From Balanoglossus misakiensis (lineage: Eukaryota > Animalia > Hemichordata), in assembly GCA_040954595.2 (NCBI GenBank), contig CM082590.2, forward strand, positions 1,178,001 to 1,242,000: 64,000 bases of DNA, written 5' to 3'. Position numbers and translations under genes: made by a program. A model generated the notes under the pieces. The model was not told the DNA's origin. It saw nothing but the letters and a program-made list of their open reading frames with translations, and searched no databases. Below are positions 1-64,000 of the stretch, piece after piece (the first letter of the stretch is position 1; every line of letters begins with the position of its first letter).

Positions 1-520
1 ATTCGCTATACTAACAAAATTAAGTTGCAGGCAAAAAAGGGATTCACAGGTCATAAAACAATGAATGCGAACCAAACTGAGCAACACACACAGCACTCCG
101 TATACTCAGCTAGGACTCCAGTCGTGAAGCTCACGAGCAGCAAATATGCAGTAAAGTCAAAGACTTCCGACGTACAGGAAAGTCTGGTTTCGGTCCGAGT
201 GGTGTGTACTTACAACTCGAAGTCAAACAAAACAGCAGGAAAGTCTGGTTTAGGTCCAAGTGGTGTGCATGCACTCACAACTTCTGAAGTCCTTGAAGTC
301 AAACAAAACGGCCTGCGAAAGGTCCCAAACAGCAGCATGGAGTCCCCAGCACTGAAGTTACCGGCACAGTGTCCAGCGAAAAAAATAGCCACCTGACCAC
401 ATGGTAGCATGTGTATTTATACATGTCAATCAAATGAATATTCATCAACACCTGGTCACCCTAAACAAAAGAAATCTTACTAGCCAGTAAAGGTCACACT
501 AAAATGACCTCATCATCACA
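1..520 (-). repeat. Gypsy copy 1 3' LTR (partial)
   Basis: Near-identical to 12113-12632; minus strand begins TGTGATGA right after the polypurine tract. Confidence 0.95.
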
Positions 521-586
521 CACCCCCCTTAAAGAAAAGTTTTTACAAAAAAAATGTTTACAATTCTCTTACAAATACTTAGCATT

Positions 587-3500
587 CTAAACGCGAGAAA
601 GACAGTCTGCAATTAAATTATCTTTACCCTTGATATGTCTGATGTCAAGGTTAAATTCCTGCAACATCAAGCTCCATCTCAACAACCTTTGATTCCTGCC
701 TCTTATTTTTTGCAGAAATACGAGAGGGTTGTGATCAATGTAGACAACTATTGGGAAATTTGAAGCAGTCACATAGACCTCAAATTGCTGTAAAGCTAAT
801 AACAATGATAAACACTCTTTTTCAATGGTAGAGTAATTTCTCTGCGAGTTGTTAAACTTGCGTGAAAAGTAACAAATAGGATGATCTATTCCCTGATCAT
901 CTTCTTGCAATAAAACGGCGCCAGCGGCTACATCACTTGCGTCTGCCGCTAATTTGAATGGAAAATTGAAATTTGGCGCTGAGAGAACTGGGGCACTTTT
1001 CAGTATGACTTTCAATTTGTCGAATGACTGCTGACACTGATCTGACCAAACGAATTTCGTATTCTTTCTGAGTAAACGAGTCAAAGGCTCAGAAATGGTG
1101 GAGAAATTTGGACAGAATTTCCTATAGTATCCAGCCATACCAAGAAAGCGCATCAGCTGTTTCTAACAATTTGGCGGTTGAAAATTAGAAATCGCACTGA
1201 CTTTGGCGTTAATAGGCTTTACCTCGCCCTGACCGACAATGTGTCCTAGGTATGTCACTTGTGCGCAACCAAAAGCAGTTTTTGTCAAATTGACAGTCAA
1301 CTTTGCTTTACTTAATCGTTCAAAGAACGTTCGCATCATTTTCATGTGTTCATCCCAGGTGTCCGAATATATCACTACGTCGTCGACATAGGCGTCGCAT
1401 CCATCTAGTCCAGATGTGACGTCATTCATCATGCGCTGAAATGTCGCTGGTGAGTTTTTCATTCCAAATGGCATCACTTTGTACTGGAACAATCCATCGG
1501 GTGTAACAAAGGCGGATATTTCTCGGGGACGATCTGTCAGAGGGACTTGCCAGAAGCCCTTGAGCAGATCAAATTTGGTTACATACTTGGCTTTCCCCAC
1601 TCGATCAATGCAGTCGTCAATCCGGGGAATAGGAAAAGAGTCTGTCTTTGTAAGGGCGTTGACCTTTCTATAATCCGTGCACATTCGGCAGCTTCCATCA
1701 GGTTTGGGAACGAGGATGCAGGGTGAACTCCAGTTACTTTTACTTCTTTCAATGAAGTCATTGTCAAGCAAATATTCCACCTCCTCACGGAGGTATTTAG
1801 CTTTGCTGAGATTCAGTCTGTATGGATGTTGTTTCACTGGCCGGGAATTACCCACATTAACATCGTGATGAATGGTGTTTGTCCTTGATGGAATATCCAG
1901 AAATGTCTGTATTCGTGAATCAGTTCTTTCACATCTTGTTGCTGTGACGGATGGAGGTGTGACAACTTGGAGTCCATATCTTGGAGAATATCAGATTTTT
2001 CGAGTCTGGCTGTGCTCAGTCGGTCACATAGAATGTTTTCACACAAATCAACTTCCCTATCATTACAAATATTAGAACTGACTGCATTGACAGGTTGTGC
2101 AACTGCAACTTTAGTATTGGACCTATTTCTTTCTATGTAGGGTTTAAGCATATTTACATGACACAACTGTTTTTGTTTACGCCTGTCAGGAGTTACCACA
2201 ACATAATTTAGATCAGTCAACTTCTTATCAATGGCGTAAGGACCAAAATAGCGGGCTTGGAGGGGCTTTCCGGGAACCGGAAGGAAAACTAGCACCTTTT
2301 GGCCAGACTCAAACTTCTGTTTGGAAGTATTTCTATCATATTTTGCTTTCATAGACCTTTGTGATGACTTCAGGCTTTCTTTAGCCAATTCACACGCCCT
2401 AGAAAGTCTGCTACGAAAATCGGATACATATTCTAAGAGGTTCAAACTCTCACTTTCATCTGATAAGAACTTTTCTTTAAGCAATTTAAGTGGTCCCCGC
2501 ACAGTATGCCCAAACACAAGTTCAAATGGGCTAAAACCCAAAGATTCTTGAACAGACTCTCGCACTGCAAATAGAAGAAAATGAATCCCATCATCCCAAT
2601 GCTGTTCTGTGTCGAAACAATACGCCCTAATCATGTTTTTCAAAGTTTGATGGAACCGTTCAAGAGCACCTTGGCTCTCAGGATGATACGCCGAAGACCT
2701 ATACTGCTTAATGCCTAGCTGATCCATGACTTGTTGGAAAATTCCAGACATGAAATTTGAACCTTGATCAGACTGGACAGACTTCGGGAGACCAACAAGT
2801 GTAAAAAACTTGACTAAAGCTTTCACTATAGTTCTAGCTTTTATATCTCTGAGAGGTATGGCTTCAGGGAAGCGAGTACTTGTACACATTATTGTCAACA
2901 TATATTGATTTCCTGATCTGGTTTTGGGTAGGGGGCCCACACAATCTATGAGTATCCTACTAAATGGTTCATGAAATGCAGGAATTGGCTGTAAAGGAGC
3001 TTTTGGAATGGTTTGATTTGGCTTCCCTACCAATTGACATGTGTGGCAAGACTTACAGAATTGTGCAACATCTTTCCGAATACCGGGCCAGTAAAAATGA
3101 CCAAGAACTTTGTGATATGTTTTCCTTATACCAAGGTGACCAGCCATGGGCGTTTCATGGGCAAGGCGGAGTATTTCTGTACGGTAAGAATTTGGAACAA
3201 CAATTTGATGTTTCACTGCCCAAACATCACTTACTAAAACATCTGGAGGTCTCTATTTACGCATGAGTATGCCAGATTTTGTATAATAACAGACAGAATT
3301 CTCTGAAATATCAGTCTCATCAGTAACTCTATCAAACAAGCATGAAATCTCAAGATCCCTATGTTGTTCATCAATAAGATGTGACCTAGAAAATATTTCA
3401 CTTTGATCAGATGGAGTTTCATGTAATTGGGCATCAAACACTCGACTAAGAAACGTGTCAGTCAAATCAACGTCTTTGACGTTTGTTTTAAACTCATCAA

Positions 3501-4644
3501 GATTATCTGACGTTTTTCTCGACATAGCTCGAGTAACTGCACAGGCAGGATACAAATCAGGAATTTCCTGTTCAATTGGATCTTGGTCTTGATTAAGACA
3601 AGGATTGTCCGTCACAAGTGGATTTGTAACAACTCTGTCCCCCGCAATGTCATTTCCAAGAAGAAGGTGAATCCCCTCAAAAGGTAAAGAAGGCCTAATA
3701 CCCAAAGTCACAGGCCCTGAAACTAAGTCCGAAGACAAATACACGTTATGGAGTGGAACAGGTGTATACTCAATAGAATCTACACCTTTAATAAGAACGT
3801 TTGAACCTGAAAACGACTCTTCAGAAAACGGCAATGTATCTATCAACAAAAGAGACTGAGAAGCCCCAGTATCTCTTAAAATCTTAACAGGAGTCGCACA
3901 AGACAAATCACTTGAAAGTGATACAAAACCATCATGAATAAATGGTCCGAAAATACCCATAATGCTATCGTGAGATTTACTCTTGACTTCCTTGGCTGGA
4001 AATTCAACCTCAGAAAATGTGTTAACCACATCATTAATATCATTAGACTCAAGTCTGGATGATGAAGCAATAAAGCCAGTTGGCTTGTATCCTTCACTTT
4101 GATTATTTTCCCGTTTTCTTTTCAATTTGAAACAATCTGATATCAAATGACCCTCTTTCTTACAATAACTACAAGTGATGGTACCAAAATGCCTTCCAGT
4201 AGAGGGAACTTGTGACTTGACATCGGTAGGCTTTGAGTTCACACGGGAACTTTGTGAACTGCTATTTGATTTGTACGAAAACTGACTATCTTTTGGAGAC
4301 AGCGAGTTAAATTTCCCTGTGTTATTTCTATATGAAAATGACTGGGATGGTTTGTTGACAACCTGTGTTTTATGAATCAAAGAATAATCATCGGCCAAAC
4401 GTGAAGCAACGTCCAACGTTTCTGCTTTTTGTTCCCCGATAAACGTTCTGATATCCCCATGTATACATCTTTTAAACTCTTCAATCAAGACAAGCTGTCG
4501 TAGTTTTTCAAATTTATCATCAACCTTCTCAGAAAAACACCAACGGTCAAACAGCTGCTCTTTTGTTCGAGCGAATTCAACATAAGTTTGATCCCTTGCT
4601 TTCTCACAATCTCGAAACTTCTGGCGGTAAGCTTCCGGAACCAA
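587..4644 (-). pseudogene. Gypsy copy 1 gag C-terminus/protease/integrase/RT/RNase H, disrupted
   Basis: ORFs 3253-4644, 1834-3216, 1163-1855, 587-1153; in-frame TAG stops at ~3253 and ~1163 (shared with copy 2) and a private 4-bp deletion near 1903. Confidence 0.92.
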
Positions 4645-4646
4645 CT

Positions 4647-6495
4647 AGAATTGTTTTTAACGAAATTAAAGTGAATTCAATGTACTAAAGTCAACGTGTT
4701 AGTCGCGTGTGTTGTATTATCGATATTGACTGGGTCCGAGTGTTCATCGTCGAAATCTTGACGTTCGTTCTGCGATAGCCTGGTATTTGTTTGGACGTTC
4801 AAAGGCATCACAAAGTGGCGCAGGAACCCGTACTGGAGTTGTCTGTCAGCAGACGTGGTTCTCCACCAACAATCTGGTTGACTAATTTGTTGGTCAGCTT
4901 CTTCTGGAACAATTAAGAAACCAAAAACGTGTTCGTAATGATTTATGCAACAAAATGGTTTAACGATAGAACGAAACTAATGTATATTGTCGAAACATTC
5001 GAGAAATGCAATTGACATGCAGTTTTATTCAGCACTCATCAACATTTAAATTCATACCGTATGTACTTTTCTCACGGATGTTGCGGACAATATAACCACC
5101 CTTCTTGTACTTTGGATATACGATACTGCATCGGGCTTGTCCGGTTCGGGTTTTGGCCTGTGACTTGTCGCTGTTTTCATTGTAGTGAAGAGCTGCTAAC
5201 AGCAGTCTGAAACAAAATGGGAAAATGTAATCATCATAATTTTCAAGATCTCCAAAACGGAACAAATGGTCTACGTAAAAATAATGTCATCTACTAACTG
5301 GAAGGGAAAGTGTATACACCACAACCATGATTAGTCAAATCTTGATAAGCACAAATTTGTTTGCAAATCTATCCACACTCTAGGGGATTTTTGTTTCAAA
5401 TAAGGTGCAAATTGATAGCGGAAAACGTCCTGGCAACTACACTAATGGCAGCAATGCTGGAGGGAAAGTGAATTATACAATAGCGATTTTCACTCCTATA
5501 TGGCATGATACGTTTTGATCAACTACAATTCACACTTTCATGCCAATTGAATGGATTGGTATTGTGGAGGGTGGAAGGCCAGATGGTTTCACTGGATAAG
5601 GCTTGTCAATCGCGGCATGCGCATCAAATGAAACACTTGTCACCTCGTTTTCTAGAGGAAAAAACACGGGAAGCGGTGCAGGGTAGAGTTGTCCTACCAA
5701 GAGAAACAAGCCCCGAAACACTTTCAACGGCATTGCTAGTATTTATTTCATGGGTTTCGAGAGTTTTTTTTGAAACCATCCGTGCATAAACTAAGACATC
5801 GTAGGCAAACGTCATAATAATATGTACATGTAAGAAACTTACCCTGCGTCTTCCTCTTTTGGCAAAGGCATCTCGTTGACGCGCACTGAAGCCTTCTGCA
5901 CAATTTATAGTCCGAGTCGCGTTCGACGATGGCTTGAGGAAAACAGTCGGAACAGCACCTTCTTTTAGATTTTTCTTATGCTGAAACCCGAATTCGGCCA
6001 TTAGATGCGATCGCTCTTCAAATGAATCTGGGACGAAGTGAGAACTACATAGGACACTGCTTCTTGACGGTCCTGACCACCTGTCGCGCGTTTTCTTAAC
6101 TTGTTTGGTCCAAGCTTCACAAAGTTCCTTATCTCTTGGAACAGTGAACAAACTTACTTTGTCCGCATGCGACTTACTGCAGCCTGCTGCTACGCAACGT
6201 TTCACCATCTTTTTGATCTTTTTTCCGACTCTCCTATGACACCTGCTTTGGTTACGCACCGGTACGGCAGCCAAAGTAGTCTACTTGTGACGACATAGTT
6301 TATCGGATATTTTCGGAAACCGAAGTGTACCGAAGAAACTCGAAGAAAAACGACGGTGGCCCGACGATTGTTCAATGAAAAGTGTATGATTTTATTGGAT
6401 GTGAGATTGTTTCGTACAATATACTGCTCATAAACTTTGAAAGGACATCTATAATGGCAAATATTCAGGGCGTAAACAGGGTCAAAATTATCCAA
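4647..6495 (-). mobile_element. Internally deleted THAP-transposase (Kolobok/KolobokP-like) fragment inserted in Gypsy gag, copy 1
   Basis: Splits gag between ..ELILK and LVPEAYRQKF; THAP exon 5843-6208 (CVAAGC..W..LCSSHF..AVPTVF); C-terminal motifs RLLLAALHYNEN and PAPLCDAFERPNK..SRF; no clear TIR. Confidence 0.7.
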
Positions 6496-6834
6496 CTTTA
6501 AGTATTAATTCTTTAACAGTGTTATAATCAGAAGCTTGCTCAACTGATAATTGTATGTAAACCTCTCTGGCTTTACCAACCAAAGCACTCTGCAAAAGCA
6601 TGCACCAAAATTCTTTAGGCCACTTCATACTTTCAGCAACTTTCTCGAAATGAAGAAAATATTTATCGACATCTTTCTCCTGGAAATAGATAGATAGATA
6701 GATTTTATTTCAGTACTGGTGGCCTCCGGCCAAAATGTACAAATCAGTAAGTATAAATTGTTAGCTTATCGCTAGACATGTTGAACACAGCAGAGCAAAA
6801 AAAATACATAAATAATAAATAATAAACGAATGTA

Positions 6835-9800
6835 TTAAGTGTCGTTCATGGTATCCTCTCTAAGTTTGGTGGCATAAAAGATAAACCTACTAAGATTTCT
6901 CAGTGTAGTTGTATGTTGGGATGTTAAGAGTAGCTTAAACTTATATACCAATGGGGGATTAAAATAAAATTGCGAAAAATATTTCTGGCGAAGTTCAGTG
7001 TACAATGGACAAACAAGTAAAAAGTGAAATTCATCTTCAACAGTGTTACAATCACACATTTCACAAATCCTTAAAGCCCTTGGAGTATTATTCTTGCGTC
7101 CAGATTCAATTTTCAAGTTATGTGCTGAAGTTCTAAATTTACAGAGTGCAATTCTGAAAATGGCTTTATCAATACAAGTTAAGTATGGTTCTAAAGTCAG
7201 TTCTCTTTTAAAAGTGGCATATGTATCTAATTTACGTGATTCATTCATTTCATTCGACCAAAGCTGGATATCTATGTCAATACAACGCTGTTTAAACATT
7301 TTCAAAAAATCTGCTTCACTCCCAACTCCTTGTTGTTCCCAGACCTCCCCAAAACCATAACTCTGGAGCAAATATTTAACATTTTTAGCCCAAAAATTGT
7401 ATTTTTGTACATTAATATTCTGGAGTTGGAAATCGTAACATTTAAAAAGTAGTCTATTTGTATCCATACTTACAAATCTAAGCCAGTATTTGATTATCTT
7501 ACAATATATATGCACACGCAATGATACTCTACCCAATTCCCCCCTAATGGCAGCAATGGAGGTATTTGTATACAAATTTAAAATAAAACGCAACATACTA
7601 TTATGGACCATTTCAATATTTTTAGCATGGTGAAAGCCCCAGATTTCGGAACCATAGAGTAGAATTGGTAAGATTTTACAGTCGAAAATCTTTAAAGCTA
7701 GTGATGGCGGAAGAGTTCCAAACTTACAAAGACCAGATTTTAAGCTAAAAAGGGCTCTGTTAGCCTGCTCACTTAAACATTTCTGTGCTTGAAACCATTG
7801 CCCAGTCCAGGAGAATACAATGCCCAAATAACTTTGAAAGGATGTAACTGCCACCCGTGACCCATTATAAAACCACTTCTCATAATTCTTAAGGCTTCCA
7901 CCCCTCCTAAATACAATTATTTTAGTTTTATTCATGTTGACAGATAGTTTCCACTTACTACTATAATCAAACAATCTGTTTAACAAACGTTGAAGACCTG
8001 TTTTAGAGCTGCTGATTAAGGTAAGGTCATCTGCAAAAAGTAAATAAATAAGTTTCAAAATACCAATATCAACGCCAGAAAAATGTGAAGTACTTCCTAG
8101 AGATTCCCCAATGTCATCAATGAACATTGAAAACAAAAGAGGTGACAACACTGAACCTTGTTGAACACCATAGCTACATGTAAATAGCTCAGTAATACAG
8201 GTTGGTGTTCGTACACAAGATTTGACATTTTGATACATAGAGTGAATAACATTATACATTTTACCATTTACACCAGATTGGAGTAATTTGTAAATCAAAC
8301 AGTAATGGTCAATTCTATCAAAAGCTTTTTCAAAGTCAATAAAAGCTACATATAATCTACCCTTTTTATTTGCTAAGTATTTTGAAATAATTGTATGGAG
8401 AATAAATAAATTATCTGAAGTACAATAAGATTTTCTGAATCCCGCTTGTTCTTCGACAATGGTGTGGTTTTCGTCTAGCCATTTGTGCAATCTGATATCA
8501 AGAATATTACAAAAAATCTTTCCCATTATTGGTAACAAGGTAATACCTCTATAATTATTTGTACAGTTTCTGTCCCCCTTTTTGTAGATAGGAACAATGA
8601 CACCATGTGCCCATTGTGGTGGGAAAATTCCCGCTTCAAAAACAACATTGAAAAGTTTACACATCATTTCCTTTATAACAAGTGGACAATTTCTATAAAA
8701 ATCAGGGCTAATACCATCAATGCCAGATGCTTTGCCACTTTTAAGCTTCTTAATACAAATGTCAATTTCATCCAAAGTAATAGCAGAATTGAGTAAATCA
8801 ACGTCAGCATGGACTCTTTCGTCCTCCGTCTCAACATTATCAACAACATTCTTAATTTCATCATGGAAATCTACAAAACTATCATTTTCTAAGCCTGGTG
8901 TATTCAAAAGGGAATTAAAATAATTCAACCAGTCGTCAGTGTTAATTTCAGAAGAAGGGGAATTTGACTTCCCCTTTACCAATGACCAGAAATACCTGGA
9001 GTTCATTTGTTTGGCCGCAACCGTAAGTGAATGAAGATTACAACTCTTGAAGTTTTGCTTCTTCCATGTGACAAACTCACGGTACTCGTGCTTACATCTT
9101 TTCAATATTTCTAAATTGCATATTGATCTGTTATTTCTATATCTATTTACATAAGTGTTTAAAGTTCGCTTAAAATTCTTGCATTCGTTATCAAACCATG
9201 AGGTCCCAGAACTCCTTTGTAGATCAGTTTGTCTTACAGCACAATAACATGTATGTTTCATATCATTCGCTGCTGACTGCAACATCTTCACAAGGCAAAT
9301 AGCGGCCTCGTCAACATTTAAGTTTGCGATATGTAACTCAAAATTGAAAATTCATTCTCTGGCTTGGGTAGAATCCCAATATGCATAAAAAGAATCTGAT
9401 TTCTCATTGTCCCAAATATATTTGACAAAACTAGTCGCAGTATTTAGGTTGTCAGTGACATCACTGACATGACCATTTTGAATGGTATCTGAACTTGAAG
9501 GGTTTGTTACAACATTGAACAACAGAGGTTGATGATCTGACTCAATCCTGAGATCAACTTGAAAATGTACAATATTGGGGAAATTACATGGAAAAGCAAG
9601 TAGATAGTCTATTACACTAGATCCTGAATCATTAACAAATGTAAAATCACCACTGCCGGACTCTTTGTAGAGTCTGCCATTGACTATACGCAGGTCTGTG
9701 GACTTACAAAATTCGAGAAATGTCTTACCATTATTATTACACACTACATCTTTGTTTTCACGGATTGGAACATCCATGATAAAGTCATTCAAAACTACAA

Positions 9801-10395
9801 TATCTGACCAAGCAAATCTAGAAACATCCTCATTTATAAAATCAGGTTCATTTGCTGTACGGGCATTAAAGTCGCCACAGATGAAAAATTGTGAATTAGG
9901 AAATTCTATGACAAACTGGGCCAGTTCATGGTTTAAGATATCAAAAATACATCTTGAATCATCATTTCCAACCTTATCAGGTGGAACATACACAACAGAA
10001 AAAATACATACTGGGACCAGTGAATTATTTGCATTGTACAAAAATACCCATACAATATTCTCTGATGTACTGTTAATAAGCTTCATCTTTAAATTACTAA
10101 GTTCTGTTCTGTAATAAACAACTATACCCCCAGGATGTCTACCATATTTAGCTTTTTTGAACCCTGGTTTTTCAAATACATTGTAGCCAGGAATGTTAAC
10201 ATATGAATCCTTTGAAATCCATGTTTCAACCAGGCAGATCAAATCAAAGCTTTGAAGGTAACTAACAAAATCCAGATCTCTAAGTTTTGATACAAGCCCA
10301 TGTACATTCCAAAAAATACAACGCAAGTGATGCTCAGTGAGATTATCATACTGCGGAGAAATGACACGCTCAGATTCGTGGCCTTGGCCTTCATC
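6835..10395 (-). pseudogene. LINE ORF2: APE endonuclease + reverse transcriptase + C-terminal Cys/His motif, one premature TGA at 9352-9354
   Basis: WNVHG, ETW, GDFNA, IDY, SDH endonuclease motifs; QGSVLSP and FADD RT motifs; CEMC..EDEFHFLLVC; ORFs 9352-10326 and 6835-9291 are in one frame. Confidence 0.92.
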
Positions 10396-11355
10396 CTATC
10401 TACGGTCGCGGTTCACTCTTCTATCGGGTAGCGGACGGATATCGTCAAGCGCACTGTCATAAATGTACGTGGTACCGTCTATTTTCAGTTTATCATATGA
10501 TAGAAACGCTCTCTTACCCTGAGCTCTTGCAGCTGCTAGGTGGTGACCGAGCTTACGTCTGATATCTCTGACTCTTTTGGTGAAATCTTCTGTGACCTTG
10601 AATTCGGTGTCTTTTAAAACCTTGGCTGCTTGGTAGACTTGATTCCGTTGTTTGACGTGCGTGAACTTCGCGATTATTGGCTGCGGACGTGCGCGAGCAC
10701 CTGGAATGCGATGTACCCGGTCGAACTCTGTCGTGCTGCCGTCAACTCCAAGTTTGTCCGTAATGAATGTTCTGACCTTGGTTTCTGATTGTTCCCATGT
10801 CTCGTTTTCATCCTGGGCAATGCCTCTAAAGATCAGGTTTTCTCGTTTCAGTTGACCTTTCAGATCGTCCAGTTCATTTGTTAGCTCTCCGATGTTATCG
10901 TTAAGGTTCTTGTTTTCCTCAGCTAGCCGTGCGGTTTCTTCTCGAGCGTCTTGTAGTTGTTCTTTTACATCTTGCAAATCTTCAAAAATATTGTCAATCT
11001 TTCTATTCAAATCGTCGGCCATTTTGTCCATTTGTCTACTGAGGTCACGATTTACGTTACGTAACTCTCGCATAACGTCTTCCAAGCTGATATTGTCTTT
11101 ATCTGCCGGTGTATTTGCTTCAAAAAGTTTGGTTTGCCTTGTTCTTCTTACTGGTTGTTGTTGGCTGTTTGGGTGGGGTCCCGGGTTACTCTCAATATCT
11201 CCAGACAGCAGTAATGTGGATATAAGAGCAAGTCGAATAGCCAAGCATAAAACATTCAAATTACCGCCGTGGCCAAGATGGCGTACACATGTCCCACTCG
11301 GTGGATGGTTGAAGGTTCCAACTCTCGCTCTCCACACTTCTATAGGCACACCCAT
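10396..11355 (-). CDS. LINE ORF1 (coiled coil + RRM-like, L1 ORF1p-type) with N-terminal 2A-like peptide
   Basis: ATG at 11355 (MGVPIEVWRARVG), LLLSGDIESNPGP, heptad-rich region, NLIFRGI..DRVHR..PIIAKF..EDFT; 319 aa. Confidence 0.85.
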   Translation of the reverse strand: MGVPIEVWRARVGTFNHPPSGTCVRHLGHGGNLNVLCLAIRLALISTLLLSGDIESNPGPHPNSQQQPVRRTRQTKLFEANTPADKDNISLEDVMRELRNVNRDLSRQMDKMADDLNRKIDNIFEDLQDVKEQLQDAREETARLAEENKNLNDNIGELTNELDDLKGQLKRENLIFRGIAQDENETWEQSETKVRTFITDKLGVDGSTTEFDRVHRIPGARARPQPIIAKFTHVKQRNQVYQAAKVLKDTEFKVTEDFTKRVRDIRRKLGHHLAAARAQGKRAFLSYDKLKIDGTTYIYDSALDDIRPLPDRRVNRDRR

Positions 11356-12031
11356 TTCCAAAGATCGCTGGCGGTGCTGACAAGGATTTGAAGTAACTGG
11401 TCGTACGGTCTTCTGTGCAAAAAACGTCCGTAGGAAGCGTAAAATTGGGAAAAAATCAAGGACCGACTTGACTAGTATGTGTCTACCTGAACGCCCTCTA
11501 GCGACCTTCTCCTGGAAATGAGGAACCAATTTAAAATGTTTTGTGACGTCAAAACTGTACGAACTTGAAGTTGTCTCAAGATAACCTGACCTACCACCTA
11601 ACTCTAATCTTTTCATTTCTAATTCCATCCGTTGTAGTTCTAATCTTTCTTCTCTCCCCTTCTCTTCAAGTTGCATTTGAAGTTCAATTCTCTTAAGTTC
11701 TAACTGGGTTTCAAATTTTTTAAGTTCTATTTCTTTAGACTCGGAAACGTAACATTTTAGAGCAGTCTCATCAAACGCATCCAAATCAACCAAATATTTC
11801 GCAACCTTGTATTGTATCTCTAATTTTCTCATAGACCTTTTAACAGGGACCTTTAGAAACTGTGCTAATATGATAAGCTGTTCTTTTCTGAGAGAATCAA
11901 ACACATCTTGATCGGGCTCCTTCATAAACGCTTCAGGGCTAAAGTCTGGCATGTCGGAAAACCGCTGAGTTCACACAAAGCCGAAACAAATATATTGGAC
12001 AATTTTCAAACGAGTACACAAATTCAAATAT

Positions 12032-12048
12032 TCCCGGACGAGCCCCCA
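12032..12048 (-). promoter_or_regulatory. Primer-binding site complementary to tRNA-Pro 3' end (copy 1)
   Basis: Minus strand TGGGGGCTCGTCCGGGA 5 nt inside the 5' LTR end. Confidence 0.9.
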
Positions 12049-12053
12049 ATTTC

Positions 12054-12632
12054 TGATATGACAGAAAGGGCGAAGTCAGTGGTTTTCCTTTTATAAAAAG
12101 TATTTAATGGCTATTCGCTATACTAACAAAATTAAGTTGCAGGCAAAAAAGGGATTCACAGGTCATAAAACAATGAATGCGAACCAAACTGAGCAACACA
12201 CACAGCACTCCGTATACTCAGCTAGGACTCCAGTCGTGAAGCACACGAGCAGCAAATATGCAGTAAAGTCAAAGACTTCCGACGTACAGGAAAGTCTGGT
12301 TTCGGTCCGAGTGGTGTGTACTTACAACTCGAAGTCAAACAAAACAGCAGGAAAGTCTGGTTTAGGTCCAAGTTGTGTGCATGCACTCACAACTTCTGAA
12401 GTCCTTGAAGTCAAACAAAACGGCCTGCGAAAGGTCCCAAACAGCAGCATGGAGTCCCCAGCACTGAAGTTACCGGCACAGTGTCCAGCGATAAAAATAG
12501 CCACCTGACCACATGGTAGCATGTGTATTTATACATGTCAATCAAATGAATATTCATCAACACCTGGTCACCCTAAACAAAAGAAATCTTACTAGCCAGT
12601 GAAGGTCACACTAAAATGACCTCATCATCACA
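12054..12632 (-). repeat. Gypsy copy 1 5' LTR (579 bp)
   Basis: TG..CA termini on minus strand; flanked by ATAT at 12633-12636. Confidence 0.95.
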
Positions 12633-12657
12633 ATATGTTAGCATGCACATCATATAT

Positions 12658-13915
12658 TGTGGCTGAAGCCATGCAAAAACAAAGGAATTTCGTATTTTTG
12701 TATTGAGGGATATGCACGAACTGTTTGTTGTTTAAAAACCTTACTCCATAAAAATAGTTCCATATTTTGTTACGAGTTTCGATATTGTAGACTTTTAATT
12801 TTCACAGAGAAAGATGTTGTGACTTTATGTGTACCTTTGAAGGTCATTGTGAACACATCGACAAACCATATTTCGCCCAAAAGTTTTACAAGTAGTCCAT
12901 CTACGATGGTCATATCTCTACACATTTTACCTCGTGTTTTCGACTTCGCTATGGGACGGTGAAGTACACCCTCGTCTCTCGTTTCGTACCATTCGATATT
13001 TCATTCGTATTTCGAAACTTCCGGACCACAAGGCTTTACAAGTCGCCAGCGAGTTTTTACGGTCTATTTGTACCACGGTTTACTCGGTCTATTCGAGACA
13101 AGGTTTATTCGGTCTATTCGAATCAGTCTCGGTCATTCTCGAGGTCTATTTGGCCTATTCCCATCGAGGTCTGCGCACATCTCGTCTTTCGAAGTCTTTC
13201 GACTATTGTGTACAGTCTCGTACGTACGGTCGCGTTCGGCGATCGCTCGATCGATTTATCGATAATAAACCGAAGACCCGTACATAGAAACTCGACTCTG
13301 ACTTTTGAATATTTCGGAAAAGCTTTGACGGTCACAGTAAAAACTCGAGCGCGAGTAGGAACTCGGACCTTTGAAACAGAACTCGGAACGGACGTAAGTC
13401 TTTCAACGATTTTATTGCTGTTCGATCTGGAGGTGAAATCGTCGTCCTACATCGTTGTGTGTGACGTCATCGGTTCAGCCGAAGACTCGTCGTCGAGGGC
13501 GCCGTTACATGGTTCAGCTGTTGAATCAACCCATGAAGACTACAGACTGCAGAGAAGAGTGATGTTCAGCGACTGTTAACAGAAGCAGCAGATTGAACAT
13601 TTTGGACACTCCTTCGGAATTAGGACAGAATATTGAACATTGACTTTGAACATTAATATTGAACTTTGAACTTTGTCATTTTGGCTTGTGTGCATGTGTG
13701 ATTTGAATATTTAGTTTTCTCAATGTCCCAAAATTGTGCACATTAGTGTCACTCGCATCAGCCTTTGCGATACAAAGAGTCTCCTTTGTTGAAACTCACT
13801 CAGTTTGTATTTGTCAAAGTGTTTGAAATGTTTCACTATTATTACCCGGCATCAAATTGCTTGTGTTACTTCCTCAGTTTAGATTTCTAAATTTTATCAA
13901 CACTGAATAGTCACA
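12658..13915 (+). repeat. Putative BEL 5' LTR (~1258 bp), copy A
   Basis: TGTGGCT..AGTCACA imperfect terminal inverted repeat 43 bp before the gag ATG; no 3' LTR in the window to confirm. Confidence 0.55.
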
Positions 13916-16031
13916 GTGATTGTTTAAGCTCTCTAGTTGTGTTCACCCAAGTTCAACTATGGCCGAAAAGGACACACAGGAATCAGTGCCAACCGCTGAT
14001 GATCAAGGTAAGCCTGATGAATCAGATCAAATTGTAACAAAAGCAGAGATTCATGAAACAAATGTAGAAATGGATGAAAATGTGTACACATTACGCAGAT
14101 CAGAACGAGTACCCAAGCTTACTGAGAAAGCTAGGGAAGGTAAGTTAATTGATTTGGAGAAGCAGTTCTGGCGTACCCACAATCGGTTGTTGTCATTTGT
14201 GAACAACCCTGACATATTCGACAAAGAGTCTGTGGAAAACATATATACTATTTTGAAAGAAATAGAGCGCGAGCGCATTGTTTTGATTGAAATTCATGAT
14301 CAGATATGCGCCGTGTCGGACACCCCCTTAGAGGATGTATTGAAAGCCGTCGATCGTTTGAATTTGCGTGTGGATAGTGCCATCAATTATGCACAGCGAC
14401 TGATTGCGCGAGCCGATGCTCATAGCTCAGTTTCATTCGGATCCGTGCCTTCACATTACACAAAGTCGAGCTCTAGGTCATCCAAACGATCCAGCTCTTC
14501 CACTATGTCATCAGTACGGAGAAACGCTGCTGTCAGGGCAGCTGCCCTACAGGCGGAAATCGAGGCAAAACATGAAGAGACTGCACATGAAGAGGAATTG
14601 GAACACTTAGAGGCAGAAGAAAAAAGACGACAAGCGGCGGCTGTGGCAGAAGAGAGAAGACGCCAAGAATTAAGAAGCTGAGGCAGAAATACGTCGTAGG
14701 AAAAGAGTGTTAGAAAGACAGAAACTAGTAGGAGAACTACATGTGGAGAAAGCAAAGATAGCTGCTTGTGAAAGAGAAGAACTTCTCGACAACCTGCCAT
14801 TAGCGAAGACTATGTTTCCACCAGTGACGAGCGAGTTGCCTATCATGAAGACCGAACCGATCAGCCAGTCGACACCAGCTGCTCATATTCCCACGCGTAC
14901 TGTAAAAACGGAACCAGTCGTCCCGCCGACTACCAAGCCCTCGACGTCGCAACCGAAACCACAAGATTATACACTACGTGCAACAGCAAATGAATATCGC
15001 CCATCGGAGAACAGAGAAGACCTCAAGGTATTGACAGAAGCCTTGGCAACATCTGTTTCCTTGAGCAGACTTGCTACACCCGAACCACCAATATTCATGG
15101 GAGACCCACTTTCTTATCCAGATTGGATATCGTCTTTCATCACCTTAGTTGAATCACGAGGGGTCCCACCAATCGAAAGAATCCATCACCTGAAGAAGTA
15201 TTTGGGTGGTCCTGCTAAGGAAGCAGTCGCCGGATGCTTCTTACTCCGAAGTGAAGGAGCATACGAAGAGGCAAGAACCATTCTGGAAGAACGATACGGT
15301 AACTCTTTTGCCGTTACAGAGGCCTTTAGAGAAAAAATCGAAAGATGGCCGAGAATCTCCGGCAAAGACGGGAAGGCATTGCGAAAGTTCGCAGACTTCT
15401 TGAAACAATGCCGGATAGCGATGAAGGATATCCCAGACCTCGCAGTGCTGAACGATATCCACGAAAATAGGAAAATGCTCCAGAAGTTACCGGACTGGCT
15501 CGTAAAGAGATGGAGCAGGATCGTAGCAAAACTAAAAAAGGCTACGAACGCATACCCCCCATTCGAAAGATTTGTCTGCTTCATGATGGAGGAGGCAGAT
15601 ATTGCATGTGACTCATTGACCTCAACCGGCTCGCTGAGGTCACCAACGGACAGAGACCCGGAGAAAACTCCGACCAGCACCAGGAGGCGCAACCCAGGTG
15701 CACGTACGCTCTCGACCACAGCAAAACCAGGGGCGGTAAACCAGTCGTGTGTTTTCTGCAAAAAGACTGGGCACGCTATACAGGAATGTTATAGCTTCGC
15801 TTCCACGCCTATGTCCGATAGACAGGAATTTGTTCGAAAGGGCGGTTACTGCTTCGGATGTCTTAACACGGGGCACATCTCAAAGAACTGCAAATCCCGT
15901 GGCGTTTGCAGGAAATGCAGTAGGAAACATCCCACCAGTCTACATTCCGACGAAAAAATTGTCCAACAGAGGACATTTAATTCGTCCATGAACGAAACCA
16001 TGAGCACTGTTCAGTCTCCAGAAAAGAAACC

Positions 16032-16655
16032 TATGGAAAGCCGTTGGGGACCCCCGACAACTTCTCTCAATACATGGGTAAAGTCCATAGACAAATGATA
16101 GGAACGCATATGCTGAAAATATGACGCACATTGGGTGCCGACGCCGTAATCTAAAATGCCGGTAACAACCAAATTTTTGCCGACACCTTTACTCAATCTA
16201 CCGGCGCCGACAAAATCACAACCGGTGATTTGATGAGTTCTCGCATCGGCGTTTCTACAGAGTTGTCGCATCGGCGTTTCTACAGAGTTGTCGCATCGGC
16301 GTTTCAGCTAGAGAGTTGTCGCATCGGCGTTTCTGGAGAGTTTTGTCGCATCCACGTTTCTGGAGAGTTTTGTCGCACCGGCATTTCTACACATGCGCAT
16401 CGGCGTTTCAGCTAGAGTTTCCTCGCATCCGCGTTTCTGGAGAGTTTTGTCGCACCGGCATTCTACACATGCGCATTGGCGTTTCAGCTAAAGAGTTTTC
16501 TCGCATCGGCGTTTCTGGAGAGTTTTGTCGCACCGGCATTCTACACATGCGCATTGGCGTTTCAGCTAAAGAGTTTTCTCGCATCGGCGTTTCTGGAGAG
16601 TTTTGTCGCACCGGCATTCTACACATGCGCATTGGCGTTTCAGCTAAAGAGTTGT
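16032..16655 (+). repeat. Left TIR: ~200-bp core plus subterminal tandem array (~22-25-bp units, 78-bp higher-order unit)
   Basis: Reverse complement of ~35583-36245; only two substitutions noticed in the core; unit resembles GAGTTGTCGCATCGGCGTTTC. Confidence 0.92.
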
Positions 16656-16956
16656 CGGCGATTTTGGACAGCGGCTTTTTCTTCTCGGTCTCCTCTTTAG
16701 TTAAGGTTTTGTAGTCAAAGAGTAAATCACAAGGCAAAATCTCGAGATGCTGAACTGCTGCTAGGTCTCCCATGCATTTGTTAGAACACTGAGCTAAAAG
16801 TCTTTCAACGTTATAGGCTTAGATATTTTAAATAAATTATTGTTATTAGCAAATTATAATTTTTACGTTTGTTATCATGTGGTCAACCGATGTTCGTACA
16901 GAGCATGCGCATAAGATCAACATGCTACTCCAAGGCAACTGTTGCTGATGAGAATT

Positions 16957-19093
16957 ATGGCTACTCTAGGTAAGTTTCATTATGAATTTTATGACGTTAC
17001 TTTACATGTTCTTTCTAAACATTGAAAGAAGGAAAGGCATTGATCAGATTTGAAGCTTTACTGTGTCTTAAGATTGCAACTATAGCCTGGTATCCATACC
17101 TAGTGTGCGAGTCTATCTATAAAACACACTGGGTATGGAGACCAGGCTAGCAACTATTATGTTCTCAGTTTATTTCAGTTTCTTGTTCAGCATTTAAACA
17201 TGATGAAATTCTCAGCTTTTAAAATTCAGCAATAATCAGATTAATTTTGTTGAAATTGAATTCCCATTTATTTCCCACTCAGTGTTAGATTGCTACAATG
17301 AATTATTATTATGTTGGTGAAGTCTGGCAAATTAACTGTTTACTGGCACTTAGCTATGCAAACTAGCATTAGAATGAATTGGGAAATAGCACAATAACTG
17401 GCCAATTCTTATGAAACAACAGCATTTACATGGATATATGAAACCACTATTTAATGCTTAGATAAAAAACAGAATGGTTCCTTGATGGGGTTGGCTCTTC
17501 AAAGCTGTAGAATAGGGGTACACCTAAAACCAGAAACCAAAATACTGCATTTAATGCAAACAGATAGATAATTTCCTTTTATGTTAGATTGCCAATTTTA
17601 CACAAGTCACTTGTGAATATTATTTTCTTACAGAGCAAAGGGAACTCATTAAGAAGTATTTCTCGTATGGTTATACACACAAATTAATTTATTATGTAAT
17701 GGTAAAACAACATGGATTCCGTTTGAGGTAAACAGCATTAAAAACATAATAACTTTACTTTTGAGTGGTAAACTTACATTATTTTATTATCTGTTACTTG
17801 GAAATTGTGTAATGACCAGTCTCTTCCTTTTATGTTATCCCTTTAGTGTACAACTCACTCTCACTTTATTTTGACTCTGTAGGTTTTCATACTTCAAGCG
17901 CAAATTCCTCCATCACCTTGGACTCTATCGAAAAGAGAGAAGAGCACAGTCATCTTTTGATGACATTGTTTCTGCTGTGCTTGTATGTTAAGCTCTTTAC
18001 CCTAACCTACATTTAATTAGTGACACCACTTCCCAAGTCTGACTTAATTGCACACATTCAGTATAACAAATTAAAATCAAATTCTGAACATCTTGCAGAA
18101 GAACTCCATTTTCCTGGTCACCCTTTTGTCATTTGGGCAGATATGCGAGGGACATTGTTGCTAGGAAATTAATTCATTTATGTCAGTTGTTTGTGTTCTA
18201 CCACTTGCAGGGATTAGAAGCAATTTCAAAAGTATTCGATTTATGTCACATTTTATTAACTATTTTTTTCAACTGTGAATGTCAGCTATTCTAATATTGA
18301 ATGTGTTCATTCATTTGTTCACACATCTATCCATCTATCCAACCATCCTTTCCTTTATTCATTTACAGACAGAACTGAATACAGGGTCTGGCTGCATTGT
18401 TGGAGCCAATGAAATGCTAGCTATCCTGAGAACTAAGCACCAATTGATGGTTAAAAGGTAAAAAAAAAATTTTTGTAATACTGGAATGATAAAAACAATA
18501 ATGCAAACATAAGTGATCATTGATATCATCAACAAGGGTCTTTTATTTGAAATGGCTGATTGATGTAAGGGAAATGCTATTTGAATAAGCTCCCTTGGCA
18601 AGAAAATAACAGGTGATGGACTTGTTTCCTAATTCTCCCTGCTAATCTAAAGTTGAAGTGCAAATGTCAAATCTATTTCACTCATTGAATAAAAACTTTG
18701 GCCCAGATTTATTACAAATCTCATTTCAATTAAATTGCAGATTATTCTTATTTTATTAAAATATGTAATAAATAGATTTCTTTTTTTGTAGGGAGACTGT
18801 ACGAAAACTTCTTAGGATCCTGGATCCAATAAACGTTCAACGACGCCTGCATCGCCGGTTAATACGGCGTGAGTACAGATGTAAAGGACCAAATTATGTA
18901 TGGCACATTGGTAAGCAAATTAACTGATTGTACAGTCTGAACCTGTCTAAACTGGACCTTCTGAACATGGACACCTGTCTTTACCAAACAAATTTTTCAG
19001 TCCCTTTGACACAGAACCACAAGTTAAAATAAACTCTATGAACTAATTACCTTTGCAAACAAAACAGTTCTTCGGTCCCTTTGTTGTCCACTA

Positions 19094-19132
<39 letters not shown>

Positions 19133-22100
19133 ATACATGCCTAAATATAGGGATAAACTGTGTTAACGCCATCTTGAAAATTTGCAGTGCATTATCGGTC
19201 AATTGAGTCCCAGTTGGGGGGGGGAGTAGCGTCTACAACCTATCCAATTTTCCTGCAGTTTTGTCAGATTTTCTTCAAGTAACGTTAGTAGTAGTAGTTA
19301 CATGAAGAAAATCTGACTAAACCGCTGGAAATGGATAGGTTGTAGACGCTACTCCCCCCAACCGGAACTCAATTGACCCATAATGCACTGCAAATTTTTA
19401 AGATGGCGTTAACAGTTTATCCCTACATTTAGGCATGTATGACATTGTGTTTTGATTTTTTTTTTTAGATGGGTATGATAAACTATCTCCATATGGATTT
19501 GCCATTCATGGTTGCATCGATGGGTAAGTGCTATCAACTTATCATCTATACAAACCTTTCTGAGGAATGCTGGAGACCCATTGTAACACCATTGGTTTTT
19601 TGAGAATCACAATATTGATGAAAGCTAAGATTAATGAAGCACATTTAGTAACAATTCTGTGGAAATATGTTTATGCAATGAAATTTACTTATTCCTTTTT
19701 TAATTTGAAAATTAAGAATAACTTTGTTTTCTATAGATTTTCGCGAAGGGTGTTGTGGTTGAAAGTTGGTGCATCAAACAATGATCCAAGCAAAGTTGCT
19801 TCCTATTTCATAGACACAGTTGAGAAGCTGAAAGGTAATAGACACATTCACTCAAGGTTGTTAAACATATCATTTTGACAAAATTTGTTTTATTGACATT
19901 TCTGAACTGGGTAAAGGCGATAAATTTAGCCAACCACTAATCAATGACAATTATCCATTGCATGCTCATATTAGTCTTGTACTCAATATTTCCTGTGGCA
20001 ACATTGAAATGATCTTCACATATCCAGGCTGTGTTGAAAAACATTGAAACTACATGTAGGCAGTAAAGCATTTGGAATGAAAATCTGTCTTAAAAATTAA
20101 ATCTAGTGTGTACAATTTTTTTTTTTTTTTTTTTTGGGGGGGGTTAACATTTTAACTGTAAGAGCTGCCAATGTCAATCCTAATTTGTTTGCAGGTTGCC
20201 CCAGGATCTTGCGAGCAGATCATGGCACAGAAACAGGAGTGATAATGACTGCTCAAGCCATGTTGAGGACAGATGGTGATGATGCTTTTGCTGACAACAG
20301 CTTTTGGTATGGTCCTTCAACTGCTAACCAGGTCAGTTATATGACAAATGACATCACAATTTTTCTTAGGAATACCTACGCTGTACCGTGTCATGAGATA
20401 AAAAGACTGTTAATACTACCCATTTTTCCACTACCTTGTTAAGATGACTATATGCTTGAGGAGACTATCCTCAAACCTCATAGACTCCCCATCTTCCCTA
20501 CTTCAGTCACCAATTCCATTGCTGCTGCATGCCTGAGCAAATTTTGTTCATATTTGGTGCAGTTTTTTGTTTCACAATATAATCCAAAAAAGAAACTTTT
20601 GGTATCGTTTTTCACATTTGTTTGTTCAGAGTGGTGACAGTAATTGTGTCGACCATTGTTTTCATTGTGATCTCTTCTTACAGCGTATTGAACGATGGTG
20701 GGGTGTGTTAAGAAGTAAAAGTGCAGATTGGTGGATTGACCATTTTAAGGTAAAGTATCATTTGGCTTGTACAAATGTGTTCTGCAAAACAAAATCAACT
20801 CAAACACAAAGATGGTTGTATAAGTGACAAAATTTGTATTCTCATAGAATGTGCCACAGCCCAAGATGCAATGTCATTAGTGGATGCAGTTGTGTGTAGG
20901 AATGAGAAAAATAACCAGTATAGCTCAAGTCAGTTCATATCATGATGTTGAATTGTCCTGCAGAGTTTTTAGGTCCCATTGGTATAGGCATATATACCAT
21001 GGGACCTTATGGGATGGGTTGCGTCTGTATGTATGTATGGATGGATGGATGGATGTATGGATGTATGGATGTATGGATGTATGGATGTATGTCTGTATGT
21101 CCGTCCACATCAAAAACTTGAAAACCGCTGCGCGTATCACCTCAATATTTGGTGTGTAGGTGCAGGCAGGGCTGTAGATGGGAGTTTGTCCAAACGAAGT
21201 TGCCAGGCCCAAAAATATGCAAATTAGCTTGTAAAATGTGAAATTTATCAAAACTCTGTAAGTCAACAATTACTGGCCAGATTGCTTTGAAAATTGGTAT
21301 GCATGTACCTTATGTCAACCTCACACCGACCTGTAACTGTTAAGTTGATATCATAGATGTTTTATTTTTTATGAATTTTTTAGTCTTTTTTATTAAATTT
21401 ATACCTTTACTTATACCTCTATGGTTAAGCTATGTCCACGTCTTATTGTGGAATTCTGGTCTGTGCAATAGTCCTGTACAGTGACTGTCTATTGGTCAGT
21501 GAGCACAATGTGGCCAAAATAAAAGGCAAATTTTTGGGCTCACCTGTAACACCTGCTTAGCACATTAATTATGTACATATCTAATTCCGGGCTAACTAAT
21601 AGGGCTAGAGGTTCTTGTGGGACATGGACCAGTATAGGGTCAAAATTTCTTGCCCAAATTTTGGGTGACCTCAGGTGACTTTTGACCAACTTTCCTATAT
21701 CTCGGCATCCAGAGCAGGTACAGACTTGGCGTTTGGAGGGTTGGGACTAAAATTGAAAAGCCAAAATTTGGGGTCACCTGTGACACCTGCATATCTCATT
21801 AATTATGTGCATACCTAATTCCAGGCTAACCTATAAGGCTATAGGTTTGGTTTTTATTGAACATGGACCAGTATAAGGTCAAAATTTCTTGCCCAAAGTT
21901 TACATGACCTCAGGTGACCTTTGACCTACTTTCCTATATCTCGGCATCCAGAGCAGGTACAGACTTGGCGTTTGGAGGGTTGGGACTAAGATTGAAAAGC
22001 CAAAATTGGGGGTCACCTGTGAAACCTGCATATCTCATCAATTATGTGCATACCTAATTCCAGGCTAACCAATAGGGCTATAGGTTTGGTTTTTGTTGAA

Positions 22101-23784
22101 CATGGACCAGTATAGGGTCAAAATTTCTTGCCCAAATTTTGCATGTCCTCAGGTGACCTTTGACCTACTTTTCCATATCTTGGCATCCAGAGCAGATATG
22201 CTTATTGCTATGTTGCTATGTGCTATGTCCTCAAATGGGACCACAGTGTCCTTGACGCTATTTTTATACATGAGGACTAGGCTTTCCAAACATTTTTTTT
22301 CTTGGCCATGGCCTTGCAGGCAGTTTATACACAAGTACAAGACCACATTCACTGACACATTTTACTGTAGCATTACAGGAAATTCACCACTATCATTTTT
22401 TTATCCCCTAGGATTTGGTATCAATGAGTCATTTGCAGTTAGGTGACCCGGTCAACATGTGAGTTGATACACTTTATGTTTTGTTTCAAGTAATGAAAGA
22501 AATTCCATTATTCAATCTGTCAATGTTTGCACAGAGCAGAGAAGAAACAGACACAGACAGGATGGTAGAGACATAGACAGGAGATCAAATATTGCAGTTC
22601 GTTTGAAATCCATAGATCTGCTGGAAATCATATTTTTAACTGGATGAATTTCCATAAACTTGTAACATTATGCTATTTGTTAAGTATGATAAAATGCACA
22701 TATTATTCCCAAGCATCTTGAAATCAATTTGCATTTTTTCTTTCAGAATGAGTATGCAGTTTTGTTATTTTTCTGTCATGCAAAGGGAACTGGATGAGGT
22801 AGTTGAGAGGTGGAACCACCACAGAATAAGGCGACAAAATAAAGGAGATTCTGTATCAGGCATTCCAGAAATTCTCTATACCTGTCCTGAGTTACTAGGT
22901 ACTTTTTTTATTGCAACAAAATAAACAAACCAACAAAGATTCATTAAAATTGCAGAAATGCTACCTAATCTGGACCCTGTGACTGAATGTAGATCACAAG
23001 TCATGAGGGTATTTCACTCATTAGGTCAACATAAGGCTTATCCATGAAGTAAATGACATGCAGTGTTTAAAGCATAAATCATGAACATTGGAAAGTTTCC
23101 TCAACAAAAATCTCAAGATTACATAACATCTGCAGAGAATGATAGAAAAATAACATTTCAATCACTTCATTGCTTAAGGTAAATAAAATAAAATAACTTA
23201 ATATACATCTGGCACCAAGAACAATAGATACTCCAATATAAACAAAAAAGAAAGATGGCTGCTCACTGTGTACTGTGTTTCAGCTGATCGGTTATGGTTG
23301 ATTGTACCAGCGTTTTGAAAGCCAAATAATATGCAACACAAGAACTAACTGAGATGTAAGATGTACAATAATAATTTTATTATGAAAATACCACAAAGTA
23401 TATATTTGGACATTAGCATAGTGCATCGCCCTCCGCTACGCATCAGGCGATACGTGGCGCTAATGTCCTTGAGCATACTTTGCAGTATTTTCGTAATACC
23501 CTCATAGTATTTAACCCATACATAAATTCTTATTTGAACAAACATATTTTGTTATTTCAGACCGCCCTAATTGTCGGAACTACATACATTCAGTCAACGC
23601 TGGCTCTCAAACTTTCTTGCTATGCAAGTCACAGTGTAACTTTGATAATGGTTGCAATGAAGATTTCGCAGTTGTGGCACGGAACATATGCCAAATGAAT
23701 GGATGGAATCATGAACCCACTACAGCATTTGCAGCAAAAGAACTCTACTTGCACTTGACACCTTGCCTTGAAGAACTTTTCTAA
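16957..23784 (+). CDS. IS3EU-type DDE transposase, 12 exons, 397 aa
   Basis: Exons 16957-16969, 17634-17727, 17883-17982, 18369-18457, 18792-18910, 19469-19523, 19737-19834, 20195-20331, 20684-20749, 22412-22458, 22747-22898, 23561-23784; all GT-AG and phase-consistent, 1194 nt open; motifs GPNYVWHIDGYDKL, IHGCIDGFSR, RADHGTE, STANQRIERWW, WNHHRIR. Confidence 0.9.
17083..17149. mobile_element. 67-bp hairpin MITE in transposase intron 1
   Basis: TAGCCTGGTATCCATACC..GGTATGGAGACCAGGCTA with flanking direct repeat GCAACTA. Confidence 0.75.
19096..19129. repeat. (TA)n microsatellite
   Basis: Pure TA run. Confidence 0.95.
19128..19445. mobile_element. Fold-back (palindromic) MITE in transposase intron 5
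   Basis: ~150-bp imperfect inverted arms ATGTCATACATGCCTAAAT..ATTTAGGCATGTATGACAT around a short loop near 19285-19296. Confidence 0.8.
20969..22265 (+). mobile_element. Helentron-associated (HINE/DINE-1-like) non-autonomous element with ~240-bp internal tandem units, in transposase intron 9
   Basis: 5' hairpin AGGTCCCATTGG..CCATGGGACCT, (GTAT/GGAT)n microsatellite, units recurring at ~21625, 21865, 22104, 3' AATGGGACC + short hairpin GTGTCCTTGACGC + T tract. Confidence 0.7.
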
Positions 23785-23825
23785 ACTACACAACTAAAGA
23801 GAACAATACAACAGCTAATACTTTA

Positions 23826-24025
23826 GAGGCCGTTCAGTTTTCATGGCTTGGGGCGAGTTTGTGTCATCTGTTTTCAAAAACAGGCAGACCCCCCCCCCCC
23901 CATTCCCTTTACACGGGACCAAAAAATGATGACCCCCCTTTTGAATTTCCAAATTTAAGTGACACCCCCCTTGATTTTGCCGACTCCCCCTACCTACCTC
24001 CCGCCGTAAAAACTGAATGGTCCCC
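23826..24025. mobile_element. ~200-bp MITE (Harbinger-like) between the convergent genes
   Basis: Imperfect TIR GAGGCCGTTCAGTTTT / AAAAACTGAATGGTCCCC with TA flanks. Confidence 0.55.
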
Positions 24026-25501
24026 TAGTAAAAAAAATGTTCACAAGTACAGTTCAAAACAGCCCACACAGAAGAACATCATCATAGTTTGTTAGGGTGT
24101 CATCCAGGTCACCACTAATCTGTTGAACAAATAAAAAAGTGATTTCATGCATTAAAAAACATTGTTTATCATATTCATGTGTATGTACTGACATTTTGTG
24201 ATGCGAAATAAAACTTGGTTATCAGAATAGCTGTACTATGTGAACATTTGGATTCTGTTTCACGAGACTGAAGAATGTTGTGCATTTTTGGACAACTCGA
24301 TTTTCAGTATAAAACTGCTAAAAAGACAGTTGATCAATCTCTCAAAATTGGCAAACACCGAAATATGCAAATATCATCAAAAAAATTTAAAATTATTAAA
24401 TTACCTCTTTCACTAGCATCATTTCTGGTAGATATTCTACTAAAAGGAAGTCGGCCTCAGCTGTGGCATGGTATTCATGCTGACACTGAAAATCAATACA
24501 GTTGGGAGGATCGAAACATTGCAGAAAAAATCTGCAAGGAAGATCTTCTGAATCAACTGTACCGCAAATCCAATCAAAGACATCCTGCAAAGCAAATAGA
24601 TTCTTTTATGTTTACAATTATAATGCTAGAATGTGATGATTAATCCAAACCTTGGTTTCTTTATTTTGGTATGACTGCAGTTACACTCAGAAATGCCTTA
24701 CATTGTAAGGCTGCAACGGACTGTATTTGAACAGTGAACATGAAACACACAATTTACACTTGATGGCCCATATCTTGACTTACTTTGAGTGTATCTAGGT
24801 TTCTGAATGGCCTTTCCAGGACCTCATCGTTCACCATGATGCAGATTTGTCTTTTCCTTTCGTTAATCAAGGGCAATCTTATATTTTCGGCTCTGGCCTG
24901 TGCTGCCTGTAAAGAAATAAACACATTGAGTGTCATAACCTGAGCAGACAATTCACTGACTAACCGGTTCCTAGGGAAGAGATTGCCTTGCCTAACGTGA
25001 AATAGGTATGTGGATGAGAAAGTACAAAACAAACATTAAGTAGAATGCACCTCTGAGCTTTAAATTTTTAGACATTGGACCTAAAAATTAACAATTTATC
25101 AAAAACTATCCTATAAATGTAAAAATGAAGAATTTATCAAAAACTACAAAGACAATCAACACGTTTCAATCCAGTATTAACATCATTGCCCAAACTGTCA
25201 CTTTGGTGTAGGAGTATAACCAATCCAGTCAAATGTATGACTCAGAATCAAAATTCGACTAAACTTACATCTTTCCTTTGCAATTTCCTTTGAGCTTGTT
25301 TCTCTCTTTCCTGTAACGTTAATATTGATACCATTTAATACCTTAGACTAATCAATATCCCCCAGGGGCGGCCTAAACATCACATGTGAAAGCCCCATTT
25401 GTTTAAGAGTCATTGCATAATCTTTCAACACCTTTGCAAATACCAGTCAGAGTTATTTTCCATCATATCTGCTCTGACTGTCCCCATATTTCCTCATGCA
25501 G

Positions 25502-25663
25502 CAGTAAAACCTGTCTAATCTTGAAACCTATCTATATTGAACACATGTTCCTGTCCCTTTGACATGGAACCACATGTTAAAAGAACCCCTATAAACCAGA
25601 CACCTTTGCAAATGGAATAATTTCTTCAGTCACTTTGGTGTTCAGTTTCGACAGGTTTTACTG
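25502..25663. mobile_element. Tc1/pogo-like MITE (a truncated relative starts at ~18933)
   Basis: TIR CAGTAAAACCTGTC..GACAGGTTTTACTG followed by TA. Confidence 0.65.
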
Positions 25664-25773
25664 TAGCAGAATAGACATTTTGCCAATAAATACAATTGGT
25701 ATTGACTAGAAGTGCCTGATCATTCGAATATTTATTCGGAGAACCTGCTCCATCATTTATAGTAGTTAATTAA

Positions 25774-26376
25774 AGCCACAGTATTTCTCGTAGGGGCAAA
25801 ATTTTGTTTGAAACGGCATCTATAATTTCTAAAAGTAGATGATAATTGATACTGAATCGAACAGTCATCATCCCCAGCTCTGCTGATAAACTCATACAAT
25901 TTACAATATAACGAGTGAAGAATGACTTTCTGTCCGGACAGAAAGTCACGTGAGTCAGGCTAATGTTGACACACGTGACTAGTGCGCATGCGCACTCAAA
26001 TGTGAATCTATGCGGAAGAGGTTTGGTCGCCCCAAATCAAGCGACTCAGCGAAGAAATGCGCACTAATTCGGCGAAATTTTGGGAAGATAACTTTATGGG
26101 AGAAATCAGTCGATGGAACCAGATCAAATCCGAAAATGGTCTGACCATCAAAATGTCAAAGTGGCACGTTTGCTGATCGACATGTACACCATTTCCGTTG
26201 TAAACAAACCCGCGCACCATTTCAAGTGTTACGGGCAATATTTTCGGCTTGCATGTAGCTACAATTGCCCAAACCTTTCTTACATCTTCATTATATAGTA
26301 TTCCATGATGGATGTACTGGAAAAATGGGCTTTTTTCGATGATGAAAAATGGATGCACACGAGAAATACTGGGGCT
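25774..26376. mobile_element. Kolobok-type non-autonomous element (603 bp)
   Basis: TTAA on both sides; TIR AGCC(A/C)CAGTATTTCTCGT. Confidence 0.8.
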
Positions 26377-26903
26377 TTAATCATGTCTAACCTGTTCTGA
26401 ATTCAATGCCTGTTCAGCACTACATTCTTTCATGGATTCCTCACATGAAGCTGCCACCTCCTCCACCACTGTTACGTCAACAGAATTTTCAACCGCAATC
26501 ACTTCTACATCTTCATTGACACCATCACAGGACACAGGATCACAGGACACAGGATCACAGGACACTAACTTTTCATTGTCAGTACCCTATAACAGAAAAT
26601 AAAAAAATGAAATATCTATCTGGCTGTAATTATGATTTTGTAAAATGTTGCTGTTTTGTGCTTAAACTATATTTTTTGTTCCCCATAAATTTTGTTGAAA
26701 TGTCAAGATTTCAATTCATCGCCAGTAGATACTGTATGCCACACTGTATTACAAACCATGACATCACTGGCAGACTAAATTTCACATGTTAAAATATTCA
26801 TGTCATTATACCTTGACCATTTCTTGTTCTTGTTCAGGTTCCTCTTGCTGCTCGAACTCTTTGTCTTGCAGTTGCAGCTTCTTTTGAACAAAGGATGCTT
26901 TCA

Positions 26904-28725
26904 CAGTCAGATCGCACGGCATTCATTAACATATGCAAATGAAGAAAGTACTTCAAACCATGTAGCCGTTAGAGTGGGCCCCGCTGAAGGGTCGCGAAAT
27001 AGGCCATTTTTTTACTCGATATTATAGAGCTGTTTTCAGGCGATGTGGATTATTTTAAGACAAAACCGTGGATTCACTTGAAGGTAGGTATACTGGATTG
27101 TTACTGAATGATTTTTTGGCAACTTCTGTCGAGTAGTTTCTTTGTAATCACGAAATTTCTGACGACTGTGAAAAAACACATAGCGTTGACATCCTCTCGA
27201 TTATTTTTAAGCTGACCGTTACACATGGATTTTACCACGAAATTTCAAACTTTTATCAAAATATAGACATCAAACTCCCTCTCTTTGAGTTTTCATTCAC
27301 TTCCAAGCTTTGATAGTGACGATATGACCAGTTCAATTTTGTTTACCTTTCAACCTGTGAGCGCCATTTTGTTTACTTTTCAACCCGTGAGCGCCACTTC
27401 TTCTGCAAAATGGCGGGAGAAGACAGCATGCATGTGTACGTATATACGCTGGCGCAGGCTTGATCCTGGGTTGTACCAGCTGCGTAGTTTTCCCTCCTCT
27501 CTCGTGCGAAGAAATTTTGATTGCTGATATGTAATCCCGAGTTTTACTAAACCCTAACAATTATTTTATGAAGGTTTGCCCGTCAAGGAAACTCACTTTT
27601 TTTAATTTTATTGTTCTTTCAGATTGATGAAGACTGATTTTTGTGGTGGTGGTGTTGCAGTTGACTGTTTTATTTTAGCTGTCTGAGTTGACAATTTATT
27701 CTGTATTTTGTTGTATTTTTAACTCTTTATCCTGTATTTTGTAGTAGTATTTTGAACACTGTTTAATAAATAAATTACTATTATTATTATTTATCGACCC
27801 AATGCAATGATGACAAATCGCTCGCCTTCAGACACAAATGTTGTATTTATTGCATATATCATCGGCGAATAAAGGGAAGTGGTTTCGAAGTTACACTTGG
27901 CATTTTCGAAAAGTCTACTTATATCCCACGATGCGGAGAAAAAAATATATACAAAATACGTCAGCTGAGCTCCTCACGAACGGTAAACCTGGCATTCTGT
28001 GCATGGGTAATCAAATATTTGTTTGTAGCCCAATGTAGGCGAACGGTGTGGAGCACCCGGGCGCGGCACTCGTGCGATTGATCGATGTTGTGTCGAAATC
28101 AGGCCAGTAATTAAGTTAAAACTTGGCTGATATGTTACCTTAGAGTGTTATACACTATCCAGTAACTTTTACTTGACAAGTGTCTTTTAGAAACTTTTCC
28201 CCACGATAAACGTGTCGTTTCACGAGCAACGCAACACTTCCGTATTTACAAGCCTAACATGGAGAGGTCAACGTAGGGCCTATACTTCCGGGTCATATCA
28301 TCGAACTACATCGATTATTTTTAAGCTGACCGTTACACAAGCATTTCGAGTTAATTTCTTTTCACGGATGTTGGGACCGATATTAGACCTATCTGTCACG
28401 AAAACTTGGTTAACTTCCGAGGTCGTCTTCAAATGATTTTTGGCACGTTTGTGGACGTCTCTTCCGAGGTCACCAACATACCACCGAAAACACGCTAAAA
28501 ACTACTACTATTACCGACAGATTCTCATAAAATTTACGTCTGCAGTGCAAAATAGGAATCACTTTCGAAATTTATCGAGCTAGCATGGTATTTTATTGTA
28601 CCACGGAGTGTAAAAATCAAGTTGAAAATCACCTTGAAAACTGGCCTATTGCCGTCTGTTTGAAAATTAACGGTCGCTGGCTTGACGAACTTTCATATGC
28701 AAATGAGCACCGTGCGATCTGACTG
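26904..28725. mobile_element. 1.8-kb non-autonomous TIR element with 4-bp TSD, superfamily uncertain
   Basis: Perfect 16-bp TIR CAGTCAGATCGCACGG; TTCA duplicated at 26900-26903 and 28726-28729; internal direct repeat at ~27198 and ~28311. Confidence 0.85.
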
Positions 28726-29009
28726 TTCAAAGAATGTTTTGCTGTGGAATACAAAAAAAAATACAGAATACAGAAATGCCCTGAAAATTGATAAGCACAT
28801 CAGCATAGCTCACATATGCATAAAGACACTGTTAATTATTTACTACTGTGTTTTAGTCCATACTAAAATCATTTCTCAATGTTGACTATACAAAGACCAG
28901 ATGTTCTCGTAGGAGGATCCTTAAACCTTTGGCAATGAAACTACAAACCATAGTTCTAACCTGGGACTACACATAACAAAAGGACAGATTTACTCTGGAA
29001 AATAGGTCA

Positions 29010-29369
29010 TTAAAGGGACAATGTCTCTCTCTTGCTGCCCCTTTTCCATTAATTATGTTTGATACAAGACACCGTTTATGTTATTATATGTGTGGATATA
29101 TAGTGAATCAACGTTCAACCACACACACCTTCCATTCGGCTTGAAGACATGAGTGAAAAAAAATCACCAAAATGAATAATATTCCTCTACCATTTTTTCA
29201 TTTGGGGCGAGTTTTTATTCTCATATCATCATACAAGTGAAATGGAAGTTGTGTGTGGTCGAATGTTGATTCGCTGTATGTCTACATGTAAAATAACACA
29301 AACAATATCTTGTATCAAACATAATTAATGTAAAAAAGCAGCAAGAAGCAGAGAGAGACTTTGCCTTAA
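29010..29369. mobile_element. Degenerate palindromic MITE
   Basis: Inverted arms, e.g. CATTAATTATGTTTGATACAAGA / TCTTGTATCAAACATAATTAATG; TTAA at both ends. Confidence 0.6.
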
Positions 29370-32300
29370 GGGGTCACTGATAGACAAGGCTGAAACTTTT
29401 TTAGTGCAACCTTTGAGTCAGATAATCAAGTTAATCAAGTATAATGCACCTGTGCACTTACACAATCAAAGTGGTGGAACTTGGAGGTAGCATTGTTGGA
29501 ATAAAAGTGCCCATACTTGGGCCATTGTCACATGACCAGACAGGTACCACTATCCTGCAATTTTGCAAATACATGTCTAAAATGGCATTTGTTGAATTTG
29601 TTATGTTCATGCCAGGCTTTGCATAATTGCATGATAGCATGAATATACCAACCATAAAGTCCACCATGCCAATGATACCCACTGGATAATGGGGTCTGCC
29701 CAGTCATGTGACAATGACAGAAATGGCGCTTTTCTTCCAACAAAACAAGTTCTGCCACTTCTATTTTTGTCTGTGTTTGTTTAAAAAGAAGCAAGTGAAT
29801 AATAAAAAACTACCATGACTTTTTAACCTGGATAATCCAACACAAAACGGGCACAAAGAAAAAAAACAACCTTTCAATTTATCCAGTTAAATACTTGACA
29901 CAACTTGTGACAATGTAAATAGACATATTTACTCACTCTGCCGAACTGCAAACATGAAGACTGGCAACTTGTCTGTCTTCGCCTTCATACTTTTGTATTT
30001 TGCCTTCAGGTCTTTTAATTGGAAATTCATTGGGTCCTTCATCCTTATGAACACTCCTATGTCATTCATCTCATAAGGTACAAAATCCACGTCGATGAAG
30101 TGTGCCGATACACTCTGGGCCCAGTGCATGGCATTTGAGCCACTGTCCACGGTAATGGCCACCTGACTTTTTCTGCCGACAGCTGATGGTAGTACTGCCC
30201 CCATTTTCTTTAGAACTCCTTTACTGTCTTTTATCAGTGGTGTAACATTTAACACCTGAATGAAAATGTTACAAAATAGGGTAAACATCAAAATTTTAAT
30301 AAATGTATGTAAAATGGCATGAATATAAACTTAAATTTTCATAAAATCAGGAAATAACTAACAAGGAAAAGACTTGTACATTGCATGGATATGAAGAAAA
30401 CATGTGTTATAACTCCTAGCAATTACGTATAATGCTTAAAGGCTGAACTGTACATAACCTTGGTCTATACTTTCCTGTGTATGTATACTCTACACTTCTA
30501 TTCTATTCCCTAAAGCATGATGAAATTACCAGTGTCTAGAATGTTTACCTTGTCTGTAAATTAGATGATGAGAAATTAAATACATGTACTGGGCAATTCA
30601 TCATGCTATTGGGTGTAGAATGGAAAGAAAACAAAAGTGTAGACAAAATACAAAAAGGTTAGTGGTGGGGGGGGGGGGGGGCTAAAAACTTCCCAAAATA
30701 CTTCAAGAAAGGCAGTTCTTATCTTTCTTCATGTATGTATCATTTGGATTGCAATTCCTACCTGTTGTTCTGGTGGCTTTGGAGCAGATCGCTTCAGTCT
30801 TTTTGATTTTACTTCAGCCTCTTTCATCTGAAACTGTTCGGCTAGTCGCCCAATGCTTCTTGACTCTCTTTCAAGGGATAAAAAAAACATTAAGTGTTAC
30901 TTAAATTGTTTGAACAGTTGCACTTTTTTCAATGAGTTGGATATTCCATAGGCATCAAGTGAGAAAGCAACTGTGCTGAAAAATACGAATTCTAGAAAAC
31001 AATTTTTGTGAATTATCCAAATTGACGAGTGCAAAATTTCCAAGGGAAAAAGTATCTTCCTACATTTACAGTACATTTCACATTTACCTTTGGTCAGGTC
31101 TTCTTTTCTCTTATACATCTGAAATGATATTAAAAGCATAACATAAAATAACTATCTGTTGTACCTCATCTCCTACTGGCAACACTGAACATTTCTACAT
31201 GCTTCCGCCAATAGAACAAACTATTAGTTGATACACCCAGTAGAATATAAATGCCATACAAGTTGTCAAAAGTGCTTTTATACACCAAGTATTCTGCTAG
31301 AAGACACAGTATGCATATGTTTAAAGGCTGTTGTTGACTTGAACTCTATTTTCTATGATAACAGCAATCGCATCATGTATTGACAATGAAATCCATGACT
31401 AGACTCAAACCAGAAACTAGCTGACACAACAGAGCTTTACACAATACAAAGCATAAAGAAGCATTGAAATCATCCATATTGCTTACATGTGATATATGGC
31501 TTATGACAGTCCAAATTTCATTGCGACGCCGTTTCACTCAGATCAATTGGTCATAGTGGAGTGGAAATGTGGTGGTTTATGAGAGTTCATACTGGCAGTT
31601 CAATCACATATAATTGACGGAGTTGGTGCCCATGACAGTATAAAGCAGTAGTTAATCAAATTTTGTCAACAGTACTACATGTACTTGGAAAATATTTACA
31701 GAACTATAAAATAAGCCAAGATACATTTCTCTCAAATCAGTGTTGCAATTGAGCATTTATATAATAAAATGATGAAGCAGTATTTGTCACAGACATATGT
31801 TGTAAGTAGCAAAAGAAACAGTTTAGGTATTTTGATAGGGTTCGATAACTCAGCTGCTAACATTTGCAAAGTGCCTATAGTGTAAGGGCCTGGAATTATC
31901 ATGACAATTTCAGAATCAAAGAGAAAAATACCGTCAAGGACAGTGTGGTCCCGTTTAAGGATTACGGAAGGAAAGGTTTTCACCAGAATACACACACACA
32001 GATCAACAGGCAAACACTGACTGGCCATTGACTGACTCATGAGCTGCCAGTGGCATGTGTACTGTGCACACACCAAATAGAACTGTCTCTTGACAGATGG
32101 GCTAAGTTACATAAACATGTAGACATTTTCTGTGTAAAAAAACTCATTAGGGGATTTCATCTAACTTGCAAAGAACAATGTTCAGGATATTTTTCTGCTT
32201 GAGATAAAAAAAATTGTGGTAAATGTATAAGACAAAATGTCATAAAATACAACAATTCAAATTTTACTTTGATTTGATCCCATTATAATTATAAAGGAGC

Positions 32301-32923
32301 ACATCCCGTTGACTCACAACTCAAATTTTACAGAAATCAATTGAAAACTTTCTGATATCAACTAATACATGGAAACCTAGAAAACATAATACAAAAATAC
32401 AAGATTTTCATTTTCACTATAATTTTGATATATCATAATAACAATCCCCAAAGGAAACTACATTTAGTAAATTGCAAAGCAATTGGATGGACAACCCGTT
32501 TCAGAGAAATTGATTTTTGTACCAAAAATGGAAAAAACAGCCACAAGAATACAAAATCTACACTTTCATTAAAGGGTCTGCAAATTTCAAAGCAATCAGG
32601 GTAGAGGCTTTTGAGAAATATTTTTTGACCAAGAATGTCCTAAATCATCCCAAAAATATACAATTGATTTCTTCCCCTTGATTTGAAAAACAAAATCAAG
32701 GAAACTACATCTGATGCACACCCTCAAATGAAATTTCTGATAAATACTATTACAGACGCAACCAATCCCATAAGGTTCCAATGGTATATATGCATATACA
32801 AAATGGGACCTGGTAAAACACATATCATCCCTCAAGAATTACAAATTGATTTCATCAAAATTCTTTCAGTCAAGATGGGTGCCAGAAACCAATACACCAT
32901 GTCCTGCCAAACAACACCTTTAT

Positions 32924-34210
32924 TTATATATCAAAGAATATTAGTGATGAGATTTGCCCCTGACTGACATCTGTGCCATTGCTCAGACCTTGCATACTGA
33001 AATTTTTAAATGTCACCCAGAAATCAGTACTTTTTAATGCTGTGATTCTTCGGCGAGAGATCCCACGTGACCCGAATGATGTTTCTTTATTTCCTCTGAT
33101 TTGACAGACAACTGAATAATCTACATTGGGTGGGATTTTAATCAGCTTACTGAAGACAACAGGAAAGGTAATCTGGGGGGAAGTGTTTGAGGCTTCTGTA
33201 TTGTACACAACAGCTTGTTGATGATTTAATATTGTGACATGAGCATGGACACTTTCATCTGTATTTCCAAACACATAAACACCTAGCAGTGAGACAGGAA
33301 CATCCACTGAAAAGGAAATCCTGTCACCCTCAAATTGGTTTCCTTTCCATGTGTTTGGATTTTTTTCATTGATGAAACGCCGCGCCACAATGGCATTATT
33401 TGGAACCACATTTCTTGTGATTACATCCACATAACCAGGAACAGGAAAATTGCATCCAGGATGTCGAACTGCTTTTAATATCTGGAAGACATCTTCATAA
33501 CACAAAATTTGTTCAGAAATTAGTCGATGAATACTTTCTTCACTTAACGACAAGAAACGGATGTGGGGAAGAAATGGCTCAAAACAAAAGGGGGCATCCA
33601 TATCATTGCCATTGACACCCTGAAGTTTCCTTTCCACCCATAAAAACAATGCATTCAAAAGTGTGTCTTCCTTTACCGAAAGCGTCTGACGCTGAATTAT
33701 TTTTACAACTATGCTTTCAGGAAGTTGAAGAAAATCTTCCAAAACTTGCTCAGAATTAAACAGTTTAACACCATTCTGATCAATTATTGACAGACAGTGT
33801 TCAAAAGTACTATCTAACTGGTATTTCTGACAAAATACAAGGTCTCTAATACTGCGGGAAGTTACAATGTTGGAAATTAAAAATGATTCACATTTCTCTT
33901 TTAAAGAATTTATCATGTAAAAGTTACATATCTCCACATAATCTTCAACATTTTCACTTGTAATATTTAACTTTTCAAAATAAAAATCATCAATGACATT
34001 TTGCATGAGTAAGGGATCAAAGTCAGAACAATCAATGGTGTTGTCGTTGGCCCATTCCGAATGCAAACGGGCGGCAAACACATCCGAAAAAAGACACAAC
34101 ACCAATGAATGGGCCCTTCTCGTCTGACCATCTCTGAAGCGAAGGATGACATCATTTGCTACAGTGTCTTGGTTTCTATATGAAGTTTGCAATTTTTGGG
34201 CCAGTAACAT
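32924..34210 (-). CDS. BTB-BACK-PHR protein (BTBD1/2/3/6-like architecture), single coding exon, 428 aa
   Basis: BTB (DVILRF..AHSLVLCLFSDVFAARL), BACK (FLQLPESIVVKII..E..L.NALFLW..IRF), PHR (RRF..W..DRISFSVD..LLGVYVFG..GQISSLIF); acceptor TTGCAG ends 5 nt before the ATG at 34210; no stop or frameshift. Confidence 0.88.
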   Translation of the reverse strand: MLLAQKLQTSYRNQDTVANDVILRFRDGQTRRAHSLVLCLFSDVFAARLHSEWANDNTIDCSDFDPLLMQNVIDDFYFEKLNITSENVEDYVEICNFYMINSLKEKCESFLISNIVTSRSIRDLVFCQKYQLDSTFEHCLSIIDQNGVKLFNSEQVLEDFLQLPESIVVKIIQRQTLSVKEDTLLNALFLWVERKLQGVNGNDMDAPFCFEPFLPHIRFLSLSEESIHRLISEQILCYEDVFQILKAVRHPGCNFPVPGYVDVITRNVVPNNAIVARRFINEKNPNTWKGNQFEGDRISFSVDVPVSLLGVYVFGNTDESVHAHVTILNHQQAVVYNTEASNTSPQITFPVVFSKLIKIPPNVDYSVVCQIRGNKETSFGSRGISRRRITALKSTDFWVTFKNFSMQGLSNGTDVSQGQISSLIFFDI

Positions 34211-35582
34211 GATGTCTGCAAGTGTAACAAAGGTATAGCACCAGTATTGTATCAGTTTAGTTGTATATCGACACAAACTGAATAGCTCAGGGCCTAACTG
34301 TATCCTAATTATATTGGAAAATATCTGAATTGTTAGATTGTTCATTTTATCAGTTTATTACCATATTGGTAGGAAATTCTAATTGTTCTCAAAAATTTCA
34401 CAGACAAGTATTACATATACAACAGGCTTATTGCATCAAAACTAGAAAAACAAATAAACATGGAAACAAATTGGGTTATATTTGTCCCAGACAGAAATCT
34501 ATGAACGGTTATGAAATCTGGCGACTTCTTGATGAAGTTTCTTTTAATTTAATTTCTGTAGTAAACTTAACTGTCAAAAGTTGTTTATTTTATCATACCT
34601 TATTCAAATGTGAAATATCATAGTCGAAATTGGGGCATTATAGTGAAAAAATGTAAAATTACAGTTTATAAATTGGTTGGTAAATCGGAATAAATCATGT
34701 AAATTTACATGAATGTCATTAGAAAGAAAAGTCAAAGTTCAAATAAAGAGTTCAATCAAATTCATGGAGATTCCATGACAGTGTATATCATCTGTTACAT
34801 TTCTTTTTGTTTTTTTCTAAATTATGTTGAACTCGCTTTTTTTTCAGCTTTTCAACATATTCCAGTGCATTATTATGACACAGTTGCGTTTTGACTGTTG
34901 CTGAAAAAGGTCTGCAGACTTGTTCCTAAATTTACCACTTTAGGTGCAAACATTATACATGAAAATCACATCTAATTGAAATGCAGGTGTCCATAGAAAC
35001 CAACCAATAATGTAATCAACCCATGTTTTTTCAGCTGTGTCACTATCAGTTTCACTATCTGTAGGCTCATAAAAAAAACAGCTATGGACTCCCAACAGGA
35101 ACCCAACTTGGGTTAACATTTGAACAGTAAAAAATGACATATGCCTCCCTGAACTGACTATTTTCTGTTCCCAAACTAAATTCCTGAACAAAATTTCTTG
35201 TCCGTTTACAAATTGCAGCCACTTTTCCAAGGAGTACCAGTAAGATTTCCACACAGCCAGCCAGCGAACTCTGACCCTCACCCACAATGGACATTCAGTT
35301 AACTTCGTGCGAGCGCCATATTAGCATATCAATAGCAATCATTTCAAGTTGAGAACTTTCTCCGTGGATGATCGGCTGAAATACGTAAACTAACCAGAGA
35401 ATTTTTCACGAAAAGAGTTTAGGAAACAGTAATTTAAAAAAGATAACACAGACGAGACAGTGGATTCGCAGGAAACTAGCGGAAAAGACTTGACAAACGA
35501 ACATAACTTTTCTTACCTTCACTACAACTTCGCTCCACAAGTTCTGTTTGCAGTGGTGACTGCGCATGCTCAGAAAATCAGA

Positions 35583-36245
35583 GAAAACGCCGATGCGAGA
35601 AAACTCTTTAGCTGAAACGCCAATGCGCATGTGTAGAATGCCGGCGCGACAAAACTCTCCAGAAACGCCGATGCGAGAAAACTCTAGCTGAAACGCCGAT
35701 GCGCATGTGTAGAAATGCCGGTGCGACAAAACTCTCCAGAAACGCAGATGCGAGAAAACTCTAGCTGAAACGCCAATGCGCATGTGTAGAATGCCGGTGC
35801 GACAAAACTCTCCAGAAACGCGGATGCGAGAAAACTCTAGCTGAAACGCCGATGCGCATGTGCAGAAATGCCGGTGCGACAAAACTCTCCAGAAACGCGG
35901 ATGCGACAAAACTCTCCAGAAACGCCGATGCGACAACTCTCTAGCTGAAACGCCGATGCGACAACTCTCCAGAAACGCCGATGCGACAACTCTCCAGAAA
36001 CGCCGATGCGACAACTCTGTAGAAACGCCGATGCGAGAACTCATCAAATCACCGGTTGTGATTTTGTCGGCGCCGGTAGATTGAGTAAAGGTGTCGGCAA
36101 AAATTTGGTTGTTACCGGCATTTTAGATTATGGCGTCGGCACCCAATGTGCGTCATATTTTCAGCATATGCGTTCCTATCACTTGTCTATGGACTTTACC
36201 CATGTATTGAGAGAAGTTGTCGGGGGTCCCCAACGGCTTTCCATA
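35583..36245 (-). repeat. Right TIR with subterminal tandem array
   Basis: Inverted copy of 16032-16655. Confidence 0.92.
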
Positions 36246-37164
36246 GAAACCACACCCGAAACGAAGAAAGCGGACTGCTATGGTGTGACCTGCCCGCGAG
36301 GAAAGTCTATTTCGTCGATGATCGTTCTAGTGTGGATTTCTGGATACGAAGAACCGAACAGAGAGATTCTAGTGTACGCGCTGTTGGACACACAGTCAGA
36401 CACTACTTTCGTGCTGGATCATGTCGCTGAACAGCTACATACAGCATCTGAGCCAGCAAACCTTCGTATGACAACCATGACCACGAGCAACAAGGTTGTT
36501 GCCTGTCACAAATATCGCAAACTCAGAGTTCGCGGATTTGACTGTGACAAAATAGTTCCGTTGCCCACTACGTATTCGCTTGATTACATACCAGTGGAAA
36601 AATCGCACATACCGACTCGTGATATGGCCAATGGGTGGCCTCATCTTAGAGAAATCGCTACTCGTATTCATCCTCAACAGAAATGTGAAGTTGGTCTGTT
36701 GATAGGTTATGATTGTCCCCAAGCCCTAGCACCTCGTAGCTGTGTCACAGGCAGTGGAAATCAGCCATTCGCAGTAGAGACAGACTTAGGATGGAGCATC
36801 GTCGGACATCTTACACATCGAGATGAAAGGGAAGACGTCTTCAGTTTTACCCATAGAGTACTTACAAAGGTGATACCAGACGGTCTACAACCAGGTGTAG
36901 ACAGTCAGCAGAGACTTCGTATGAAAGAGTCTCATTCGTCGGCAGTTCGTTATGCCTTTAAGACTTCAGCCAACGAGCAAGTTCTCAGCCCTTTGGACGT
37001 GGTGAGAATTCTCGAATCGGACTTCAACGAACAAAAGGTTGAAGAAACCGCCATGTCTCAGGACGACATTCGATTTTTGAAGATCATGGAAAATGGTATT
37101 TCGAAAGAACCAGATGGATTCTATACAATGCCACTTCCATTCAGAGAAGATAGACCAGCACTCC

Positions 37165-39624
37165 TGCTAAAAATGATTATTTTCATAACATCCAGTACAT
37201 AAAATTCATATTTACTCACTTTATCACTACATCCATTTTGCCACATCTGCACGGAGTTAACACCGACTAAAAATTTAAATTTTTTGTGGTGTTCTTGCAT
37301 GCAACAATCCCATCAGAATGGAACCAAACCTTGCAACAGAGCATGATGAACCACTCCTGTAACAAGGGAACAGATGTGTTGATTAAATATATAGAAGAAA
37401 TACTGACACAGCTTCATTCTCAGTCATAAATATGCATTCATGTATTTTTAGACTACCAATATCTGGGGTTGTACACCTGTCCTATATTGCTGCATAATGT
37501 TTTTATTTTAGTACAGTAAGCTGGTAAGCTACAATCAATTGGATTCCCCAGTCACTTTTAGGCATCTCCAGTATGTCATCATAACTATGTGAGTAATAAC
37601 AAAAAATGATAGTTCCCTAAATTCAGCTTAAACACTTAATGTAAAAGAAGATTACGTGCTTTGTTTGCCTTGTCACCATGGACGTAATGCAAGCAAATGT
37701 TGCAGGAACTTCCTTCTTTAGTTGATTTATTACATCTCCCCAACTAAAAGAAGACAAATTTTCAACTGTTACAGGCTTGTCAAGTGGTGTTTCTTTTTTT
37801 TGAGTACTCTCTCATTTCCTTTTTGATCATATTTGCTGCAACTTTGAGTATGGCATTTCTTGCTGGTTTGCTTTTCTTGACCAGGATGTTAAACGCCTGG
37901 AGATATTGGGATCTCAGCAGTTTCTTAACGACACTCCCACGGTTGGATATAATCTAATAAGAATAAGAAAATAATGAGGTTTTTAATAAGGCTTGAAAGT
38001 TAATGCATCAGGACAAAACATTCAATGTTTGAAACTCATGTTCACCCTTTAGTGGTGTACCAAGTTTCCTTCTCTTTGGTGAAAGACCAATTGGAGACCT
38101 GTAACTCTCATCGGGCATTTTTTTTAGAGCAGAGCTTGCTTGCTCCTGCTGTCGGAAAAGGCGCGGCTAGTCTCATCACAATTTTTGCCTGATGAGTGTA
38201 GCTTTGCCAGAACTCTGGCACAGGGCAAACACAAGTATCGTGGTTTTCCTGGCGTAAGGATTACATGAAATTCACGTTCAATAACTTCTATGCCCGGTTG
38301 GCTGGAGTGGGGCAATTTTGCGTCCACAGATTTTCTTTGTGGAGTTTTTTGTTTGGGGGAAAATTTAACACCACAATTAATGCATTCCTCCATGGCTACT
38401 GAAAGTGTATAGCGAAGGATGATGGGATTTTGCATGTTAATGACGTTTAATTAGTACTTAAGAAAGCCAGACAGAGACAGACACTACCATAAAACCATAA
38501 ATCAATTAACTTTACTAGAAGTATCCAATATCAAATGTCCAAATTACATGTCAGAAGCTTTGAACATTTTAGTTTAGTTTATTTTGTATTTATTTCACAT
38601 CGAATATAATTACAGTATATTTGGGTCCCATTGGTATGTACCATGGGACCTTATGGGATCGGTTGCGTCTGTATGTATGTATGGATGTATGTATGGATGG
38701 ATGTATGTCTGTATGTCCGTCCACATCAAAAACTTGAAAACCGCTGCATGTATCACCTTGATATTTGGTGTGCTGATGCAGGCTGGGCTGTAGATGGGAG
38801 TTTGTTCAAATGAAGTTGTCATTGCCAAAAATTTGCAAATTAGTTGGAAAAATGTGAATTTGGTCAAAACTCAGTAACTCAAGAACTACTGGTCAGATTG
38901 CTTTGCAAAGTGGTGTGTATTTACTTTATTGAGTTGTTTTAATTAGGCAGAAACTCCCTCCAGCGAAACATGCTCCCCGAGCTTTTGTATCGCCTTCTTT
39001 TGCTGTGATTTGAGAGCTATACAGTTCATCTAGGCATTCATCGTCCCATCAGACGATATTAGATTGTTGTTGGGTCCCATTGGTATGCACCATGGGACCT
39101 TATGGGATCGTTGCGCCTGTATGTATGGATGGATGGATGGATGGATGTCTGTATGTCCGATTACATAACTGGCTAAGTTTTAAAGAGGCCAGCTGTTCTA
39201 TTTAGTGTATGTACAGTACATATGCCATTGGCAGCTTATGGGTCAGTCAGTGTTTGCCCATTGATCTCTCGCTATATGTGTGTGTGTGTCTGTCTGTCTG
39301 TATATGGCCATGTACTCCGGTGTAGACTTTTTCTTGTGTAATCACTCAATGGGACCACCATGTCCTTGACGCGATTTTTAATTAATTTATACAACTATTT
39401 AAAGCTAAAAGTATACATATTTTTCCCAGTTAACTTCGGTATTAAAATATATTGAAAAAATTTCGGTCCGATGCTCTTTTGTTTGCCAGATCCGAGCTGG
39501 CCGTGACGTGTGACGCGGTGGCTGATGGGTAAACTCGTTGTATTTCAGTATGGCATTCTCTGGGTAAACGCGGAAGTGCAACAAAGCTTCAGAAGACGAG
39601 CGTTTTTTGTCGTTATGATAGCTG
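37165..39624 (+). repeat. Segment X, left-arm copy with two internal deletions
   Basis: Direct copy of 60362-63522 lacking ~350 bp at ~38043 and ~380 bp at ~38961. Confidence 0.9.
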
Positions 39625-42600
39625 TGTGTTCCTGGCGTTACACGGCCTCCACCCACAGCCCTGCAGGGCGCCATAGAAAAAACTGGTGCTTCTGCGGTCC
39701 GGATCTGTACCGCAGCTGTTTTTCGGAAATTCGAATTTATCGAGGGAAAAATCCTTTCCCAGCTTACCTCTATCTCTAAGCGACCTCAGAAATGAGGCGA
39801 TCAACTTTGACCAACGATCATAACGACAAAAAACGCTCGTCTTCTGAAGCTTTGTTGCACTTCCGCGTTTACCCAGAGAATGCCATACTGAAATACAACG
39901 AGTTTACCCATCAGCCACCGCGTCACACGTCACGGCAAGCTCGGATCTGGCAAACAAAAGAGCATCGGACCGAAATTTTTTCAATATATTTTAATACCGA
40001 AGTTAACTGGGAAAAATATGTATACTTTTAGCTTTAAATAATTGTATAAATTAATTAAAAATCGTGTCAAGGACATGGTGGTCCCATTGAGTGATTACAC
40101 AAGAAAAAGTCTACACCGGAGTACATGGCCATATACAGACAGACAGACACACACACACATATAGCGAGAGATCAATGGGCAAACACTGACTGACCCATAA
40201 GCTGCCAATGGCATATGTACTGTACATACTCTAAATAGAACAGCTGGCCTCTTTAAAACTTAGCCAGTTATGTAATCGGACATACAGACATACATCCATC
40301 CATCCATACATACAGGCGCAACGATCCCATAAGGTCCCATGGTGCATACCAATGGGACCCAACAACAATCTAATATCGTCTGATGGGACGATGAATGCCT
40401 AGATGAACTGTATAGCTCTCAAATCACAGCAAAAGAAGGCGATACAAAAGCTCGGGGAGCATGTTTCGCTGACCTGCGTTAACAGATCCATCGAGGAGTA
40501 CGGTGCCCAGAGCGCTAACACATCCCCAATACAAACTCATGGACACAAACTATTTATATTTCTAGGTCCAAAACTTTAACTACAGTGAGACAAAACTGTT
40601 AGGCTTTTCTCATATTTAAATCAAGTATTGAAATGCAAAATAAAGTGTTAAAATGCAAAGAAGGCGATACAAAACCTTGGGGTGTGTTGCGCTTACCTGC
40701 GTTAACAGATCCCGTGAGGAGTACGGTGCCCAGAGTGTTAACACATCCCCAATACGAACACATGGACACAAACTATTTATATTTCTAGGTCCAAAACTTT
40801 AACTACAGTGAGACAAAACTGTTAGGCTTTTCTCATATTTAAATCAAGTATTGAAATGCAAAGTAATGTGTTAAAATGCAAATTAAGACCGACGGGAGTG
40901 GTTCTTCTTTTCTCCAATGAAGTTCAACTTTGCTCAATGGGCAAACACTGACTGACCCATAAGCTGCCAATTTCATATGTACTGTACATACACTAAATAG
41001 AACAGCTGGCCTCTTTAAAACTTAGCCAGTTATGTAATCATTCAGGAATTTGCTGTGTTTATGTGAATAACAGGAGGGAGTTTCTGCCTAATTAAAACAA
41101 CTCAATAAAGTAAATACACACCACTTTGCAAAGCAATCTGACCAGTAGTTCTTGAGTTACTGAGTTTTGACCAAATTCACATTTTTCCAACTAATTTGCA
41201 TATTTTTGGCAATGACAACTTCATTTGAACAAACTCCCATCTACAGCCCAGCCTGCATCAGCACACCAAATATCAAGGTGATACATGCAGCGGTTTTCAA
41301 GTTTTTGATGTGGACGGACATACAGACATACATCCATCCATACATACATCCATACATACATACAGACGCAACCGATCCCATAAGGTCCCATGGTACATAC
41401 CAATGGGACCCAAATATACTGTAATTATATTCGATGTGAAATAAATACAAAATAAACTAAACTAAAATGTTCAAAGCTTCTGACATGTAATTTGGACATT
41501 TGATATTGGATACTTCTAGTAAAGTAAATTGATTTATGGTTTTATGGTAGTGTCTGTCTCTGTCTGGCTTTCTTAAGTACTAATTAAACGTCATTAACAT
41601 GCAAAATCCCATCATCCTTCGCTATACACTTTCAGTAGCCATGGAGGAATGCATTAATTGTGGTGTTAAATTTTTCCCCAAACAAAAAACTCCACAAAGA
41701 AAATCTGTGGACGCAAAATTGCCCCACTCCAGCCAACCGGGCATAGAAGTTATTGAACGTGAATTTCATGTAATCCTTACGCCAGGAAAACCACGATACT
41801 TGTGTTTGCCCTGTGCCAGAGTTCTGGCAAAGCTACACTCATCAGGCAAAAATTGTGATGAGACTAGCCGCGCCTTTTCCGACAGCAGGAGCAAGCAAGC
41901 TCTGCTCTCAAAAAAAATGCCCGATGAGAGTTACAGGTCTCCAATTGGTCTTTCACCAAAGAGAAGGAAACTTGGTACACCACTAAAGGGTGTAAGTAGA
42001 GTGAAACCTACTTCCAAGGTAAGATATTTCTTTTTAAAAATCACCATTATTAGCATTATTCAGTTTATTAATTTACTATTTGACCATTTTCTTCACTTTT
42101 TTTGCTCATTTTATATAACTGCCATGATGAAGACTTATGACATTTTACAGTCACAGTAATATTACCTTCTGATTGAAGAATTTTTACCAAATGTTAAGAA
42201 AATTATATGTGTTCATTTGTATATCGTCCCATCAACTTGGTTTGAAACAATCTTATATTTGTATTTGAATAAAAAGTTTGAGAAAAATATAAAGACAGCC
42301 AGTAGTTTCTGAATTTAAGATTTTTCATCACTGAGTTTTGAACATGAGTTTCAAACATTGAATGTTTTGTCCTGATGCATTAACTTTCAAGCCTTATTAA
42401 AAACCTCATTATTTTCTTATTCTTATTAGATTATATCCAACCGTGGGAGTGTCGTTAAGAAACTGCTGAGATCCCAATATCTCCAGGCGTTTAACATCCT
42501 GGTCAAGAAAAGCAAACCAGCAAGAAATGCCATACTCAAAGTTGCAGCAAATATGATCAAAAAGGAAATGAGAGAGTACTCAAAAAAAGAAACACCACTT

Positions 42601-43217
42601 GCCAAGCCTGTAACAGTTGAAAATTTGTCTTCTTTTAGTTGGGGAGATGTAATAAATCAACTAAAGAAGGAAGTTCCTGCAACATTTGCTTTCATTACGT
42701 CCATGGTGACAAGGCAAACAAAGCACGTAATCTTCTTTTACATTAAGTGTTTAAGCTGAATTTAGGGAACTATCATTTTTTGTTATTACTCACATAGTTA
42801 TGATGACATACTGGAGATGCCTAAAAGTGACTGGGGAATCCAATTGATTGTAGCTTACCAGCTTACTGTACTAAAATAAAAACATTATGCAGCAATATAG
42901 GACAGGTGTACAACCCCAGATATTGGTAGTCTAAAAATACATGAATGCATATTTTTGACTGAGAATGAAGCTGTGTCAGTATTTCTTCTATATATTTAAT
43001 CAACACATCTGTTCCCTTGTTACAGGAGTGGTTCATCATGCTCTGTTGCAAGGTTTGGTTCCATTCTGATGGGATTGTTGCATGCAAGAACACCACAAAA
43101 AATTTAAATTTTTAGTCGGTGTTAACTCCGTGCAGATGTGGCAAAATGGATGTAGTGATAAAGTGAGTAAATATGAATTTTATGTACTGGATGTTATGAA
43201 AATAATCATTTTTAGCA
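39622..43217 (-). repeat. Segment X, inverted right-arm copy
   Basis: Reverse complement of 60362-63712; has an extra ~225-bp tandem unit (40432-40881). Confidence 0.9.
41641..43162 (+). pseudogene. 5' exons of a probable Academ-like transposase (CxxC..CxxC N-terminus), truncated at the BEL junction
   Basis: MEECINC..YLCLPC exon to 42018; exon ~42430-42726 with ENLSSFSWGDVINQLKKEVP; exon ~43026-43162 with RFGSILMGLLHAR; family assignment from remembered motifs only. Confidence 0.5.
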
Positions 43218-46200
43218 GGAGTGCTGGTCTATCTTCTCTGAATGGAAGTGGCATTGTATAGAATCCATCTGGTTCTTTCGAAATACCATTTTCCATGATC
43301 TTCAAAAATCGAATGTCGTCCTGAGACATGGCGGTTTCTTCAACCTTTTGTTCGTTGAAGTCCGATTCGAGAATTCTCACCACGTCCAAAGGGCTGAGAA
43401 CTTGCTCGTTGGCTGAAGTCTTAAAGGCATAACGAACTGCCGACGAATGAGACTCTTTCATACGAAGTCTCTGCTGACTGTCTACACCTGGTTGTAGACC
43501 GTCTGGTATCACCTTTGTAAGTACTCTATGGGTAAAACTGAAGACGTCTTCCCTTTCATCTCGATGTGTAAGATGTCCGACGATGCTCCATCCTAAGTCT
43601 GTCTCTACTGCGAATGGCTGATTTCCACTGCCTGTGACACAGCTACGAGGTGCTAGGGCTTGGGGACAATCATAACCTATCAACAGACCAACTTCACATT
43701 TCTGTTGAGGATGAATACGAGTAGCGATTTCTCTAAGATGAGGCCACCCATTGGCCATATCACGAGTCGGTATGTGCGATTTTTCCACTGGTATGTAATC
43801 AAGCGAATACGTAGTGGGCAACGGAACTATTTTGTCACAGTCAAATCCGCGAACTCTGAGTTTGCGATATTTGTGACAGGCAACAACCTTGTTGCTCGTG
43901 GTCATGGTTGTCATACGAAGGTTTGCTGGCTCAGATGCTGTATGTAGCTGTTCAGCGACATGATCCAGCACGAAAGTAGTGTCTGACTGTGTGTCCAACA
44001 GCGCGTACACTAGAATCTCTCTGTTCGGTTCTTCGTATCCAGAAATCCACACTAGAACGATCATCGACTTTCCTCGCGGGCAGGTCACACCATAGCAGTC
44101 CGCTTTCTTCGTTTCGGGTGTGGTTTCTTTTCTGGAGACTGAACAGTGCTCATGGTTTCGTTCATGGACGAATTAAATGTCCTCTGTTGGACAATTTTTT
44201 CGTCGGAATGTAGACTGGTGGGATGTTTCCTACTGCATTTCCTGCAAACGCCACGGGATTTGCAGTTCTTTGAGATGTGCCCCGTGTTAAGACATCCGAA
44301 GCAGTAACCGCCCTTTCGAACAAATTCCTGTCTATCGGACATAGGCGTGGAAGCGAAGCTATAACATTCCTGTATAGCGTGCCCAGTCTTTTTGCAGAAA
44401 ACACACGACTGGTTTACCGCCCCTGGTTTTGCTGTGGTCGAGAGCGTACGTGCACCTGGGTTGCGCCTCCTGGTGCTGGTCGGAGTTTTCTCCGGGTCTC
44501 TGTCCGTTGGTGACCTCAGCGAGCCGATTGAGGTCAATGAGTCACATGCAATATCTGCCTCCTCCATCATGAAGCAGACAAATCTTTCGAATGGGGGGTA
44601 TGCGTTCGTAGCCTTTTTTAGTTTTGCTACGATCCTGCTCCATCTCTTTACGAGCCAGTCCGGTAACTTCTGGAGCATTTTCCTATTTTCGTGGATATCG
44701 TTCAGCACTGCGAGGTCTGGGATATCCTTCATCGCTATCCGGCATTGTTTCAAGAAGTCTGCGAACTTTCGCAATGCCTTCCCGTCTTTGCCGGAGATTC
44801 TCGGCCATCTTTCGATTTTTTCTCTAAAGGCCTCTGTTACGGCAAAAGAGTTACCGTATCGTTCTTCCAGAATGGTTCTTGCCTCTTCGTATGCTCCTTC
44901 ACTTCAGAGTAAGAAGCATCCGGCGACTGCTTCCTTAGCAGGACCACCCAAATACTTCTTCAGGTGATGGATTCTTTCGATTGGTGGGACCCCTCGTGAT
45001 TTAACTAAGGTGATGAAAGACGATATCCAATCCGGCATTGTTTCAAGAAGTCTGCGAACTTTCGCAATGCCTTCCCGTCTTTGCCGGAGATTCTCGGCCA
45101 TCTTTCGATTTTTTCTCTAAAGGCCTCTGTTACGGCAAAAGAGTTACCGTATCGTTCTTCCAGAATGGTTCTTGCCTCTTCGTATGCTCCTTCACTTCAG
45201 AGTAAGAAGCATCCGGCGACTGCTTCCTTAGCAGGACCACCCAAATACTTCTTCAGGTGATGGATTCTTTCGATTGGTGGGACCCCTCGTGATTTAACTA
45301 AGGTGATGAAAGACGATATCCAATCCGGCATTGTTTCAAGAAGTCTGCGAACTTTCGCAATGCCTTCCCGTCTTTGCCGGAGATTCTCGGCCATCTTTCG
45401 ATTTTTTCTCTAAAGGCCTCTGTTACGGCAAAAGAGTTACCGTATCGTTCTTCCAGAATGGTTCTTGCCTCTTCGTATGCTCCTTCACTTCAGAGTAAGA
45501 AGCATCCGGCGACTGCTTCCTTAGCAGGACCACCCAAATACTTCTTCAGGTGATGGATTCTTTCGATTGGTGGGACCCCTCGTGATTTAACTAAGGTGAT
45601 GAAAGACGATATCCAATCTGGATAAGAAAGTGGGTCTCCCATGAATATTGGTGGTTCGGGTGTAGCAAGTCTGCTCAAGGAAACAGATGTTGCCAAGGCT
45701 TCTGTCAATACCTTGAGGTCTTCTCTGTTCTCCGATGGGCGATATTCATTTGCTGTTGCACGTAGTGTATAATCTTGTGGTTTCGGTTGCGACGTCGACG
45801 GCTTGGTAGTCGGCGGGACGACTGGTTCTGTTTTTACAGTACGCGTGGGAATATGAGCAGCTGGTGTCGACTGGCTGATCGGTTCGGTCTTCACGATAGG
45901 CAACTCGCTCGTCACTGGTGGAAACATAATCTTCGCTAATGGCAGGTTGTCGAGAAGTTCTTCTCTTTCACAAGCAGCTATCTTTGCTTTCTCCACATGT
46001 AGTTCTCCTACTAGTTTCTGTCTTTCTAACACTCTTTTCCTACGACGTATTTCTGCCTCAGCTTCTTCTTGGCGTCTTCTCTCTTCTGCCACAGCCGCCG
46101 CTTGTCGTCTTTTTTCTTCTGCCTCTAAGTGTTCCAATTCCTCTTCATGTGCAGTCTCTTCATGTTTTGCCTCAATTTCCGCCTGTAGGGCAGCTGCCCT

Positions 46201-48077
46201 GACAGCAGCGTTTCTCCGTACTGATGACATAGTGGAAGAGCTGGATCGTTTGGATGACCTAGAGCTCGACTTTGTGTGATGTGAAGGCACGGATCCGAAT
46301 GAAACTGAGCTATGAGCATCGGCTCGCGCAATCAGTCGCTGTGCATAATTGATGGCACTATCCACACGCAAATTCAAACGATCGACGGCTTTCAATACAT
46401 CCTCTAAGGGGGTGTCCGACACGGCGCGTATCTGATCATGAATTTCAATCAAAACAATGCGCTCGCGCTCTATTTCTTTCAAAATAGTATATATGTTTTC
46501 CACAGACTCTTTGTCGAATATGTCAGGGTTGTTCACAAATGACAACAACCGATTGTGGGTACGCCAGAACTGCTTCTCCAAATCAATTAACTTACCTTCC
46601 CTAGCTTTCTCAGTAAGCTTGGGTACTCGTTCTGATCTGCGTAATGTGTACACATTTTCATCCATTTCTACATTTGTTTCATGAATCTCTGCTTTTGTTA
46701 CAATTTGATCTGATTCATCAGGCTTACCTTGATCATCAGCGGTTGGCACTGATTCCTGTGTGTCCTTTTCGGCCATAGTTGAACTTGGGTGAACACAACT
46801 AGAGAGCTTAAACAATCACTGTGACTATTCAGTGTTGATAAAATTTAGAAATCTAAACTGAGGAAGTAACACAAGCAATTTGATGCCGGGTAATAATAGT
46901 GAAAAATTTCAAACACTTTGACAAATACAAACTGAGTGAGTTTCAACAAAGGAGACTCTTTGTATCGCAAAGGCTGATGCGAGTGACACTAATGTGCACA
47001 ATTTTGGGACATTGAGAAAACTAAATATTCAAATCACACATGCACACAAGCCAAAATGACAAAGTTCAAAGTTCAATATTAATGTTCAAAGTCAATGTTC
47101 AATATTCTGTCCTGATTCCGAAGGAGTGTCCAAAATGTTCAATCTGCTGCTTCTGTTAACAGTCGCTGAACATCACTCTTCTCTGCAGTCTGTAGTCTTC
47201 ATGGGTTGATTCAACAGCTGAACCATGTAACGGCGCCCTCGACGACGAGTCTTCGGCTGAACCGATGACGTCACACACAACGATGTAGGACGACGATTTC
47301 ACCTCCAGATCGAACAGCAATAAAATCGTTGAAAGACTTACGTCCGTTCCGAGTTCTGTTTCAAAGGTCCGAGTTCCTACTCGCGCTCGAGTTTTTACTG
47401 TGACCGTCAAAGCTTTTCCGAAATATTCAAAAGTCAGAGTCGAGTTTCTATGTACGGGTCTTCGGTTTATTATCGATAAATCGATCGAGCGATCGCCGAA
47501 CGCGACCGTACGTACGAGACTGTACACAATAGTCGAAAGACTTCGAAAGACGAGATGTGCGCAGACCTCGATGGGAATAGGCCAAATAGACCTCGAGAAT
47601 GACCGAGACTGATTCGAATAGACCGAATAAACCTTGTCTCGAATAGACCGAGTAAACCGTGGTACAAATAGACCGTAAAAACTCGCTGGCGACTTGTAAA
47701 GCCTTGTGGTCCGGAAGTTTCGAAATACGAATGAAATATCGAAGGGTACGAAACGAGAGACGAGGGTGTACTTCACCGTCCCATAGCGAAGTCGAAAACA
47801 CGAGGTAAAATGTGTAGAGATATGACCATCGTAGATGGACTACTTGTAAAACTTTTGGGCGAAATATGGTTTGTCGATGTGTTCACAATGACCTTCAAAG
47901 GTACACATAAAGTCACAACATCTTGCTCTGTGAAAATTAAAAGTCTACAATATGGAAACTCGTAACAAAATATGGAACTATTTTTATGGAGTAAGGTTTT
48001 TAAACAACAAACAGTTCGTGCATATCCCTCAATACAAAAATACGAAATTCCTTTGTTTTTGCATGGCTTCAGCCACA
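43218..48077 (-). mobile_element. BEL/Pao element, copy B (inverted duplicate of copy A, without the IS3EU insertion)
   Basis: Putative LTR 46820-48077, gag ATG 46776, same truncation point; private nonsense codon and 293-bp triplication. Confidence 0.92.
44737..45618. repeat. Tandem triplication, 3 x 293 bp, inside BEL gag
   Basis: Units start at ~44737, 45030, 45323; single copy in BEL A. Confidence 0.92.
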
Positions 48078-48782
48078 ATATATGATGTGCATGCTAACAT
48101 ATTGTGATGATGAGGTCATTTTAGTGTGACCTTTACTGGCTAGTAAGATTTCTTTTGTTTAGGGTGACCAGGTGTTGATGAATATTCATTTGATTGACAT
48201 GTATAAATACACATGCTACCATGTGGTCAGGTGGCTATTTTTTTCGCTGGACACAGTGCCGGTAACTTCAGTGCTGGGGACTCCATGCTGCTGTTTGGGA
48301 CCTTTCGCAGGCCGTTTTGTTTGACTTCAAGGACTTCAGAAGTTGTGAGTGCATGCACACAACTTGGACCTAAACCAGACTTTCCTGCTGTTTTGTTTGA
48401 CTTCGAGTTGTAAGTACACACCACTCGGACCGAAACCAGACTTTCCTGTACGTCGGAAGTCTTTGACTTTACTGCATATTTGCTGCTCGTGTGCTTCACG
48501 ACTGGAGTCCTAGCTGAGTATACGGAGTGCTGTGTGTGTTGCTCAGTTTGGTTCGCATTCATTGTTTTATGACCTGTGAATCCCTTTTTTGCCTGCAACT
48601 TAATTTTGTTAGTATAGCGAATAGCCATTAAATACTTTTTATAAAAGGAAAACCACTGACTTCGCCCTTTCTGTCATAACAGAAATTGGGGGCTCGTCCG
48701 GGAATATTTGAATTTGTGTACTCGTTTGAAAATTGTCCAATATATTTGTTTCGGCTTTGTGTGAACTCAGCGGTTTTCCGAC

Positions 48783-51700
48783 ATGCCAGACTTTAGCCCT
48801 GAAGCGTTTATGAAGGAGCCCGATCAAGATGTGTTTGATTCTCTCAGAAAAGAACAGCTTATCATATTAGCACAGTTTCTAAAGGTCCCTGTTAAAAGGT
48901 CTATGAGAAAATTAGAGATACAATACAAGGTAGCGAAATATTTGGTTGATTTGGATGCGTTTGGTGAGACTGCTCTAAAATGTTACGTTTCCGAGTCTAA
49001 AGAAATAGAACTTAAAAAATTAGAAACCCAGTTAGAACTTAAGAGAATTGAACTTCAAATGCAACTTGAAGAGAAGGGGAGAGAAGAAAGATTAGAACTA
49101 CAACGGATGGAATTAGAAATGAAAAGATTAGAGTTAGGTGGTAGGTCAGGTTATCTTGAGACAACTTCAAGTTCGTACAGTTTTGACGTCACAAAACATT
49201 TTAAATTGGTTCCTCATTTCCAGGAGAAAGATGTCGATAAATATTTTCTTCATTTCGAGAAAGTTGCTGAAAGTATGAAGTGGCCTCAAGAATTTTGGTG
49301 CATGCTTTTGCAGAGTGCTTTGGTTGGTAAAGCCAGAGAGGTTTACATACAATTATCAGTTGAGCAAGCTTCTGATTATAACACTGTTAAAGAATTAATA
49401 CTTAAAGTTGGATAATTTTGACCCTGTTTACGCCCTGAATATTTGCCATTATAGATGTCCTTTCAAAGTTTATGAGCAGTATATTGTACGAAACAATCTC
49501 ACATCCAATAAAATCATACACTTTTCATTGAACAATCGTCGGGCCACCGTCGTTTTTCTTCGAGTTTCTTCGGTACACTTCGGTTTCCGAAAATATCCGA
49601 TAAACTATGTCGTCACAAGTAGACTACTTTGGCTGCCGTACCGGTGCGTAACCAAAGCAGGTGTCATAGGAGAGTCGGAAAAAAGATCAAAAAGATGGTG
49701 AAACGTTGCGTAGCAGCAGGCTGCAGTAAGTCGCATGCGGACAAAGTAAGTTTGTTCACTGTTCCAAGAGATAAGGAACTTTGTGAAGCTTGGACCAAAC
49801 AAGTTAAGAAAACGCGCGACAGGTGGTCAGGACCGTCAAGAAGCAGTGTCCTATGTAGTTCTCACTTCGTCCCAGATTCATTTGAAGAGCGATCGCATCT
49901 AATGGCCGAATTCGGGTTTCAGCATAAGAAAAATCTAAAAGAAGGTGCTGTTCCGACTGTTTTCCTCAAGCCATCGTCGAACGCGACTCGGACTATAAAT
50001 TGTGCAGAAGGCTTCAGTGCGCGTCAACGAGATGCCTTTGCCAAAAGAGGAAGACGCAGGGTAAGTTTCTTACATGTACATATTATTATGACGTTTGCCT
50101 ACGATGTCTTAGTTTATGCACGGATGGTTTCAAAAAAAACTCTCGAAACCCATGAAATAAATACTAGCAATGCCGTTGAAAGTGTTTCGGGGCTTGTTTC
50201 TCTTGGTAGGACAACTCTACCCTGCACCGCTTCCCGTGTTTTTTCCTCTAGAAAACGAGGTGACAAGTGTTTCATTTGATGCGCATGCCGCGATTGACAA
50301 GCCTTATCCAGTGAAACCATCTGGCCTTTCACCCTCCACAATACCAATCCATTCAATTGGCATGAAAGTGTGAATTGTAGTTGATCAAAACGTATCATGC
50401 CATATAGGAGTGAAAATCGCTATTGTATAATTCACTTTCCCTCCAGCATTGCTGCCATTAGTGTAGTTGCCAGGACGTTTTCCGCTATCAATTTGCACCT
50501 TATTTGAAACAAAATTCCCCTAGAGTGTGGATAGATTTGCAAACAAATTTGTGCTTATCAAGATTTGACTAATCATGGTTGTGGTGTATACACTTTCCCT
50601 TCCAGTTAGTAGATGACATTATTTTTACGTAGACCATTTGTTCCGTTTTGGAGATCTTGAAAATTATGATGATTACATTTTCCCATTTTGTTTCAGACTG
50701 CTGTTAGCAGCTCTTCACTACAATGAAAACAGCGACAAGTCACAGGCCAAAACCCGAACCGGACAAGCCCGATGCAGTATCGTATATCCAAAGTACAAGA
50801 AGGGTGGTTATATTGTCCGCAACATCCGTGAGAAAAGTACATACGGTATGAATTTAAATGTTGATGAGTGCTGAATAAAACTGCATGTCAATTGCATTTC
50901 TCGAATGTTTCGACAATATACATTAGTTTCGTTCTATCGTTAAACCATTTTGTTGCATAAATCATTACGAACACGTTTTTGGTTTCTTAATTGTTCCAGA
51001 AGAAGCTGACCAACAAATTAGTCAACCAGATTGTTGGTGGAGAACCACGTCTGCTGACAGACAACTCCAGTACGGGTTCCTGCGCCACTTTGTGATGCCT
51101 TTGAACGTCCAAACAAATACCAGGCTATCGCAGAACGAACGTCAAGATTTCGACGATGAACACTCGGACCCAGTCAATATCGATAATACAACACACGCGA
51201 CTAACACGTTGACTTTAGTACATTGAATTCACTTTAATTTCGTTAAAAACAATTCTAGTTGGTTCCGGAAGCTTACCGCCAGAAGTTTCGAGATTGTGAG
51301 AAAGCAAGGGATCAAACTTATGTTGAATTCGCTCGAACAAAAGAGCAGCTGTTTGACCGTTGGTGTTTTTCTGAGAAGGTTGATGATAAATTTGAAAAAC
51401 TACGACAGCTTGTCTTGATTGAAGAGTTTAAAAGATGTATACATGGGGATATCAGAACGTTTATCGGGGAACAAAAAGCAGAAACGTTGGACGTTGCTTC
51501 ACGTTTGGCCGATGATTATTCTTTGATTCATAAAACACAGGTTGTCAACAAACCATCCCAGTCATTTTCATATAGAAATAACACAGGGAAATTTAACTCG
51601 CTGTCTCCAAAAGATAGTCAGTTTTCGTACAAATCAAATAGCAGTTCACAAAGTTCCCGTGTGAACTCAAAGCCTACCGATGTCAAGTCACAAGTTCCCT

Positions 51701-54700
51701 CTACTGGAAGGCATTTTGGTACCATCACTTGTAGTTATTGTAAGAAAGAGGGTCATTTGATATCAGATTGTTTCAAATTGAAAAGAAAACGGGAAAATAA
51801 TCAAAGTGAAGGATACAAGCCAACTGGCTTTATTGCTTCATCATCCAGACTTGAGTCTAATGATATTAATGATGTGGTTAACACATTTTCTGAGGTTGAA
51901 TTTCCAGCCAAGGAAGTCAAGAGTAAATCTCACGATAGCATTATGGGTATTTTCGGACCATTTATTCATGATGGTTTTGTATCACTTTCAAGTGATTTGT
52001 CTTGTGCGACTCCTGTTAAGATTTTAAGAGATACTGGGGCTTCTCAGTCTCTTTTGTTGATAGATACATTGCCGTTTTCTGAAGAGTCGTTTTCAGGTTC
52101 AAACGTTCTTATTAAAGGTGTAGATTCTATTGAGTATACACCTGTTCCACTCCATAACGTGTATTTGTCTTCGGACTTAGTTTCAGGGCCAGTGACTTTG
52201 GGTATTAGGCCTTCTTTACCTTTTGAGGGGATTCACCTTCTTCTTGGAAATGACATTGCGGGGGACAGAGTTGTTACAAATCCACTTGTGACGGACAATC
52301 CTTGTCTTAATCAAGACCAAGATCCAATTGAACAGGAAATTCCTGATTTGTATCCTGCCTGTGCAGTTACTCGAGCTATGTCGAGAAAAACGTCAGATAA
52401 TCTTGATGAGTTTAAAACAAACGTCAAAGACGTTGATTTGACTGACACGTTTCTTAGTCGAGTGTTTGATGCCCAATTACATGAAACTCCATCTGATCAA
52501 AGTGAAATATTTTCTAGGTCACATCTTATTGATGAACAACATAGGGATCTTGAGATTTCATGCTTGTTTGATAGAGTTACTGATGAGACTGATATTTCAG
52601 AGAATTCTGTCTGTTATTATACAAAATCTGTCATACTCATGCGTAAATAGAGACCTCCAGATGTTTTAGTAAGTGATGTTTGGGCAGTGAAACATCAAAT
52701 TGTTGTTCCAAATTCTTACCGTACAGAAATACTCCGCCTTGCCCATGAAACGCCCATGGCTGGTCACCTTGGTATAAGGAAAACATATCACAAAGTTCTT
52801 GGTCATTTTTACTGGCCCGGTATTCGGAAAGATGTTGCACAATTCTGTAAGTCTTGCCACACATGTCAAATGGTAGGGAAGCCAAATCAAACCATTCCAA
52901 AAGCTCCTTTACAGCCAATTCCTGCATTTCATGAACCATTTAGTAGGATACTCATAGATTGTGTGGGCCCCCTACCCAAAACCAGATCAGGAAATCAATA
53001 TATGTTGACAATAATGTGTACAAGTACTCGCTTCCCTGAAGCCATACCTCTCAGAGATATAAAAGCTAGAACTATAGTGAAAGCTTTAGTCAAGTTTTTT
53101 ACACTTGTTGGTCTCCCGAAGTCTGTCCAGTCTGATCAAGGTTCAAATTTCATGTCTGGAATTTTCCAACAAGTCATGGATCAGCTAGGCATTAAGCAGT
53201 ATAGGTCTTCTGCGTATCATCCTGAGAGCCAAGGTGCTCTTGAACGGTTCCATCAAACTTTGAAAAACATGATTAGGGCGTATTGTTTCGACACAGAACA
53301 GCATTGGGATGATGGGATTCATTTTCTTCTATTTGCAGTGCAAGAGTCTGTTCAAGAATCTTTGGGTTTTAGCCCATTTGAACTTGTGTTTGGGCATACT
53401 GTGCGGGGACCACTTAAATTGCTTAAAGAAAAGTTCTTATCAGATGAAAGTGAGAGTTTGAACCTCTTAGAATATGTATCCGATTTTCGTAGCAGACTTT
53501 CTAGGGCGTGTGAATTGGCTAAAGAAAGCCTGAAGTCATCACAAAGGTCTATGAAAGCAAAATATGATAGAAATACTTCCAAACAGAAGTTTGAGTCTGG
53601 CCAAAAGGTGCTAGTTTTCCTTCCGGTTCCCGGAAAGCCCCTCCAAGCCCGCTATTTTGGTCCTTACACCATTGATAAGAAGTTGACTGATCTAAATTAT
53701 GTTGTGGTAACTCCTGACAGGCGTAAACAAAAACAGTTGTGTCATGTAAATATGCTTAAACCCTACATAGAAAGAAATAGGTCCAATACTAAAGTTGCAG
53801 TTGCACAACCTGTCAATGCAGTCAGTTCTAATATTTGTAATGATAGGGAAGTTGATTTGTGTGAAAACATTCTATGTGACCGACTGAGCACAGCCAGACT
53901 CGAAAACTCTGATATTCTCCAAGATATGGACTCCAAGTTGTCACACCTCCATCCGTCACAGCAACAAGATGTGAAAGAACTGATTCACGAATACAGACAT
54001 TTGTTTCTGGATATTCCATCAAGGACAAACACCATTCATCACGATGTTAATGTGGGTAATTCCCGGCCAGTGAAACAACATCCATACAGACTGAATCCCA
54101 GCAAAGCTAAATACCTCCGTGAGGAGGTGGAATATTTGCTTGACAATGACTTCATTGAAAGAAGTAAAAGTAACTGGAGTTCACCCTGCATCCTCGTTCC
54201 CAAACCTGATGGAAGCTGCCGAATGTGCACGGATTATAGAAAGGTCAACGCCCTTACAAAGACAGACTCTTTTCCTATTCCCCGGATTGACGACTGCATT
54301 GATCGAGTGGGGAAAGCCAAGTATGTAACCAAATTTGATCTGCTCAAGGGCTTCTGGCAAGTCCCTCTGACAGATCGTCCCCGAGAAATATCCGCCTTTG
54401 TTACACCCGATGGATTGTTCCAGTACAAAGTGATGCCATTTGGAATGAAAAACTCACCAGCGACATTTCAGCGCATGATGAATGACGTCACATCTGGACT
54501 AGATGGATGCGACGCGTATGTCGACGACGTAGTGATATATTCGGACACCTGGGATGAACACATGAAAATGATGCGAACGTTCTTTGAACGATTAAGTAAA
54601 GCAAAGTTGACTGTCAATTTGACAAAAACTGCTTTTGGTTGCGCACAAGTGACATACCTAGGACACATTGTCGGTCAGGGCGAGGTAAAGCCAATTAACG

Positions 54701-55304
54701 CCAAAGTCAGTGCGATTTCTAATTTTCAACCGCCAAATTGTTAGAAACAGCTGATGCGCTTTCTTGGTATGGCTGGATACTATAGGAAATTCTGTCCAAA
54801 TTTCTCCACCATTTCTGAGCCTTTGACTCGTTTACTCAGAAAGAATACGAAATTCGTTTGGTCAGATCAGTGTCAGCAGTCATTCGACAAGTTGAACGTC
54901 ATACTGAAAAGTGCCCCAGTTCTCTCAGCGCCAAATTTCAATTTTCCATTCAAATTAGCGGCAGACGCAAGTGATGTAGCCGCTGGCGCCGTTTTATTGC
55001 AAGAAGATGATCAGGGAATAGATCATCCTATTTGTTTAACAACTCGCAGAGAAATTACTCTACCATTGAAAAAGAGTGTTTATCATTGTTATTAGCTTTA
55101 CAGCAATTTGAGGTCTATGTGACTGCTTCAAATTTCCCAATAGTTGTCTACATTGATCACAACCCTCTCGTATTTCTGCAAAAAATAAGAGGCAGGAATC
55201 AAAGGTTCTTGAGATGGAGCTTGATGTTGCAGGAATTTAACCTTGACATCAGACATATCAAGGGTAAAGATAATTTAATTGCAGACTGTCTTTCTCGCGT
55301 TTAG
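48783..55304 (+). pseudogene. Gypsy copy 2 gag-pol (gag-PR-IN-RT-RH)
   Basis: ORFs 48783-, 51259-52650, 52687-54744, 54754-55304; TAG stops at 52648-52650 and 54742-54744; private 16-bp deletion in RNase H near 55035. Confidence 0.93.
49408..51256 (+). mobile_element. THAP-transposase (Kolobok/KolobokP-like) deletion fragment in gag, copy 2
   Basis: THAP exon 49695-50060; C-terminal exons 50697-50845 and ~51000-51159; same junctions as copy 1. Confidence 0.7.
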
Positions 55305-55956
55305 AATGCTAAGTATTTGTAAGAGAATTGTAAACATTTTTTTTTTGTAAAAACTTTTCTTTAAGGGGGGGTGTGTGATGATGAGGTCATTTTAGTGTGA
55401 CCTTTACTGGCTAGTAAGATTTCTTTTGTTTAGGGTGACCAGGTGTTGATGAATATTCATTTGATTGACATGTATAAATACACATGTTACCATGTGGTCA
55501 GGTGGCTATTTTTTTCGCTGGACACTGTGCCGGTAACTTCAGTGCTGGGGACTCCATGCTGCTGTTTGGGACCTTTCGCAGGCCGTTTTGTTTGACTTCA
55601 AGGACTTCAGAAGTTGTGAGTGCATGCACACCACTTGGACCTAAACCAGACTTTCCTGCTGTTTTGTTTGACTTCGAGTTGTAAGTACACACCACTCGGA
55701 CCGAAACCAGACTTTCCTGTACGTCGGAAGTCTTTGACTTTACTGGATATTTGCTGCTCGTGTGCTTCACGACTGGAGTCCTAGCTGAGTATACGGAGTG
55801 CTGTGTGTGTTGCTCAGTTTGGTTCGCATTCATTGTTTTATGACCTGTGAATCCCTTTTTTGCCTGCAACTTAATTTTGTTAGTATAGCGAATAGCCATT
55901 AAATACTTTTTATAAAAGGAAAACCACTGACTTCGCCCTTTCTGTCATAACAATAT

Positions 55957-57592
55957 GGAAAGCAGGTCAATGGACACCTGAGGTCACCCAAATATTTGAC
56001 AAAAAATTTTCATTCCTGTTTATGTCATGTGCAACAAATCCTACATTTGCAGCCCTTTCACTTTGCCTACCATTAGGTATGCACGTAATTCATGAATCAA
56101 GCAGGTGTCACAGGTATCCCCCTGTATTTGGCCTTTCATGATAGTTTCATCCCTCCAAATACCAAAGCTGCACCTGTACAACGTGCTGAGATATGGCACT
56201 GTACGACAGAGGTCATCCAAATCACCTTATACATTTGGGCAAAACTGACACTTACATTCGTCCCTGTGGAACAAAAACCACACATATCGCCCTGTTGGTT
56301 AGTGTCCAATTAAATGTACAAAATCAATGACATAGGCAGGTGCAACAGGTGACCCCGCCTTTGGTATATCATTATGGTCCCATCAATATATCCCCCCCCC
56401 CCACCACGCCAAAGCTGCATACATCTGCTGTGGATGCTCACTAAGCAAAAGTAGGTGAAATGTCACATAAGGTCGCCCACAACTTGACAGGAAAATCAGA
56501 CTTCATATTGATCCATGTGCAACAAATACCACGCTAGCATCCCTTTCATTGACCTCACAATTACGCATGCACATAATTGAGTTACGCAGGTGTCACAGGT
56601 GACCCCCGAATCGGGCGTATTATTTTGGTCCCATACAGCTCCATGAAGCTGCGTGCCATGACGGGCGACCTGATAACCCCCACAGCCACCTGCGGGCCGA
56701 ACCCCATACTGAACGTCCAGTTGCAATGTCACGACTGAAGTAGGAACTTTTGAACGGCAACGAACCCTGATCTCTGATTATTGCTGGTAACATACTCCCT
56801 TCGTGCAAGAAAATCACTGGTCTGCTGACGTATTTCGGCCAATTTCCCAAACTACTATCCACTACATGTGACTACCATGCTAATGATGAAACCTCCCACA
56901 ACATTAGCGACTGAGGGTCAAAGTCCGCTGCCGCATTACATTGAATGTTAACCAGTGTAGCCGGGTCTGCGTAGACACATTTGAATGGCAACAGCTAACA
57001 AACTCAGCGTAATTCAATAAAACGCCCTAACACAGCCTGAAGTCCGATAATGTGTTGTGCCAAAATTCATTCCGTGGAAAATAATCACTGGTCTGTTTAC
57101 GTATTTCAGCCGATTTTCCAAGGACTGCTGCAACCCGCCTGCTAATGAGATCTCCACAACATTACGTAATGACGGTCAAAGTCCGATGCCCCAGTGTTCG
57201 TCCTCAGCCCACCAAAAAATGCGAAAAATATTACAAAAATCTTCTTCTCAAAATCGACGTGGCCTAGGACCTTGAAATTTGGCACAGGGGATTTTGGCCA
57301 CATGGTCTACATAAATCGCGAAAAGAATGTACATGCCCCCATTAACGTGCAAATTTGGTCAATTTGAAAATTTCGCTTGATTATAGCCACCAAGTCACGT
57401 GACTAATTACAAATTCAAAGGGCAGGTGCACCAGTACTCATGGGCCCCAACCACCGTGCCAAATTTCATAGGCGTAGGTCCAAGGATTTTTGAGAAAAAC
57501 GGGATAAAAAAAAACGACTCAAGAAGAAAGAAGAAAAACTCCAGCAATAACAGATGGGGACCAAGCACCTGAGGGCGCTTGGTCCCCTAATT
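55957..57592 (-). repeat. Degenerate HINE-like/~240-bp tandem repeat region (the target of the Gypsy insertion)
   Basis: CACCTGAGGTCACCCAAA and CACAGGTGACCCC motifs are inverse matches to the 21500-22200 units; hairpin GGGGACCAAGC..GCTTGGTCCCC at ~57556-57587. Confidence 0.5.
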
Positions 57593-59559
57593 AGCTGGCT
57601 TCAAAGGAAATCCCTGGAGCTGTTTTGTTTTAGGAGGGGGGTCAATTCAGACACTTTAGAGTAGACTTTCAGGTTTTCTCATGTATTAAAACCAAACAAT
57701 GTACATGTTTAGGCCAACCAAGTTCAAACTGCTGAAGAATCACTCCAAAATCAGTTTAAATCAGTCAAAGCAGTTACCTAATAAATCTTTCACTTGTTTA
57801 AAAAATTGGATTTCTCTGCTTGCGATTGCACTAGCTCAACAGAAACAGTTCATGTTATTGTGGGAACAACTGAGTAATGTAATGAAGAGCATTTATAGGA
57901 TGGTAAAGATGGTGATGATAGACAGAGAACAATGGCCCCAATTAGATGCATGTTGTAATTATCCACAGCCCCTAAAATTCTTGGACTCCTTGACTTTCTG
58001 ATGTTGGTGAGTATGGATGACAGAATGTTCAACTGCTTCTTGTCAGTCAACCAAATTGTTTAAAATACATAAACCAGATCTAGGGTAGACCATCACTTCA
58101 CTTCCGTCAGTATTTGCGTATTTTCAATCCTCTAATGTGACATTTACACCAAGTGTTTTTGCTTTTGGTAAATGGCCAGTGAATGAACAGACTGAATTTT
58201 ATGTCATTAGGAAAGTTTTCAGTAGAAATATATCTTGTGTCTTTCATGATGATCAAATTTGTTGCTGGAAACACTAGTAGAAATGTCATATCTGGTTAGG
58301 CTAATCATATCTTTGAAGAGATCAGATATGAACTAATGTGGGTATAGATAAAGACTGGAAATGTGCAAAGTTAATCAATAAATTATTAGTGGGGCAGATA
58401 AACCCCAAATTTTGGCATAATTGTGCACGATTTTAAAGTATGAATGTCTGTTTCTGGTCACTAGAGGGCGCTGTCATTTTGGATCCATATTGGAAAATAT
58501 CCACCATGGGTCAATGCATACCTGTACCAAGTTTCAGGCTTTTAACCCAAAGTGCGCGATTTTTTGGTTAACCGCCCCATATATCACCAAATTCAACTTT
58601 CTTTGAATGCAACTGATCTCTATATAATTGGACTTATTTGTTAAATATTTAAATCAATCACTAATTAACATGACACTAGTAAATGTCTCCCAATATATTC
58701 AGATCTCCGTCAGATAGATATCTGCTCCTCTTTTCTTAAAGTACATGCATTCAATTCAGTGGTATATCCCTAAATAGAAAAAATAACTAAGAAAATTTGC
58801 AGTTTATTGATAATGATTGTTGATGGATGTGCACTGTATGCTGTGTCTCTGAATAAAGTTTAATACGATAAATAAGTGTGAAAACAATACATCTGGTGAG
58901 TTTCATCAAAACTGGCTCAGTATCTCTTGATGTTTAAAGATAATTAAACACCTTCGTTATTTAAAATGGGGCATCTGTATCTTTTTGTTAGACTCTGAAA
59001 ACGGTTTAGTCCAAATCGGTGTGTAATGTCCCAAAACGACCCATAGCAACATGCAAAAAGATCCCGGTGCCCCGTCTTAAAGGTGCAAAATATCCATTAA
59101 TTAACATGACACTGCTAAATGTCTCACAATGCAGTCTGATCCCTGTCGTATCAATATTTCTAGCATGTTCTATCAAATTCGGTACATTTATGTCAGAAAT
59201 ATAGCATTAATTAGAAAAGTTAATGAAATATGCAAATGAATTGTGGCTGAGTTGTAAAGTATTAATGTTATGTATGGTTCAATTGGAGAGTAAAGCGAAT
59301 TTGGTAATGTTAGGCGTTACGATATATTGACTTCCGAGTCGATTGTTTCCGACTGATGATTAAATAATGCAACAGCCACTGCACGTCATGATGGATCCCC
59401 GAAAGGATCCCGATTCTTCGCTCAGATTTAAAAAAAAAGAAAAACTGAATGTCTGTTAGAATATGTCATTGATATGTAACCGTTTATTCAAATTATAGAT
59501 AGTATAGATAGAGTTACAGATTATATAGTGTGACAAAAGATTTCTTATAATTTCAGACG

Positions 59560-61931
59560 TCGTATCATGACTTGTCCCTGAATCCTCTGCATCTGTGTTT
59601 TCTGTGAAATGTAAACGTCGTGCAGCCCTTGATGTTGAATGTTCATTGGCCTATAAGAAAATATTGGAATTACAATATCATACTACATTCAAACCCTGGC
59701 AATAGAGGCACAACAGGCCAGGAAAGCATGACAGCAGTGGAAATAGAATTAATGCAAATCTGAGAAATACAGACTAATAGTCAATGTCAATTGTTAATTT
59801 ATCCCTTGACATATCAGATTGGATATATTTTATCCTCTTATTTTAAATGTTATTTTTCCTTGTGTAATGTTCAGGTGGCAAACTTTTAAGAGATTATTTT
59901 TAGTATTAATTTCATTGTTGTTAAAAGAGGTTAACTTACGGTTGAACTGTTATCAGCCTCTATTTCATTTTTCCACTGTAGTATTTTCGTGTCATGAGAT
60001 TTCTTTATTGAGTCTACCAGGGACCTAGTGGATGTCTTCGAAAGGCAGATACCAAGCTTGTTGAAGCACTGGAAAAGCTGGATGGTAATAAATAATATTG
60101 TATAGAATTACATAAATTTATCACAGCATAGAGGCATTTCATACAGGATTTGTTATAGGCTCATGTTTAACTGCTGATTTAGACATTGTATTTTAAGTGC
60201 TACATGCTTTCATATTTTTAAGGAAGAACTTGTCAGATAATTTTTTAACCCTTGTACATGTACATCCAGACAAAAAAATCAATCGCATTTACTGTCCAGG
60301 TAGCAAATTAAGCAAATGTCAATAAAAACATATCAGTTTATTCCTGCAAAACCAAGACCGATGCTAAAAATGATTATTTTCATAACATCCAGTACATAAA
60401 ATTCATATTTACTCACTTTATCACTACATCCATTTTGCTACATCTGCACGGAGTTAACACCGACTAAAAATTTAATTTTTTGTGGTGTTCTTGCATGCAA
60501 CAATCCCATCAGAATGGAACCAAACCAGGCAACAGAGCATGATGAACCACTCCTGTAACAAGGGAACAGATGTGTTGATTAAATATATAGAAGAAATACT
60601 GACACAGCTTCATTCTCAGTCAAAAATATGCATTCATGTATTTTTAGACTACCAATACCTGGGGTTGTACACCTGTCCTATATTGCTGCATAATGTTTTT
60701 ATTTTAGTACAGTAAGCTGGTAAGCTACAATCAATTGGATTCCCCAGTCACTTTTAGGCATCTCCAGTATGTCATCATAACTATGTGAGTAATAACAAAA
60801 AATGATAGTTCCCTAAATTCAGCAAAAACACTTAATGTAAAAGAAGATTACGTGCTTTGTTTGCCTTGTCACCATGGACGTAATGCAAGCAAGTGTTGCA
60901 GGAACTTCCTTCTTTAGTTGATTTATTACATCTCCCCAACTAAAAGAAGACAAATTTTCAACTGTTACAGGCTTGGCAAGTGGTGTTTCTTTTTTTATGA
61001 GTACTCTCTCATTTCCTTTTTGATCATATTTGCTGCAACTTTGAGTATGGCATTTCTTGCTGGTTTGCTTTTCTTGACCAGGATGTTAAACGCCTGGAGA
61101 TATTGGGATCTCAGCAGTTTCTTAACGACACTCCCACGGTTGGATATAATCTAATAAGAATAAGAAAATAATGAGGTTTTTAATAAAGCTTGAAAGTTAA
61201 TGCATCAGGACAAAACATTCAATGTTTCAAACTCATGTTCAAAACTCAGTGATGAAAAATCTTAAATTCAGAAACTACTGGCTGTCTTTATATTTTTCTC
61301 AAAATTTTTATTCAAATGCAAATATAAGATTGTTTCAAACCAAGTTGATGGGACGATATACAAATGAACACATACAATTTTCTCAACATTTTGGTAAAAA
61401 TTCTTCAATCAGAAGGTAATATTACTGTGACTGTAAAATGTCATAAGTCTTCATCATGGCAGTTAAATAAAATGAGCAAAAAAAGTGAAGAAAATGGTCA
61501 AATAGTAAATTAATAAACTGAATACTGCTAATAATGGTGATTTTTAAAAAGAAATATCTTACCTTGGAAGTAGGTTTCACTATACTTACACCCTTTACTG
61601 GTGTACCAAGTTTCCTTCTCTTTGGTGAAAGACCAATTGGAGACCTGTAACTCTCATCGGGCATTTTTTTTGAGAGCAGAGCTTGCTTGCTCCTGCTGTC
61701 GGAAAAGGCGCGGCTAGTCTCATCATAATTTTTGCCTGATGAGTGTAGCTTTGCCAGAACTCTGGCACAGGGCAAACACAAGTATCGTGGTTTTCCTGGC
61801 GTAAGGATTACATGAAATTCACGTTCAATAACTTCTATGCCCGGTTGGCTGGAGTGGGGCAATTTTGCGTCCACAGATTTTCTTTGTAGAGTTTTTTGTT
61901 TGGGGGCAAATTTAACACCACAATTAATGCA
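59560..61931 (-). pseudogene. Probable Academ-like transposase pseudogene, longest copy
   Basis: Same exons as 41641-43162 plus exon 59940-60077 (LFQCFNKLGICLS..HDTKILQWKNEIE) and one starting ~59651; start codon removed by a ~30-bp deletion, internal TAG near 60439. Confidence 0.5.
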
Positions 61932-62135
61932 GGATGATGGGATTTTGCATGTTAATGACGTTTAATTAGCACTTAAGAAAGCCAGACAGAGACAGACACT
62001 ACCATAAAACCATAAATCAATTAACTTTACTAGAAGTATCCAATATCAAATGTCCAAATTACATGTCAGAAGCTTTGAACATTTTAGTTTAGTTTATTTT
62101 GTATATATTTCACATCGAATATAATTACAGTATAT

Positions 62136-63277
62136 TTGGGTCCCATTGGTATGTACCATGGGACCTTATGGGATCGGTTGCGTCTGTATGTATGTATGGA
62201 TGTATGTATGTATGGATGGATGTATGTCTGTATGTCCGTCCACATCAAAAACTTGAAAACCGCTGCGTGTATCATTTTGATATTTGGTGTGCTGATGCAG
62301 GCTGGGCTGTAGATGGGAGTTTGTTCAAATGAAGTTGTCAATGCCAAAAATATGCAAATTAGTTGGAAAAATGTGAATTTGGTCAAAACTCAGTAACTCA
62401 AGAACTACTGGTCAGATTGCTTTGCAAAGTGGTGTGTATTTACTTTATTGAGTTGTTTTAATTGGGCAGAAACTCCCTCCTGTTATTCACATAAACACAG
62501 CAAATTCCTGAATGATTACATAACTGGCTAAGTTTTAAAGAGGCCAGCTGTTCTATTTAGTGTATGTACAGTACATATGAAATTGGCAGCTTATGGGTCA
62601 GTCAGTGTTTGCCCATTGAGCAAAGTTGAACTTCATTGGAGAAAAGAAGAACCACTCCCGTCGGTCTTAATTTGCATTTTAACACTTTATTTTGCATTTC
62701 AATACTTGATTTAAATATGAGAAAAGCCTAACAGTTTTGTCTCACTGTAGTTAAAGTTTTGGACCTAGAAATATAAATAGTTTGTGTCCATGAGTTTGTA
62801 TTGGGGATGTGTTAGCGCTCTGGGCACCGTACTCCTCACGGGATCTGTTAACGCAGGTCAGCGAAACATGCTCCCCAAGCTTTTGTATCGCCTTCTTTTG
62901 CTGTGATTTGAGAGCTATACAGTTCATCTTGGCATTCATCGTCCCATCAGACGATATTAGATTGCTGTTGGGTCCCATTGGTATGCACCATGGGACCTTA
63001 TGGGATCGTTGCGCCTGTATGTATGGATGGATGGATGGATGGATGTCTGTATGTCCGATTACATAACTGGCTAAGTTTTAAAGAGGCCAGCTGTTCTATT
63101 TAGTGTATGTACAGTACATATGCCATTGGCAGCTTATGGGTCAGTCAGTGTTTGCCCATTGATCTCTCGCTATATGTGTGTGTCTGTCTGTCTGTCTGTA
63201 TATGGCCATGTACTCCGGTGTAGACTTTTTCTTGTGTAATCACTCAATGGGACCACCGTGTCCTTGACGCGATTTTT
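62136..63277 (+). mobile_element. HINE/DINE-1-like element(s) with two 5' ends (62136, ~62968); also at 38621-39380 and inverted at ~40058-41412
   Basis: GGGTCCCATTGG..CCATGGGACC hairpin, GTAT/GGAT microsatellite, 3' AATGGGACC..GTGTCCTTGACGC + T tract. Confidence 0.65.
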
Positions 63278-64000
63278 AATTAATTTATACAACTATTTAA
63301 AGCTAAAAGTATACATATTTTTCCCAGTTAACTTCGGTATTAAAATGTATTGAAAAAATTTCGGTCCGATGCTCTTTTGTTTGCCAGATCCGAGCTGGCC
63401 GTGACCTGTGACGCGGTGGCTGATGGGTAAACTCGTTGTATTTCAGTATGGCATTCTCCGGGTAAACGCGGAAGTCCAACAAAGCTTCAGAAAACGAGCG
63501 TTTTTTGTCGTTATGATAGCTGGTCAAAGTTGATCGCCTCATTTCTGGGGTCGCTTAGAGGTAGAGGTAAGCTGGGAAAGGATTTTTCCCTCGATAAATT
63601 CGAATTTCCGAAAAACAGCTGCGGTACGGATCCGGAGCGCAGAAGCACCAGTTTTTTCTATGTCGCCTTGCAGGGCTGTGGGTGGAGGCCATGTAACGCC
63701 GGGAACACACAGACCTGTACGCAGGGTGTGAGATTCTTTTAGTCCCTCCACACAGGATATATCAAAGTAAGCTTAAGTTTATAGTATACAAGCGTTCACT
63801 GTTCAGAGTTCACTTTATATGCTTAGTCACTTGGCGGTTTTCTGAATATTTTTCTCTTCCGTTTGAGATACTTTGGCCGGGTAATGTAACAAAGTTGGAT
63901 ACACATCGGCAGCCCTCTCTCCAGTTACCAGTAGACCATCATGACTAGCACATATACAGTTGGCAGGATATGATTCTGGTTTCCTTCGGGTATGTTGTAT

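Follow-up and report, generated by a model that had tools for sequence, protein, structure and literature searches.

Positions 16032–36245 of the 64,000-nucleotide stretch of Balanoglossus misakiensis DNA analysed here (the window) are a real, recently inserted copy of an IS3EU-type cut-and-paste transposon. Its transposase is accompanied on the opposite strand by two further genes, gene 2 and a BTB-BACK-PHR gene. We narrowly favour the reading that the element represents a multi-copy IS3EU family with two accessory genes of its own, which are predicted to encode ubiquitin-system adaptors. The accessory proteins would help to regulate the transposase or its surrounding chromatin.

Element boundaries and nested insertions

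The element starts with TATGG and ends with CCATA, and GAAACC stands directly before TATGG at 16032 and directly after CCATA at 36245. TA..TA termini with terminal inverted repeats define IS3EU/GingerRoot elements (PMC10045372), and both are present, as is the 6-bp target-site duplication characteristic of the group, the chance expectation for which is 2.4e-4. The first 250 bp of the left and right ends mismatch at two positions. Inward of this core are approximately 400 bp of subterminal repeats with unit lengths of 27 bp and 77/78 bp.

16026–16031, plus strand: left target-site duplication GAAACC, within a BEL/Pao gag ORF (DUF1759)
16032–16653, plus strand: left terminal inverted repeat, 250-bp core starting with TATGG, plus 27-bp and 78-bp subterminal repeats
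35585–36245, minus strand: right terminal inverted repeat with 77-bp subterminal repeats and CCATA end
36246–36251, plus strand: right target-site duplication GAAACC
44116–44127, minus strand: empty site with a single GAAACC in the inverted sister arm

With the element removed, the flanks are identical to the inverted sister arm (44421–43831) in 591 of 600 bases, and GAAACC occurs there once. This comparison confirms the ends, the duplication, and the preserved empty site reported in the first-pass annotation. A long-read fold-back artefact was ruled out as the origin of the sister arm because the two arms are not identical: beside the site, 4 of 911 bases mismatch, and whole insertions also set them apart. 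The arms may be two haplotypes joined head to head, which would leave the reading of the empty site unaffected.

The length of 20.2 kb, for which the element had been called giant, is correct for the window copy but not for the family. Three nested insertions of 1295, 607, and 1826 bp, together approximately 3.7 kb, are skipped by contigs from X1 and X2, two public DNA runs of one sample that is possibly the source of the assembly. Because these insertions are absent from other copies, the family unit is approximately 16.5 kb long.

19128–19445, unstranded: 318-bp self-inverted MITE-like element adjoining an (AT)n run, transposase intron 5
20966–22260, unstranded: nested 1295-bp repeat insertion, transposase intron 9, skipped by X1 and X2 contigs, with related copies elsewhere in the window
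25770–26376, unstranded: nested 607-bp insertion with 23-bp inverted ends and TTAA duplication, gene 2 intron 5
26900–28725, unstranded: nested 1826-bp insertion with one TTCA duplication and 36-bp imperfect inverted ends, gene 2 exon 4, skipped by an X2 contig

Transposase, relatives, and other copies

The transposase gene was modelled from DNA only.

16957–23784, plus strand: IS3EU DDE transposase gene, 12 exons, 397 amino acids
Exons 1–6, plus strand: 16957–16969, 17634–17727, 17883–17982, 18369–18457, 18792–18910, 19469–19523
Exons 7–12, plus strand: 19737–19834, 20195–20331, 20684–20749, 22412–22458, 22747–22898, 23561–23784

All 11 introns are of the GT-AG type and the reading frame contains no internal stop, in line with the intact plus-strand DDE transposase claimed earlier; the model is weakest at its first exon of 13 nt. 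The predicted catalytic residues are the aspartates of WHIDG and RADHG and the glutamate of NQRIE, the last two of which are 39 residues apart. The spliced transposase aligned to 14 of 24 fetched loci in tblastn, including locus L008 (residues 7–264, 33%) and locus L009 (residues 48–321, 32%, E 1e-39). The loci's own ORFs matched Pfam rva_4 in all four cases tested; one exon of the window transposase also matches rva_4, below the cut-off (E 0.0011). The matches to rva_4-bearing loci, with E-values down to 1e-39, identify an IS3-like DDE transposase of the IS3EU type, and the ends, the 6-bp duplication, and the transposase matches all agree with the IS3EU identity first assigned. Repbase IS3EU cores were compared by eye, as text in the supplement of PMC10045372; by hand count, 65 of 114 core positions are identical to IS3EU-4_CGi. 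The DDE core belongs to the GYDKL subgroup, as do those of IS3EU-1_DR, IS3EU-4_CGi, and IS3EU-2_SK. Viral contigs gave one weak 18-residue match to the transposase in one search and none in another. Four prokaryote loci, which did not align with the transposase, and two 17-bp matches to the end repeat, which did not extend, were taken as chance. From established DDE chemistry, the transposase would almost certainly bind the terminal and subterminal repeats, excise the element, and insert it with a 6-bp staggered cut.

The element shares TA..TA ends, a 6-bp duplication, and a convergent second gene with IS3EU and GingerRoot elements (PMC10045372, PMC6839031), but has longer repeats of about 620 bp, three genes, and a length of approximately 16.5 kb compared with 3.9–12.9 kb for Selaginella GingerRoot. 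The fungal TET+ IS3EU elements (PMC12730594) and Styx (PMC10853768), the latter with four coding sequences, have TAYGG..CCRTA ends, a third gene, and an opposite-strand partner, as here, and a layout of two proteins in opposite orientation is described for IS3EU in both papers. Their partner is an alpha-kinase and their third gene a TET/JBP dioxygenase, whereas a ubiquitin-fold adaptor and a Cullin-3-type adaptor are predicted here. Convergent alpha-kinase genes also lie beside the transposase in loci L003, L004, L006, L007, and L017, three of them near-identical. Extra genes are already known from IS3EU, and it is the BTB-BACK-PHR and UBX-like cargo that differs here. The first-pass annotation knew of no description of this combination, and none was found in the IS3EU literature searched, with Repbase entries (among them two from Saccoglossus) outside the comparison.

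The question whether other copies carry the same cargo was addressed with the two public runs. Contigs of X1 and X2 cover all three genes, with depth in 30 of 30 bins, and the long pieces listed deviate from the window by 2–15 bases. The final exons of the transposase and gene 2 are joined in one contig (23304–24324), and in three contigs per run the terminal repeat runs into other flanks; no contig in X1 or X2 spans all three genes. Both cargo genes are probably family-wide, because the contigs contain each of the three genes and connect the end repeat with different flanks, and most copies likely include the BTB gene. Neither X1 nor X2 showed the left junction present in the window, an absence that proves nothing. 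Depth as a measure of copy number (in X1, 470–746 for pieces of the element compared with 38–50 for two contigs with diverged ends, hinting at 10–20 copies) was dropped, as the ratio in X2 was quite different.

The run contigs also bear on whether the window copy alone captured, in a single event, two ordinary host genes between its IS3EU ends. RefSeq lists the relatives of both genes as host genes. Against this, contigs from other copies hold both genes without the window copy's insertions and bridge the transposase and gene 2, and the stops of gene 2 and the transposase, on opposite strands, are separated by 270 bp, which puts gene 2 in the partner position of the two-gene IS3EU layout. A single capture of host genes is largely refuted and most improbable.

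Structure of the accessory genes

Gene 2 is convergent with the transposase.

24054–31118, minus strand: gene 2, 9 exons, approximately 388 amino acids when whole
Exons 1–3, minus strand: 31118–31088, 30867/30865–30762, 30255–29937
Exon 4, split, minus strand: 28741–28726 and 26899–26812
Exons 5–9, minus strand: 26586–26392, 25310–25269, 24906–24784, 24584–24405, 24119–24054

The 1826-bp insertion sits 12–16 bases inside exon 4, and in exon 2 the public runs carry one base more than the window copy. Gene 2 is damaged in the window copy; the multi-exon gene with a UBX-like end of the first-pass annotation stands as a gene of nine exons, with its UBX-like end a lead only. Six of eight testable coding differences between the window copy and the runs change the amino acid. 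The window copy could still move if it combined its own transposase with gene 2 protein supplied by sister copies.

The gene 2 protein consists of a basic N-terminal helix, a ubiquitin-fold-like domain, an acidic linker, a UBX-like domain, and a conserved acidic-hydrophobic tail. Its only relatives are Ptychodera XP_070548833.1 and Saccoglossus XP_077866879.1, with approximately 55% identity in the N-terminal domain and 48–50% in the C-terminal exons; the linker gave no tblastn match to either. Judged by these sequences, gene 2 appears to be under long-term constraint. The Saccoglossus relatives of the BTB protein (XP_006820798.1) and gene 2 are on separate short contigs of 6.6 and 22 kb, and the 24 fetched loci contain relatives of neither. 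A HMMER search with gene 2 gave three matches, P0003, P0004, and P0005, of which the last two were rejected as repetitive bacterial-type proteins. A word-based search with exon 3 among longer proteins yielded none of 60 candidates, P0003 was found in none of 328 stretches of metagenome contigs, and sequence and profile searches against solved structures returned nothing credible for gene 2.

The N-terminal domain seems to be of an unnamed ubiquitin-fold type. It resembles, with a very high score, an unnamed family of molluscs, chordates, and basidiomycetes, and its predicted structure resembles RA/PB1/FERM-F1 domains and matches a chordate cluster (TM 0.61), 59% of which carry HECT. No HECT domain was detected in the full-length relative P0003, which has the same C-terminus as gene 2, or in the selected window exons scanned. 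Comparison with the N-domains of the kinase partners in hhalign gave a probability of 0.2%, with only two sequences a side. Fold searches with poor AlphaFold models (N-domain pLDDT 44, C-domain pLDDT 50) gave no match with Z≥5 or E<0.001.

The C-terminal domain is UBX-like as a lead only. It has an RPF..DTL.DVFDW pattern with a weak Pfam UBX match in P0003 (16.1 bits, cut-off 21 bits) and none in two window exons or P0006. Language-model features rank UBX first, with a high score. Seven of ten structure rows align to a UBX part (TM 0.55–0.63), and an Atlas model gave TM 0.55–0.65 to rows that are for the most part UBX, none of which reached the threshold for naming the fold. As in the p97 cofactors FAF1, p47, UBXD7, and ASPL, the domain, a candidate beta-grasp fold, follows a long helix, in the FAF1 manner, but gene 2 has no UBA, UAS, or SEP domain in Pfam. 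UBX domains bind p97 through the FPR loop of an R...FPR motif, as outlined in PMC5389986. This touch-turn motif is absent from all three known sequences of the gene 2 domain, which instead have a conserved C-x5-C-x4-C-x-H insertion at the place of the FPR loop, where the window copy alone has a PP dipeptide. Direct recruitment of p97 by the canonical route is unlikely.

The third gene is described by a single coding exon.

32924–34210, minus strand: intronless BTB-BACK-PHR coding exon, 428 amino acids, ATG 5 nt behind a splice acceptor

An alternative in-frame ATG at 34345 would give a 473-residue protein. A promoter-like exon, which the BTB exon and gene 2 may have in common, lies near 35570–35518. 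In the ORF 32924–34354, Pfam finds BTB (E 1.1e-15), BACK (5.3e-7), and PHR (1.5e-19), each above cut-off, and the frame is whole, as the first reading of the minus strand had it. The domains and their order are those of the BTBD1/2/3/6 Cullin-3 adaptors, from which the element's protein differs by its strong divergence, the lack of introns, and its place in a transposon; its Cullin-3 binding is putative. Among solved structures, a poxvirus BTB-Kelch protein matches the BTB-BACK part best (E 8e-10), and the PHR part matches the solved PHR of BTBD2 (E 6.5e-9). At what we take to be the Cullin-3 phi-x-E loop motif, the protein has W-A-N aligned to F-I-D of the top structure match, which is a lead only.

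These properties bear on a reading in which gene 2 belongs to the element as its partner gene and the BTB-BACK-PHR gene is a captured passenger, an intronless copy from an expanded host family that does not help in transposition. The intronless exon and the single close relative among 5128 candidates (32% identical) speak for it; BTBD6-like genes have expanded by tandem duplication in some invertebrates (PMC7736800), and gene capture is common in GingerRoot, where 22 of 77 elements contain host gene fragments of no known use (PMC6839031). Those captures are all fragments, whereas the BTB frame is whole with all three domains; its base composition equals that of the rest of the element (0.375 compared with 0.373), a 2957-bp X1 contig covers it at a depth like that of other unique parts, and no inverted repeats of its own were found around it. 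We regard a passenger as doubtful.

Possible roles of the accessory proteins

Gene 2 is quite probably the usual convergent IS3EU partner gene, with a UBX-like end where relatives have an enzyme such as a kinase. The BTB-BACK-PHR protein might, by a judgement just short of even, recruit host Cullin-3 and so supply the ubiquitin-ligase role as a separate protein; BTB-BACK-PHR proteins such as Btbd6 are described as Cul3 adaptors in bioRxiv 575910. Of its possible targets, the element's own transposase or transpososome is slightly preferred to a host silencing factor, because from fungi to animals the partner gene stays in position whereas the enzyme module changes.

If the target were a host repressor such as a piRNA or chromatin factor, the BTB adaptor would direct it to degradation and gene 2 would compete for a host ubiquitin-fold binding site. 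The TET/JBP genes of fungal IS3EU families, proposed to counter methylation (PMC12730594), provide a precedent in the same superfamily. The gene 2 N-terminus is basic and resembles a nuclear localization signal, and the poxvirus match of the BTB-BACK part comes from a parallel genetic parasite. The fixed position of the partner gene across kingdoms would fit an element-encoded target at least as well, and we consider such anti-silencing unlikely.

The first-pass annotation had proposed that the element tags and extracts proteins. In its p97 form, the BTB protein would ubiquitylate and the UBX domain would recruit p97/VCP to strip the post-integration transpososome, by analogy with ClpX on Mu. 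The BTB-BACK-PHR identity behind the tagging step holds, as do the UBX lead, the structure rows, and the preceding helix, but the extraction step is weakened because the three known C-domain sequences lack the FPR loop, and the domain is below the Pfam UBX cut-off. This route is very unlikely.

Returning to accessory genes that belong to the family, a broader and rather speculative proposal is that IS3EU partner genes form a modular kit for protein modification, whose common base is a single unnamed transposase-docking ubiquitin-fold domain. The acorn-worm lineage would have lost the enzyme and would hijack Cullin-3 via BTB-BACK-PHR, with the zinc-loop UBX variant as a second docking module. 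The conserved cysteine/histidine insertion would mark an undescribed variant of the UBX-like fold. If the kit proposal is true, a eukaryotic cut-and-paste transposon encodes its own machinery for timed transpososome turnover. If lineages independently filled the partner slot, with a kinase elsewhere and with a Cullin-3 adaptor and a UBX-like protein here, protein modification is a step that the IS3EU superfamily requires. With its intact transposase, this young family allows the role of the IS3EU second gene to be tested directly.

Boundaries and setting of the element

The transposon interrupts the gag frame of a BEL/Pao element (DUF1759, E 1.7e-11) and occupies the following interval.

Position of the transposon in the window
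16032 to 36245: IS3EU element, 20,214 bp, starts with TATGG and ends with CCATA

In the window sequence, both ends are flanked by the target-site duplication GAAACC. End-to-end comparison gives two mismatches over the first 250 bp; with the repeats of 27 bp and 77/78 bp that follow, the inverted region reaches about 620 bp. The sister arm, which is the other arm of the window's inverted duplication, contains the same gag sequence with a single GAAACC and without the element (591 of 600 bases match). The first-pass annotation of an exact element with an empty site in the sister arm is thus borne out. The arms differ at 4 of the 911 bases adjoining the site, and therefore the insertion is young.

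Most of the window is one large inverted duplication (1-39600 versus 39800-55900), the arms of which are about 99.3-99.5% identical and are built from repeats (Gypsy, BEL/Pao, and others) nested in one another. The LINE and IS3EU insertions are confined to the left arm, and a 293-bp triplication at 44737-45621 to the right arm. The minus-strand LINE (6688-11506) has a (TATC)n tail, a target duplication of approximately 13 bp, and consecutive ORF1, endonuclease, and RT frames in one frame with single stops between them. A Gypsy-type gag ORF at 3253-4644 encodes a SCAN domain and a zinc knuckle.

Palindromic words of the GCATGCGCA type, which we take to be NRF1-like, are positioned at 16903 and 35561, just inside either end of the element. 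After each comes a short stretch that resembles an exon and has a good donor, and the two sites may be the promoters of the transposase and of the genes on the minus strand.

Genes carried by the element

The DNA gene model of the plus-strand transposase comprises 12 exons separated by GT-AG introns and encodes 397 residues with no internal stops. Of the 24 fetched loci, 14 align with this model (residues 7-264 for L008 and 48-321 for L009), and Pfam rva_4 scores above the cut-off in all four transposase ORFs scanned from such loci. All three predicted catalytic residues are present in the core, which also matches the IS3EU cores of Repbase as given in the PMC10045372 supplement, with 65 of 114 positions shared with IS3EU-4_CGi by hand count. 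In the accessible part of that source, IS3EU, merged with GingerRoot, is defined by TA..TA ends and by duplications that are usually 6 bp long. By these sequence features the element is an IS3EU transposon, and its DDE transposase is intact, as originally proposed.

The BTB gene, also annotated correctly as an intact minus-strand frame, has a single coding exon, in which the BTB, BACK, and PHR domains all score above the Pfam cut-off. The ATG at 34210 has a splice acceptor five bases upstream and coincides with the start of the Saccoglossus relative, which makes 428 amino acids the likelier product. Among 5128 candidates, only two reach a score of E 1e-5 or lower, a distant kelch-BTB protein and Saccoglossus XP_006820798.1 (32% identity over 90%). 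None of the 24 fetched loci encodes a relative.

Gene 2, the nine-exon minus-strand gene convergent with the transposase, is real. A HMMER search with its exon 3 against 1.84 billion proteins returned three matches, of which one is credible: Ptychodera flava XP_070548833.1 (432 amino acids), whose match to gene 2 begins at the first methionine and ends at the last residue. With this protein as the query, 4656 candidates included one further relative, a partial Saccoglossus protein; the 24 fetched loci included none. These relatives point to an acorn worm as the probable host. Conservation is about 50% in two domains, and no match was obtained over the acidic linker. The last 20 residues (24057-24090) are conserved in all three sequences as an acidic stretch followed by TN[FY]D[ED]VL[FL], and they make up a putative short linear motif for binding, similar to LIR/AIM for example.

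The best lead for the N-domain, with a score of 0.94, is an unnamed family of molluscs, chordates, and basidiomycetes; its predicted structure is similar to RA, PB1, and FERM-F1 domains and to part of a cluster of chordate proteins, 59% of which contain HECT. For the C-domain, the ESM Atlas ranks UBX first both on features (0.85, as a lead) and on predicted structure; the Pfam UBX match (E 0.013) is below the cut-off. Our own structure models of both domains were too poor for fold confirmation. UBX domains bind p97 through R...FPR, according to the available text of PMC5389986. The FPR is missing in all three sequences, and its position is occupied by C-x5-C-x4-C-x-H, a possible zinc site. The UBX-like ending assigned in the first pass is thus the leading candidate, without the p97-binding signature.

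Other copies and the family unit

The stretch is present in three DNA runs, all from one sample, and no RNA run is listed with it. In two of the DNA runs, X1 and X2, all 30 bins have depth, and long contigs differ from the window at 2-15 bases. Contigs of both runs skip 20966-22260 and 25770-26376, and those of X2 also skip 26900-28725; two of these three insertions are bounded by inverted ends and carry 4-bp duplications. Since these nested insertions are skipped, the family unit is about 16.5 kb, and the large size of this copy is partly due to them.

The contigs represent copies other than that in the window, whether or not the sample was the assembly source. The end repeat joins other flanks in three contigs per run, one contig being common to both. 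Two X1 contigs have diverged end repeats (window 16031-16141; three and eight differences), which suggests sibling subfamilies. In X2, a single contig joins the final exons of the transposase and gene 2; in X1, a contig takes in the BTB exon and extends 1.4 kb toward gene 2. All three genes are covered, and no X1 or X2 contig spans them together. The window and the runs have 351 differences. Of the 40 listed, 30 lie outside the flanks and nested repeats and were tested; eight are coding and six of these change a residue, figures that describe the drift of a single copy and do not bear on selection at the family level. At 34638-34956 (319 bp), contigs of both runs have 16 other bases. Contig depth, a weak measure, is about two thirds as high over the 5' part of the transposase (17131-18468) as over its 3' part in both runs, possibly owing to internal-deletion copies.

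The gene set is not whole in the window copy: the transposase and BTB frames are open, but the 1826-bp insertion splits exon 4 of gene 2, and exon 2 lacks a base at 30848 that both runs have. Without this base, whose absence could also reflect misassembly of a G run, splicing at the first exon 2 acceptor runs into a stop, and the reading frame is kept only via an AG two bases further on, at the cost of an SQEAL stretch shared with Ptychodera. Because of these two lesions, gene 2 of this copy is probably non-functional.

Cargo and proposed role

In the accessible text of PMC12730594, fungal IS3EU elements have a convergent alpha-kinase gene, with TET/JBP as a third gene. A convergent alpha-kinase gene also accompanies this transposase type at five loci from metagenome contigs (L003, L004, L006, L007, and L017; three near-identical), whereas the window element carries gene 2 and the BTB gene instead. 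The base composition and introns of the five loci look animal-like, and in L006 and L017 an unnamed N-terminal domain, 58% identical between them, precedes the kinase. Styx, which derives from IS3EU, has four coding sequences (PMC10853768, in part), and 22 of 77 GingerRoot elements contain host gene fragments (PMC6839031, in part). The combination of BTB and UBX-like cargo is not described in the literature covered, mostly at the level of titles and abstract openings, on IS3EU, GingerRoot, and transposon ubiquitin cargo, from which subscription papers and Repbase Reports are mostly absent, nor in the accessible parts of PMC4455052, PMC6431247, and PMC7736800. Relatives could already exist in Repbase's two Saccoglossus IS3EU families or in the supplements of PMC12730594 and PMC6839031. 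Extra IS3EU genes as such are known from alpha-kinase and TET/JBP (PMC12730594, accessible text).

We are fairly confident that gene 2 is the partner gene of this family, and the BTB gene is likely to be family cargo. From the anatomy of the element and known DDE chemistry, it follows that the transposase would move the element by cut-and-paste. The suggestion that the cargo tags and extracts proteins survives in part: the predicted Cul3-adaptor domain set is present, but canonical p97 recruitment by the UBX-like domain is unlikely, as the FPR is missing. A Cullin-3 working model is the simplest, because Btbd6 and other proteins with BTB, BACK, and PHR domains act as adaptors of Cul3 (bioRxiv 575910, in part). 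By this analogy, we tentatively propose that ligase activity in this lineage would come via the BTB-BACK-PHR protein as a Cullin-3 adaptor, and its target would be the transposase or a host silencing factor.
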